Part shown: in pieces, positions 1 through 64,000 of the stretch
Layout of the letters: each line of letters begins with the position of its first letter
How positions within the stretch are numbered: position 1 is the stretch's first letter
NCBI GenBank assembly: GCA_032718475.1
Contig: JAUCBJ010007809.1
Location: forward strand, 22,115-86,114
DNA from: Nemertoderma westbladi
Taxonomy: Eukaryota; Animalia; Xenacoelomorpha
Direction: 5' to 3'
DNA length: 64,000 bases
Notes under the pieces: generated by a model
Database searches by the model: none
Told to the model about the DNA's origin: nothing
What the model saw: only the letters and a program-made list of their open reading frames with translations
Position numbers and translations under genes: made by a program

Positions 1-727
1 TTAAAAAGGCGCTGATTAGCCCCCCCGTACTAGCGCCCTTCGACATAACCCGAGAAACCCGCCTTGAAACAGATGCCAGCAGGCTATATGGCTTTGGATT
101 CGACCTCCAACAACTACATGGTAACGACTGGAATATAGTCGCATGTGGGAGCCGATTCCTTTCCGACCCGGAAACACGGTATGCGGTAATAGAGTTGGAG
201 AGTATCGCAATTCATTATGCCATCTCGAAGTGACGACTATATCTTGCTGGCTTACCCGAAATTCACCGTTGTCACTGATCACCGTCCTCTGTTGGCAATT
301 TTCAATTCATACAACCTCGATCAGATCGCAAGATACAAAAGATCAAGGCAGATTTACAATCAAGATACCAATTTGAATTAATATGGCAAAAGGGAAAACA
401 ACATCGCATCGCAGATGCACTTAGGACTACGAGCTGCAGCACGCGTCGATCCAGAATTCCATCAACTCATTGAAAACATTCGGGACGACTTCCGCAAAGT
501 CCACACTGCACCACCTTCGGTACAAGAATACCGGTCGATCAGCGACAATTTGTTATTATACAACAATGACCTGGTATTGTTTGGGGACCGCCGCCTGGTA
601 ATACCAAGGTCACAGAGGAGCGAAGTTCATAAACAACTACACACCCCTCACCTCAGAGTCACTAGGACAAAACAGCGCGCGTGAAGTAGCGTCTATTGGG
701 CCCGGCATCAATGCCGATATTGAACGC
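1..727 (+). pseudogene. Disrupted Gypsy RNase H and integrase zinc-binding region
   Basis: Recognisable motifs (DAS, TDHRPL, LHTPHL...TKQRA) are broken by stops and frameshifts. Confidence 0.8.
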
Positions 728-1696
728 ATGGTTAGCCAATGTGACACCTGTCAGGGAGTACTACCCAGCCTCTCCAAGGAGACATTACAGACAGACCCTG
801 TACCCAACCGCGCATTCCAATCCGCTTCCTCTGATCTATTCGAACTTGGTGGAAAACACTTCCTGGTATATACAGATCGTTACTCCGGCTTCCCTATAGT
901 GGCGGAGTGGAACGCCGATCCATCTAGCCAGCAGTGTGTTAATGTAATAAGGAAATGGTTCACTGACACAGGCGTGCCAAATATTCTGCGCACAGACGGC
1001 GGCCCACAGTTTGCCGCAGAAACATTTAAAACGTTCCTCAAGCATTGGGGAGTTAGATGGCAACCAAGCACCCCGCACTTTCCCAGTAGTAACGGACATG
1101 CGGAGTCAAGCGTAAAGCAGATAAAAATGCTACTACGAAAACTCCAGAACCTGAGTATTCATTCCGAAAAGTTCCAAGAGGGACTTCTGGAGTACCGGAA
1201 TACTCCACGGTCCAATGGGCGCTCCCCGAACGAGATCGTATATGGCCGACGACTAAGAACCAGACTACCTTGCCACCACTCTAACTCTAAACAATTGTGG
1301 CAGGAAGATGTTAAGCGCGCGGATCAAAAAGCCACGGATCTGCACGGACTACATGCGGAACAATACAACCGATCTGCGAGAGATCTGAAACCACTTGCTG
1401 TTGGTGATCAGGTCCGGATACCGGACCATACCTCTAAGAAATGGACCCATATTGGTCAGGTCGTTGAAGTTGGGAAACGGAGGGATTACCATGTTAAACT
1501 CCCATCTGGATGCATTTGGTGGCGAAACTGGCGATTCTTACGCCCCTACCACCAACCGCCGTCATCACGGACTGAAACTGGAATTAACTCAGAAACAATG
1601 CTGGTAGTAGGACCACGACGAAGTACACGCAACAACCGCCAACAAACCGTCCGTTTCGGCGAAACCGAAACTCGAACCTTCACCCCACTGTCATAA
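728..1696 (+). CDS. Gypsy integrase catalytic core and C-terminus (Mag/K02A2.6-like)
   Basis: DLF...TDRYSG...TDGGPQF...STPHFPSSNGHAES (D,D-35-E), and LLEYRNTP...SPNE. Confidence 0.9.
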   Translation: MVSQCDTCQGVLPSLSKETLQTDPVPNRAFQSASSDLFELGGKHFLVYTDRYSGFPIVAEWNADPSSQQCVNVIRKWFTDTGVPNILRTDGGPQFAAETFKTFLKHWGVRWQPSTPHFPSSNGHAESSVKQIKMLLRKLQNLSIHSEKFQEGLLEYRNTPRSNGRSPNEIVYGRRLRTRLPCHHSNSKQLWQEDVKRADQKATDLHGLHAEQYNRSARDLKPLAVGDQVRIPDHTSKKWTHIGQVVEVGKRRDYHVKLPSGCIWWRNWRFLRPYHQPPSSRTETGINSETMLVVGPRRSTRNNRQQTVRFGETETRTFTPLS

Positions 1697-1747
1697 CTGA
1701 TCAAAACAAACTGAACTAGTTTCGATCGCGGAGGGAAAAGGGAATGG

Positions 1748-2159
1748 TGTATCCATGTAGGATGGTACTATTGTAAGATATGGCTCGCCCCTTTACTTAC
1801 TATATATTATGGTGTCGGTGTAAGATTTATTGTTGTACAGCAGTACTGTGCTTATCTCTATTATTATACTTATTGCTGTATTGACTGCACTATATATATC
1901 AGCTTTCTATACAGACCAGATAATAACCTAATTCTCGGCTCCCACCTCTGTGGGAGTGCTTCCCCCCCCCCCCCCCTGCTGCTGTTGCTTTCCCTCTCTA
2001 GGAGGTTTAACCTCTGACCTCCGTTTGTGTGTGGCTCTTTGGGGTTTGTTGTCCACATTATTGGTTGTGATGGCGATTAATCTTGTATCCCCAATATTGC
2101 TGAAAAGAGTGCCATTTCCCAACTTTATGGTGTGGTGAGCAGAATTGAATCCACTAACA
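1748..2159 (+). repeat. 3' LTR of the Gypsy element (412 bp)
   Basis: Starts TGT directly after the PPT and ends AACA at the satellite junction; its partner LTR is outside the window. Confidence 0.75.
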
Positions 2160-2727
2160 TAATCAACTGTTATTTGCTACGTCTTTCCACTGGAGATGGA
2201 TGAATTTTGATTGTGTCAGAACACCCCCTATCTGTGGCTTTCTGAGTGGAGAGATAAGTAGTCTATCTCCCTATTAATATTGTTGTGTTCTAGAATATTT
2301 ATTATTGTTTCATCGTATTGCTAAAGTGGCTGGAGCTAAAGTTATTATGTAATGCAATAATTCACCTCAAATATCTCAGCTATTTCATGAACATAATGAA
2401 GTATTAAAGCCATGTCAAAATCATTGGTGTTTTTCTGCAATATTTTATCATAATATCCTCTGAGTGTTTTCAAAAACCATATCGATTTTCATATTTATAA
2501 CTTCTATCCCACTCCACGAGATATAGAATCTTAAATGAGCGTCAAAAGAACAGGTAACACTTACATTTATAGAAGTATTCAACTGTTATTTGCTACGACT
2601 TTCCGCTGGAGATGGATGAATTTTGATTGTGTCAGAACACCCCCTACCTGTGGCTTTCTGAGTGGAGAGAAAAGTAGCCTATCTCCCTATTAATATTGTT
2701 GTGTTCTAGAATATTTTTTATAGTTTC

Positions 2728-5322
2728 TGATGAATTATTTCACTATAAGATAGCATTTATACTTTAACTTTAACGTAAAAACTTTCGAAAATCCGACGCA
2801 TTTGAGTAAGTTACAGTAATGTAATATGCCTATTCATATTTGTACACATAAAACCCCTAGTTACTCTCGTGGCATAGTGGTCAACGATGAGCATGGTCAT
2901 CGAACGATGAGCAGGGCCAATCATAGGGCATAGAACATCTTATTGCTCCAATGTGAGGCTATGGAAAATTCTGTTTGGATTCCATGTCCCTATGGAAAAT
3001 TCTGTTTGGATTCCATATCCAAGATTTAGTGTATATAAAGGCTGGTTTGCCTTCGGTTATCACCTTGCACTAATCATTCGGCCCCATTCTGTCGTTTTTA
3101 GTTTCTTGTTGAAACTATTTGTAAATCTGTTTGATAAATCTTTTGCTAAACTGTAAATACACTGTCAACTTCTGAACATGTTTTTCTTTGGTCCAACTTT
3201 GGGACAGCCAAACATCGGGAAGATGGCCGCCTAGACCATTAGGCTGTCAGCAACGCAGGGAAAGAATGTCCACAACACGCTAGCGCCCACATTAGGTTAG
3301 ACCGCGCACCCCCTTCGCCCTACGAAATGCTCAACTTGCCATGCAGCGCCCGCTTTATGAGGAAGGTAAGACTTTGTTCGACGCCCTTGCCCGACGTAAG
3401 ACCTATAGATCAGGGTAAGCGTGACGCAGTTCTGGGACGCCGCAAAATTTAGGATCAAATAACGAAGTTCTAAAGGCAGAACCCCTTTGTCAGTCCTGCA
3501 AATCCCTGGGTTACCTGTATACCTCACAGGTGCGAGCTATTGCCGTTCGTCAGTGCGCAAGTACATATTAGGTACGGACAGCATACGTTCCATAATTTAG
3601 TGATTTGTTAGTACTGACTGTTTGGTACCGGTTCGCTTTGTGGAACATACATTAGTACACCCCCCCCCCCCCCCTGCTGAAGTTAGTTATTTGATCAGGC
3701 AAGGAGTATTTCTGCACACCGCTTGGCCTAGGGAGGTTTTATTAATATCCTACCGCGCCTTGCCACGTACTGATAGGTATTTGCTGCTAACTACCGCAGC
3801 AACAAAGTTCTAGAATCAAATTTGTATACCAGAACAGCTAGCGTACGGTAGCAATTAACCCCTATTTCTTATCTTACAACCAGAATCTGGTATTTGTGCC
3901 AATCACGGGTGTAGTTACTAACACCGTGGTTGCCCAGTTGAGTTGTGGATAGGAAGGAGAGAGCTTTGACGTCATTTGCAAGTATAAAGTTCTACACGAA
4001 GTGGGGACTTCGCGCAGCACGAAGTTGGCAGAGCCTTAGCGAATTGACACTGTTAGGGGGTAGGTCAATTTATGCAAATAGTCACGTTGGCCCTCTAGCG
4101 GCAGACTGGAGAACTGCAGATGGATTCGCTTCCTTTGAAAGTCACAGCTAATGGTCTAATACATATCTGCCAAGTTTCAGCTTAAACGGATTAAAAGCAA
4201 AGAAATGGGAGGGCATTTAATGTTTAGACATGTGGCCCTCTAGCGGGAGACCATTGCACTGATGGTGTCTGAAAGTCTCTCAAAAATCTCAACTTTTGCT
4301 CATATTGATACCTACAAATTTTTAACTTGGCAGCTTTAAATCCGACAAAGTTATTAGCATGTCAAAATCGTAACGACGACGACAACGACGACGACAACGA
4401 CGACGACGACGACAACGACGACGACAACTATTTGCATAAATTGACCCACCCCCTAACAGTGTCAATTCGCTAAGGCTCCGCCAACTTCGTGGCTCGCCCC
4501 ACAAAACGCGACTAGCTTATTTTCGTAGCTAGCGCACGGTATTGTTTTGGTCAGAGAATTACTAAAACCTAGTAAATGATATACACCAAAATTGTTTTAT
4601 TGTAACACACCCACACACACACGCCCTAAAACATATTTACCCTTAGAGTTCTACTAGTTATAGCGCATTTTAGGTTACTTTAGGCAGAATTTATTTGTAC
4701 TTTACTATTCGTATTTGTAAAATTAGGATCAGATATTTAGTTACGGCAAGGGAGTATTTCATTATTTCGTTATTAAACTGTTGTTTGCCTAGAGCAGCAG
4801 TATTGTTACATTAGGCACGACCCATTTTAGACTGATTCAGACAGGGAGATCAGTATTGTAACACTACGCCTGTAACCCACCTAGCTCGTATATAAACCAT
4901 ATAAATCACACCGCGGCAAGTTGCGGTATTTAGGGCTGTCAGCGATAGTTAGGATTCACTGCGCGGGGATTGTTTTCCCGTGAGTTTGGTCTGTTACTGT
5001 AACTGTACATCTGCCATACTGGTATCCTTTTGTCTAGTTCGTAGGTATTAGACCCGCTCACGTACATAGAATAGACACCAGGCTCTGCTCCTCGCCAGTA
5101 GTAGTTTGTGTATTGTATCTGTTTGTTTAGATATCCTGGACTGGGATTTGTTGTCAGATACTGTACGAACCCGTTTCATTACTAGAGTCTTACAGTAAGA
5201 TACATAGTTACTAGGATCTGGTAAGCGGTATACTACTGGACTTTATGGTTAGAGATATTCTATAGCTTCATATTAGTAGATTTGTAGGCCATAGGGTAGT
5301 CCCTACCGTAGAGGACACAACA
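2728..5322. mobile_element. Probable solo LTR (~2.1 kb plus a nested 0.5-kb element)
   Basis: TG...CA termini, 5-bp TSD GTTTC (2723-2727 and 5323-5327) in the satellite, and no convincing ORF. Confidence 0.8.
4001..4502 (-). mobile_element. Non-autonomous inverted-repeat element, possibly Helentron-associated (HINE/DINE-1-like)
   Basis: ~65-bp subterminal inverted arms (~4018-4082 and ~4427-4491), (CGA/CAA)n microsatellite at 4372-4428, small hairpin ACTTCG..CGAAGT at one end, A-runs on both flanks, no clear TSD. Confidence 0.55.
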
Positions 5323-6964
5323 GTTTCATCGTATTGCCAAAGTGACTGGAGCTGAAGTTAACTCATAATACAATAATTCACCTCAAATATCTCAGCTATT
5401 TCATGAACATAATGAAAAATAAAAGCCATGTCAAAATCTTTGGTATTTTTCTGCAATAATTTATCAAAATATCCTCTGATTCTTTACTATAACCATATCG
5501 ATTTTAATATTTATAACTTCTAACCCACTCCACGAGATAGAGAATCTTAAATGAAAGTCAAAAGAACAGGTAACACTTACATTTATAGCAGTAATCAGCT
5601 GTTATATGCTACGTCTTTCCGCTGGAGATGGATGAATTTTGGTTGTGTTAGAACACCCCCTATCTGTGGTTGTATGAGTGGAGAGATAAGTATCCTATCT
5701 TCCTATTAATATTGTTGTGTTCTAGAATATTTATTATTGTTTCATCGTATTGCTAAAGTGGCTGGAGCTAAAGTTATTATGTAATGCCATAATTCACCTC
5801 AAATATCTCAGCTATTTCATGAACATAATGAAGTATTAAAGCCATGTCAAAATACTTGGTGTTTTTCTGTAATAATTTATCAAAATATCCTCTGATTACT
5901 TACTATAACCATATCGATTTTAATATTTATAACTTCTAACCCACTCCACGAGATAGAGAATCTTAAATGAAAGTCAAAAGAACAGGTAACACTTACATTT
6001 ATAGCAGTAATCAGCTGTTATATGCTACGTATTTCTGCTGGAGATGAATGAATTTTGATTGTGTCAGAACACCCCCTATCTGTGGCTGTCTAAGTGGAGA
6101 GATAAGTATCCTATTTCCGTGTTAATATTACTGTATTCTAGAATATTTATTTTTGGTTCATCGTATTGCTAAAGTGGCTGGAGCTAAAGTTATTATGTAA
6201 TGCAATAATTCACCTCAAATATCTCAGCTATTTCATGAACATAAAATGAAGAATTAAAGCCATGTCAAAATCATTGGTGTTTTTCTGCAATAATTTTTCA
6301 AAATATCCTCTGATTTTTTTCAAAAACCATATAGATTTTCTTATTTATATCTTCTAACCCACTCCACGAGATAGAGAATCTTAAATGAAAGTTAAAAGAA
6401 CAAGTAACACTTACATTTATAGAAGTAATCAGCTGTTATTTGTTATGTCTTACCGCTGAAGATGAATGAATTTTGATTGTGTCAGAACACCCCTATCTGT
6501 GGTTGTATGAGTGGAGAGATAAGTATCCTATCTTCATATTAATATTGTTGTGTTCTAGAATATTTTTTATAGTTTCATCGTATTGCCAAAGTGACTGGAG
6601 CTGAAGTTAACTCATAATACAATAATTCACCTCAAATATCTCAGCTATTTCATGAACATAATGAAGAATAAAAGCCATGTTAAAATCTTTGGTATTTTGC
6701 TGCAATAATTTATCAAAATATCCTCTGATTCTTTACTATAACCATATCGATTTTCATATTTATAACTTCTAACCCACTCCTCGAGATAGAGAATCTTAAA
6801 TGAAAGTCAAAAGAAAAGGTAACACTTACATTTATAGCAGTAATCAGCTGTTATATGCTAAGTATTTTCGCTGGAGATGAATGAATTTTGATTGCGTCAG
6901 AACACCCCCTATCTGTGATTGTATGAGTGGAGAGATAAGTATCCTATCTCCATATTAATATTGT

Positions 6965-8250
6965 TGTTCGCGCTTTTAAGACCTTTGGCAGTTTAACCCG
7001 CCAAATCTATATGTCTTCTAGGTTATAAATCTACTCCAGCCTATGACAAGTATTGAACACCTATAATAATTCTAACATTAGCCGAAGCCAGTCTGTGCGC
7101 GACCATTCACCCGCTGGATATACCCGGGAGACTGGATTCGGATGCTTTAATTTGATTGCGGTGCAGGCCTACCGTATTATTCGATTGATGATCGTTAATA
7201 TAATTCCTGACAAATATCATTCACTTTCGGGAAATATTAGCAGTTCCTTTAGGACGTGGCGCTCTATCTATATAAATAGAGCTATGGCTTACACTAAACA
7301 CAACGGTATGTCTTATAGATCACCAAAGTGCATTCTTTAGGAAATGCTTTGTTACTCGGTCAAGCGCACACAGACTATTGCACACAACTGCACACTGAAT
7401 TGCCGATATTCACTGATTTTAATCATATATAAAGAGAATAACAACCGACATTTGTAGGGCCTATTAGGTAGCATTGAATTCACTACAAACCACGATAATG
7501 TATGTCGCAAATTGTTATATGTAACCGGTCTCTCTAACCTTAGTGTATCAAGAAGATTGGGTTTTCGGATCGTTATCAATATTCTTCCCAATAATAATAT
7601 GTAAACGAACGATACAATTAACAACACAGTAAATAGCAGTAAATAATGCGGCGAAAAGCAGTTTACGTCAGGGTGCTTAATCAGGTGCCTGACAAGCAAG
7701 TACTGAGGTACCGAGTACCGAGTAGCAGGACCAGGTAGTCGTATATGCCCCGACCAAGTGTACTCAACCAAGATAACAGTTTGATGATCTTATAATTAAA
7801 GACGCTCTAATGTTAGGAAACATTCCACAGCCGGTGTTCTAGGCGTGGTGGAAACGTCAGTACTGAATCCTGTGATTCTGCTGTACAGCTTTTACACAAA
7901 GAGGGAATCTCTGATTGGTTGAATGGCAAAAAGCTCCACGTGGACACAGCTGATAGATGTCGTCATTTGAGCTGAGCAGAACAAAGCACCAAGGCAAGGC
8001 TCCGGGCAAGCTACACGTGTAAAGCTCAGCCGTTAGCTGTCGTCATAGTAACTACACTGTTTCAAGAGGATCTAGGGCGTTGCGTCATAGAATTGCTAAT
8101 TATGTCCTCTAAAGTACACATACAGAAGAAATAGCTTTTATGTCCCCTAAAAACACCGGTACAGTAAGGAAACGGCTTTTATGTCCGTTAAAACACCTAC
8201 AGAGTACTTTACGGGAAAAATAACCAGCTAATTCCGCAAAAGCTTTTACA
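6965..8250 (-). mobile_element. Solo LTR (1286 bp), related to the LTR at 59111-60302
   Basis: TG...CA termini and TSD ATTGT (6960-6964 and 8251-8255). Both ends match the reverse complement of the 59111-60302 ends. Confidence 0.9.
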
Positions 8251-8382
8251 ATTGTTGTGTTCTAGAATATTTTTTATAGTTTCATCGTATTGCCAAAGTG
8301 ACTGGAGCTGAAGTTAACTCATAATACAATAATTCACCTCAAATATCTCAGCTATTTCATGAACATAATGAAGAATAAAAGC

Positions 8383-8966
8383 TGTTAAACTAGCTACCCC
8401 TGTACTAACTGCAGAACCGCTAAAACATACAAAGACGTGCTTTACTGTTAAACTAGCGGGTCCCTGCCTAACCAATAAAGACACAAAGACTGCTCTATTG
8501 TTAAACAGGGGTAATCAGGAGCGTGTTATCACTAATGTAGGGCTGCTAAATACAAAACCGCTACTCACCGTTGGATGGCGCTAACCTGCAGTCCACTAAT
8601 ATATGTTATTAATTTTCTACGGCTCCTGCTAATCGCTTGTTCCTTTCTCTGCCGATCGCTCAATAGCTGTTCGAACTATTCGAACATGTTAACTGTTCGA
8701 ACATATGAGCCACGCGGGAATAACCAAAACAATAAACCCGAATCGGCTCCCTAAGCTTACTTAAGACGAGTGTGAGAGGCTTTACACTCACAGTGTATTC
8801 TTATGGCCTAATCTTACTGTTAAAACGCGCTAATAATTACATCTTTTCTAATCACAAATACTGGGGTTCCCTAACGGAATGTGTGAATGTGAGAATATTT
8901 AAATATTCAAAAAATGGTACAGTTTTTTATATCAGGGAATGATACCTACTATGGGACTAAACTACA
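8383..8966. other. Unidentified TG...CA segment joining the satellite to a truncated Bel/Pao copy (possible recombinant LTR)
   Basis: Starts TGTTAAAC where the satellite breaks, ends ACTACA where Bel homology starts, and has repeated TGTTAAA motifs. The flanks (AAAGC and GGTTG) do not form a TSD. Confidence 0.35.
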
Positions 8967-11900
8967 GGTTGACGTCGCGAGAGGGTGGATGAAGCGTCGA
9001 GCCTGATCAGAAGAGGGAAGAAGAACAGTGGAGTTTAACCGGGAGGTCGACGAGAGATCTCACGAGTGGGAATACTGCACTGAAAAGAGAAGAGGAGAAG
9101 AAAGTAGAAGAAGTGTCGTCGCGAACGACAGGAGAGCGAGGACGGACAGCGAGCCGTCGGTAGTCGAGGTGGAAACGGAGAGTCAGTGGGGTCAAACTTT
9201 GGGAGATTGCCGTCGTCCCGGAGAAACGCGACCTGACAAGATGCACTACGCGTCGAGAGGGGGGTACACGATGTACCGGCATGAAGATGAGAGGAGTAGA
9301 GAGGGTCAAAGAGAAACTTTCCGACGGGATTTTCCTACCGATCGAGGATACGGTAGCCGCGGGGAGGATTATTCAAGAAGATTAAACTTCGATCCGGAAC
9401 GACACATACAGACTGCAGGACATACTGTAGGCCTTACTGCACATACTATAGGCTATGCTGGGAGAGATAATGTAGGCGATAGGGTAGCGCGAAGGACGGG
9501 ATTAAACCCGGAAGTCGCGGAGTACATACCGGCAGGTAGGCCAGAAGCTGATAGGCCTATACCGGTACCAGCACAGCAGTATGACTACAGCATGCAAGGA
9601 CATAACATACCAAGGGGAGGGGGGAATTATTGTGGATAGGTGCATGGGCCCCAATATATTAACATCAACCCCAGTACCAAACATACCGGTGGGGGGGGGG
9701 GGGGGGCAGGGTGACATTTCCCCATCACAATATCAACAATATACCCCAGTAGGAGCAAGAACAACAAACCCCTTGGACGAGAATAGATCATGCGACACCA
9801 AAATATGGAGAGGGCCGCTACCCCCGATGATATATCCGAGTCAAAAGAAAACAGCAAATAGGACGAACGGACGCACCCAGAAGGAGAAACTATACAGCAC
9901 CCATCGAACCCATTGGAAGCGCAAGCGATGGGGATGGCTGCATTAATCGATGCCTTAAAAACCAGGATCGAGCTACCACCTGTGGAACCATTCAAATTCG
10001 ATGGGAGTAGGCCGGAAGAATATCTACAGTTTCGGCGCATGTATAGTAACGAAATACTGACAAAGAACTTGACGCAGGCGGAGTGCCTAAAGTATTTGCA
10101 AGTATATACAGGAGGCCCAGCATACGACATCGTGAGGCAATACCAGGGCACAGAGGGCGGCTTCACGACAGCATGACGGGCACTGGACAGGGAATACGGG
10201 CACCCGGCCAAGATCATCCGGCAAACCCTGAAAGGCATAACATCGTGTGGCCTACAGGATAACCCCGTTAGCATAAATACATTCGCTAACAAATTCGAAA
10301 AGGCGCTAATCGTACTAAAGACACTGGATGCGCCATACGAACTCAACGCGTCTAACAACATCACTACTATAGCGCAGGCACTACCAATCTGGCTGCGCAA
10401 TAAGTGGAGAAAGATCGCATCTCCATTTGAGATAGGAAGTGTGCGGAACCGGGTTTAGAAGAGATGTCGCGCTTCTTAAATTACGAAGCCGAATTAATAA
10501 CCGACCCAGTCTATAGTGAGGACAGCCTGGGAAAGGGATCAAGAACAGATTACCATAGACCGAAACCAGAACACAATGCGTCGAACGCAGTACCAAAGCT
10601 CAGACAGTCACTGCTGTACGCAGGGACTACCAGTCCACAAGTAGCCGGGGATAAGACCACATCATGGGGTGGACAGGGGAAAAACAACAACAAAAATAAA
10701 CATAACCCCAGCATGCCCAGTAGGCTGAACCCAAACAATAAGAATAGTAGGGACTTTGGCACAAATATAAGTGCGATATGCAACACACTTTATAAGGATG
10801 GCTGCGACCCAAAGAGCAAATGCCAATTACATACAAATGCACTTCATCAGACCATGAACTGCAGGTACTGGCAGGCGCTACCCAGAGAAGATCAGGTGGA
10901 ATACGCGAGAAGAAATGAAATCTGTTTGCGATGTGTGATGAGTGGACATAGGGCTAGACAATGCGAGGAGACGCTGATTAAGTTTGGTCAAAGTAAAGGC
11001 CAAACGATGGCAACGAGCACAGTAGGGGCAAAGAAGAGAGGAACGGTACTACTTGGGGTAGTACCAGTGCGAGTGATCGGAGAAGGCAATCGATCGGTGA
11101 CCACACTGATGCTGGTCGACAGTGGTGCAGCCTTCACCTTAGTTAAGGATTGGGTGGCCGTAGAAATAGGATTGAGAATGAGGCCAAGTAGGATGGCGGT
11201 AACAACCATCTCCAGCAAGGATGAAGTCCTGGAGATGAGGACAGGACGGTGCGCGATAGCAGCGGTGGCACCGGGATGCGACTATGGGGCGACCATCGAC
11301 CCCATCCAGGTGATAGACTTGGTAAATATCAATGCCAGGCGGCCAACTAACATCGAGGTCGAACAATATAAATTCCTGGACAGTATCGATTTCTCAATCC
11401 CAGAGGTGGACGTTAGGAAAGTATCCATCATAGTAGGAATGGACTACCCGACGGCCCACAAAAGAATGCAAACGGTCTTCGGCGAAGACAAGCAGTGTGA
11501 CCCAGTGGCGATATTAACACCATTTGGGTGGACGCTGAGCGGCCCAATTAAGAGTAAAATACCATTCAGGATGTCGGAGACATCAGGCTGCATGTTTGCG
11601 GGAACTATGCGAGAAATAGAGGATGAGGGAGCGGAGGAGCAGCACAAGAGACTGCTCAGGCAGGATTTTGAGGGATCAAAAGAGACCGGGGTCGGAACGG
11701 TTGAGTAGCTACTGGACACAGGGCGCAAGGTTTGCAACATCCTTAAAAGATCCGGCTTTAACCTAACCAAATTGCAATCCAGTTCGAAGGAATTTATCAA
11801 GGCGATAAAAGATGAGAGACCAGGATCGACCATGGATAACCCCACGACAGCCAAGGGGCAGGACATGGCGACCAAACGTTTAGAGTTCCAACAGAAGGCA

Positions 11901-14171
11901 CTAGGGATCGTGTGGAATAGAGAGATGGACAAGCTAAAGTACCAGTTAAGCCAGGAGGGCGCAGACATCCACACAAAAAGGGGCTATGTGTCGTACATAG
12001 CGAGGATATACGATCCCTTAGGCCTAGCATCCCCATTATTAGTCACGGGGAAGCAGATACTCAAGAGAGTATACAAACTAAAGGACGAGTGGGGCATAGA
12101 GGTACCAGAGGAGATCAAGAAACAGCAAGAAACAGTGGTGCAAGTGGACAGAAAGTTTGGAGCAAATGGGAACATACAACATGCCACGAGTGTATTTCCC
12201 GGATGGGGACATGACAAATCTGGATCTGCACATGTTCTCCGATGCGTCACTAGAGGCATACAGAGCGGCACTCTATTTAGTAGAACAAGAGGGGGCCCAC
12301 AACCCCAGACTCGCCTTCAGCAAGGCGAAGTCGACGCCACCAGATTCAGCATCGGTTCCGAAACTCGAGTTAACAGCTGCGAGGCTAGGAGTTAGGGCCA
12401 CAGCCTACATAATGGACACTATTCCTAACATAGTGGAAACACATAACTGGGCGGACTCCATGGTAGTGCTTGGTTGGCTACATAACGAGAGGACGAGATA
12501 CCCTATATTCGTCACAAATAGGGTGGACGAAATAAGGGCGACTACAAAACTAGAAAGGTGGCACTACTGCCCAACAGACGAGAACCCAGCGGACTTGTTA
12601 TTGAGGGGCGTGGCACGCCACACTTTCTTGAAGAAGGAAGTACTGTGGCAACACGGACCTCAGTTTCTGAACGATAAGGAGGCCTGGCCGCCGATGAGAA
12701 AGGTGGACCTGGGCTCAGGAGAAGCAGCATTAGAGGGAGAAGAGGAAGGTTCAGAGGAAGAAGAGATATACTCCCAGATGGTGAGGGAGATAAGGGACGT
12801 GCAACCAAAACCAGGAGAACTGTGCGATAACCCAATGGATAAACTCTTTAGCTACAGTTCTAGTTGGTACAAGACCAATAAATTAGTGGCATACTGGAGG
12901 TGGAGAGCCTTCGGGGATTTCCTCATGGGAGTCGACAGGGACGTAAAAGTTAAAACAACAATCGATCTAGAAGGGTCGGCCAAAGCAATCATCCGCTATG
13001 AGCAAAGGAAGAACTACGGGGACGAGGTGGAACGCGTCGGTAAACAACGGCATCTCCGATGGGACAGCGAGCTGATCACGCTGTCACCACAACTTAATGA
13101 TGACGGGATTCTAGCAATGAACTCCAGGGTGGGATACATCAACAGTATTGTCGTACCACCGAAGCCCATCATCATCCCCTCAGGATCGCCAATAGTCCAC
13201 CAGAATATCTGGGACTCCCACAAGTCGATATTGCACGGGGGCACCAACCGAACCCTCATGGAGATACGGAGGACCTTTTGGGTCAAACAGTTGAGGAAGA
13301 AGGTAAAGGCGGTAGTGGGGCAGTGCCAGACCTGCCGACGAGCGAAGAAGGAGAGAGCATACAGGAGATGGCACCACTACCCGCGAGTGGAGTAAGACAG
13401 CACGACCCGCCATTTACGCATTGCGGTGTGGACATGTTCGGGCCGATAAAGATTAAGGTGATGCGGTACACGGAGAAACGCTACGGTATAATATTCGTAT
13501 GTAATAACACGCGGGCGGTAGGGATAGAACTTGCCCAAGATGCAACCACATCAGCATTCATTAATGCTCTAGAAAGGTTTAGAGAACGCAAAGGTGGGAC
13601 GGTGGCGGTAATATATTCTGACAGCGGCAACAACTTTGTGGGGGCGGAGAACGAGATGGCAGAGGCCTTGGATATCCTGGAAGGGGAGGAAGTCAGGGCA
13701 GCCATGAGAAGACGACAAGTAAAGTGGGAGAGGAGGACGCCATATGCCCCGCATACCCTAGGGTGCGTTGAGAGACTAGTGGGTAGTTCCAAGCACCTAA
13801 TAACAAAGTTGATGAACACCCACATGGTTACGGAGGACATACTAAGGACAGTACTTGCAAAGTGTGAGGGTATGATTAATAGCAGACCGCTATATCCAGA
13901 GAATGATGACCCGGAGTCACTAGACGCTCCACAGACGAAATAAGTGGAGGAGCACGAACAGAGAGAGACAGAGGGTGATCTCGTGATCGTCATGGATGAT
14001 ACTATCATCAACAACCAGTGGTGGTTGGCGAGAGTTGTAGGCGCTTACCCCGATGAGGATGGAAGATTCCGATTGGTAGAAGTGCGGATAGGTGGCAAGA
14101 TAGGTGCGAAAGACAGGAAGACCTACAGGAGGGCTGTAGGGAAGTGCTGTCTTCTAAAGGGGGCACCTTAG
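8964..14171 (+). pseudogene. Bel/Pao gag-pol pseudogene
   Basis: Fragments with FDGSRPEEY (gag), LVDSGA (protease), FSDAS (RNase H) and VDMFGP/SDSG/VERL (integrase); many stops and frameshifts. Confidence 0.92.
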
Positions 14172-14821
14172 AATAGAGTAAGAGATGTGTTTAGTCTTCC
14201 AAGTCTTGGACTGAGGGGGGTGGGATTGAGGGCGAGACGCCCTTCCCACACAAAATAAAAAAAAAATAAAAAAAAAATAACAGAGCGAGTGAGAGAGTTT
14301 GAAATGGCAGGGAAGCTGATCAGAAAGAGAAAAGCGGAGTCAGGAGGAAAGGAGATACGGAGATAAGGAGATAAGGAGAAAGGATGACAACGAGTTCGGA
14401 GAGATGCCGCCCATCGGGAGGTTGGGCCACTCGGACACAGACTGGGTTGGCGGGAGGGTGGTGACGGCCAGTGGGGCAAGAGCCTTCTGGGATAGACCCG
14501 GCAAGCGGGCCTGGGTGCATTAGGAGCCGGCGATGGATTTCGCGGGGAGCACCATCAGGTTGGGTGAACAACTGGGGATGGCACCACGGGTAGTATTCGG
14601 GGAGACGATGCCCGTGAGGGGCAAGGAGATCGACGTGGGCAGGGACACTAACGTCCAGAAGTTCGCTCGTCAGCGACTTCACAGACCGCGGAGATCGCTT
14701 GGGACGAAGGACGACATGGGGCGGGAGACATGGGTGCTTGGCTGCGATTACTGTGGGAGGCAAACCCACCAGGAAAGGAGCTGTTTGTACCGGTTCCAGA
14801 AAGGAACTAGTTGTCTCTACT

Positions 14822-17506
14822 CACCCTGGGGCTGAATACAGATTTAGTCGAAAAAATTAGGTCAAGAATTTCGGTTATATTTTGTGACTCTTTGACCCAA
14901 AACGATCCGATTTCGCGAAAAATTAAAAAAAATTATCGAAGAAAATTTTATTTATAAGTAATTTAATATTTATTTAATACTTATAAATATTAGTCACCAA
15001 TAAATTAATTAGCCCATGGATATATCATGGAAATTTGGAGTCTATGTGTTAAAGTAATGCAAAAAAACAAAAATGTAAAAAAATTTCTCGATATATATTT
15101 TAGTTATTAGTAATTTAATAATTATTTAATATTAACAAATATTAGTTTTCAAAAATAAATTAGCCCATGGATATGGAAAGAAAAAATGGTGTCTATATGT
15201 TAAAGTAATGCGAAAAATCCAAAAATTAAAAAAAAATAACGATATAATATATTTTAGGTATTGATATTTACTTATTATAAATAATTATAAATATCAATTA
15301 GTATTTTAATAATCATTATTTTCAATAATTATTAAAATATGTGTACATGGAATATCATTATACTAATGCAGAAAACTGAAGTTTATTAAAAATATATATA
15401 TATTATAAAATTGATTTATATTTATTTAACAATATTAATATTTATTGTACATTATAAATAATACTTTAGTTTATTTACAAATGTTTAGAGTTATATTCTT
15501 GAACGGCTCGTAACAGATGTTCAGAGTACTTTGGGTGTATCAAGGGTACCTTATGTATTTTGACCAGGAACTAGTCTGAAAGTCTGAATGTATCGATATT
15601 AAAGGAATATATATATTAAATATTAAAGGAAACATTACATTAATTGGAATAATTTTTACAAGTATTAAACATCACTACTGTATATTTATAATTTTGTACT
15701 AACCATGCACGCACACCCACACCTGTTATTTCATCTCTAATGGAGACGTGGAGACATACAAAATAAAGAAATAATTAGTTAAATTTAAACTCAAAACAAT
15801 AATGATTTATGACCAAAATGCCAATGGCCTCCTGCCTGCCAGATACATTGTAAATTAATACTGATAGGTAGACAGGAGTAGAGGCAGCTATTGTATGTTT
15901 ACTCTGCTGTTGCTGGACATCTGGAGTGGGTGGGTTTTAATATCTGTAATTGTGTTTGATAAATAATAAAGCAGGTAGTGATTGTCTGGGGGGGGGGGGG
16001 GGGGGTATTTGTTCTACACAACATACTTGGTTGGCATTCAGCATATCATCATACTATTTATAATTTGAGAATGTATGAAAGTTACTATATGCCAGATTTA
16101 AGTTTTAATTATTTCGTTTCAATTTCTTATAATGCAACCAACCACCCACACATCGCAGACACACCTAAATAACACTACTAATAATTAATTTGAAAATTAT
16201 ATATAATTATTAAATATCAATAACTAAAATATATGTGGCTGGCCACGAGAAAAGGGACCTTATGTCGCAAAACCTGATTCTGAGATAATCGCGTTTAAAG
16301 TTTCCCTCTATTTTTGGACAAATTTAATTGGATTATCAATTTAGAAATGTATAAAACGATGAGGGAAATTCAAATTGGTTCTGATATTCAATATACCTAG
16401 GAAATAACTAATTACAGGAAGCAATATAAGATGCTGCAGTGTTGTATATAACACTGTCTTAGGGTTTTCATGTCTGAATTTAGGACTGAAATAAATTCTA
16501 CTACTGTAATATGTAGGTACTGTAGGCCTACAGTTATTTTTTAAATGCAATACAGTATAGCTATCATTTTCTTAATTTCTCTTCGTTTGTTCTGAAATTT
16601 CGTAATCCCAATAAAGAATTCAAAATACAAATAATTTGAAATTTTGTTAAACAAATTTATCTTTTTGAAAAAATTTTAAATTAAAAAAAAAATTTTTTTG
16701 GTTACATGTTTTTTTGAAAATTTTGCCAAAATTTTTTTAAAATAGTTCATGAACAATATTAATAGTTTCAAAGTGTTAAAAGTTGTATAAAATGCCGAAT
16801 AACATTGAGCTGCCTAACTATATAGTAAGAATTGCTATGATATTATTAATATTTTCAATTTTTTTAATAATCGCTTATTATAACCGCTATTAATAAAATT
16901 TTTTTTGCTACCCGATTCACCTTCACATAAATCACTATAACTTTTTTTTGGAAATAGATATTGAGACACCGTTTTTTTTGTTAAAATCTCTGGAAAATTC
17001 TGCATCTCATAGGCCTAATAACTCAAAATCGACCTCCGGTGACATAAGGTCCCTTTTCTCGTGGCCAGCCACATATATCGATGTTTTTTTAAACTTTTTC
17101 GATTTTTTGAATTACTTTAACACATAGACTCAATTTTATTTTGTTTTATCCATGGGCTAATTCATTTTTAGAAATTAATACTTTTTAGTATTAAATAATT
17201 AATAAATTATTAATAACTAAAATATATATTGATAAATTTTTTTACATTTTTGTTTTTTTGCATTACTTTAACACATAGACTCCAAATTTCCATGATATAT
17301 CCATGGGCTAATTAATTTATTGGTTTATTGGTGACTAATATTTATAAGTATTAAATAAATATTAAAGTACTTATAAATAAAATTTTCTTCGATAATTTTT
17401 TTTAATTTTTCGCGAAATCGGATCGTTTTGGGTCAAAGAGTCACAAAATATAACCCAAATTCTTGGGCTAATTTTTTCGACTAAATTTGTATTCAGCCCC
17501 AGGGTG
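14822..17506. mobile_element. Non-autonomous long-TIR DNA transposon, Chapaev/CMC-like
   Basis: CACCCTGGGGCTGAATAC...GTATTCAGCCCCAGGGTG ends, >400-bp AT-rich inverted arms with internal subrepeats, and 4-bp TSD TACT. The empty site is visible in copy 3 (~40960). Confidence 0.85.
16234..17073. mobile_element. MITE (840 bp) nested in the right arm of the Chapaev-like element
   Basis: Perfect 33-bp TIR TGTGGCTGGCCACGAGAAAAGGGACCTTATGTC in a TA run; the TSD is TA or TATA; superfamily unresolved. Confidence 0.85.
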
Positions 17507-18821
17507 TACTGCCACGAGTCAAGTCACAGGATGGGGGCGTGTCCACGGTTGCATAACCGATGTTTGAAGTGTAACTTTCGGGGGCACTACGGACGCCAGT
17601 GCGACTGGATGGACGAAGAAGATAAGTTTAGGATCTTCGAGGAGTGGGCCGACGTCGGTGCCATGACACGGCAACGTAGGAAGGCCCAGGAGTTCCGGTG
17701 GGGTTTCAATATTAATCAGGAGGCCCACCTGGAGATTATTAAGCGAAGACTTCCATTTACCTATCAGGAGGTAGCAATGGCGGCGTCGTATGTTGGGGTG
17801 ATAAATACGCAGAGGTATTTGGACAGGTGGACGTCACAGAACCGAGGGGAGTTCAGAGATTTCTTGGCGGAGCATGTGCCGCGGGCGATGAAAATGATCC
17901 TATGGGACACCACCAGGGGGAGACAACAGGGCCTCTCAGAGGGGCCACCCACGAAGCGATACCGGGAACTGATAACACCAGCTCCCAAGGAGTCGACGAC
18001 CGGGATTAGTAAAGAGGTGACGGCGAAGTTCAGGAGCCTGAAAGCAGACAAGACCAAAGGAGCGGCAGCAGCCAGGAAACGACCAATGGAGGAAGACGAT
18101 AGAGGGAAAGAGTTAAGGTGGTTCCCAAAGGCGAGCGGAACGAACTAGAGAACTAGGGATGTGACATGCCTGGAAGGCACCACGCAAAACGTGCAAACTC
18201 CTAAGTACAAATTCAAGTAATCTAAATAATTGAAAAGTGCAATTAGTATGTACGTATGTAGCAATCATTATTAGTTTAGCAAGTAAATACAATCGAAGTA
18301 AGTACTATAGCTGTATAACCTTTTTCTCAATTAGCTACTGGGACTGGGGACCAATAGACTATAATACTATCACGGACGAGACACTGGACGACATCACACT
18401 TCTTGAGTGCGACGGCACGGGAGGAGGGTGAAGCTCGTCAGGAGTGAGTGGCTGAGATAGGGGTTGAGTAACAGCGTAATGAGAGTGCGGGTGCAATTCA
18501 AGTGTGGGGGGGGGGGGAGGAATAAGAGGCTGAGTGAGGGACAGGGATGTCCGAAAGTTAGAGCGGAAGTGAGAAGAAGTAGAGGAGAGTCAGTGTGAGA
18601 ACAGAGTGGAGTTGGAGTGGCGAAAGTGTTGGGGAAACAAAAGTCGTGTGAGAGGAGCGCGCGATCGGCCCGACACGGGACGTCAGGTAAACAGGGTAGC
18701 GATATCATACCCATAGGGGGGCGGCCTGGAAAGCCAGCTCCGGAAAAATAATTCCACCCCACACCCGATGTTAGATCGGGATCCAACGGAATTGTAGCGC
18801 ACTAGGGGGGGGGGGGGGGGG

Positions 18822-19371
18822 TGTTAGCGTATTCAATTCCGTTAACCAGGCCCACACAAAGTTGGTTTTTAGGCAATATTGGGAGCACGAGGTTGGTTAC
18901 CAATCAACCTCGTGCCACCCAATAAGCGGGGGCAATAGGCCCCAAAGGAGACACACACAAAGGGGGTCAGAGGTTATACCTCCAGGGGAGAGAGTGACAG
19001 TAGCGGGGGGAGAAGAGAGTAAAGGGCGACAACAGGGTTATTAGCCAATGGGGGGAAGGCATCGCCTGGGTAGTGCAATACGGCAATATATTACCAGCTA
19101 CCATGTTATCATTCAGTAGTTATCTCATTCTGTTAGTCGGTTAGTTAGGGCAGAGCCGTGACTCTAATACCGTCCACTGCTGCCATCATTCACTTATATT
19201 TTATATCTCATTCAATACTGCAATAACTGTGTTTGTGCTTATCCTATTATATTTATACTGCTACAGCGTCAACAATATTAGAACTCTTAATCTCACACTT
19301 TTCACTCACACGGCGGGGACGAATAATTGGAACAACCGGATAAACCGGGATCCTCCGTGGATTCCGTCACA
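18822..19371 (+). repeat. 3' LTR of Bel/Pao family C, copy 1
   Basis: TGTTAGC...GTCACA after the poly-G PPT; inverted near-identical copy at 39094-39654. Confidence 0.92.
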
Positions 19372-20664
19372 AATACGATGAAACTATAATAAATATTCTA
19401 GAACACCACAATATTAACAGGGAGATAGGCTACTTATCTCTCCACTCAGAAAGCCACAGAAAGGCGGTGTTCTGACACAATCAAAATTCATCCATCTCCA
19501 GCGGAAAGACGTAGCAAATAACAGCTTATTACTTCTATAAATGTAAGTGTTACCTGTTCTTTTGACGTTCATTTAAGATTCTCTCTCTCGTGGAGTGGGA
19601 TATAAGTTATAAATATGAAAATCGATATGGTTTTTGAAAAAAATCAGAGGATATTTTGATAAAATATTGCAGAAAAACACCAGTGATTTTGATATGGCTT
19701 TAATACTTCATTATGTTCATGAAATAGCTGAGATATTTGAGGTGAATTATTGCATTACATAATAACTTTAGCTCCAGCCACTTTAGCAATACGATGAAAC
19801 AATAACAAGTATTCTATAACACAACAATATTAATAGGGAGATAGGCTACTTATCTCTCCACTCATACAACCACAGATAGGGGGTGTTCTGACACAATCAA
19901 AATTCATTCATCTTCAGCGGAAAGACGTAGCAAATAACAGCTGACTACTTCTATAATTGTAAGTGTTACCTGTTCTTTTGACTTTCATTTAATATTCTCT
20001 ATCTCGTGGAGTAGGATAGAAGTTATAAATATGAAAATCGATATGGTTTTTGAAAAAAATCAGAGGATATTTTAATAAATTATTGCAGAAAAACACCAGT
20101 GATTTTGATATGGCTTTAATACTTCATTATGTTCATGAAATAGCTGAGATATTTGAGGTGAATATTGCATTAGTTAACTTCAGCTCCAGTCACTTTGGCA
20201 ATACAATGAAACTGTAATAAATATTCTAGAACACAACAATATTAACAGGGAGATAGGCTACTTATCTCTCCACTCAGACAGCCACAGATAGGGGGTGTTC
20301 TCACACAATCAAAATTCAACCATCTCCAGCAGAAAGACGTAGCATATAACAGCTGATTACTGCTATAAATGTAAGTGTTACCTGTTCTTGTGACTTTCAT
20401 TTAAGATTCTCTATCTCTTGGAGTGGGTTAGAAGTTATAAATATGAAAATCGATATGGTTATAGTAAAGAATCAGAGGATATTTTGAAAAATTATTGCAG
20501 AAAAATTCAAAGGATTTTGACATGGCTTTAATACTTCATTATGTTCATGAAATAGCTGAGAAATTTGAGGTGAATTATTGTATTATGAGTTAAGTTCAGC
20601 TCCAGTCACTTTGGCAATACGATGAAACTATTATAAATATTCTAGAACACAACAATATTAACAC
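19372..20664 (-). repeat. 417-bp satellite, - orientation
   Basis: About 3 reverse-complement monomers. Confidence 0.95.
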
Positions 20665-22930
20665 GTAACACTTACATTTATAGAAGTAATCAGCTGTTAA
20701 TTGCTACGTCTTTCCGCTGGAGATGGATGAATTTTGATTGTGTCAGAACACCCCTTATCTATGGCTGTCTGAGTGGAGAGATAAGTAATACTTATTATTA
20801 AGTATCCTGTATCCGTGTTAATATTGTTGTGTTCTAGAATATTTATTATAGTTTCATCTTATTGCCAAAGTGACTGGAGCTGAAGTTAACTCATAATACA
20901 ATAATTCACCTCAAATTTCTCAGCTATTTCATGAACATAATGAAGTATTAAAGCCATGTAAAAATCCTTGGTATTTTTCAGCAATAATTTATCAAAATCT
21001 CCTCTGATTCTTTACTATAACCATATCGATTTTAATATTTATAACTTCTAACCCACTCCACATGATAGAGAATCTTAAATGAAAGTCAAAAGAACAGGTA
21101 ACACTTAATTTATAGCAGTTATCAGCTGTTATATGCTATGTATTTCCGCTCGAGATGAAAGAATTTTGATTGTGTCAGAACAGCCCCTATCTGTGGTTGT
21201 ATGAGTGGCGAGATAAGTATCCTATCTCCCTATTAATATTGTTGTGTTCTAGAATATTTTTTATAGTTTCATCGTATTGCCAAAGTGACTGGAGCTGAAG
21301 TTAACTCATAATACAATAATTCACCTCAAATATCTCAGCTATTTCATGAACATAATGAAGTATTAAAGCCATGTCAAAATCATTGGTGTTTTTATGTAAT
21401 AATTTATCAAAATATCCTCTGATTTTTTTCAAAAACCATATCGATTTTCATATTTATAACTTCTATCCCACTCCACGAGATAGAGAATCTTAAATGAACG
21501 TCAAAAGAACAGGTAACACTTACATTTATAGAAGTAATCAGCTGTTAATTGCTACGTCTTTCCGCTGGAGATGGATGAATTTTGATTGTGTCAGAACACC
21601 CCTTATCTGTGGCTGTCTGAGTGGAGAGATAAGTATCCTGTTTCCGTGTTAATATTGTTGTGTTCTAGAATATTTATTATAGTTTCATCTTATTGCCAAA
21701 GTGACTGGAGCTGAAGTTAACTCATAATACAATAATTCACCTCAAATTTCTCAGCTATTTCATGAACATAATAAAGTATTAAATCCATGTCAAAATCCTT
21801 GGTATTTTTCTGCAATAATTTATCAAAATATTCTCTGATTTTTTTCAAAAACCATATCGATTTTCTTATTTATATCTTCTAACCCTCTCCACGAGATAGA
21901 TAATCTTAAATGAAAGTCAAAAGAACAGGTAACACTTACATTTATAGAAGTAATCAGCTGTTCTTTGCTTCGTCTTTCCCCTGGAGATGGATGAATTTTG
22001 ATTGTGTCAGAACACCCCCTATCTGTGGCTGTATGAGTGGAGAGATAAGTAGCCTATCTCCCTATTAATATTGTTGTGTTCTAGAATATTTGTTATAGTT
22101 TCATCGTATTGCCAAAGTGACTGGAGAGTTGAAGTTAACTCATAATACAATAATTCACCTCAAATATCTCAGCTATATATCTCAAATATCTCAAATATCT
22201 CACTCCAAGAGATAGAGAATCTTAAATGAAAGTCACAAGAACAGGTAACACTTACATTTATAGCAGTAATCAGCTGTTATATGCTACGTCTTTTTGCTGG
22301 AGATGGTTGAATTTTGATTGTGTCAGAACACCCCTTATCTGTGGCTGTCTGAGTGGAGAGATAAGTATCCTGTTTCCGTGTTAATATTGTTGTGTTCTAG
22401 AATATTTATAATAGTTTCATCGTATTGCCAAAGTGACTGGAGCTGAACTTAACTCATAATACAATAATTCACCTCAAATTTCTCAGCTATTTCATGAACA
22501 TAATGAAGTATTAAATCCATGTCAAAATCCTTGGTATTTTTCTGCAATAATTTATCAAAATATCCTCTGATTTTTTCAAAAACCATATCGATTTTCTTAT
22601 TTATATCTTCTAACCCTCTCCACGAGATAGATAATCTTAAATGAAAGTCAAAAGAACAGGTAACACTTATATTTATAGAAGTAATCAGCTGTTCTTTGCT
22701 TCGTCTTTCCCCTGGAGATGGATGAATTTTGATTGTGTCAGAACACCCCCTATCTGTGGCTGTATGAGTGGAGAGATAAGTAGCCTATCTCCCTATTAAT
22801 ATTGTTGTGTTCTAGAATATTTGTTATAGTTTCATCGTATTGCCAAAGTGACTGGAGAGTTGAAGTTAACTCAATAATACAATAATTCACCTCAAATATC
22901 TCAGCTATATATCTCAAATATCTCAAATAT
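20665..22930 (+). repeat. 417-bp satellite, + orientation
   Basis: About 5.5 monomers, including a duplicated deletion junction (TATCTCAAATATCTC) at ~22180 and ~22910. Confidence 0.95.
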
Positions 22931-23475
22931 TGTGACGGGATCCAGATGGGATCCCGGTTTATCCGGTTTGTCAGTTCACGCGTCCCCGCCGTGTGTGAAG
23001 AGTAAAAGAGTTTCGGATGTTCGACGTGTATAATGTTTGGGTATATGGATGTAGATACGGTATAATGGTGGACAAAGTTATTGCATATGGAAGGTGGGAG
23101 ACGGTAATTGAAATCCCGGTACTTCCCTAACTAAACTATTGTAAGCTACAGTAACACCAGTAACTAGCACTGAGATAACTGAACTGGTATGATTACAGGT
23201 TACTGGTTATATTGCACGGTGGCCTTATTGCTACTCAATCGATGCCTTTCCCCCCTCCTGATTGGTTGATACCCTTGTTGGCGCCTTTGGAGTGATCCCC
23301 TTCACTCCACCTGTTCTCTCTGGGTTAGGGGTTTGGCCCCTGACCCTCATTGTGTGGTTCACCTTCCCATTTTGTTGGGGTGACACGAGTTGGTTATTAC
23401 CCCAATCTCGTGGCCCCCAATATTGCTTATCGGCTTAACTTTTATGGGATGTTAGCGGGATTGAATAAGCTAACA
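22931..23475 (-). repeat. 3' LTR of the full-length Bel/Pao element
   Basis: Direct repeat of 36656-37200 with TG...CA termini. Confidence 0.97.
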
Positions 23476-24157
23476 CTCCCCCCCATGCTATCTTCCCGGT
23501 AAGAAGATAGCATCAACCAAAAAGTGCGCTACAATCCCGCTGGATCCCGATCTAGCATCGGGTGTGGGGTGGAAATCTTTTCTCGGAGCCGGCTTTCCAG
23601 GCCGCTCCCTATGGGTATGATAACGCTACCCTGTATGCCTGGCGTCCCATGTCGGGCCGATCGCGCTCACCTCTCACGCAACTTTTGTTTCCCCAACACT
23701 TTCGCCCTATCTCTTCTCCACTCTCACCCTAACTCTCTCACACCCTCGGACCTTCTCGTCCCTCACTCAGCCTCTTATTCTCCCCCCCCCCACACTAGAA
23801 TTGCGTCCGCACTCTTTCCGCACTTCGCACTATCACTCCGTCCCTCAACCCCACTTTGACTATCTCGTCCCTTCTGACGAATCTCACCCTCCTTCCGTGC
23901 CGTCGCACTCAGGAAATGTGAAATCGTCTTATGTCTCGTCCATAGTCCCATAGTCAGTTGTCCTCCCAGTCCCAGTAGCTAATTGAGAAAGGTTGTATGA
24001 CTATAGTACTTACTCCGATCGTATATATTTTATTGCTAAACTACTGATTACTACGTACGTACATATAATTGCACTTATTTGATTATTTACATTAATTAAA
24101 TTTGTACATAGTTCGCACGTCTCACGTGGCGCCTTCCAGGCGCACTACATCAAAGCC

Positions 24158-25090
24158 TCAGTCCATCCCTCCTTGGCGTCCGTGGTGTCCCCGAAAGTTG
24201 CACTTCGGACATCGGTTCTGCAACCGTGGACACGCTCCCATCCTGTGGCTCGACTCGCGGCAGTAGAGACAACTAGTCCCTTTCTGGAACCGGTACAAAC
24301 AGCTCCTTTCCTGGTGGGTCTGTCTCCCACAGTAGCCGCAACCGAGTACCAATGTCTCCCGCCCCACGTCGTCTTTCATCCCAAGCGATCTCCGCAGTCT
24401 GTGGAGTTGCTGATAGGCGAACTTCTGGACGTTAGCGTCCCTGTCTACGTCGATCTCCTCGCCCCTCCCGGGCATCGTCTCTCCTAATGCTACCCGTGGT
24501 GCCATCCCCGGTTGCTCGCCCAACCTGATAGTGCTCCCCGCGAAATCCATCGCCGGCTCCTCATGCACCCAGGTCCGCTTGCCGGATCTGTTCCAGAAGG
24601 CCCTCGCCCCACTGGCCGTCACCACCCTTCCGCCAACCCTGTCCGTGTCTGAGTGGCCTATCCTCCCGATGGGCGGCATCTCTCCGAACTCGTCGTCGTC
24701 CTCCTCCTCCTCTGGCAGTGGCTTCAACCCCGGTATCCAGGTGGACCCACTATATCCCTTCCCGCCTTGGTTCTTGCCCGTAACTCTCCATACCTCAAGC
24801 TCCCCTAGCCCCCTTTGCGGTTGGTCGCCCTCGGCGCCCGCTGGTATGGGCATCACTTGCAATCCCGACGTCGACTGTTTCGGTGATCCCACCGTCCACC
24901 CTAGTTCTTTCCCTAGAGACTCCCCCGAACTCCCTGACGAAGCCCAACGAAGTTCGTCTAAGGCTGCTTGTTCCTCGAAGCCGTAGCTCTGCGCCCTAGC
25001 TTCCTCCTCCCTCTCCTCTGCTTCTCTCCTCTCTCACAAGTTTGCCTGCCATCTCGAACTCTGCCCGGTCGCTCACCCGTAAGTGGTGCC
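24158..25090 (-). pseudogene. Internally deleted ORF2 of family B (CCHC zinc-knuckle protein)
   Basis: EFEMAGKL start homologous to copy 3; knuckles CGYCGRQTHQERSC, CLYCRESSHRMGAC and CPKCNFRGH. The exonuclease part and C-terminal domain are missing. Confidence 0.75.
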
Positions 25091-25479
25091 TTGCCAAGGC
25101 GCAAACGTGATGAGTGATGGGTTTAGGTGGTTTAAGCTCAGTTCGATGGCCTATCTCTTTCTGAATTTCTGAGTTATTGCCTATTCTTACTACTGTTACC
25201 ATAATTTGTCCCCCTTCTTAGCCCTATTCTTATTCTAATTTTATTTTGATTTTGATTTCAATCCTACTACCTTATTGTTTCCTATTACTTGCTACTGCCT
25301 ATGGATTATTCTATCTCCTAATCCAACATTCTGGCCTACTCTGTGGGCCTGTGCAGTACAGCAGTATATGTCGCGCGGCCTACACGATCTTTCCAACTGT
25401 ACTCCTATGCCCCCCTCTTGCTACTAACTGCTAACTAATATCTATATTCTATATACCCTTCTACCTCTTACTCTTTCTC

Positions 25480-26010
25480 TAACTAACGGTACTACGTACC
25501 TTCTAACTCTAACTCTTCTCTAACTAATGGTACTACGTACCCTCTAACTCTCTACCTAACGGTACTACGTACCCTCTAACTCTCAGCCTAACGGTACTAC
25601 GTACCCTCTAACTCTACCTAACGGTACTACGTACCCTCTAACTCTAACTCTTCTCTAGCTAACGGTACTACGTACCCCCTAACTCTCTACCTGACGGTAC
25701 TACGTACCCTCTAACTCTAACTCTTCTCTAACTAACGGTACTACGTACCCTCTAGCTCTCTAACTAACTAGTGGTACTACGTACCCTCTAACTCTCTAAC
25801 TAACTAGTGGTACTACGTACCCACTAACTCTAACTCTTCTCTAACTAACGGTACTACGTACATTCTAACTCTCTACCTGACGGTACTACGTACCTCCTAA
25901 CTCTAACCTAACGGTACTACGTACCCTCTAACTCTCTAACTAACTAACTGACGGTACTACGTACCTCCTAACTAACTGACTCTAGGTACTACGTACCTCT
26001 TAACTAACTT
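25480..26010. repeat. Minisatellite of ~30-45-bp units with core hairpin GGTACTACGTACC
   Basis: About 15 copies of (TAAC)GGTACTACGTACC(CTCTAACTCT) between pol and ORF2. Confidence 0.9.
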
Positions 26011-26148
26011 CTGCCTACTAACTGCGTACCTACTATGTACTATTTATATAATTTTATTTTATATTTTTTTGTGTGGGAAGGGCGTCTCGCCCTCAATCCC
26101 ACCCCCCTCAGTCCAAAACTTGGACGATTAAACTCTTCTCTAACTCCA

Positions 26149-26560
26149 CTAAGGTGCCCATTCTAGCAGACAGCATTTCCCTACAGCTCTCCTGTAGGTT
26201 TTTCTGTCCTTCGCACCTATCTTACCACCTATCCGCACTTCTACCGATCGGACTCTTCCGTCCTCATCGGAGTAAGTGCCTACAACTCTCGCCAACCGCC
26301 ACTGGTTGTTGATGATAGTATCATCCGTGACGATTACGAGATCTCCCTCTCTTAACTCCCTGTTCGGTTTCCTCCACTTGCTTCTTTTATGGAGTGTGGG
26401 TAGGTATTCTTCTACCCACCTCCTCCAATACTCTGCGCTTATTGCTTTAGCGACTTTCCAACTCTGGCGGGAGTGTATATCATCTGGGTCTACACCCCGC
26501 ATATCGATGGTCGTTGGCCTTTCCATCAGAAAATGGCTAGGCATCAGCACGCTCCGGGTA
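26149..26560 (-). CDS. Bel/Pao integrase C-terminal region (frameshifted continuation of pol)
   Basis: PSHFL...YWRRWVEEYLPTLHKRSKW...GDLV...WRLARV...DGRVRSV, typical of Bel/Pao C-termini (DUF5641-like). Confidence 0.85.
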
Positions 26561-29500
26561 TAGCGGTCTGCTATTAATGATCCCCTCGCACTTCGCAAGC
26601 ACTGTCCGTAAGACGTCCTCAGTGACCATGTGGGTGTTCATTAGCTTCGTCATTAGACGCTTTGAACTTCCCACCAGTCTCTCGACGCATCCTAGTGTAT
26701 GTGGTGCATACGGCGTCCTTCTCTCCCACTTTACTTGTCGTCTTCTCATGGCCGCCCTGACTTCCTCCCCTTCCAAGATGTCCAAGGCCACGGCCATCTC
26801 ATTCTCTGCGCCCACAAAGTTTGTGCCGTTGTCGCTGTATATCACTGCGATCGTCCCACCTTTGCGGTCTCTAAATCTTTCTAAGGCATTAATGAATGCT
26901 GATGCGGTTGCATCCTGGGCGAGTTCTATCCCTACTGCCCGCGTGTTGTTACATACGAAGATGATGCCGTAGCGTTTCTCCATGTGCCGCATCACCTTAA
27001 TCTTTATCGGCCCGAACATGTCCACACCGCAATGCGTAAATGGCGGGTCGTGCTGTCTTACTCTACTAGCTGGTAGTGGCGCCATCTCTTGTATGGATCG
27101 CTCCTTCTTCGCTCGTCGGCACGTCTGGCACTGCCCCACCACCGCTTTTACCTTCTTCCTCAACTGTTTGACCCAAAAGGTCCTCCTTATCTCCGTGAGA
27201 GTTCTGTTGGTACCCCCGTGCAATATCGACTTGTGGGAGTACCAGATAATCTGGTGAACTATCGGCGATCCTGTGGGGATGATGATGGGCTTCGGTGGTA
27301 CAATTATGCTGTTGTTGTATCCCACCCTAGAATTCATCACTAGAATCCCGTCGTCATTAAGTTGTGGCGACAGCGCGATCAGCTCGCTGTCCCGTCGAAG
27401 GTGTTGTTGGTTACCGACGCGTTCAACCTCGTCGCCATAGTTCTTCCATTGTTCATAGCGGATGACTGCCTTGGCCGCTCCTTCCAGATCTATGTATGTA
27501 TTGATCTTCTTGTCCTTGCCAACTCCCGCGAGGAAATTCCCGAAGGCTCTCCAATACGCCACTAGTTTCTTGGTCTTGTACCAACTAGAGCTGTAACTGA
27601 GGAGTTTATCCGTCGGGTTATCGCACAGCTCTTGGCGTGGTTGTACATCCCTAATCTCCCTCACCATCTGGGAGTATATCTCTTCTCCCTCTGAATCTCC
27701 TTCTTCTCCCTCTGACACTACTTCTGAGCCCGGATCCACCTTTCTCATCGGCGGCCAGGCCTCCTTATCACTCAGAAATTGTGGCCCATGTTGCCACAAT
27801 TCTTCCTTCTTCAAGAAAGTGTGGCGTACCACGCCCCTCGACAACAAGTCCGCTGGGTTCTCGTCTGTTGGGCAATAGTGCCACCTTTCCAGTTCTGTGG
27901 TCGCCCTTATTTCGTCCACTCTATTTGCGACGAATATCGGGTATCTCGTCCTTTCGTTTTGTAGCCAACCAAGCACTACCATGGAATCCGTCCAGTAGTG
28001 TGTCTCCACTATGTTGGGAATAGTATCCACTAGGTAGGCTGTGGCTCTAACTCCTAATCTCGCAGCTGTCAATTCTAACTTGGGAACTGATGCTGAATCT
28101 GGTGGTGTCGACTTTGCTTTGCTAAAGGCTAGTCTGGGCTTTTGAGCCCCCTCTCGTTGTACTAAATAGAGTGCCGCTCCGTACGCCTCCAACGACGCAT
28201 CGGAGAACATGTGTAGGTCCAGATTCGTCATATTCCCATCCGGGAAATACACTCGTGGCATGTTGTATGTTCCCATCTTCTCCAAGTCTCCTGTCCACTT
28301 ACTCCACTGTTTCTTGATTTCCTCTGGTACCTCTACGTCCCACTCATCCTTCAATTTGTATACTCTCTTGAGTATCTGTTTCCCCGTGACTAATAATGGG
28401 GATGCTAGGCCTAGGGGATCGTATATCCTTGCTATATACGATACATAGCCCCTCTTCGTGTGGATGTCTGCGCCCTCCTGGCTCAGCTGATACTTCAGTT
28501 CGTCTGTCTCTCTGTTCCACACGATTCCCAATGCCTTCTGTTGAGATTCTGTTCTCTTGTTCGCCATGTCCTGCCCTTTGGCTGTTGTGGGATTATCCAT
28601 GGTCGATTCTGGCCTCTTGTCCTCTATCGCCTTGATAAATTCTTCCGAACTGGATTGGAATTTGGTCAGGTTAAAGCCGGATCCTTTTAGGATGTCGCGA
28701 ACCTCGCGCCCCGTGTCCAGTATCTCCTTAACCGTATTTCCAGACTCCATTCCATCGTCTACGTAGAAGCCGCGTCGAATCATATCGACGGCCCTACTGC
28801 TGTATCTATCTTCCTTCCCCTTCACTGTGTCTCTCACTGCCATAGTCGTCGTAAATGAAGACGACTTGGCCCCCATGTTTTGTACTACCATCTTATATGC
28901 TGGTATTATCGACGGTTCTTCCTCGCCGTTATACCATAAGAAGCGTTGACTGTCGCTATCTTCCTCCGTTACACGGACTTGGTTGAACATGCCTTCTATG
29001 TCACACGTGAAGGCGTGTTTCCCGTTTCTAAATCTAAGTAGGACCTCTATGCCCGAGTTGTATATGTTTGGGCCTTCTAACAGATAGTCGTTTAAGCATT
29101 TTCCGTTGGTCTTTGCCGATGCGTCAACTACCATCCGCAGTTTACCTTTCTTTGGGTCTAAAGCCACGTGGAGTGGCAGGTAATATGTCCTGTCCGTGTT
29201 CGGTTCGTCGACCGGTAACTCCACGGCCCATCCTTTCTCGACGTACTTCTTAATCGTTCTGTGGATGTACTCATTCTTCTCGGGGCTCCGTTTTAGTGTT
29301 TGTTTCAGCTTGCGGAGTCTCGTGAGTACCATCCCTCTATTATCGGGCAGCGGTATCTTCGGTAGTTTCCATACCATTCCTATAGTATACCGCCCCTCAT
29401 CGCATGTCATCGTTTCCTCCACGCTTTGTAAAGCCTGCTTGTCTTCTACCGAGGTCCCGACCCCGGTCTCTTTCAGTCCCTCGAAATCTTGTCTGAGCAG

Positions 29501-31996
29501 TCTTTTAAGCTGCTCCTCTGCTCCCTCATCACCCATTTCCTGCATTGTTCCCGCGAACATGCATCCTGATGTCTCCGACATCCTAAATGGTATCTTGCTC
29601 TTGATTGGACCACTCAGCGTCCACCCGAATGGTGTTAATATGGCCACCGGGTCACTCTGCTTGTCTTCGCCGAAGACCGTTTGCATTCTTTCGTGGGCCG
29701 TTGGGCAGTCCATTCCTACTATGATGGATACCTTCCTAACGTCCACGTCTGGGATTGAGAAGTCAATGTCGTCCAGGAATTTATATTGCTCGACCTCGAT
29801 GTTGGTTGGCCGCCTGGCATTGATATTAATTGACTCTATCACTTGGATGGGGTCGATGGTTGCCCCATAGTCGCATCCCGGTGCCACTGCTGCAATTGCG
29901 CACCGTCCGGTTCTCATCTCCAGGATCTCATCTTTGCTAGAGATGGTTGTTACCGCCATTCTGCTCGGCCTCGTTCTCAATCCTATCTCTTCGGCCACCC
30001 ATTCCTCGACTAGTGTGAAGGCAGCTCCACTGTCAACCAGCATTAGTGTTGTTACTGATCGATTGCCTTCCCCAATCACTCGCACGGGTACTACTCCAAG
30101 TAGCACCGTTCCGCTCTTCTTCGCCCCTGCTGTGCTCGTTGCCATCATTTGGCCTCTCCTCTGACCGAACTTTACCGGCTTCTCCTTGCATTCCCTAGCT
30201 CTATGTCCACTCATCACACACCGTGAACAGATTTTATTGCTCGACGCATAATCTATCTGATCTTGCCTAGGTAGCGCCTGCCAGTACCTGCAGTTCATGG
30301 TTTGATGAAGCGCATTTGCGTGTAGCTGGCATTTGCTCTTTGGGTCGTAGCCCTCCTTATACAGCGCATTGCGTATCGCAGCTGCGTTTGTACCAAAGTC
30401 CCTACTATTCTTATTGTTTGGATTCGGCCTACTGGACGTACTGGGGTTATATTTATTCGTGTTGTTATTGTTCCCCTGTCCGTTCCATGGTGTGGTCTTA
30501 TCTTCGGCTAGCTGTGGACTCGTAGTCCCCTGCGTCGCTGCATATGGCAATGATTGCCTGAGCCTCGGTAATGCGTTTGATGTATTGTGGTCTGGTTTCG
30601 GTCTATGGTAATCTGTTTTCGGTCCCTTTCCCAGGCTATCTTCGCTATAGACTGGGTCAGTTATTAGTTCAGCCTCGTAGTTTAAGAAGTTTGACATTTC
30701 TTCTAAACCTGGTTCCGCACCCTTCTTATCTCGAGTGGAGAAGGCGATTTTCCTCCACTTGTTGCGCAGCCAGTTTGGTAGTGCCTGCGCTATCGTTGTG
30801 ATGTTGTTGGACGCGTTGAGCTCGTATGGCGCGTCTAGCGTCTTCAGCACGATTAGCGCCTTTTCAACTTTGTTAGCAAATGTCTTAATGCTAACGGGAT
30901 TATCCTGTAGGCCACCCGATGTTATGCCTCTTAGTGTCTGTCTGATGATCTTGGCCGGGTGCCCGTATTCCCTATCCAGTGCCCGCCATGCTGTCGTGAA
31001 GCCGCCCTCTATTCCTTGATATTGCCTCACGATATCGTATGCTGGGCCTCCCGTGTATACTTGCAGATACTTTAGGCACTCCGCCTGCGTCAAGTTCTTT
31101 GTTAGTATCTCGTTACTATACATGCGCCGAAACTGTAAATATTCTTCCGGCCTACTCCCATCGAATTTGAATGGTTCCACGGGTGGTAACTCGATCCTCG
31201 TTTTCAACGCATCGATCAACGTGGCCATCCCCATCGCCTGCGCTTCCAATGGATTCGATGGGTGCTGCATAGTTTCTCCTGTCTGGTGCGGTTCGTCCGT
31301 CCTATTTCTTGACTTTCTTTGACTTGGGTATGTCATCGGGGGTAGCGGCCCCCTCCATATTTCTGTGTCACACGACCTATTTTCATCCAAGGGTCTCGTT
31401 GTTCTTGCTCCTATCGGGGTATATTGTTGATATTGTGATGGGGGAATGTCACCCTGCCCCCCCCCCCCCACCGGTATGTTTGGTACTGGGGTTGATGTTA
31501 ATATGTTGGGGCCCATACACCTATCCGCAATAATTCCCCCCTCCCCTGGGTATATGTTATGTCCCTGCATGCTGTAGTCATACTGCTGTACTGGTACCGG
31601 TATAGGCCTATCAGCTTCTGGCCTACTCGCCGGTATGTATTCCGCGACTTCCGGGTTTAATCCCGTCGTCCGCGCTATCCTATCGCCTACATTGCCTCTC
31701 TCAGTATGGCCTATGGTATGTGCAGTAAGGCCTACAGTATGTCCTACAGTCTGCATGTGTCGCTCGGGATCGAAGTTTATTCTTCTCGAATAATCCTCCC
31801 CGCGGCTACCGTATTCTCGATCGGTAGGTATATTCCGTCGGAAAGTTTCTCTTCGACCCCCCTCTCTACTGTCCTCATCTTCGTACCGGTACATCGCGTA
31901 CCCCTCTCTCGGCGCGTAGTGCGCCCCGCCAGGTCGCATCTCTCCGGGGCGACGGCAATCTCCCGGAGTTCGACCCCACTCACTCTCTGTTCTCAT
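26537..31996 (-). CDS. Bel/Pao Gag-Pol polyprotein (Gag, Zn knuckles, aspartic protease, RT, RNase H, integrase)
   Basis: FDGS..EY..F gag; CSRCVMSGHRAREC; LVDSGA; YLPLH..RMVVDAS..DIEGMF.Q..YVDD; FSDAS..ELTAA..WTDS; HHCC followed by VDMFGP/SDNGTNF/VERL. Confidence 0.97.
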   Translation of the reverse strand: MRTESEWGRTPGDCRRPGEMRPGGAHYAPREGYAMYRYEDEDSREGGRRETFRRNIPTDREYGSRGEDYSRRINFDPERHMQTVGHTVGLTAHTIGHTERGNVGDRIARTTGLNPEVAEYIPASRPEADRPIPVPVQQYDYSMQGHNIYPGEGGIIADRCMGPNILTSTPVPNIPVGGGGQGDIPPSQYQQYTPIGARTTRPLDENRSCDTEIWRGPLPPMTYPSQRKSRNRTDEPHQTGETMQHPSNPLEAQAMGMATLIDALKTRIELPPVEPFKFDGSRPEEYLQFRRMYSNEILTKNLTQAECLKYLQVYTGGPAYDIVRQYQGIEGGFTTAWRALDREYGHPAKIIRQTLRGITSGGLQDNPVSIKTFANKVEKALIVLKTLDAPYELNASNNITTIAQALPNWLRNKWRKIAFSTRDKKGAEPGLEEMSNFLNYEAELITDPVYSEDSLGKGPKTDYHRPKPDHNTSNALPRLRQSLPYAATQGTTSPQLAEDKTTPWNGQGNNNNTNKYNPSTSSRPNPNNKNSRDFGTNAAAIRNALYKEGYDPKSKCQLHANALHQTMNCRYWQALPRQDQIDYASSNKICSRCVMSGHRARECKEKPVKFGQRRGQMMATSTAGAKKSGTVLLGVVPVRVIGEGNRSVTTLMLVDSGAAFTLVEEWVAEEIGLRTRPSRMAVTTISSKDEILEMRTGRCAIAAVAPGCDYGATIDPIQVIESININARRPTNIEVEQYKFLDDIDFSIPDVDVRKVSIIVGMDCPTAHERMQTVFGEDKQSDPVAILTPFGWTLSGPIKSKIPFRMSETSGCMFAGTMQEMGDEGAEEQLKRLLRQDFEGLKETGVGTSVEDKQALQSVEETMTCDEGRYTIGMVWKLPKIPLPDNRGMVLTRLRKLKQTLKRSPEKNEYIHRTIKKYVEKGWAVELPVDEPNTDRTYYLPLHVALDPKKGKLRMVVDASAKTNGKCLNDYLLEGPNIYNSGIEVLLRFRNGKHAFTCDIEGMFNQVRVTEEDSDSQRFLWYNGEEEPSIIPAYKMVVQNMGAKSSSFTTTMAVRDTVKGKEDRYSSRAVDMIRRGFYVDDGMESGNTVKEILDTGREVRDILKGSGFNLTKFQSSSEEFIKAIEDKRPESTMDNPTTAKGQDMANKRTESQQKALGIVWNRETDELKYQLSQEGADIHTKRGYVSYIARIYDPLGLASPLLVTGKQILKRVYKLKDEWDVEVPEEIKKQWSKWTGDLEKMGTYNMPRVYFPDGNMTNLDLHMFSDASLEAYGAALYLVQREGAQKPRLAFSKAKSTPPDSASVPKLELTAARLGVRATAYLVDTIPNIVETHYWTDSMVVLGWLQNERTRYPIFVANRVDEIRATTELERWHYCPTDENPADLLSRGVVRHTFLKKEELWQHGPQFLSDKEAWPPMRKVDPGSEVVSEGEEGDSEGEEIYSQMVREIRDVQPRQELCDNPTDKLLSYSSSWYKTKKLVAYWRAFGNFLAGVGKDKKINTYIDLEGAAKAVIRYEQWKNYGDEVERVGNQQHLRRDSELIALSPQLNDDGILVMNSRVGYNNSIIVPPKPIIIPTGSPIVHQIIWYSHKSILHGGTNRTLTEIRRTFWVKQLRKKVKAVVGQCQTCRRAKKERSIQEMAPLPASRVRQHDPPFTHCGVDMFGPIKIKVMRHMEKRYGIIFVCNNTRAVGIELAQDATASAFINALERFRDRKGGTIAVIYSDNGTNFVGAENEMAVALDILEGEEVRAAMRRRQVKWERRTPYAPHTLGCVERLVGSSKRLMTKLMNTHMVTEDVLRTVLAKCEGIINSRPLYPERADA

Positions 31997-32509
31997 CTCG
32001 ACTACCGACGGCTCGCTATCCGTCCTCGCTCTTCTATCGTTCGCGGCGATACTTCTACTACTGTCTTCTCTTCTTCTCCTTTCAGTGGAGTGTTCCCGCT
32101 CGTGAGATCTCTCGTCGACCTCCCGGTTAAATCCCGACTGTTCTTCTTCCCTCTTCTGATCGGGCTCGACGCTTCGTCCGCCCTCTCACGACGTCAACCT
32201 GTCTCTCTCTGCTCGGTCGCACGTCGCTGGGGATACTCGCAATCCCCCTACTACTCTCCGTCGCCGGGTGTTGCGGTTTACCTATTTCGGCCCGCGCATT
32301 ATCCGCTGACGGCTGTGGGACACTCTCTGCCCCCCCCCCCCCTTTCGCCGCTAACTCGCTGTTGTGGGGCCCCTGTAGCCCCCCCCCCCCCCCCCACTCG
32401 CCACATCTAACTTCGCTATCTCTCACCCCGCTACTATATCCCTCTCTAGTCGACACATCAGCCCTACCGCGGTCGGGTCTATTCACCCCCGCCTCTCCCT
32501 CTGCTATTG

Positions 32510-32772
32510 CGTGGCCCACCAGGCCCCCGCTGGGTCTATCCAACCCAGCCACTCCCTGCCTACCAACTACGTGGCCTACCAGGCCCTCGCTGGGTCTATC
32601 CAACCCAGCCACTCCCTGCCTACCAACTACGTGGCCTACCAGGCCCTCGCTGGGTCTATCCAACCCAGCCACTCCCTGCCTACCAACTACGTGGCCTACC
32701 AGGCCCTCGCTGGGTCTATCCAACCCAGCCACTCCCTGCCTACCAACTACGTGGCCTACCAGGCCCTCGCTG
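32510..32772. repeat. 60-bp coding tandem repeat (PSEGLVGHVVGRQGVAGLDR)n; diverged units continue at 34359-34500
   Basis: Identical 60-bp sequence lines at 32581-32760. Confidence 0.95.
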
Positions 32773-34358
32773 GGTAATGGTGAAAAATATCGAGACTTGC
32801 AAAATATCGAGAGTAAAAATAACGAGAGTAAAAATATCGAGAGTAAAAATAACGAGTGTTGAAAATTAACGTGATTAAAAAATATCAAGAGTAAAAATAA
32901 CGCGAGATGAAAAATATCGAAAATAACGAGTGTTGAAAAATATCGAGTGTTGAAAAATATCGAGAGTAAAAATATCGAGTGTTGAAAAATATCGAGAGTA
33001 AAAATATCTAGTGTTGAAAAATATCGAGTGTAAAAATATCGAGTGTTGAAAAATATCGAGAGTAAAAATATCGAGTGTTGAAAAATATCGAGTGTTGAAA
33101 AATATCGAGTGTAAAAATATCAAGTGTTGAAAAATATCGAGAGTAAAAAATATCGAGTGTTAAAAAATATCGAGAGTAAAAATATCGAGTGTTGAAAAAT
33201 ATCGAGAGTAAAAATATCGAGTGTTGAAAAATATCGAGTGTTGAAAAATATCGAGAGTAAAAATATCGAGAGTAAAAATATCGAGTGTTGAAAAATATCG
33301 AGAGTAAAAATATCGAGAGTAAAAATATCGAGTGTTGAAAAATATCGAGAGTAAAAATAACGAGTGTTGAAAATATCGAGTGTTGAAAAATATCGAGAGT
33401 AAAAATATCGAGTGTTGACAAATATCAAGTGTTGAAAAATATCGAGAGTAAAATGTATTGCATTTTGCTTGAGCATTTTATTTAGAATTATGGAACAATA
33501 TTGCAGTGCATGGGTTACAACAGTGCAAGTGAATGGCATTATGTATTACACCTTGGGTACCCATTTACCAGATTTATTATACTAGCTAGTTTTTGCTATT
33601 TTTTGAATAAATATTATAAAAGAAGTGCTAGCTATAAATTTTGATAAATATTATAAATATTGTTAAATATTATATTAGAACACGTACTGTATAAGCTACC
33701 AAATGTTGATAAATATTGTTGTTCTAGAACATTTTTAGTAAAAAAAATTATCATACAACCCTTATTTAAAAAAATTGTTACTATCAATATTTTTACTCTC
33801 GATATTTTTCAACATTCTATATTTTTCAACACTCGATATTTTTACTCTCGATATTTTTCAACACTCGATATTTTTCAATACTCAATATTTTTCAACACTC
33901 GATATTTTTACTCTCGATATTTTTCAACACTCGATATTTTTACTCTCGATATTTTTCAACACTCGATATTTTTACTCTCGATATTTTTCAACACTCGATA
34001 TTTTTACTCTCGATATTTTTCAACACTCGACATTTTTACTCTCGATATTTTTCAACACTCGATATTTTTACTCTCGATATTTTTCAACACTCGATATTTT
34101 TACTCTCGATATTTTTCAACACTCGATATTTTTACTCTCGATATTTTTCAACACTCGATATTTTTACTCTCGATATTTTTACTCTCGATATTTTTCAACA
34201 CTCGGTATTTTTACTCTCGATATTTTTACCCTCGATATTTTTACTCTCGATATTTTTTGAACTCTCGATATTATCGTTATTTTTCAACACTCGATGTTTT
34301 TACTCGCGTTATTTTTACTCTCGATATTTTTCATGTCTCGATATTTTTCAATATAACC
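32773..34358. mobile_element. Foldback-type non-autonomous TIR element with tandem-repeat arms (Merlin-like ends)
   Basis: Arms of 14-15-bp units (AAAAATATCGAGTGTTG / AAAAATATCGAGAGT) in inverted orientation around an AT-rich spacer. GGTAA...TAACC ends with 8-bp TSD CCTCGCTG; 6- and 10-bp registers also fit. Confidence 0.8.
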
Positions 34359-36655
34359 CCTCGCTGGGTCTATTCAACCCAGCGGATCCCTGCCTACCAA
34401 CTACGTGGCCTACCAGGCCCTCTCTGGGTTGGCTCAACCCTGCCGCTTCCGGCCTACCAATTATACGGCCTACCAGACCCCCATCTGCCTGGCCATACAC
34501 GCCCGACGTGTTTACGTTAATAGCACCCATATAGGAAACGGAATTAATTTGTTCGTTCGAAATAAAATCATTTGGATTATGTTGCGCGACTACACTATCT
34601 GAATTATTTTGTAAATTCGGGCTTGGATCATTATTTAAATTATTTGCATTATTTTGTAAATTCGGGCTTGGATCATTATTTAAATTATTTGAATTATTTT
34701 GTAAATTCGGGCTTGGATCATTATTTAAATTATTTGAATTATTATTATTCTCTAAATCTAAATTACCACTCGGATTATTTTGCACGTTGAAATTGAAATT
34801 ATTATCTGTATTTAAATTTAAATTACTGCTACTAGGTAAAGTATTTCCTGCAATAAAGATTTGATTAGAATTATCCCATACGGTACTATTAATATTAACA
34901 ACGTCTACTGTAACATTATCATTATTACCCCCCCCCCCCCCCCCCCCCCCCGCCCGTACGGTCACACCAGTTTTGGGTCTGTCGTGCGGTCCCTGTAAGT
35001 GGGGTATTAATAAATGTATCCACGGCCCCTGGCTCCTCTAAAATACTCGAGCCAGTCCCGCTTTCAGACGCCCCCGCCTGCACCAGTTGCAGCTCGCGCG
35101 CGCGCCTAATCCTATGCCCCGCAAGCTCATTTTGGCATCTCTTTAATTCCTTTCGCTCACACTCCTCCTTGGCCATTCTCTCCCTACACTCCCGTTCGCT
35201 CTGTTCGGCCAACTCTGCCACTCTCCTAGCTTCTTCCCGTCGTCTTGCCCCACGCTCCTTGAGTTCCTTTTCCTCTATCGCCTCATGCTCCTTACGTTCC
35301 GCCTCCTCTCTCGCCTCACGCTCCTTGCATTCTGCCTCCCTTCTCGCCTCACGCTCCTTGCGTTCCTTTTCCTCTCTCGCCTCATGCTCCTTACGTTCCG
35401 CCTCCTCTCTCGCCTCACGCTCCTTGCGTTCTGCCTCCCTTCTCGCCTCACGCTCCTTGCGTTCCGCCACACGCTCCTCTTGTTCCTTTCTCTCTATTTC
35501 CTCATACTCCCTAAGGCTTCTCAAAGCCCTTTCGGCCCTCTCTCCGGTTTCTCTAATCAATACCGTTTCCCTCTCTAGCCGCATTCTCCCCTCCTCTAAC
35601 TGTTTATCCATTTCCCTCTGACCATGCTCTATCAGGTCGAGACGGTACGTGGCACCTATCTCTCTCACCAGTCTTTCTTTCGCGGAGGATGTAACAGACT
35701 TATCGGTTGTGACGGATTCCCTCTGCCTTCCCGTCCTACTAACTTTCCCCCTCCTCCCGGAACTCCCTCCGGCCGACGAGACCGAATCCGCGGGGTCAAC
35801 CTCGGATTTGCCCTCCTCAGGTCTGTTCCAACCCACTGATTTTATACCCCGGGCATCGATTAAGTATGGCCCTATGTACACTACACTAGGTTGTATACCC
35901 CCTTGCCGCCATGAGTCATACAGTTCCTCGGCAACCCTTGTCGCTCTCTCCTCGGCCAATTCTCTCTGCCCGAAGCGCATTAGATAATATAAATGTCTGT
36001 CCGACTTACCTAGTCCTGACTTTAGTTTTACCTCGTCTATAGCCTTCCCCTTTCTGGCCTCCTCTAGTAGTCTCCGGGTCGCGTTGTAGGCCCGTCGACG
36101 TCGATCGGAGACCCCGATGTCCTCGTCGCCGACCTCTCCTCCGTCTCTCCGGGTTCGACGTCGTACCGGCGGCCCCACCGTCGCCGTTCCGGTGGGCCGT
36201 CCGTCGCCCTCGGCCTGTGGTTGGCCCGCGACATCGGTATCGACATCTCCGTCGTCTCTCCGGGTCCGGTGTCGTACCGTCGGCCCCACCGTCGCCGTCT
36301 CGGTGGGCCGTTAGTCTCTCTCGGCCCGTGGCTGGCCCGCGACATCAGTACCTCGACCCACATCCCGTGTTGACTCGTCTTCTTCTCCCTCCATCTCGCT
36401 CTCTCCTCCTCTCGACTCGATCTCGGGTTCCAGGCGGCCCCCCTCATCCTGAGCTGCCGGATGACCCGTTACTGATGGGTCCGGCTTTGTGGGCCTGTAC
36501 CGCCTGGTTGCGGCCTCGCGGATCGTTAATTCTTCTTCGTCCGGGGTCCGCGTCGGCGTTATCTCTCCCGACTGACTCATCTCGGCTTTTGTAGATTGGT
36601 GGCTGGTAGTCACTGAGTTTTAGATAGCTAGGGCGGCAGCTCTGAGTTCAATTAC

Positions 36656-37200
36656 TGTGACGGGATCCAGATGGGATCCCGGTTTATCCGGTTTGTCAGT
36701 TCACGCGTCCCCGCTGTGTGTGAAGAGTAAAAGAGTTTCGGATGTTCGACGTGTATAATGTTTGGGTATATGGATGTAGATACGGTATAATGGTGGACAA
36801 AGTTATTGCATATGGAAGGCGGGAGACGGTAATTGAAATCCCGGTACTTCCCTAACTGAACTATTGTAAGCTACAGTAACACCAGTAACTAGCACTGAGA
36901 TAACTGAACTGGTATGATTACAGGTTACTGGTTATATTGCACGGTGGCCTTATTGCTACTCAATCGATGCCTTTCCCCCCTCCTGATTGGTTGATACCCT
37001 TGTTGGCGCCTTTGGAGTGATCCCCTTCACTCCACCTGTTCTCTCTGGGTTAGGGGTTTGGCCCCTGACCCTCATTGTGTGGTTCACCTTCCCATTTTGT
37101 TGGGGTGACACGAGTTGGTTATTACCCCAATCTCGTGGCCCCCAATATTGCTTATCGGCTTAACTTTTATGGGATGTTAGCGGGATTGAATAAGCTAACA
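36656..37200 (-). repeat. 5' LTR of the full-length Bel/Pao element
   Basis: Direct repeat of 22931-23475. On the - strand a TATA-like AATATAA lies ~30 nt before an initiator-like TCAGT. Confidence 0.97.
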
Positions 37201-39093
37201 AATATCTCACTCCAAGAGATAGAGAATCTTAAATGAAAGTCACAAGAACAGGTAACACTTACATTTATAGCAGTAATCAGCTGTTATATGCTACGTCTTT
37301 CTGCTGGAGATGGTTGAATTTTGATTGTGTCAGAACACCCCCTATCTGTGGCTGTCTGAGTGGAGAGATAAGTAACCTGTTTCCGTGTTAATATTGTTGT
37401 GTTCAAGAATATTTATTACAGTTTCATCGTATTGCCAAAGTGACTGGAGCTGAAGTTAACTAATGCAATAATTCACCTCAAATATCTCAGATATTTCATG
37501 AACATAATGAAGTATTAAAGCCATATCAAAATCACTGGTGTTTTTCTGCAATAATTTATCAAAATATCCTCTGATTTTTTTCAAAAACCATATCGATTTT
37601 CATATTTATAACTTCTATCCTATTCCACGAGATAGAAAATCTTAAATGAACGTCAAAAGAACAGGTAACACTTACATTTATAGAAGTAATCAGCTTTTAT
37701 TTGCTACGTCTTTCCGCTGGAGATGGATTAATTTTGATTGTGTCAGAACACCCCCTATCTGTGGCTTTCTGAGTGGAGAGATAAGTAGCCTATCTCCCTA
37801 TTAATATTGCTGGTTCTAGAATATTTATTATTGTTTCATCGTATTGCTAAAGTAGCTGGAGCTAAAGTTATTATGTAATGCAATAATTCACCTGAAATAT
37901 CACAGCTATTTCATGAACATAATGAAGTATTAAAGCCATGCCAATATACTTGGTGTTTTTCTGTAATAATTTATCAAAATATCCTCATATTTTTTAAAAA
38001 AAACATATCGATTTTAATATTTATAACTTCTAACCCACTCCACGAGATAGAGAATCTTAAATGAAAGTCAAAAGAACAGGTAACACTTACATTTATAGCA
38101 GTAATCAGCTGTTATATGCTACGTCTTTCCGCCAGAGATGGATGAATTTTGATTGTGTCAGAACACCCACTATCTGTGGCTTTCTGAGTGGAGAGATAAG
38201 TAGCCTATCTCCCTATTAATATTGTTGGGTTCTAGAATATTTTTTATAGTTTCATCGTATTGCCAAAGTGACTGAAGTTGAAGTTAACTCATAATACAAT
38301 AATTCACCTCAAATATCTCAGCTATTTCATGAACATAATGAAGTATTAAAGCCATGTCAAAATCCTTGGACTTTTTCTGCAATAATTTTTCAAAATATCC
38401 TCTGATTCTTTACTATAACCATATCCATTTTCATATTTATAACTTCTAACCCACTCCAAGAGATAGAGAATCTTAAATGAAAGTCACAAGAACAGGTAAC
38501 ACTTACATTTATAGCAGTAATCAGCTGTTATATGCTACGTCTTTCCGCTGAAGATGAATGAATTTTGATTGTGTCAGAACACCCCATATCTGTGGTTGTA
38601 TGAGTGGAGAGATAAGTAGCCTATCTCCCTATTAATATTGTTGTGTTATAGAATACTTGTTATTGTTTCATCGTATTGCTAAAGTGGCTGGAGCTAAAGT
38701 TATTATGTAATGCAATAATTCACCTCAAATATCTCAGCTATTTCATGAACATAATGAAGTATTAAAGCCATATCAAAATCACTGGTGTTTTTCTGCAATA
38801 TTTTATCAAAATATCCTCTGATTTTTTTCAAAAACCATATCGATTTTCATATTTATAACTTCTATCTCACTCCACGAGAGAGAGAATCTTAAATGAACGT
38901 CAAAAGAACAGGTAACACTTACATTTATAGAAGTAATAAGCTGTTATTTGCTACGTCTTTCCGCTGGAGATGGATGAATTTTGATTGTGTCAGAACACCG
39001 CCTTTCTGTGGCTTTCTGAGTGGAGAGATAAGTAGCCTATCTCCCTGTTAATATTGTGGTGTTCTAGAATATTTATTATAGTTTCATCGTATT
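37201..39093 (+). repeat. 417-bp satellite, + orientation
   Basis: About 4.5 monomers. Confidence 0.95.
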
Positions 39094-40321
39094 AGTGACG
39101 GAATCCACGGAGGATCCCGGTTTATCCGGTTGTTCCAATTATTCGTCCCCGCCGTGTGAGTGAAAAGTGTGAGATTAAGAGTTCTAATATTGTTGACGCT
39201 GTAGCAGTATAAATATAATAGGATAAGCACAAACACAGTTATTGCAGTATTGAATGAGATATAAAATATAAGTGAATGATGGCAGCAGTGGACGGTATTA
39301 GAGTCACCGCTCTGCCCTAACTAACCGACTAACAGAATGAGATGACTACTGAATGATAACATGGTAGCTGGTAATATATTGCACGGGTTGGCCGTATTGC
39401 ACTACCCAGCCGATGCCTTCCCCCCATTGGCTAATAACCCTGTTGTCGCCCTTTACTCTCTTCTCCCCCCGCTACTGTCACTCTCTCCCCTGGAGGTATA
39501 ACCTCTGACCCCCTTTGTGTGTGTCTCCTTTGGGGCCTATTGCCCCCGCTTATTGGGTGGCACGAGGTTGATTGGTAACCAACCTCGTGCTCCCAATATT
39601 GCCTAAAAAAAAAACTTTGTGTGGGCCTGGTTAACGGAATTGAATACGCTAACACCCCCCCCCCCCCCTAGTGCGCTACAATTCCGTTGGATCCCGATCT
39701 AACATCGGGTGTGGGGTGGAATTATTTTTCCGGAGCTGGCTTTCCAGGCCGCCCCCTATGGGTATGATATCGCTACCCTGTTTACCTGGCGTACCGTGTC
39801 GGGCCGATCGCGCGCTTCTCTCACACGACTTTTGTTTCCCCAACACTTTCGCCACTCCAACTCCACTCTGTTCTCACCCTGACTCTCCTCTACTTCTTCT
39901 TACTTCCGCTCTAACTTTCGGACTTCCCTGTCCCTCACTCAGCCTCTTATTCCTCCCCCCCCCCCACACTTGAATTGCACCCGCACTCTCCTTACGCTGT
40001 TACTCAACCCCTATCTCAGCCACTCACTCCTGACGAGCTTCACCCTCCTTCCGTGCCGTCGCACTCAAGAAGTGTGATGTCGTCCAGTGTCTCGTCCGTG
40101 ATAGTATTATAGTCTATTGGTCCCCAGTCCCAGTAGCTAATTGGAAAAAGGTTATACAACTATAGTACTTACTTCGATTGTATTTACTTGCTAAACTAAT
40201 AATGATTGCTACGTACTTACATACTAATTGCACTTTTCAATTATTTAGATTACTTGAATTTGTACTTAGGAGTTCGCACGTTTTGCGTGGTGCCTTCCAG
40301 GCATGTCACATCTCTAGTTCT

Positions 40322-42162
40322 CTAGTTTGTTCCGCTCGCCTTTGGGAACCACCTTAACTCTTTCCCTCTATCGTCTTCCTCCATTGGTCGTTTCCTGGCT
40401 GCTGCCGCTCCTTTGGTCTTGTCTGCTTTCAGGCTCCTGACCTTCGCCATCACCTCTTTACTAATCCCGGTCGTCGACTCCTTGGGAGCTGGTGTTATCA
40501 GTTCCCGGTATCGCTTCGTGGGTGGCCCCTCCGAGAGGCCCTGTTGTCTCCCCCTGGTGGTGTCCCATAGGATCATTTTCATCGCCCGCGGCACATGCTC
40601 CGCCAAGAAATCTCTGAACTCCCCTCGGTTCTGTGACGTCCACCTGTCCAAATACCTCTGCGTATTTATCACCCCGGCATACGACGCCGCCGTTGCTACC
40701 TCCTGATAGGTAAATGGAAGTCTTCGCTTAATAATCTCCAGGTGGGCCTCCTGATTAATATTGAAACCCCACCGGAACTCCTGGGCCTTCCTACGTTGCC
40801 GTGTCGTGGCACCGACGTCGGTCCACTCCTCGAAGATCCTAAACTTCTCTTCTTCGTCCATCCAGTCGCACTAGCGTCCGTAGTGCCCCCGAAAGTTACA
40901 CTTCAAACATCGGTTATGCAACCGTGGACACGCCCCCATCCTGTGACTTGACTCGTGGCAGTAGAGACAACTAGTTCCTTTCTGGAACCGGTACAAACAG
41001 CTCCTTTCCTGGTGGGTTTGCCTCCCACAGTAATCGCAGCCGAGCACCCATGTCTCCCGCCCCAAGCGATCTCCGCGGTCTGTGGAGTCGCTGACGAGCG
41101 AATTTCTGGATGTTAGTGTCCCTGCCCACGTCGATCTCCTTGCCCCTCACGGGCATCGTCTCCCCGAATACTACCCGTGGTGCCATCCCCGGTTGTTCAC
41201 CCAATCTGATGGTGCTCCCCACAAAATCCATCGCCGGCTCCTAATGCACCCAGGCCCGCTTGCCGGGTCTATCCCAGAAGGCTCTCACCCCACTGGCCGT
41301 CACCACCCTCCCGCCAACCAAGTCTGTGTCCAAGTGGCCCAACCTCCCGATGGGCGGCATCTCTCCGAACTCGTCGTCATCCTCGTCCTCCTCCGGAAGT
41401 GGCTCCAACCCCGGTATCTTAGTGGATCCACTGTGTCCCTTCCCACCTTGGCTTCCTCGCCTTCCCACAGCTCCGCAATGGCCTGTGTTCTCGACTAGTC
41501 CCAAACCGTCTGGTGCTGTCATAGCCATGACGACCGTCTGCATGTCTAGGAGGTTGGGGTGTCCAGACCGATGATTCTCTCCGCGTCATTGCGAATTGCC
41601 GATCCCACTTTCGTCGTCGACTTCTCTCTCACTAGGACTTGCACCGCCCTCGGCAGCCGGTTTAACTTCGGCCCGTCCTTCTTCCCATACGTTCCCAGGT
41701 CAAATAGGAAAATATCCCCATTTGGCGCAGCTAAGTGTAGGAGTATGGTTCTGGCCGATCCCGCCGACCCTCCTCGTCTTCTACGGTCCCTTCGTCGTCT
41801 AGGATCATGTATCCTCCCTTGTTGACGGACTCTATGAACCTCTTCCAATCTTTCCTCGGCGACTCTCTCGCGTACTTCGGAATCCCGAACTTCGCCTTGT
41901 CTCCTTTCACCACGTAGTGGAAATGCTCGAAGATCACGTTGTCCAGCGACGGCGTCCCGTAGGTCCCGACCAGCCGCTGTTCGTGCACCTCCCTAAAGTG
42001 GTCCTGTAGCGCTCGTGCTGCGTGACCCTTTTCTAACCACTCGTAGTATCCCCTTGTCCTCTCTTCCGGATGCCTCTTGGTGAAATCCACCAGTATCTCC
42101 TTTCCTCCTGACTCCGCCTTTCTCTTTCTGATCAGCTTCCCTGCCATTTCGAACTCTCTCAC
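40322..42162 (-). pseudogene. Bel/Pao ORF2: DEDD 3'-5' exonuclease-like domain, 3 CCHC knuckles and a C-terminal domain (frameshifted)
   Basis: YMILDDEG / LLHLAAPNGDIFLFDL / KVGSAIRNDAERI / NLLDMQ across three frames; CX2CX4HX4C three times. Confidence 0.7.
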
Positions 42163-42278
42163 TCGCTCTGTTATTTTTTTTTTATTTTTTTTTATTTTGT
42201 GTGGGAAGGGCGTCTCGCCCTCAATCCCACCCCCCTCAGTCCAAGACTTGGAAGACTAAACACCTCTCTTACTCTATT

Positions 42279-44734
42279 CTAAGGTGCCCCCTCTAGAAGA
42301 CAGCACTTCCCTACAGCCCTCCTGTAGGTCTTCCTGTCTTTCGCACCTATCTTGCCACCTATCTGCACTTCTACCAATCGGAATCTTCCATCCTCATCGG
42401 GGTAAGTGCCTACAACTCTCGCCAACCGCCACTGGTTGTTGATGATAGTATCATCCATGACGATCACGAGATCACCCTCTGTCTCTCTCTGTTCGTGCTC
42501 CTCCACTTATTTCGTCTGTGGAGCGTCTAGTGACTCCGGGTCATCATTCTCTGGATATAGCGGTCTGCTATTAATCATACCCTCACACTTTGCAAGTACT
42601 GTCCTTAGTATGTCCTCCGTAACCATGTGGGTGTTCATCAACTTTGTTATTAGGTGCTTGGAACTACCCAGTAGTCTCTCAACGCACTCTAGGGTATGCG
42701 TGGCATACGGCGTCCTCCTCTGCCACTTTACTTGTCGTCGTCTCATGGCTGCCCTGACTTCCTCCCCTTCCAGGATATCCAAGGCCTCTGCCATCTCGTT
42801 CTCCGCCCCCACAAAGTTGTTGACGCTGTCAGAATATATTACCGCCACCGTCCCACCTTTGCGTTCTCTAAACCTTTCTAGAGCATTAATGAATGCTGAT
42901 GTGGTTGCATCTTGGGCAAGTTCTATCCCTACCGCCCGCGTGTTATTACATACGAAGATTATACCGTAGCGTTTCTCCGTGTACTGCATCACCTTAATCG
43001 TTATCGGCCCGAACATGTCCACACCGCAATGCGTAAATGGCGGGTCGTGCTGTCTTACTCCACTCTAGTGGTGCCATCTCCTGTATGCTCTCTCCTTCTT
43101 CGCTCGTCGGCAGGTCTGGCACTGCCCCACTACCGCCTTTACCTTCTTCCTCAACTGTTTGACCCAAAAGGTCCTCCGTATCTCCATGAGGGTTCGGTTG
43201 GTGCCCCCGTGCAATATCGACTTGTGGGAGTCCCAGATATTCTGGTGGACTATTGGCGATCCTGAGGGGATGATGATGGGCTTCAGTGGTACGACGATAC
43301 TGTTGATGTATCCCACCGTGGAGTTCATTACTAGAATCCCGTCATCATTAAGTTGTGGTGACAGCGTGATCAGCTCGCTGTCCCATCGGAGATGCTGTTG
43401 TTTACCGACGCGTTCCACCTCGTCCCCGTAGTTCTTCCTTTGCTCATAGCGGATGATTGCTTTGGCCGCCCCTTCTAGATCGATTGTTGTTTTAACTTTT
43501 ACGTCCCTGTCGACTCCCATGAGGAAATCCCAGAAGGCTCTCCAGTATGCCACTAATTTATTGGTCTTGTACCAACTAGAACTGTAGCTAAAGAGTTTAT
43601 CCGTTGGGTTATCGCACAGTTCTCCTGGTTTTGGTTGCACGTCCCTTATCTCCCTCACCATCTGGGAGTATATCTCTTCTCCCTCTGAACCTTCCTCTTC
43701 TCCCTCTAATGCTGCTTCTCCTGAGCCCAGGTCCACCTTTCTCATCGGCGGCCAGGCCTCCTTATCGTTCAGAAACTGAGGTCCGTGTTGCCACAGTACT
43801 TCCTTCTTCAAGAAAGTGTGGCGTGCCACGCCCCTCAATAACAAGTCCGCTGGGTTCTCGTCTGTTGGGCAGTAGTGCCACCTTTCTAGTTCTGTAGTCG
43901 CCCTTATTTCGTCCACCCTATTTGTGACGAATATAGGGTATCTCGTCCTCTCGTTATGTAGCCAACCAAGCATTACCATGGAGTCCGCCCAGTAGTGTGT
44001 TTCCACTATGTTAGGAATAGTGTCCATTATGTAGGCTGTGGCCCTAACTCCTAGCCTCGCAGCTGTTAACTCGAGTTTCGGAACCGATGCTGAATCTGGT
44101 GGCGTCGACTTCGCCTTGCTGAAGGCGAGTCTGGGGTTGTGGGCCCCCTCTTGTTGTACTAAATAGAGTGCCGCTCCGTATGCCTCTAGTGACGCATCGG
44201 AGAACATGTGCAGATCCAGATTTGTCATGTCCCCATCCGGGAAATACACTCGTGGCATGTTGTATGTTCCCATTTGCTCCAAACTTTCTGTCCACTTGCA
44301 CCACTGTTTCTTGCTGTTTCTTGATCTCCTCTGGTACCTCTATGCCCCACTCGTCCTTTAGTTTGTATACTCTCTTGAGTATCTGCTTCCCCGTGACTAA
44401 TAATGGGGATGCTAGGCCTAAGGGATCGTATATCCTCGCTATGTACGACACATAGCCCCTTTTTGTGTGGATGTCTGCGCCCTCCTGGCTTAACTGGTAC
44501 TTTAGCTTGTCCATCTCTCTATTCCACACGATCCCTAGTGCCTTCTGTTGGGACTCTAAACGTTTGGTCGCCATGTCCTGCCCCTTAGCTATCGTGGGGT
44601 TATCCATGGTCGATCCTGGTCTCTCATCTTTTATCGCCTTGATAAATTCCTTCGAACTGGATTGCAATTTGGTTAGGTTAAAGCCGGATCCTTTAAGGAT
44701 GTTGCAAACCTCGCGCCCTGTGTCCAGTAGCTAC
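42279..44734 (-). pseudogene. Bel/Pao pol pseudogene (RT end, RNase H, integrase)
   Basis: ORFs 44044-44667, 43065-44282, 42507-43022 and 42279-42506 are homologous to the intact polyprotein. Confidence 0.92.
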
Positions 44735-47054
44735 TGATAACTGCTATAAATTAAGTGTTACCTGTTCGTTTGACTTTCATTTAAGATTCTCTATCACGTG
44801 GAGTGGGTTAGAAGTTATAAATATTAAAATCGATATGGTTATAGTAAAGAATCAGAGGATATTTTGATAAATTATTGCAGAAAAATACCAAGGATTTTGA
44901 CATGGCTTTAATACTTCATTATGTTCATGAAATAGCTGAGATATTTGATATCTGTTCTTTTGACGTTCATTTAAGATTCTCTATCTCGTGGAGTTGGATA
45001 GAAGTTATATATATGAAAATCGATATGGTTTTTGAAAAAAATCAGAGGATATTTTGACAAATTATTGCAGAAAAACACCAATGATTTTGACATGGCTTTA
45101 ATACTTCATTATGTTCATGAAATAGCTGAGATATTTGAGGTGAATTATTGCATTACATAATAACTTTAACTCCAGCCACTTTAGCAATACGATGAATCAA
45201 TAATAAATATTCTAGAACACAGCAATATTAATAGGGAGATAGGCTACTTATCTCTCCACGCATACAACCACAGATAGGGGGTGTTCTGACACAATCAAAA
45301 TTCATTCATCTTCAGCGGAAAGACGTAGCAAATAACAGCTGATTACTTCTATAAATGTAAGTGTTACCTGTTCTTTTGACTTTCATTTTAGATTCTCTAT
45401 CTCGTGGAGTGGGTTAGAAGATATAAATAAGAAAATCGATATGGTTTTTAAAAAAAATATGAGGATATTTTGATAAATTATTACAGAAAAACACCAAGTA
45501 TTTTGACATGGCTTTGATACTTCATTATGTTCATGAAATAGCTGTGATATTTGAGGTGAATTATTGCATTACATAATAACTTTAGCTCCAGCCACTTTAG
45601 CAATACGATGAAACTATAATAAATATTCTAGAACACAACAATATTAACAGGGAGATAGGCTACTTATCTCTCCACTTAGACAGCCACAGAAAAGCGGTGT
45701 TCTGACACAATCAAAATTCATCCATCTCCAGCGGAAAGACGTAGCATATAACAGCTGATTACTGCTATAAATGTAAGTGTTACCTGTTCTTGTGACTTTC
45801 ATTTAAGATTCTCTATCTCTTGGAGTGGGTTAGAAGTTATAAATATGAAAATCGATATGGTTTTTGAAAAAAATCAGAGGATATTTTGATAAATTATTGC
45901 AGAAAAACACCAATGATTTTGACATGGCTTTAATACTTCATTATGTTCATGAAATAGCTGAGATATTTGAGGTAAATTATTGCATTACATAATAACTTTA
46001 GCTCCAGCCACTTTAGCAATACGATGAAACAATAATAAATATTCTAGAACACAACAATATTAACACGGAAATAGGATACTTATCTCTCCACTTAGACAGC
46101 CACAGAAAAGCGGTGTTCTGACACAATCAAAATTCATCCATCTCCAGCGGAAAGACGTAGCATATAACAGCTTATTACTGCTATAAATGTAAGTGTTACC
46201 TGTTCTTGTGACTTTCATTTAAGATTCTCTATCTCTTGGAGTGGGTTAGAAGTTATAAATATGAAAATCGATATGGTTATAGTAAAGAATCAGAGGATAT
46301 TTTGATAAATTATTGCAGAAAAACACCAGTGATTTTGACATGGCTTTAATACTTCATTATATTCATGAAATAGCTGAGATATTTGAGATGAATTATTGCA
46401 TTACATAATAACTTTAGCTCCAGCCACTTTAGCAATACGATGAATCAATAATAAATATTCTAGAACACAGCAATATTAATAGGGAGATAGGCTACGTATC
46501 TCTCCACGCATACAACCACAGATAGGGGGTGTTCTGACACAATCAAAATTCATTCATCTTCAGCGGAAAGACGTAGCAAATAACAGCTGATTACTTCTAT
46601 AAATGTAAGTGTTACCTGTTCTTTTGACTTTAATTTAAGATTCTCTATCTCGTGGAGTGGGTTAGAAGATATAAATGAGAAAATCAATATGATTTTTAAA
46701 AAAAATATGAGGATATTTTGATAAATTATTACAGAAAAACACCAAGTATTTTGACATGGCTTTAATACTTCATTATGTTCATGAAATAGCTGTGATATTT
46801 GAGGTGAATTATTGCATTACATAATAACTTTAGCTCCAGCCACTTTAGAAATACGATGAAACTATAATAAATGTTCTAGAACACAACAATATTAACAGGG
46901 AGATAGGCTACTTATCTCTCCACTCATAAAACCACAGATAGGGGGTGTTCAAATGCAATCAAAATTCATCCATCTCCAGTGGAAAGACGTAGCAAATAAC
47001 AGCTGATTACTGCTATAAATGTAAGTGTTACCTGTTCTTTTGACGTTCATTTAA

Positions 47055-50000
47055 GGGGGGGGGTTCACTAATTGACCTTCAAATGTAATTTTCTTGTGGT
47101 GGTAGTTTACATTTGTCCAGTTTGTTAGATATTATGTATAACTGTGAAGGATAGATAAAATTTTTTTTTTTTTTAATTTTTTTTTCCAAATTCGAATTTT
47201 TTGCCTAATTAGCATAATTTATGCAAAAATAATTCAAAATGTAAAGGATATTTTATGGGTGGATCTCTGATGTCCAAATTTTGAGAACACATAGCCAATG
47301 GGATCCTCTACAAGTTGTATTCACAAAATTTTGATATCTTGTATCGTTCAAAAGTTATTTGGGAAAAATTAAATTTGAGCCACCAATTTGGCAATTTTAA
47401 CCAAATTTGGGTAGTTTTTGTTGAATTTTGGTGTATATTTCGGCCACTAATAACTTTAAACAAAATCTGTGAATACAAACTGTGGAGAGAAGTATTATGA
47501 TCACCCCTGCCAAATTTCAGCACCGTACGATTATTTTTGCCAAAGCCTTTGCATTTTGAAATTTAAAAAGTTGATTTCTTTTAAAACGCATTTGAAATAT
47601 GAGAAGCAAAATTTCAGTAAAAATTGTTTTTCTCAAGACAAACTTTGTTCTAACTTTTGAACGGATGGTTGGATTTTGATCATTCAAACGGTTTTAGATT
47701 CAACATTGCAAGCAGATAAGATGAAAAGCATAAAATATTAATTTGCATTACATAAAACGTGAGGGCCTCTTCTACCATTAAAATTGTCTGTCATTGCGTC
47801 CGTTCATGTGATTCCGTCCATCTGTCCGCAATTACTTACTACCTATGATCTCTACAACTATACGTCTGAGAGAGCTGGGATGTTGGCTACCCCCACTAAA
47901 CCGATGCTTGCGAAGGTTTTAGGCTATATAAAATATATTTATGAGTAGGCCTAATATATTTACAGTTTTCAAACATTTCAACTGCTGTACCTTGAGTATG
48001 AGCAACTATGCAAAAATTGCTAATATAATTTCAATGAGTTGAGTATAGGTAATACAACAACAAAACTTTCAGTTTACAACTATCAGTATACTAAAATCCT
48101 CCAGGGGAATAGTCAGCCTTGTCGGTCACAATCCGTTTCTTCGATGACGGTTTCCTTGTGGCACTCTTTCGTTGTCTCTTCATATTCTTTTCTGATACGC
48201 GTTGTTCTAGAATCCCGTCATCTTCTTCGAGATTGAGTTTTCTCAAAATGAGCTGCTCTGATGATGCCCCACGGTTGTGTTCTAACACTGTATACGCCAC
48301 GTGGAACATCAGTGTGGTCAGGCCGACAAATTTGTCCTTCGTACACCGAGTCCAAAGTCGCGAATGAAGTGACTCATTCCGGTTTTGAGTGGCACCCGGT
48401 ATGCACCGTGATATTAGATCATACGATGCAAGTCGTTCATATAATGGGAGGATATATACCAAGTCGCATTGCTTGATAATCGAGGGAGCCTTGTATTTGC
48501 GGTCGCCATTCTTATATTTACACCATTTATCAATGGGACACTTCCTGTGCCGTTTTGCAATTGAGGATCCATAGTCACAGTAGTGGTGTACTGCAGCAAC
48601 TATCTCAGTTTGAATGGTTTTTATCAGTTTATTTTTATCTCTAGCAGATATATTCTTTATATCAACTCCCTTGATGTTAGACACTACAGTGTTACGATAA
48701 TATGATGCCAGCTGGGTACATCTAACTAGTGTTAACCCACCCTTACCTCCGAGTTTATTATCTTTTCGAATCTTGGATAATCCTTTATACACTCGTTTTG
48801 AGATGTGATTTAGACACTCTCGCTTTTCTACAGTTATTGCTTCAGCCTGATACGGATTAGCTTCCAGAATACTTTTCATTACGCTACTGTCTCCATCTGA
48901 TATTATTTGAGCATATATCAAATTGTTATTTTCAACAGAGCGGTTGAAGAGCTTTACAGCCAGATAAGGCTCCATCGAACCACTAGATCCACTATAAGTA
49001 ATCCCGCAATCATGATCTGCCACATTGTCAGCAGAACAACCTGAGTTCTCAGAAGTATCTGAATCATCATCAACTGGAGAACCTGAGCTGTCAGAATCAT
49101 CTGAGTCATCATCAATAGGAGAACCTGAGCTGTCAGAATCATCTGAGTCATCATCAATAGGAGAACCTGAGCTGTCAGAATCATCTGAGTCACTAGAATC
49201 TTCAGTATTGTCATCATCATCTGTACTGTTACGTTTTCTTGAGCTGCATACGTTGCAGTACTTTGAACATACATCAAAGTCTAGGATATGTCCAGTTTCT
49301 TCCGATATTATAAAGGAAACGCCATAGAGTGACTTATGACCACGACGCATCCACGTCCCATCAAATGAAATAGCAATTTCCCTATTTGTCTCCATCAGTG
49401 CGCAGTTACGAGCATTGGCGCGGGCAATAGCAACCGTAATGTTGGAAATAGTTTTCACATGTTTCATCCAAGGCATCTTACCAATTGGTGATGGCAAACT
49501 CATGAGCCGGGAAAAGGTTTTAGCCTGTCCTTGTGTGCCCCCAACGCATAGCCAGGCCAACACGGATCGGAGGTTTATATCTGCAGTTTTTCGCCCTTTA
49601 GTTCCTACTGGTGCCGGGCATTTGTTCCCTGTGTCTAGTGTCTTTTCCCATCCACAGAAATTGCAATGTGCTTTGTAACTAGAATAATAACCGGAGCAGA
49701 TAACCGGAGAGATGGAAACATCACTTGAATCACATTTGGTATGGCTTGAAATTATCAAGTCCTTCAAACATTCCTTACTAATGAATGTGTAGCCGCTAAA
49801 TTTTCCTTGAGAAGGTATAGTTTGCAACTTAGCTGCTATCCATGATGGTTGGTGTTTCTTCGCAACTTCAGATGAATGCGTGCCAAGGAATCCTGACCGC
49901 TTTCGCTTGCCATATTTTGGCATAATATTATGGTTTCTGCAGTTCTATACAGCAGCAGACAGGCTGAATCACAGATTGTTTGTAGGCCTACTGGTACCCA

Positions 50001-50320
50001 TGCAGTTTACTATTTATCCTACTCAACTAATCAGTTTAAATTTCCCGCCAATTACATTTACCATATAAAAAAAACTGTACCATCAAGGTACTGTAACATT
50101 GTGAAAACGTTAGACACACGGAATACGGATTACGATGACTAATTTTAAATTAATAGGCGCGCTGCGATACATACATAGGTCGAAACTATTGGCTATAAAC
50201 TTTGAACGGAATTAGCTATTGAAAAACGGAGTTCAGTTTCGAAATCCTTGATAAAAATTGGTTCTAACTGGAAATTAAAAAAAAATTAGTTTTTTTTTTC
50301 CCAATTAGTGAACCCCCCCC
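47055..50320 (-). mobile_element. Autonomous-looking DNA transposon, Kolobok-like
   Basis: TTAA TSD (47051-47054 and 50321-50324), ~19-bp TIR G(8-9)TTCACTAATTG with RR...YY termini, and one transposase ORF. Confidence 0.85.
48091..49923 (-). CDS. DDE transposase with CxxH motif (Kolobok/Mutator-like clan), 610 aa
   Basis: FDGTWMRRGHKS (D), ISDGDS (D), KRECLNH (CxxH), TQNRNES (E), plus Cys/His clusters. Confidence 0.88.
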   Translation of the reverse strand: MPKYGKRKRSGFLGTHSSEVAKKHQPSWIAAKLQTIPSQGKFSGYTFISKECLKDLIISSHTKCDSSDVSISPVICSGYYSSYKAHCNFCGWEKTLDTGNKCPAPVGTKGRKTADINLRSVLAWLCVGGTQGQAKTFSRLMSLPSPIGKMPWMKHVKTISNITVAIARANARNCALMETNREIAISFDGTWMRRGHKSLYGVSFIISEETGHILDFDVCSKYCNVCSSRKRNSTDDDDNTEDSSDSDDSDSSGSPIDDDSDDSDSSGSPIDDDSDDSDSSGSPVDDDSDTSENSGCSADNVADHDCGITYSGSSGSMEPYLAVKLFNRSVENNNLIYAQIISDGDSSVMKSILEANPYQAEAITVEKRECLNHISKRVYKGLSKIRKDNKLGGKGGLTLVRCTQLASYYRNTVVSNIKGVDIKNISARDKNKLIKTIQTEIVAAVHHYCDYGSSIAKRHRKCPIDKWCKYKNGDRKYKAPSIIKQCDLVYILPLYERLASYDLISRCIPGATQNRNESLHSRLWTRCTKDKFVGLTTLMFHVAYTVLEHNRGASSEQLILRKLNLEEDDGILEQRVSEKNMKRQRKSATRKPSSKKRIVTDKADYSPGGF

Positions 50321-53300
50321 TTAAGATTATCTATCTCGTGGAGTGGGATAGAAGTTATAAATATGAAATAATTAATTCATCTTCAGGGGAAAGACGTAGC
50401 AAATAACAGCTGATTACTTCTATAAATGTAAGTGTTACCTGTTCATTTGACTTACATTTAAGATTCTCTATCTCTTGGAGTGGGTTAGAAGTTATAAATA
50501 TGAAAATCGATATGGTTATAGTAAAGAATCAGAGGATATTTTTATAAATTATTGCAGTAAAATACCAAGGATTTTGACATGGCTTTAATACTTCATTATG
50601 TTCATGAAATAGCTGAGATATTTGAGGTGAATTATTGTATTATGAGTTAACTTCAGCTCCAGTCACTTTGGCAATACGATGAAACTATAAAACATATTCG
50701 AGAACACAACAATATTAATAGGGAGATAGGATACTTATCTCTCCACTCATACAACCACAGATAGGGGGTGTTCTGACACAATCAAAATTCATTCATCTCC
50801 AGCGGAAATACGTAGCATATAACAGCTGATTACTGCTATAAATGTAAGTGTTACCTGTTCTTTTGACTTTCATTTAAGATTCTCTATCTCGTGGAGTGGG
50901 TTAGAAGTTATAAATATGAAAATCGATATGGTTTTAGTAAAGAATCAGAGGATATTTTGATAAATTATTGCAGAAAAATACCAAGGATTTTGACATGGCT
51001 TTAATACTTCATTATGTTCATGAAATAGCTGAGATATTTGAGGTGAATTATTGTATTATGAGTTAACTTCAGCTCCAGTCACTTTGGCAATACGATGAAA
51101 CTATAATAAATATTCTAGAACACAACAATATTAATAGGGAGATAGGCTACTTATCTCTCCACTCAGAAAGCCACATATAGGGGGTGTTCTGACACAATCA
51201 AAATTCATCCATTTTCAGCGGAAAGACGTAGCAAATAACAGCTGATTACTTCTATAAATGTAAGTGTTACCTGTTCTTTTGACTTTCATTTAAGATTATC
51301 TATCTCGTGGAGTGGGTTAGAAGTTATAAATATTAAAATCGATATGGTTATATTAAAGAATCAGAGGATAGTTTGATAAATTATTGCAGAAAAATACCAA
51401 GGATTTTGACATGGCTTTAATACATCATTATGTTCATGAAATAGCTGAGATATTTGAGGTGAATTATTGCATTACATAATAACTTTAGCTCCAGCCACTT
51501 TAGCAATACGATGAATCAATAATAAATATTCTAGAACACAGCAATATTAATAGGGAGATAGGCTACTTATCTCTCCATGCATACAACCACAGATAGGGGG
51601 TGTTCTGACACAATCAAAATTCATTCATCTTCAGCGGAAAGACGTAGCAAATAACAGCTGATTACTTCTATAAATGTAAGTTTTACCTGTTCTTTTGACT
51701 TTCATTTAAGATTATCTATCTCGTGGAGTGGGTTAGAAGTTATAAATATTAAAATCGATATGGTTATATTAAAGAATCAGAGGATATTTTGATAAATTAT
51801 TGCAGAAAAACACCAGTGATTTTGACATGGCTTTAATACTTCATTATGTTCATGAAATAGCTGTGATATTTGAGGTGAATTATTGCATTACATAATAACT
51901 TTAGCTCCAGTCACTTTAGCAATACGATGAATGAATAATAAATATTCTAGAACACAGCAATATTAATAGGGAGATAGGCTACTTATCTCTCCACGCATAC
52001 AACCACAGATAGGGGGTGTTCTGACACAATCAAAATTCATTCATCTTCAGCGTAAAGACGTAGCAAATAACAGCTGATTACTTCTATAAATGTAAGTGTT
52101 ACCTGTTCTTTTGACTTTCATTTAAGATTCTCTATCTCGTGGAGTGGGTTAGAAGATATAAATGAGAAAATCGATATGGTTTTTAAAAAAAATATGAGGA
52201 TATTTTGATAAATTATTACAGAAAAACACCAAGTATTTTGACATGGCTTTAATACTTCATTATGTTCATGAAATAGCTGTGATATTTGAGGTGAATTATT
52301 GCATTACATAATAACTTTAGCTCCAGCCACTTTAGCAATACGATGAAACTATAATAAATATTCTAGAACACAACAATATTAACAGGGAGATAGGCTACTT
52401 ATCTCTCCACTCATAAAGCCACAGATAGGGGGTGTTCAAATGCAATCAAAATTCATCCATCTCCAGCGGAAAGACGTAGCAAATAACAGCTGATTACTGC
52501 TATAAATGTAAGTGTTACCTGTTCTTTTGACGTTCATTTAAGATTATCTATCTCGTGGAGTGGGATAGAAGTTATAAATATGAAATAATTAATTCATCTT
52601 CAGGGGAAAGACGTAGCAAATAACAGCTGATTACTTCTATAAATGTAAGTGTTACCTGTTCATTTGACTTACATTTAAGATTCTCTATCTCTTGGAGTGG
52701 GTTATAAGTTATAAATATGAAAATCGATATGGTTATAGTAAAGAATCAGAGGATATTTTTATAAATTATTGCAGAAAAATACCAAGGATTTTGACATGGC
52801 TTTAATACTTCATTATGTTCATAAAATAGCTGAGATATTTGAGGTGAATTATTGTATTATGAGTTAACTTCAGCTCCAGTCACTTTGGCAATACGATGAA
52901 ACTATAAAACATATTCGAGAACACAACAATATTAATAGGGAGATAGGATACTTATCTCTCCACTCATACAACCACAGATAGGGGGTGTTCTGACACAATC
53001 AAAATTCATTCATCTCCAGCGGAAATACGTAGCATATAAAAGCTGATTACTGCTATAAATGTAAGTGTTACCTGTGCTTTTGACTTTCATTTAAGATTCT
53101 CTATCTCGTGGAGTGGGTTAGAAGTTATAAATATGGAAATCGATATGGTTTTAGTAAAGAATCAGAGGATATTTTGATAAATTATTGCAGAAAAATACCA
53201 AGGATTTTGACATGGCTTTAATACTTCATTATGTTCATGAAATAGCTGAGATATTTGAGGTGAATTATTGTATTATGAGTTAACTTCAGCTCCAGTCACT

Positions 53301-56300
53301 TTGGCAATACGATGAAACTATAATAAATATTCTAGAACACAACAATATTAATAGGGAGATAGGCTACTTATCTCTCCACTCAGAAAGCCACATATAGGGG
53401 GTGTTCTGACACAATCAAAATTCATCCATTTCCAGCGGAAAGACGTAGCAAATTACAGGTGATTACTTGTATAAATGTAAGTGTTACCTGTTCTTTTGAC
53501 TTTCATTTAAGATTATCTATCTCGTGGAGTGGGTTAGAAGTTATAAATATTAAAATCGATATGGTTATATTAAAGAATCTGAGGATAGTTTGATAAATTA
53601 TTGCAGAAAAATACCAAGGATTTTGACATGGCTTTAATACTTCATTATGTTCATGAAATAGCTGAGATATTTGAGGTGTATTATTGTATTATGAGTTAAC
53701 TTCAGCTCCAGTCACTTTGGCAATACGATGAAACTATAAAAAATATTCTAGAACACAACAATATGAATAGGGAGATAGGATACTTATCTCTCCACTCATA
53801 CAACCACAGATAGGGGGTGTTCTGACACAATCAAAATTCATTCATCTCCAGCGGAAATACGTAGCATATAACAGCTGATTACTTCTATAAATGTAAGTGT
53901 TACCTGTTCTTTTGACTTTCATTTAAGATTATCTATCTCGTGGAGTGGGTTAGAAGTTATAAATATTAAAATCGATATGGTTATATTAAAGAATCAGAGG
54001 ATAGTTTAATAAATTATTGCAGAAAAATACCAAGGATTTTGACATGGCTTTAATACTTCATTATGTTCATGAAATAGCTGAGATATTTGAGGTTAATTAT
54101 TGCATTACATAATAACTTTAGCTCCAGCCACTTTAGCAATACGATGAATCAATAATTAATATTCTAGAACACAGCAATATTAATAGGGAGATAGGCTACT
54201 TATCTCTCCACGCATACAACCACAGATAGGGGGTGTTCTGACACAATCAAAATTCATTCATCTTCAGCGTAAAGACGTAGCAAATAACAGCTGATTACTT
54301 CTATAAATGTAAGTGTTACCTGTTCTTTTGACTTTCATTTAAGATTCTCTATCTCGTGGAGTGGGTTAGAAGATATAAATGAGAAAATCGATATGGTTTT
54401 TAAAAAAAATATGAGGATATTTTGATAAATTATTACAGAAAAACACCAAGTATTTTGACATGGCTTTAATACTTCATTATGTTCATGAAATAGCTGTGAT
54501 ATTTGAGGTGAATTATTGCATTACATAATAACTTTAGCTCCAGCCACTTTAGCAATACGATGAAACTATAATAAATATTCTAGAACACAACAATATTAAC
54601 AGGGAGATAGGCTACTTATCTCTCCACTCATAAAGCCACATATAGGGGGTGTTCAAATGCAATCAAAATTCATCCATCTCCAGCGGAAAGACGTAGCAAA
54701 TAACAGCTGATTACTGCTATAAATGTAAGTGTTACCTGTTCTTTTGACGTTCATTTAAGATTATCTATCTCGTGGAGTGGGATAGAAGTTATAAATATGA
54801 AATAATTAATTCATCTTCAGGGGAAAGACGTAGCAAATAACAGCTGATTACTTCTATAAATGTAAGTGTTACCTGTTCATTTGACTTACATTTAAGATTC
54901 TCTATCTCTTGGAGTGGGTTATAAGTTATAAATATGAAAATCGATATGGTTATAGTAAAGAATCAGAGGATATTTTTATAAATTATTGCAGAAAAATACC
55001 AAGGATTTTGACATGGCTTTAATACTTCATTATGTTCATAAAATAGCTGAGATATTTGAGGTGTATTATGAGTTAACTTCAGCTCCAGTCACTTTGGCAA
55101 TACGATGAAACTATAAAACATATTCGAGAACACAACAATATTAATAGGGAGATAGGATACTTATCTCTCCACTCATACAACCACAGATAGGGGGTGTTCT
55201 GACACAATCAAAATTCATTCATCTCCAGCGGAAATACGTAGCATATAAAAGCTGATTACTGCTATAAATGTAAGTGTTACCTGTGCTTTTGACTTTCATT
55301 TAAGATTCTCTATCTCGTGGAGTGGGTTAGAAGTTATAAATATGGAAATCGATATGGTTTTAGTAAAGAATCAGAGGATATTTTGATAAATTATTGCAGA
55401 AAAATACCAAGGATTTTGACATGGCTTTAATACTTCATTATGTTCATGAAATAGCTGAGATATTTGAGGTGAATTATTGTATTATGAGTTAACTTCAGCT
55501 CCAGTCACTTTGGCAATACGATGAAACTATAATAAATATTCTAGAACACAACAATATTAATAGGGAGATAGGCTACTTATCTCTCCACTCAGAAAGCCAC
55601 ATATAGGGGGTGTTCTGACACAATCAAAATTCATCCATTTCCAGCGGAAAGACGTAGCAAATTACAGGTGATTACTTGTATAAATGTAAGTGTTTCCTGT
55701 TCTTTTGACTTTCATTTAAGATTATCTATCTCGTGGAGTGGGTTAGAAGTTATAAATATTAAAATCGATATGGTTATATTAAAGAATCTGAGGATAGTTT
55801 GATAAATTATTGCAGAAAAATACCAAGGATTTTGACATGGCTTTAATACTTCATTATGTTCATGAAATAGCTGAGATATTTGAGGTGTATTATTGTATTA
55901 TGAGTTAACTTCAGCTCCAGTCACTTTGGCAATACGATGAAACTATAAAAAATATTCTAGAACACAACAATATGAATAGGGAGATAGGATACTTATCTCT
56001 CCACTCATACAACCACAGATAGGGGGTGTTCTGACACAATCAAAATTCATTCATCTCCAGCGGAAATACGTAGCATATAACAGCTGATTACTTCTATAAA
56101 TGTAAGTGTTACCTGTTCTTTTGACTTTCATTTAAGATTATCTATCTCGTGGAGTGGGTTAGAAGTTAAAAATATTAAAATCGATATGGTTATATTAAAG
56201 AATCAGAGGATAGTTTAATAAATTATTGCAGAAAAATACCAAGGATTTTGACATGGCTTTAATACTTCATTATGTTCATGAAATAGCTGAGATATTTGAG

Positions 56301-59300
56301 GTTAATTATTGCATTACATAATAACTTTAGCTCCAGCCACTTTAGCAATACGATGAATCAATAATAAATATTCTAGAACACAGCAATATTAATAGGGAGA
56401 TAGGCTACTTATCTCTCCATGCATACAACCACAGATAGGGGGTGTTCTGACACAATCAAAATTCATTCATCTTCAGCAGAAAGACGTAGCAAATAAAAGC
56501 TGATTACTTCTATAAATGTAAGTGTTACCTGTTCTTTTGACTTTCATTTAAGATTCTCTATCTCATGGAGTGGGTTGGAAGATATAAATAAGAAAATCGA
56601 TATAGTTTTTAAAAAAAATATGAGGATATTTTTATAAATTATTACAGAAAAACACCAAGTATTATGACATGGCTTTAATACTTCATTATGTTGATGAAAT
56701 AGCTGTGATATTTGAGGTGAATTATTGCATTACATAATAACTTTAGCTCCATCCACTTTAGCAATACGATGAAACTATAATAAATATTCTAGAACACAAC
56801 AATATTAACCGGGAGATAGGCTACTTATTTCTCCACTCATACAGCCACAGATAGGGGGTGTTCAAAAGCAATCAAAATTCATCCATCTCCAGCGGAAAGA
56901 CGTAGCAAATAACAGCTGATTACTGCTATAAATGTAAGTGTTACCTGTTCTTTTGACGTTCATTTAAGATTATCTATCTCGTGGAGTGGGATAGAAGTTA
57001 TAAATATGAAATAATTAATTCATCTTCAGGGGAAAGACGTAGCAAATAACAGCTGATTACTTCTATAAATGTAAGTGTTACCTGTTCTTTTGACTTACAT
57101 TTAAGATTCTCTATCTCTTGGAGTGGGTTAGAAGTTATAAATATGAAAATCGATATGGTTATAGTAAAGAATCAGACGATATTTTGATAAATTATTGCAG
57201 AAAAATACCAAGGATTTTGACATGGCTTTAATACTTCATTATGTTCATGAAATAGCTGAGATATTTGAGGTGAATTATTGTATTATGAGTTAACTTCAGC
57301 TCCAGTCACTTTGGCAATACGATGAAACTATAAAACATATTCAAGAACACAACAATATTAATAGGGAGATAGGATACTTATCTCTCCACTCATACAACCA
57401 CAGATAGGGGGTGTTCTGACACAATCAAAATTCATTCATCTCCAGCGGAAATACGTAGCATATAACAGCTGATTACTGCTATAAATGTAAGTGTTACCTG
57501 TTCTTTTGACTTTCATTTAAGATTCTCTATCTCGTGGAGTGGGTTAGAAGTTATAAATATGAAAATCGATATGGTTTTAGTAAAGAATCAGAGGATATTT
57601 TGATAAATTATTGCAGAAAAATACCAAGGATTTTGACATGGCTTTAATACTTCATTATGTTCATGAAATAGCTGAGATATTTTAGGTGAATTATTGTATT
57701 ATGAGTTAACTTCAGCTTCAGTCACTTTGGCAATGCGAAGAAACTATAAAAAATATTCTAGAACACAACAATATTAATAGGGAGATAGGCTACTTATATC
57801 TCCACTCAGAAAGCCACAGATAGGGGGTGTTCTGACACAATCAAAATTCATACATCTCCAGCGGAAAGACGTAGCAAATAACAGCTGATTACTTCTATAA
57901 ATGTAAGTGTTACCTGTTCTTTTGACGTTCATTTAAGATTATCTATCTCGTGGAGTGGGATAGAAGTTATAAATATGAAATTCGATATGGTTTTTGAAAA
58001 AAATCAGAGGATATTTTGATAAATTATTGCAGAAAAACACCAGTGATTTTGACATGGCTTTAATACTTCATTATGTTCATGAAATAGCTGAGATATTTGA
58101 GGTGAATTATTGCATTACATAATAACTTTAGATCCAGCCACTTTAGCAATACGATAAAACAATAATAAATATTCTATAACACAACAATATTAATAGGGAG
58201 ATAGGCTACTTATCTCCCCACTCATACAACCACAGTTAGGGGGTGTCCCGACACAATCAAAATTCATTCATCTTCAGCGGAAAGACGTAGCAAATAACAG
58301 CTGATTACTTCTATAAATGTAAGTGTTACCTGTTCTTTTGATTTCATTTAAGATTTTCTATCTCGTGGAGTGGGTTAGAAGATATAAATAAGAAAATCGA
58401 TATGGTTTTTGAAAAAAAAACAGAGGATATTTTGATAAATTATTGCAGAAAAACACCAATAATTTTGACATGGCTTTAATACTTCATTATGTTCATAAAT
58501 AGCTGAGATATTTGAGGTGAATTATTGCATTACATAATAACTTTAGCTCCAGTCACTTTGGCAATACGATGAAACTATAATAAATATTCTAGAACACAAC
58601 AATATTAATAGGGAGATAGGCTACTTATCTCTCCACTCAGAAAGCCACAGATAGGGGGTGTTCTGACACAATCAAAAGTCATTCATCTTCAGCGGAAAGA
58701 CATAGCATATAACAGCTGATAACTGCTATAAATTAAGTGTTACCTGTTCGTTTGACTTTCATTTAAGATAAGATTCTCTATCACGTGGAGTGGGTTAGAA
58801 GTTATAAATATTAAAATCGATATGGTTATAGTAAAGAATCAGAGGATATTTTGATAAATTATTGCAGAAAAATACCAAGGATTTTGACATGGCTTTAATA
58901 CTTCATTATGTTCATGAAATAGCTGAGATATTTGAGGTGAATTATTGTATTATGAGTTAACTTCAGCTCCAGTCACTTTGGCAATAATACGATGAAACTA
59001 AAAAAATATTCTAGAACACAACAATATTAATAGGGAGATAGGCTACTTATCTGTCCACTCAGAAAGCCACAGATAGGGGGTGTTCTGACACAATCAAAAT
59101 TCATCCATCTTGTAAAAGCTTTTGTGGGATAACTGATTCGTTTGCCTTGTTGGCCAGTTCCCCCCCAGTCGCTAAGAATACTCTCAAAGTGATCTATAGT
59201 TAAAAATAGTGCAAGTTACCAGCTTATTGGCTGATTTGCTGTACGCAGGCATCTGGGCTCTGTTTAATCGGCCAACAAGCCTAGGGAGGTTGCGTCATAG

Positions 59301-60639
59301 CCTTGTTTTTGTATCTCCCAATAGAATTTGAGTCAGCCTTGATTTTGACCTATCACAGAGCTGCTGAACTGAAAATTTCCTATCTCACTGCTCTTTCTCT
59401 GTGTTGAACGGGAGCTTCGTGGAATAAGGGAGTTGGTATCCTCGTATAGAGCAGTAGTCACGAGTTTTTCAAAGCCACGAAAGAACGGCTTTTTAGAGTT
59501 TTATGTTTTCTGCTTTTTAGCGCAACACTAGTAGGTTTAATTATAAGGACATATATCCTTTAACTGCACCTCGCATTTAACTCGCATTTGACACACCATA
59601 GTCACGGCCTTTAATAACTGGCTTTGTGAGTACTGCATACTGCTATTTGTTGTCGGTTATTCATTATATTTGTTGATGAATTATTATATTGGAATAACGA
59701 GAAATAACCCCGACACCCAATATTCTTGATATACCGAAGGTAAGAGAGAAAGGTTACAGATAAACGATTGTGACTTATGTTAAAGTGGTTTGAAGTGAAT
59801 CTAATGTTATTTGATAGACCCTACATGAGTCAGTCTGTGTTCCTTTTATATGTGACTAAAATCAGTGAAGATCGGCAGATTAGTGTGCAGTATTGTGCAG
59901 CATTGTGTATGAGTGAGTCTGTTAAAGAAGCATTCCTAAAGAATGCGCCATATATGTGAATTATAATTAAGCCATATCGTTGTGAGTAGTTTAAGTCATA
60001 ACTCTGTTTATGTAGATAAAGCGCCACGTCCTAAAGGAACTGTTAATATTACCGAAGGTGAATAATATTGTCAGAGATTATATAATACTGTCAGTCGAAT
60101 AATACATTAGGCTTACATAGCAATAAAATTAAACCGTCGAACCCAATCTCCCGGGAATATCCAGCGGGTGAATGGTCGCGCACGGATTGGTTTCGACTAG
60201 TGTAGTGAATCAAATACTTGTCATAGGCTAAAAAGCGATTTAATATCTAGAAGACATCTTAATTTGGCGGGTTAAACTGCCAAAGGTCTGAAAGCGCGAA
60301 CATTAAAGGATATAGCTTCTTTGTTGCAGTAAGCAATAAAGTTGAAAGTACCGGTCAACCGGTAAACCTGAATCGGTACATCTGTAGGTCAGTAGGCCCA
60401 ACCGCTAGAACCGGTACTTCTGTAGGTCCGTAGGCCTAACTGTCCTAACCGGTACTTCCCGTATAAGTACATTAGTATTATTCGATTTGATTGTTGTATA
60501 CCGGTAGGTCTTAGTATTTAATCAGGGAACGGCCGCCCTGGTTTTTTATTGAGATTTTACTTATTTCTGTCAAGTTTTATTTGTTTGTAGGCCAGTATTG
60601 AACAGAAGGCGTGTAAACCTGATCAGATTGTACAGACGA

Positions 60640-61210
60640 TTTGTAGGCTGAACTGTTGTCTGATTGCTGTTAGGTCCGAACGAATTGCAGTGTGTGTAGA
60701 TCACCTGTCCGATTAAGTACGATTAGGCAGTAGGGGCAGCGAACGCTGTAAGGTAAACCCCCAACTAAAGAATAAGTCGCACTACTGGGTTAGAGCGCAT
60801 ACTCCCTAATCATTTCGGAGTCTGCATGTCCTGTAGTTTATTTAGGCTTGAGAGTAGTCTGCCATCGTTTAGTCTGTACTTTGTTTGTGTAAGTCTGTAC
60901 GGGTAGCGTATAATTTTATTTAGATAATTTGTAGGCTGGATAGTTGTCTGGCTGTTATTAGGTCTGAGCGGATTGCCGCGTGTGTAGATCATCTGTCCGA
61001 TTAAGTACGGTTAGGCAGTAGGGGCAGCGAACGCTGTAAGGTAAACCCCCAACTAAAGAATAAGTCGCACTACTGGGTTAGAGCGCATACTCCCTAATCA
61101 TTTCGGAGTCTGCATATACCGTAGTTTGTTTAGGCTTGATAGTAGTCTGTCAGTGTTCGGTCTGTATTTTGTTTGAGTAGTTTGTACGCGTAGCGTAATA
61201 TTTATTATTC
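60640..61210 (+). repeat. ~288-bp tandem duplication in the leader
   Basis: CCAACTAAAGAATAAGTCGCACTACTGGG at 60761 and 61049. Confidence 0.9.
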
Positions 61211-62139
61211 AGAGTTTATGCGATTATTCGCAACATTCATTCCCCAAGTTTATTCCTACAGTAATTGTGTTTGTTATACATACCGCTATAGTTAAATTAA
61301 CCCCGGTACTACACGGGCTGCTTGGCGTAGGTAAAGACTGGTGATTTTGTGCATCGGTCACTCCAGCAGATGCCGTGGTTCTTTTAGCTGTTCAAGTATA
61401 TCTAACTACTGATTATATGTTGTACAAGTACTCGTACCTAATTTAGGGTTTAGTGTACAGTACTTTCCGAAGTAATTATTGTAGACATTATATCTGTGTT
61501 GTAAAGTGGTTGATAGGCACATTCGATTAGCTCTATTAACTTCTAGGTAGGAACACTCCGTGATACATAACGTAGAACCTATAGCGATACGGCTATAGGT
61601 CGTCAGGCGGTGGTATTTTCCTATCTAGACAACGCAGTGTATTTACTACTACTTATTATTTCAAATACTGTAGTACCCTGTCCGTTGTAATAACCGGTTA
61701 TCTAACCCTTTGTTAGGCTGGTTTGTAGACTTCTTGTAAAATTACCCTAAAAATTCGTATTTTGTGTTTTTTTGTAAATTTTTGTGTTTATTTAGAGATT
61801 GTAATCTCACCCGAATTGTACGTAATTTGTGGCATTAAGTAACTTAGGTAAATTAGTATTATTTGTTTTAGTGTCCTATAAGTAACACTTCATTGAAAGC
61901 GCACCGCTTTGTGTAGTGATTACTCCCCAGAAATAATAACATTTATTTCAAACATTGACTAAACCCATTAAAACGGGTATATATATATTATAAATCAAAT
62001 CTAACGATTTATAAATAGTAGGCCTACCATATAACAATTAGGTCTCCATATCAGTTGGACTACTGCTCAAATAACGGTAATAAAGTAAGTAAAGTAACAA
62101 AGTAACCCTAAAGTAACAGAAATTCAATTATTTGAAATA

Positions 62140-62400
62140 ATTGATATACCGGTATTTACGATAGGCCTATTATCTTTATTTCTATAAATCTAGGCTGAAA
62201 TTATACCGGTATTTGTAATTAATTCTATTTCAGAATTATATATCCTACAAACTGTAAGCTGTATACCGGTATTCCAGATAGGCCTATTATATATTTATAT
62301 ATATTGGTGCTAAAATTATACCGGTATTCTGTGATAAACCTAGTCTGTAATAATACTTATATACTTATATATACTATAAGTATACCGGTATTCTAATATA
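62140..62400 (+). repeat. Degenerate ~60-bp repeats with palindromic core ATACCGGTAT
   Basis: Five copies of ATACCGGTATT just upstream of the ORF. Confidence 0.75.
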
Positions 62401-62511
62401 TTATATATACCACGCTGCATTGAGTAGCAATACTGGTAATTAATTATTAGGCTAACAGTTAATACTGAGTTACTAGACTTACTCAGACTGTAATACAGCA
62501 GTAGACATTCA

Positions 62512-64000
62512 ATGGTATACATAGTCATGTCTGATACTAAGCAGAACCTGTCAGACAGTATATTAGATGTAACTATCTGCGACTCAGATAGAGACGTACA
62601 ACCGTCTAGTCGTAAATTCAGTTCACCTCCCACTGTGAGGAAGGTCATCCCTCCAGTAGTAATAACAGAACCTAGGCTAGTCCAACATCGTAGGTCTATC
62701 ATAGGCACTCGAGCTCAGGTCAAGCGGTACCAAGAAGCAGCGGAACAGCAACAACCCGCGAGTCAAGAACTTATTCCTCAGCGGCCCAGCAGCTCCAGTA
62801 GTGAGGATACGGTAGAGCTGACACCCGAGCGCGGAGCAGAGATGACGGATGCGGTTTATACGGATCCCCTTCTCATCCTTCCTGCAGCCGTACTCACTAG
62901 GTTATTGATCGCGGTGGAAGAACACCAGATCGATTGGGCGAGGAGTCAACGATCAACTAGAGATAGTTATGCGGGGTACACGAGGGAAGAATTGAAGTCT
63001 ATTGTCGAGTCGCAATGGAACTTCCCCGGACCCGGACTCCCGTTTGATTTATCAGAAGCTGCCTGGGAAGACATACACCGTATGGGAGTAGCCAAAGAAA
63101 CCATCGATCCAGCTGTATGGAAGAGGTCCGCAGCCGGATACGCACAGGGATTCTTCAGCTCTATGGAGCGAGTAGAAAGACAACTGTTTAAACAACCTCA
63201 AGGACCTCAAGAGCAGGGATCGCTGCTTTATCAAGTTAGAGAAAGAGTTCTACGAATTAGGCTAATATTATCGGCCTTTGAGGAGGCTTCTAAACGAAGA
63301 CAAGACACGTCGTTGCAAGTCGCCGTAAAGACTTGGTTTCAAAGGGTGAATCTCCAGGTTCAAGGAACAGCTCAGTGGAAAGCTCAGCTGGAGGAGCGAT
63401 CAACCCATGGAGAATCAACAGACGCTACTTTTTCCCAAGTGGAAAGTGAAGCGACGGCAGAGAAACCGCATAAGAGGGATGCCATTGACATCTATCTGTC
63501 AGACTATCAACGTTTTTTAGGTGATGACGAGTTGAGGAGAAGGTTAGAGGGACTTAGCCCTAATAGCGAAGGAACCAAGCTTGTGTTGGATGCCATCGAT
63601 GTGGAAATGAAGGCTGCGAATCAGGCTAAATTTGATGAACAACTCCGCCTGACACGAGTCCAAGAAGAACAAGTAAAGAAAAAACGTATAGAAGACAGAA
63701 AGAAAGCAGCAGTGGTAGCTGCAGAAGCAGAAAGAAAAGTGGCAGCGGCAGAGGCAGCAGCAGAGGCAAAAGCGGCAACGGCAGCGGCAGAGGCAAAGGC
63801 GGCAGAGGCAGCGGCAGAGGCAAAGGCGGCAGAGGCAGCGGCAGAAGCAAAGGCGACCTTGGCAGAAGCAGCAGCTGAAAGAAAGGCGGCAGAGGCAGTG
63901 GCAGAAGCAGAACGGAGAGCGACTGAAGAAACCACCCAGTTAGAATTGGAAAACATTCAGGAGAATCAAGACTGCATAAATAAACAGTTAACGGCTAGCA
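62512..64000 (+). CDS. Long ORF, probable Gag/polyprotein N-terminus with an Ala/Glu/Lys helical repeat; runs off the window and is absent from the ORF track
   Basis: Manual translation from ATG 62512/62527 (MSDTKQNLSDSILDV...) shows no stop for ~495 codons; (AAAEAKAAE)n at ~63720-63920. Confidence 0.8.
   Translation, partial: MVYIVMSDTKQNLSDSILDVTICDSDRDVQPSSRKFSSPPTVRKVIPPVVITEPRLVQHRRSIIGTRAQVKRYQEAAEQQQPASQELIPQRPSSSSSEDTVELTPERGAEMTDAVYTDPLLILPAAVLTRLLIAVEEHQIDWARSQRSTRDSYAGYTREELKSIVESQWNFPGPGLPFDLSEAAWEDIHRMGVAKETIDPAVWKRSAAGYAQGFFSSMERVERQLFKQPQGPQEQGSLLYQVRERVLRIRLILSAFEEASKRRQDTSLQVAVKTWFQRVNLQVQGTAQWKAQLEERSTHGESTDATFSQVESEATAEKPHKRDAIDIYLSDYQRFLGDDELRRRLEGLSPNSEGTKLVLDAIDVEMKAANQAKFDEQLRLTRVQEEQVKKKRIEDRKKAAVVAAEAERKVAAAEAAAEAKAATAAAEAKAAEAAAEAKAAEAAAEAKATLAEAAAERKAAEAVAEAERRATEETTQLELENIQENQDCINKQLTAS

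Follow-up and report, generated by a model that had tools for sequence, protein, structure and literature searches.

The locus studied here raises the question of how a Bel/Pao retrotransposon starts reverse transcription when its 5' LTR is not followed by a tRNA primer-binding site (PBS). The window, that is, the whole stretch of 64,000 nucleotides of Nemertoderma westbladi DNA that was analysed, holds such an element at 37200-22931, and all the features of this element given below lie on the (-) strand. Its two LTRs of 545 nt each (5' LTR, 36656..37200; 3' LTR, 22931..23475) are of the TG...CA type and differ at 3 sites, a G-rich polypurine tract stands just before the 3' LTR, and a 5-bp target-site duplication, ATATT, is found at 37201..37205 and 22926-22930; the copy is a young insertion. 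An open frame of 1882 codons (26537..32185) covers a Gag-like DUF1759 region, protease, reverse transcriptase (RT), RNase H (Peptidase_A17) and integrase, with Pfam matches to Peptidase_A17 (E 5e-40), DUF1759, protease and rve, and to DUF5641 in the adjacent frame. Residues visible in the protein P0001 are presumably those of the acidic RNase H motif. Nearly all of the 120 homologues listed from the protein collection contain PF05380, the best identity being 36-38% over RT/RNase H. The PR-RT-RH-IN domain order and the family-type Pol domains, together with the LTRs, the polypurine tract and the target duplication, are those of Bel/Pao elements (Belpaoviridae), and a domain search of the element found no chromodomain, which leaves it outside the Tf1/sushi group of Ty3/gypsy. 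The ICTV description of Belpaoviridae/Semotivirus, with which it shares LTRs, polypurine tract, domain order and family-specific Pfam domains, gives an 18-nt PBS for tRNA-Arg or tRNA-Gly, priming by host tRNA and a size of 4.2-10 kb (PMC8742986), whereas the window element has no tRNA PBS and measures 14.3 kb, or about 12.7 kb without a nested insert; the 18-nt tRNA PBS is a descriptive trait, and the family placement rests on Pol.

The nested insert (32773-34358) lies within the element's 5' coding region. It is 1.59 kb of non-coding DNA bounded by terminal inverted repeats, with long tandem arrays in its subterminal parts and what seems to be an 8-bp target duplication, and looks like a non-autonomous DNA transposon. 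Despite only 3 LTR differences, the 5' coding region is broken (34925-36580, (-)) by an in-frame stop near 36311, G-runs and this insert. Downstream of pol, an extra open frame (24158-25033, (-)) with three CCHC-like zinc knuckles has related frames near 40322-41498 and 17396-18148 and is 86% conserved in family C. The Pfam search of this frame gave no match and the Atlas search reached 0.76-0.83 at best, to zf-CCHC clusters; judging from its sequence, the product could be a second nucleocapsid-like RNA chaperone. The Bel/Pao copies of the window sit inserted in a 416-bp satellite with a higher-order spacing of about 2.2 kb (19372-22908, 37208-39093, 44734-47055, 50370-59097 and others), and pieces of family C form large inverted duplications (11704-14358 with 44735-42093, 98%; 17507-20661 with 40963-37801, 96%). 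A Mutator-like transposase frame (48091-49944, (-)) and the rve integrase frame of another element (602-1696, (+)) lie in the same window. All 131 scored RT matches to the window element in the assembly are 95-100% identical and many frames exceed 1000 codons; going by these matches, the family is large and recently active.

When the junction was read again, the 5' LTR was found to end in GTCACA and to be followed with zero gap by GTAATTGAACTC (36655-36644), as the initial annotation had described, and there is no TGG within the first 60 nt of the leader. The LTR itself contains GATTTCAATTAC (36840-36829), 173 nt before its end. These two sequences had been presented as an 11/12 complement, of which the 9-nt part stands, since PBS positions 1-9 are each paired in 78-79 of 79 copies, while the extension is attributable to chance, with positions 10, 11 and 12 pairing in only 5/79, 15/79 and 22/79 copies. 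We describe a 9-nt PBS, GTAATTGAA (36647..36655), which adjoins the LTR end, and a predicted 3' end of the self-primer, TTCAATTAC (36829..36837), with a predicted cut between 36829 and 36828. Only 32 of 10000 shuffles of the window LTR gave a match of at least 9 nt. Self-priming in Tf1/sushi elements has the same geometry, in which the PBS adjoins the LTR, as in the window copy, and complements the LTR of its own element; the likeness drawn by the initial annotation is borne out.

The PBS variants of the family were compared with 34 tRNA sequences of 16 anticodon types, an incomplete set of which some members look bacterial. In agreement with the tRNA-independence proposed initially, no variant paired 9/9 with any sequence or fragment of this incomplete set. 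The best pairings were 8/9, one between the anticodon arm of tRNA-Arg(TCT) and GTATTAGAA and one between the T arm of tRNA-Lys and another variant, and both have their mismatch at position 2, next to the primer 3' end. As a positive control, the TGG-type PBS of another Bel family paired 18/18 with tRNA-Lys(TTT). Following the logic of plus-strand copying, a host primer would fix the PBS at one sequence; the existence of at least 10 PBS variants therefore disfavours it. The Rfam search of 36500-37250 returned nothing at E <=10, and a pattern combining a T arm with the motif, which is a weak test, gave 0 matches. We also considered tRNA mimicry, as the sequence upstream of the family-C motif resembles a D arm and the anticodon loop of tRNA-Arg(TCT); this idea was dropped in view of the empty Rfam result, of its failure to suit most variants and of other helices that account for the sequence. 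Some tRNA matches (L063, L078, L089, L065 and L090, in G000:C1846 and C2853) have what we take to be bacterial features, which suggests that the assembly includes contaminant or symbiont contigs.

The initial annotation had named covariation between LTR motif and PBS among families as a test. Copies came from three sources: similarity searches with three LTR types (30 loci taken per type, out of 40-42 listed), a pattern fitted to the two sides of the PBS that left the PBS itself free (194 matches; 30 taken from 100 listed, with rare PBS variants deliberately picked while their LTRs were still unseen), and 10 weaker LTR-similarity matches. The resulting 135 LTR ends, less 8 duplicates, made 127, namely 79 5' junctions (78 recognised by the leader motif and L152 by eye) and 48 other ends; the LTR motif was located from its own flanks and the PBS was not used. 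Motif and PBS paired 9/9 in 78 of the 79 junctions, while none of the 48 other ends (3' or solo LTRs) showed such pairing. One further copy, L164, which the LTR-end pattern had missed, was also paired 9/9, bringing the count to 79/80 junctions with 10 sequence variants, a nearly perfect covariation. The exception, L125, differs at a single position and lies at a tip of the LTR tree; its partner LTR was not found within about 30 kb downstream. A tree computed from 78 LTRs with the motif left out had 9 changes of PBS class, and the motif changed each time. In a 23-row alignment the primer-PBS helix was 100% paired, compared with 30-46% in slid controls, and 6 of the 9 pairs had changed on both sides, which is compensatory change of the kind expected of Tf1-type self-priming. 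Since the nine bases after the LTR complement the LTR motif and covary with it, it is likely, as far as sequence comparison can tell, that the window element primes reverse transcription with its own RNA and not with a tRNA.

For family C, the PBS had been predicted from its LTR motif to be GTATTAGAGTC. This was right in 8 of the first 9 bases and wrong as an exact sequence: the LTR end followed by GTATTAGAG gave 0 matches, and in the family-C relatives the real PBS, GTATTAGAA, faces the LTR motif TTCTAATAC. The two family-C copies of the window are one T shorter than these relatives, and the motif in the 3' LTR, CTCTAATAC (39295..39303, (-)), is one base shorter than theirs. Three family-C 5' junctions (L033-L035, G000:C9029) follow each other at a spacing of 1579 bp as a tandem array of LTR and leader.

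A further pattern search gave 12 matches, which comprised two duplicates, eight new copies, all paired and one of them a new variant, and two others, L320 and L319, of which L319 is rearranged. L320 has kept its PBS and lost the motif through an internal LTR deletion. Patterns requiring complementarity of more than 9 nt, this search included, gave 13 matches in all. In L319 and L335, which belong to different subfamilies, U3-R ends at the last base of the motif and is fused directly to the antisense U5 end. L319 has a 5-bp duplication on its flanks, and its inverted piece corresponds to 175 of the 180 nt between the motif and the LTR end, the segment predicted for strong-stop DNA; in L335 the antisense strand goes back through part of the LTR and then into apparent antisense internal sequence. 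Read as sequence fossils, these joints have the form expected where minus-strand cDNA is attached to its primer, and they support self-priming, short of proof. The same form could result if plus-strand strong-stop DNA folded back, or if templates were switched at the DNA level at the 9-bp inverted repeat. In L005, L006, L008, L022 and L128 the PBS is duplicated in tandem, in some of them together with the last LTR bases; these duplications are likely errors of plus-strand transfer.

The primer would have to lie in the transcript, and the initial annotation had allowed for the motif falling in untranscribed U3. A TATA-like box, GTGCAATATA (36933..36942), is conserved across subfamilies and is followed by an initiator-like sequence, TCAGTTATC (36899..36907), where transcription is predicted to start at 36905, leaving 77 nt to the primer end. 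With loose motifs, 74 of 79 copies have the box, and 69 of these 74 have an initiator-like TCAGT/TCACT 28-33 nt further on; the distance from this site to the primer end varies between copies from 43 to 77 nt. The motif is downstream of this conserved pair and thus probably in transcribed R. A search for RNA evidence listed no RNA data set with the element, and one run present as contigs only, with a word share of 0.07, covered neither the motif nor the PBS. The caution expressed at the outset that the primer may be internal is probably right, as the promoter-like motifs and the predicted outer helix both point that way.

Tf1 needs flanking helices and a U5 stem, and similar elements appear in the predicted folds of 78 distinct sequences, taken from the predicted start to the leader. 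The outer helix, predicted in 71/78 folds, would pair a TAGGG core (36850..36854) with CCCTA of the leader CCCTAG (36628..36633), drawing on bases that precede the primer end by about 22-33 nt. A second helix, predicted in 66/78, would join the strand directly after the presumed cut (36818..36828) to AGCGGGGACG (36706..36715), and an 8-bp U5 hairpin (36661..36681) ends 5 nt before the PBS. The primer-PBS duplex is short, with nine A-U-rich base pairs, and dominates only 23/78 predicted ensembles because an imperfect PBS-like decoy in the LTR, GTGAACTGA (36696..36704), competes for the motif. A local hairpin with the motif in its loop was rejected, being favoured in 3/78 folds only. Decoy and motif vary together (33 distinct pairs, mean -3.6 vs -2.5 kcal/mol, 0/2000 shuffles), as do the two strands of the outer helix (68 pairs, 0/1000 shuffles), both figures being uncontrolled for relatedness. 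Two-sided changes affect one pair of the outer helix and none of the cut-adjacent helix and the U5 hairpin, which are conserved without covariation. From these models we infer an internal primer and a two-state RNA switch, for which a protein-driven change from decoy to PBS must be assumed.

In the proposed mechanism, Pol II would start transcription at the initiator, about 30 nt after the TATA-like box. The outer helix, the helix 3' of the motif and the U5 hairpin would bring the motif to the PBS, and pairing of the two would displace the decoy. A cut after the last C of the motif, most likely by the RNase H of the element by analogy with Tf1, would then free a 3' end, the primer being, unlike that of Tf1, the 3' end of a 5' fragment of 43-77 nt. 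Minus-strand strong-stop DNA of about 155-213 nt would be made and transferred to the 3' R, and plus-strand synthesis would copy nine primer bases and would presumably halt there on the longer primer. In this way the PBS would be rewritten from the LTR motif in every round, which would explain why PBS and motif change together. We consider it quite probable that this full model is correct, with the element's own RNA folded in cis, cut after the motif and used as an internal primer in place of a tRNA.

Next, 32 further Bel/Pao elements of this genome were chosen among the top Peptidase_A17 matches for their long open frames, and 23 junctions were scored. Ten of these were TGG-type, eleven, from 10 lineages, had a contiguous LTR match of 10-14 nt that begins 0-2 nt after the LTR (p <=0.003 for each element, three offsets tried), one, L182, matched its LTR across a GT-AG intron, and one, L178, had no match. 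The 10 lineages with contiguous matches share 31-48% identity in RT/RNase H protein. Among 79 metagenome loci from other organisms, 9 junctions were identified by eye: none had TGG, one had a contiguous match of 12 nt, four matched over 10-12 nt with a GT-AG intron in between (100 shuffles with four offsets put p at about 0.01), and four were left without a match of either kind. In L182, L215, L225, L245 and L259, the sequence after the LTR pairs over 10-14 nt with the exon-exon joint across the GT-AG intron of the LTR, while no TGG and no match, contiguous or spliced, is present in L178, L223, L227, L228 and L282. In a 31-row RT/RNase H tree, one branch (95/89) parts the 8 TGG-type rows from the 23 others, and the 12 contiguous-match rows of this genome, the window family included, make up one clade (98/96); a quick tree of 111 rows was also built. 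The 31-row tree is unrooted, so that gain and loss read alike on it. A joint reading, to which we would give an even chance, is that a large Bel/Pao branch left tRNA priming once and that its self-priming, with an internal primer, evolved independently as a second case, a decoy-to-PBS RNA switch gating the primer in the window clade and splicing of the LTR intron assembling it in a sister clade.

The alternative that survives best, itself unlikely, is that the primer is encoded by the element and acts as a separate short RNA, in place of a cis fold cut by RNase H; it could be an LTR transcript that ended prematurely, an RNA cut by a host nuclease or, within a dimer, the partner genome. The predicted 5' fragment of 43-77 nt has a size possible for short promoter-proximal RNAs, the many LTR copies of the assembly could supply such an RNA, and the nuclease is not one that can be named from sequence alone. 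However, close subfamilies with different motifs match their own LTRs, which a shared primer pool would blur, and the predicted helices flanking the cut nest around the primer helix within one molecule.

Slightly less probable still is the exact mode of Tf1, with transcription starting at or just before the motif and a primer of about 9-12 nt, an alternative that shares the main conclusion of self-priming. It would agree with the fact that pairing and apparent PBS copying end at exactly 9 nt, with the only about 9 primer-complementary bases held by the PBS duplications, with the pyrimidine-purine step at which the match begins in some sister lineages, and with L209, in which a TATA-like run precedes the primer end by 33-35 nt. 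Against it, the window family has its conserved TATA/initiator pair 43-77 nt upstream, and the outer helix draws on bases well before such a start.

It is very unlikely that the helix is structural only, serving packaging, a translation switch or as an analogue of the retroviral U5-leader stem, while an unidentified host RNA primes. The decoy and the alternative folds do behave like a switch in the models, and the 8/9 pairings of tRNA-Arg(TCT) and tRNA-Lys would offer candidates. Nevertheless, these pairings fail at position 2 while the TGG-type control is complete, a primer must anneal at the LTR boundary, which is the very site of the covarying 9-mer, and a host primer would reset the many PBS variants to one sequence. 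Finally, the match could have no function and have arisen because two sites, which do recombine in the rearranged copies, repeatedly switched templates or underwent gene conversion. This is extremely improbable and largely refuted by the sister-lineage matches and the RT/RNase H tree, as it would leave the element without any primer site and unrelated 10-14-mers hold the same geometry in lineages so distant from each other.

The initial annotation knew of no report of self-priming in Bel/Pao, and our search of the literature, with subscription journals, Repbase Reports, GyDB and supplements outside its scope, found none either. Cer7 of C. elegans is said to encode its own tRNA-like primer, for which this search gave no confirmation. 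The text available for PMC13524379, PMC5443660 and PMC3601003 contains no Bel/Pao self-priming, and a search by term found no discussion of PBS or tRNA in PMC554778, PMC3118150 and PMC8556966. According to the parts available of the respective papers, the Tf1 primer consists of the transcript's first 11 bases (PMC7175516, PMC4600332, PMC5341516, PMC11042837), is made by an RNase H cut between bases 11 and 12 (PMC7175516, PMC4600332, PMC5341516) and is copied into the cDNA end (PMC11042837). Like Tf1/Tf2 of Schizosaccharomyces pombe, Tj1, other Tf1/sushi elements and Tcn1 (Ty3/gypsy), the window family has no tRNA site and a PBS that complements its own LTR RNA. Unlike Tf1, it belongs to a different superfamily, has no chromodomain match and forms a duplex of 9 nt instead of 11, its primer is predicted 43-77 nt inside the transcript and not at the first bases, and it has a predicted outer leader helix as well as a decoy that covaries. 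Tcn1 and the TAR lineage of plant Ty1/copia (Houba, Osr-1) are likewise predicted to be self-primed, the latter from LTR-PBS complementarity alone, in the available part of PMC6317226, which does not extend the claim to Bel/Pao. For the window family it is likewise inferred from LTR-PBS complementarity; the TAR lineage differs in its copia domain order and plant hosts. The same partial text describes half-tRNA priming in other Ty1/copia elements (Osser, Bryco, Bianca), in which the PBS has no TGG and the primer arises by cleavage (PMC6317226). The window family is similar in lacking TGG and in its predicted cleavage, but a half-tRNA is encoded by the host and its PBS should be fixed, whereas here the PBS follows the LTR. 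The proposed mechanism is a variant of a known one, in a group not described as using it.

In the window family, the predicted start, cut and cDNA 5' end have exact coordinates that can be put to the test, and its ten matched variants provide natural controls; a self-priming PBS would explain why annotation based on the PBS misses such Bel/Pao elements. If the proposed mechanism is true, these elements would escape any silencing that tRNA 3' fragments exert at the PBS, and an internal primer would lift the constraint, seen in Tf1, that the primer be the first bases of the transcript. It would also be relevant to the question, raised in the available text of PMC3601003, of which of the two is ancestral, self-priming or tRNA priming. 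Furthermore, the reference statement that Belpaoviridae are tRNA-primed would be wrong for a sizeable branch, and self-priming would have arisen in all three LTR superfamilies.

Follow-up and report, generated by a model that had tools for sequence, protein, structure and literature searches.

A DEDDy-like exonuclease domain predicted in the env position of Bel/Pao retrotransposons of Nemertoderma westbladi

A stretch of 64,000 nucleotides from the genome of Nemertoderma westbladi (contig JAUCBJ010007809.1; the window) contains a broken reading frame, ORF2, downstream of the pol gene of a retrotransposon, and it raises the question what such an element might do with an exonuclease of its own. 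An earlier note on this DNA had described ORF2 as a captured RNA-binding nuclease in the env position, with a DEDDy-type 3'-5' exonuclease-like domain and three CCHC knuckles, which could counter small-RNA silencing or process element RNA or its primer. It has long been asked, and is still open, whether the transposons of animals encode proteins that act against piRNA silencing.

The element and its damaged copies in the window

The window contains three copies (A, B and C) of one family, embedded in a 416-bp satellite. Copy B (22931..37200, minus strand) has LTRs at 22931-23475 and 36656-37200 that are 99.1% identical and a 5-bp target site duplication (TSD). Its gag-pol frame of 1,882 aa encodes DUF1759, an aspartic protease, RVT_1 (weak), Peptidase_A17 (5e-40), Integrase_H2C2, rve and DUF5641 (1e-25). 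Because copy B combines both LTRs, a 5-bp target duplication and a frame with Pao-type domains, the element is assigned to Bel/Pao; the Gag-Pol order PR-RT-RH-IN, the LTRs of 539-545 bp with TG...CA ends, the polypurine tract and the 5-bp TSDs all agree with this group. The ICTV profile (PMC8742986) also describes a tRNA primer-binding site, taken up below, and a length of 4.2-10 kb, which copy B exceeds with 14.3 kb, insert included; both traits are descriptive and not a basis of the assignment.

Copy A, on the minus strand, is 5'-truncated at the satellite. Its ORF2 (40322..42147; ATG at 42147, stop at 40324-40322) lies between the 3' end of pol, with RNase H, integrase and DUF5641 (42400..44735), and the polypurine tract (39655..39669) and 3' LTR (39094..39654), together 39669-39094. 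This is the env position of a Bel/Pao element, as had been proposed, and all motifs quoted earlier were found at 42147-40322 on the minus strand. Compared with natural copies elsewhere in the genome, aa 1-233 and 473-855 of an 855-aa ORF have been kept and aa 234-472 lost; deletions of 13 nt (around 41767), 1 nt (around 41559) and 17 nt (around 41060) shift the frame, and the spacer between pol and ORF2 is about 950 nt shorter.

The remnant of the exonuclease domain in copy A (41462..41835, about aa 106-233 of 106-310) includes the ExoI motif YMILDDEG (41788..41811; D117 at 41799-41797, E119 at 41793-41791) and the ExoII motif KVGSAIRNDA (41582..41611; D192 at 41587-41585). ExoIII is missing because of a deletion of about 710 nt (junction 41461..41462), by which the coiled-coil region has gone as well. 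The suspected loss of ExoIII thus applies to this copy, but intact copies have kept the motif, and it reads YxxxE instead of the expected YAAxD. The three CCHC knuckles follow at 40997..41038, 40928..40969 and 40868..40909, the third interrupted in copy A by an in-frame stop directly ahead of its final Cys. Next comes an unnamed helical C-terminal domain (40560..40846, about aa 681-775; limits approximate).

The exonuclease region has been partly or wholly lost in all three copies of the window. In copy B, ORF2 (24991-24173, minus strand) retains aa 400-672, the exonuclease region being deleted. In copy C (8964..19370, plus strand) the region is also missing, and the two ORF2 pieces (14283-14820 and 17504-18145) are split by an AT-rich insert of 2.7 kb (14821-17507). 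A second, foldback-like insert with inverted repeats and short tandem units, about 1.6 kb long (32772-34359), breaks a long N-terminal extension of the gag region of copy B. The 416-bp satellite, which occupies 44735-47055, 50370-59110 and further blocks, shows higher-order periodicity at about 2.2 kb, and the window also contains a Mutator-like transposase frame of 617 aa (48091-49944, minus strand; PF20700, E 1e-46).

Intact copies, sister families and selection

In the whole genome, a DNA probe gave 661 first-look candidates for this family (family 1), and a protein probe gave 1,488 first-look matches, of which 138 were scored. A frame of at least 840 aa was counted by hand in about 89 of these 138 copies, a proportion that overestimates intactness, because the scored copies are the best matches. 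A full ORF2 of 843-892 aa is present in 22 of 40 extended family-1 loci; the existence of intact, conserved copies, set beforehand as a test, was thereby confirmed. Further copies carry large in-frame deletions inside ORF2 (L040:164-1141, L009). Among ten LTR pairs of family 1, five are 97.8-100% identical, one is 92% identical, and four were unusable (two without match, one not an LTR, and one, at 84%, with unmatched flanks). In a second family, family 2, all ten comparisons gave 97.6-99.9% identity, several of them on incomplete sequence. Judging by LTR identity, both families are young.

Just 5' of the ORF2 start codon a conserved hairpin was observed (L148:2599-2691 and 13 other family-1 copies). 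It has 17 pairs, two with changes on both sides, and it overlaps AG/GT, a possible splice site. From one sequencing run, whose type is uncertain, came scattered contigs but no splice joint that could be used.

From 3,846 DUF5641 candidates in the genome 150 were scored, and the best 30 loci fell into nine clusters besides family 1. Family 2 has an ORF2 of 858-866 aa at the same position, which is colinear with that of family 1 and 22-24% identical (E 1e-8 to 1e-11), and in both families ORF2 lies inside LTR pairs with TSDs. Family 3 (L087:3311-6000, L108-L110) is represented by four copies above 85% identity, which are broken, two of them by a LINE. Its shorter ORF2 has kept a zinc cluster and the C-terminal domain, and the exonuclease domain is absent from the two broken copies examined. 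In seven of the nine clusters the 3' LTR begins 80-300 nt past DUF5641 and there is no room for ORF2; nevertheless, these families have near-identical LTRs. A tree of the integrase region unites families 2 and 3 as sisters (100/100) and leaves family 1 unplaced. One change is needed in 3% of the bootstrap trees, and ORF2 may or may not have a single origin in these families.

The exonuclease domain is under purifying selection that matches that of the integrase. In ten pairs its dN/dS ranges from 0.04 to 0.19, shared variants give 0.08 and 0.10, and the linker is higher (0.17-0.30). In the same two pairs the values for integrase and domain are 0.03 versus 0.05 and 0.04 versus 0.04, far below 1, the bound that had been suggested as a check. 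With a 401-bp pol probe, 726 candidates were found for family 1 and 250 for family 2, compared to 5, 17, 5 and 13 for four of the seven families without ORF2. There is thus a hint that ORF2 goes with high copy number, based on two families versus four, and abundant families without ORF2 may have been missed, because only the said 150 DUF5641 candidates were scored.

Relationship of ORF2 to DEDDy exonucleases

With a profile of 16 natural WRN-, EXD2-, EXD1- and Mut-7-like proteins, which had been chosen with the hypothesis in mind, the intact family-1 domain scored 18.2 bits, with 1,000 shuffles reaching 2.5 at most, and the family-2 domain 10.1, with shuffles reaching 7.0 at most. The same profile recovers EXD2, WRN, Mut-7, Rrp6, Egalitarian and RNase D from the PDB. 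The significant local alignment spans only aa 133-210, and the placement of ExoI and ExoIII depends on global alignment. A comparison of the domain with the cellular profile by hhalign gave a probability of 92-93% (at most 1.3% in 60 shuffles of family 1), and in the ESM Atlas 24 of 30 neighbours of family 1 and 25 of 30 of family 2 belong to the PF01612 set (scores 0.92-0.94). The core shared with the cellular proteins is LLxLA...LFxL...KVG..I..D...D, in the order ExoI/II/III.

Other searches were negative. The recommended Pfam check failed, as none of 17 members matched PF01612 above the gathering cut-off. A PDB sequence search with the domain found no match, and hhalign of the family-1 and family-2 exonuclease regions alone gave 3%, which is not significant. 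The AlphaFold models had pLDDT values of 36.5 and 31.7, and Foldseek found nothing for them at E<=0.001; a match to the DnaQ fold is missing because both models are unusable. The one part of the family-1 model predicted with confidence is a long helix (aa 362-413) that follows the domain. A DnaQ/RNase H-like fold is favoured by the profile, hhalign and Atlas matches. These also speak for ORF2 as a DEDDy-type protein; Pfam and the form of ExoIII do not. Taken together, the domain very probably derives from DEDDy exonucleases, and it is classified as DEDDy-like, not as a strict member.

When family 1 was added to the DEDDy alignment, D117, E119, D192, Y289 and E293 fell on ExoI/II/III; family 2, added separately, contributed D101, E103, D225, Y341 and E345. 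By this alignment to the DEDDy ExoIII both families carry Glu at the position of the final catalytic Asp, and their motif reads YxxxE where the strict form is YxxxD. The five positions are unchanged in 108 of 110 cases in 22 family-1 copies and in 100 of 100 in 20 family-2 copies. The DxE of ExoI, located by alignment, is invariant in 42/42 copies, and a sliding ExoI profile put the proposed site outside the top four in either family. The ExoII Asp lies in the top profile window of both families and is Asp in 41/42 copies. The sliding ExoIII profile ranked the site first of 837 windows in family 1 and fourth of 848 in family 2, and MAFFT on the element sequences alone brought the two ExoIII motifs into register in 0/36 settings. 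Relative to cellular DEDDy proteins there are insertions before ExoIII and, in family 2, also after ExoI. Active-site residues that are kept across deep divergence are more typical of a working metal site. The retention of the acidic residues at 22-24% identity points to such a site, and the Glu makes it uncertain; we consider it fairly likely that the predicted exonuclease is active and that the Glu still binds metal.

The knuckles, located about 300 aa after the exonuclease domain, are well supported: three of the canonical form CX2CX4HX4C are present in 22/22 open family-1 copies examined, as had been noted. In family 2, 20/20 copies carry two knuckles, one canonical and one longer, and Cys substitutes for His in the first. 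The C-terminal helical domain is common to three Bel/Pao families and had no match in any search run. ORF2 is separate from the Gag-Pol polyprotein and has basic stretches at both ends. It does not resemble env, in agreement with the earlier note: a hydropathy scan found no env-like segment in family 1 (best 19-aa value 1.1-1.3), a window of 2.1 in family 2 falls within aligned core strands, and the N-termini are charged.

As to the proposed capture of the domain, none of the host genes compared came close enough to be its donor. The six PF01612 genes of host or contaminant matched ORF2 at E 0.03 or worse, and the host EXD2-, Mut-7- and EXD1-like genes, named partly from sequence features, came no closer to ORF2 than E 0.03. 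The host exonuclease genes (L052-L056) comprise intronless genes, two of them EXD2-like on one contig and two EXD1-like, and a Mut-7-like exon. A bacterial-type DNA polymerase I and tRNA clusters occur on contigs C2853 and C1846 (L051, L209, L211, L224), which belong to the genome of a symbiont or contaminant included in the assembly. Outside this genome, no ORF2 homologue was found among 7,182 and 3,120 candidates; further searches gave two matches, both repeat artefacts, and 241 and 29 pattern matches, none of which was confirmed. This is weak evidence of rarity, since the collections are poor in eukaryote repeats.

Possible functions and known systems

The explanation that we favour, tentatively and at somewhat less than an even chance, is that ORF2 encodes a trans-acting DEDDy-type 3'-5' RNA trimmer that would shorten host small RNAs aimed at the element. 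The reasons are that ORF2 stands apart from Gag-Pol, that its ends are basic and a membrane segment is lacking, and that it is dispensable in relatives and goes with high copy number. The basic stretches could take the protein to the nucleus, the knuckles could hold single-stranded RNA, and the exonuclease, provided that the Glu still serves the metal, as is fairly likely, would chew the 3' end as in trypanosome TbRND. Candidate substrates are piRNA or siRNA guides or the precursors of these; such substrates would account for the large excess of the two families over their relatives without ORF2. Copies with a deleted domain, like the three of the window, may be complemented in trans or be dead. 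That ORF2 counters small-RNA silencing, as proposed earlier, is a possibility that we rate at roughly one in three. The larger claim, that an enzymatic piRNA suppressor encoded by an animal retrotransposon, with a D-E-D-E site and a new domain linked to zinc knuckles, let two families reach hundreds to more than 1,000 copies, appears rather doubtful.

The priming of these elements bears on an alternative, namely that the exonuclease works on nucleic acids of the element itself, either by trimming RNA to the primer duplex or by cleaning cDNA 3' ends before integration. In families 1 and 2 no TGG of a tRNA primer site follows the 5' LTR, and none of 24 tRNA sequences, an incomplete set, has a match of at least 8 nt adjoining the LTR. 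Instead, the first 9-13 nt downstream of the 5' LTR can pair with an internal site of the LTR (36640-36655 with the LTR 36656-37200 in the window), with compensatory changes across four family-1 variants. Shuffles reached this pairing in 3-27 of 500 cases for family-1 variants and in 0/500 for family 2 (loci compared: L187, L189, L191, L192, L197, L200, L237, L249). The concept of self-priming comes from earlier work (PMC4600332, PMC6317226, both in excerpt), and the self-pairing without a tRNA-type site implies that the primer end must come from element RNA. Similar roles have been proposed for ORF3 of bdelloid elements (PMC5408684, in the available text) and for Dada transposases (PMC3706591, likewise). 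However, families A (10 bp; 6/500 shuffles) and H (14 bp; 0/500) self-pair as well. A TGG site of the ordinary kind is present in family B. Since A and H lack ORF2, it is not required for self-priming; an obligate role in primer processing was rejected, and the earlier suggestion that ORF2 processes the primer is weakened. In addition, seven of nine sampled families do without ORF2 and have near-identical LTRs, and ORF2 lies outside the Gag-Pol polyprotein. Action on the element's own ends therefore seems on the unlikely side.

Still less likely is an adaptor of the pseudo-nuclease kind, comparable to Egalitarian or EXD1, which would bind element RNA and link it to transport or protect it while catalysing little or nothing. 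The available text of PMC5408684 cites DEDD derivatives that are inactive and belong to piRNA biology, and the Glu in place of the last catalytic Asp in both families, a domain too diverged for Pfam, the predicted long helix and the apparent restriction of family 3 to the knuckle and C-terminal part would all suit such a protein; against it, five active-site positions have been kept between families that are only 22-24% identical. We regard it as very improbable that the domain is not a DEDDy exonuclease at all, or that ORF2 is a nested insertion or a displaced gag. Arrays of CCHC knuckles typically occur in gag and in ORF1 of LINEs, and there is no Pfam, PDB or confident fold match, but gag lies upstream in the polyprotein, the position and colinear order are the same in two distant families within LTR pairs with TSDs, and in either family the profile and the Atlas give the same answer.

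Several known systems resemble ORF2. Juno and Vesta of bdelloids are elements of the Ty3/gypsy type, judging also by their described features. Together with Athena/Terminon elements they are known to carry a DEDDy ORF3 in the env position (PMC5408684, PMC6431247; cited as known in PMC6338049; all in excerpt). According to the available text of PMC5408684, ORF3 is, like ORF2, a separate post-pol ORF with an RNase D-like DEDDy domain, intact-looking residues, no transmembrane segment and a tentative link to higher copy number; the bdelloid elements are low-copy, and their motif, compared by its published description, is DEED versus D-E-D-E here. ORF2 differs by its length of about 850 aa, its CCHC knuckles and unnamed C-terminal domain, its Bel/Pao host, its hundreds of copies and its clear purifying selection. 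As to Bel/Pao itself, env is the sole extra gene mentioned in the ICTV profile (PMC8742986) and in the main survey (PMC3118150), in the main text of which the word exonuclease is absent. No exonuclease ORF of Bel/Pao was found in the literature searched, and subscription journals, Repbase or supplements may hold one.

In TbRND, as in ORF2, a DEDDy exonuclease is followed by a CCHC array, and the CCHC fingers hold RNA while the DEDD domain trims guide RNAs (PMC7797062, in excerpt; PDB 7c4c). It differs in being a cellular mitochondrial enzyme with a canonical DEDD site and a linker of 28 aa instead of about 300 aa. The structure 7c4c also had the highest Foldseek probability (0.47), but with E 0.59 and on a poor model, and TbRND may serve as a model of how ORF2 could work, with no kinship implied. 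Dada DNA transposases are also mobile elements with a DEDDy exonuclease, but their domain is inserted in a DDE transposase and is not a separate retroelement ORF (PMC3706591, in excerpt). Compared to WRN-exo, EXD2, Mut-7/EXD3, EXD1 and Egalitarian (PF01612), ORF2 is below the Pfam threshold and has Glu for the ExoIII Asp.

ORF2 is a gene that is intact in many young copies, constrained like integrase and present in two distant families with the highest copy numbers measured. Its single exonuclease domain can be expressed and assayed, which makes the anti-piRNA question directly testable. What is new in comparison with the known systems is the Bel/Pao host, the predicted D-E-D-E site as a variant active site, the fusion with knuckles and an unnamed domain, the constraint at the level of integrase and the very high copy number.

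Follow-up and report, generated by a model that had tools for sequence, protein, structure and literature searches.

How would an LTR retrotransposon start reverse transcription when the position directly behind its 5′ LTR carries no TGG and instead mirrors a piece of the LTR itself? The question is raised by an element near the end of the window, that is, the whole 64,000-nt stretch of Nemertoderma westbladi DNA analysed here. Inserted in a 416-bp satellite array, its 1192-bp 5′ LTR (59111-60302, plus strand, TGT...ACA) is followed directly by TTAAAGGATATA, which occupies the primer-binding-site position (PBS; 60303-60314), the exact reverse complement of TATATCCTTTAA within the LTR (59552-59563), and each of the two 12-mers occurs only once in the window. 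We refer to this element as family A, and to the sister family of the solo LTR at 6965-8250 as family B. The initial annotation had described this match from the letters alone, and its account of the boundary stands: the LTR end at 60302 is confirmed, with the family A ends fixed from 30 sister loci (sister LTRs 94-99.7% identical), and the LTR 12-mer is preceded by a CA (59550-59551), the A of which is the predicted transcription start, and by TTTAATTATAAG (59536-59547). This last motif, a putative promoter element, is kept in family B, is common to families A and B only rather than general to the clade, and matches the window at 59536 (plus) and once more on the minus strand (7789), inside the solo LTR. 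Downstream, a candidate poly(A) signal, AATAAA + ATTAAA (60122-60133), would place the 12-mer in R; the distance from ATTAAA to the LTR end is 175 nt in family A and 187 nt in family B. A short hairpin close to the LTR end (60263-60284) is kept in sequence in family B and is seen in the folds. Behind the PBS position come a 2.2-kb leader (60315-62526), which contains a 288-bp tandem duplication (60639-61213), and the 5′ part of a gag reading frame (62527-64000), which stops at the contig end because this coincides with the end of the window; in sister copies the frame continues into DUF1759 and protease. Nothing in Rfam matched the family A LTR and leader.

The annotation had also held that such a match is unlikely by chance, and the controls bear this out. 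Within the family A LTR the 12-mer is expected 0.0003 times, a 12-nt match arose in 1 of 2000 shuffles with offsets of 0-5 permitted, and neither 100 dinucleotide-type shuffles nor 60 control windows of the 5′ UTR reached it at all. Unanchored matches of at least 10 nt are frequent in these AT-rich regions; an unanchored complement scan of the window was swamped by satellites, and on 12 elements outside resolved families it yielded many chance matches and no more than candidates. A search of the species' own genome gave at least 43 family A matches (best 40 of 5022 candidates scored), and the 30 loci examined comprised 24 5′-type LTRs and six 3′ LTRs behind a polypurine tract. The pairing is exact over 12/12 positions in 18 of the 24 5′-type copies and differs by about one base in the remaining six.

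The solo LTR of family B (minus strand, target duplication ACAAT) keeps TTTAATTATAAG and yet, as had been noted at the outset, carries a different 12-mer at the aligned position, window 7773-7784 reading ATAACAGTTTGA, with the motif CAAACTGTTAT at 7783-7773; over the 3′ part of the LTR the two families are ~75% identical. The family B search gave 62 matches, and 12 of the 30 loci examined were 5′-type. Nine of these 12 carry ATAACAGTTTG after the LTR, 11/11 complementary to CAAACTGTTAT at the aligned place, while the others comprise one with a mismatch and two starting AAAACAG. A sister PBS unrelated to its own LTR 12-mer had been named in the initial annotation as an observation that would speak against self-priming, so these nine copies fall on the side of the proposal; the PBS predicted there for the sister elements was right in its position behind 5′ LTRs and in 11 of its 12 letters, the actual reading being ATAACAGTTTGT. 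Between families A and B, six of the 11 pairs have changed on both strands of the pairing, and the motif ends 13 nt from the same CA in both. Within family B, two copies (L242, L249) combine T>G in the motif with a matching A>C in the PBS, whereas in two others (L248, L254) motif and PBS disagree at this variable position, which counts against self-priming. The pairing is thus real, flush with the LTR end, covarying across families and without TGG.

Taxonomically, the contig stops inside gag, and the classification therefore rests on sister copies, by whose domains family A is a BEL/Pao LTR retrotransposon. The sister copy C6900, whose LTRs are 99.2-99.7% and internal region 93% identical to the window copy and which is flanked by a CTACT target duplication, encodes DUF1759, protease, RT, Peptidase_A17, an integrase zinc finger and DUF5641, with E values of 1.8e-11 for the DUF1759 gag, 4.8e-36 for the Pao-type RNase H region (PF05380) and 2.7e-19 for DUF5641 after the integrase. 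Its RT was identified by the YMDD motif, a Pfam search having given no RT match, and its RNase H acidic motifs are legible; a chromodomain was not found in this copy. The gene order gag, PR, RT, RH, INT and a triple Cys-His box were read from sister-copy translations, a polypurine tract, GGGAGCGG, precedes the 3′ LTRs, and the LTRs are of the TG...CA type. The closest database proteins are distant, at ~31-38% identity among the top matches (a sea-urchin protein, for instance, at 34%), and the placement stops short of a named clade. Features in common with Belpaoviridae/Semotivirus (BEL, Pao, roo, Tas, Sinbad, Suzu) are the DUF1759 gag, three Cys-His boxes, PR-RT-RH-INT, Peptidase_A17, DUF5641, TG...CA LTRs, a 5-bp target duplication and a polypurine tract. 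The Belpaoviridae are profiled, however, as replicating by tRNA priming, with an 18-nt PBS that fits tRNA-Arg or tRNA-Gly (ICTV profile, PMC8742986), whereas family A has, as annotated, no TGG, and matches a tRNA 3′ end over at most 1 nt in a partial tRNA set; we treat the tRNA site as a described trait and not as a membership criterion, because placement rests on Pol. The annotation had cautioned that an RT of the Tf1/sushi clade would remove the novelty, and the BEL/Pao domains of C6900, with no Ty3/gypsy chromovirus-type Pol, put the element outside that clade. Its description as a second, unrelated LTR family did not survive, since both window families are BEL/Pao and fall in the same branch of the tree. 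The RT region of C6900 is itself broken by an insert of ~1.2 kb (L037:331-1570) without an Rfam match. In four of the five sister copies examined (two of A, two of B; L032-L035, L233-L236), RT, RNase H and the integrase core are absent; these four retain gag and protease in frame, differ in the pieces retained and have LTR pairs that are 99% identical.

How far the trait extends was read from a genome-wide PF05380 search, in which 150 places were listed of 4017 candidates and 70 were picked for long frames and contig room. We examined 68 of these, pairing LTRs by alignment and setting ends by eye with the sequences already seen (in C6772, one end was set without a full 3′ LTR). The result is 34 families, one representative each, including three window families; 15 of the 68 elements stayed outside resolved families, 13 of them inside the branch that holds 18 of the non-TGG families. 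Among the 22 non-TGG families, 20 have a 9-14-nt complement of the PBS in their own LTR, at offsets of 0-5 and each with its own sequence, compared with none of the 12 TGG families exceeding a 5-nt match (C8518, with TGG at offset 3, is counted among the latter). When a PBS was set against another family's LTR, 17 of 462 pairs reached at least 9 nt and six reached 10 nt. As a positive control, tRNA-Lys(ttt) is matched over 11-18 nt by seven of the 12 TGG sites; against the same partial set (24 distinct genes covering 15 anticodons, part of them probably of bacterial origin) no non-TGG site matches a tRNA 3′ end over more than 5 nt. The annotation's suggestion that self-priming may be common among satellite-dwelling elements is supported in its breadth as far as the pairing goes and fails in its setting: self-complementarity is widespread in the BEL/Pao families of this genome, and a link to satellites is rejected, with tandem-repeat flanks in 7/20 scored non-TGG families versus 4/12 TGG families. 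A single-protein query for relatives in metagenome contigs gave 119 pattern matches, none confirmed.

A second coding BEL/Pao family lies on the minus strand of the window (37200-22931), with 545-bp LTRs, an ATATT target duplication and several insertions inside. Its PBS, GTAATTGAACTC, behind the 5′ LTR at 37200-36656, pairs with 36837-36829 through nine Watson-Crick pairs, followed by one mismatch and two more pairs, and 2 of 500 shuffles reached nine or more. Both 5′ LTRs in the window therefore show the pattern that the annotation ascribed to them, the second more weakly. The gag region of this element also holds two inverted arrays of a 32-bp unit (32780-34351).

The two remaining non-TGG families, C7457 (L135) and C8897 (L103), match their PBS only across a predicted splice junction inside the LTR, whose donor reads GTGAG and whose acceptor is a pyrimidine-rich TAG (GTGAG...YAG), over 14 and 11 nt, respectively; 0/300 shuffles did so in each case. 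Under a strict junction test of all 34 families only these two pass, and a splice-junction primer sought in family A gave none. A match that spans a junction points to pairing at the RNA level, judging from the predicted splice sites. Evolutionarily, an unrooted tree of RNase H and integrase (39 rows, IQ-TREE LG+G4; the four copies lacking the RT-to-integrase domains were left out, as was a short database protein) places 18 contiguous-type families, including both coding window families, on one side of a branch (100/95), groups the two junction-type families with proteins from sea urchin, coral, abalone and fish (98/97), and separates the two groups jointly from all 12 TGG families (96/93). 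C7341 (L097), with a 10-nt self-match, stands apart among TGG families and insect proteins, and could represent chance matching, a long branch wrongly placed or a second origin. Because the trait labels were set by us and kin share traits, the tree shows clustering and not independent origins. We put at even chances a history in which a deep animal BEL/Pao branch dropped tRNA priming, one sub-branch using a contiguous cap-proximal primer free to drift and its sister, with the sea-urchin, coral, abalone and fish proteins, obtaining its primer by splicing an intron from the LTR, in which case host splicing would gate reverse transcription.

Mechanistically, the motif edge suggests where transcription may begin. 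A CA with its A no more than two bases from the 5′ edge of the motif is found in 16 of 20 families, against an expectation of 6.35 (P about 1e-5). An A occupies position −2 in 16 families and a C position −3 in 11; in family A, the A stands at −1 (59551). The initiator consensus resembles this pattern. A poly(A) hexamer is present downstream of the motif in half of the families (10/20), and the base directly after the motif, at the predicted cut site, is C in 12/20 and CG in seven. Folded from the predicted start, the RNA forms the helix in the minimum-energy structure of only 11/20 families, family A included, with a mean helix pair probability of 0.96 in family A and 0.0 in family B. This low share and the absence of the helix from the family B minimum-energy fold count against self-priming, as do the predicted loops, long at 137-758 nt across families. 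On balance, we posit that reverse transcription of family A is probably primed by the 5′ end of its own RNA, folded back as in Tf1. Transcription would start at the A of 59551, and the RNA would bend its first 13 nt over a 739-nt loop onto the PBS. RNase H of the element would then cleave behind 59563, as is established for Tf1, leaving a 3′ end from which minus-strand synthesis would run into U5, with transfer of the strand via an R region reaching ~60150. Most sister copies examined are without RT, RNase H and integrase and would therefore be copied in trans.

The same covariation would be expected if the element's own 5′ sequence acted in trans, be it on a short RNA, capped or processed, or at the end of a co-packaged genome, with neither fold-back nor an RNase H cut. 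Such a primer would sit comfortably with the long loops, with the 9/20 folds that lack the helix and with the discordant copies, but we know of no LTR element that uses an own-sequence primer in trans, and in family A the helix prevails in the fold. The geometry also equals that of Tf1 (PMC7175516); we consider this reading unlikely. A helix here could instead be a structural switch for packaging, dimerisation or long-leader translation, with priming left to a host RNA. Retroviral RNAs often have long-range helices in their leaders, the tRNA set is partial, and for one window family a 9-nt stretch in the interior of tRNA-Ala(cgc) matches. Against this, the paired strand begins 0-5 nt past the LTR end in 20/20 families and differs in sequence in each, so that some 20 different host primers would be needed, and the helix is absent in the TGG relatives; we hold a switch to be slightly less probable again. 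The 12-mer would lie in U3 if TTATAAG were a TATA box with a start near 59570, its 3′-LTR copy then pairing to circularize the genome. TATAA does stand close upstream of the motif, at −10 and −11 in the two sister families and at −12 in C170, and, if it is a TATA box, transcription would start downstream of the motif, which counts against self-priming. A TATA-like word within 60 nt upstream is nonetheless present in only 8/20 families, at scattered positions, and absent in 12/20, the CA lies at the motif's 5′ edge, and a primer cut from U3 would presumably break the template needed after strand transfer, all of which makes a U3 location distinctly improbable. Chance, or an inverted repeat left from AT-rich sequence, is suggested by the frequency of unanchored matches and is refuted by the covariation between motif and PBS, with the anchored position, the shuffles and the cross-family control also opposed, and we give it next to no weight.

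Fold-back priming has precedents outside BEL/Pao. The first 11 bases of Tf1 pair with its PBS and are removed by an RNase H cut (PMC7175516), and self-priming is listed for Tf1/sushi, Tcn1 and TAR in PMC6317226. As in Tf1/Tf2 (Schizosaccharomyces pombe), Tj1, Tf1/sushi and the plant Tcn1 clade (Ty3/gypsy), where there is no tRNA site and the PBS pairs with ~11 LTR bases, the PBS here is complementary to the element's own LTR and flush with its end, a likeness in sequence and position. The differences are that the Tf1 group is Ty3/gypsy and the present domains are those of BEL/Pao, another superfamily; that the helix here is 9-14 nt, usually with one or two unpaired bases after the predicted start, and its loop 137-758 nt; and that a junction-spanning form exists in the branch neighbouring that of family A. 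Self-priming has also been predicted from sequence outside Ty3/gypsy, in the TAR lineage, Houba and Osr-1 of plant Ty1/copia (PMC6317226), so the trait was already known to recur; TAR and Houba have the copia order, with integrase upstream of RT, and plant hosts, whereas here integrase follows RNase H. The literature searched held no report of self-priming in BEL/Pao, with subscription papers, Repbase, GyDB and supplements beyond its scope and an earlier mention possible, and the terms 'PBS' and 'tRNA' do not appear in the accessible portions of PMC554778, PMC3118150 and PMC6238403. We regard the case as likely a known mechanism in a new variant; in this genome its signature marks one entire branch of BEL/Pao, and this superfamily is described as primed by tRNA and its replication as poorly understood. 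By way of comparison, Cer7 of C. elegans reportedly has been proposed to encode its own tRNA-like primer.

If fold-back priming holds, self-priming would be present in all three LTR superfamilies, here in a branch of at least 18 families with free primer sequences, and would bear on the question, raised in PMC3601003, of whether priming by a hairpin was inherited from an ancestor or arose repeatedly. Such elements would lack the site targeted by 3′ tRNA fragments, annotation based on tRNA sites would miss them, and their transcription starts would be predicted to single-base precision.

Some further observations concern the surroundings of these elements. The satellite region of the window contains a Mutator-like transposase (PF20700, E 9.7e-47) at 48091-49944 on the minus strand. 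In C991 (L163, oriented positions 3765 and 4511), the family A 12-mer pair recurs with 746-nt spacing in other surroundings; the pol downstream of it clusters with another family. Finally, a Tyr-Gly-Thr...Trp tRNA cluster in C1846 (L204, L215), which looks bacterial in its layout, suggests that the assembly may contain a bacterial contig.
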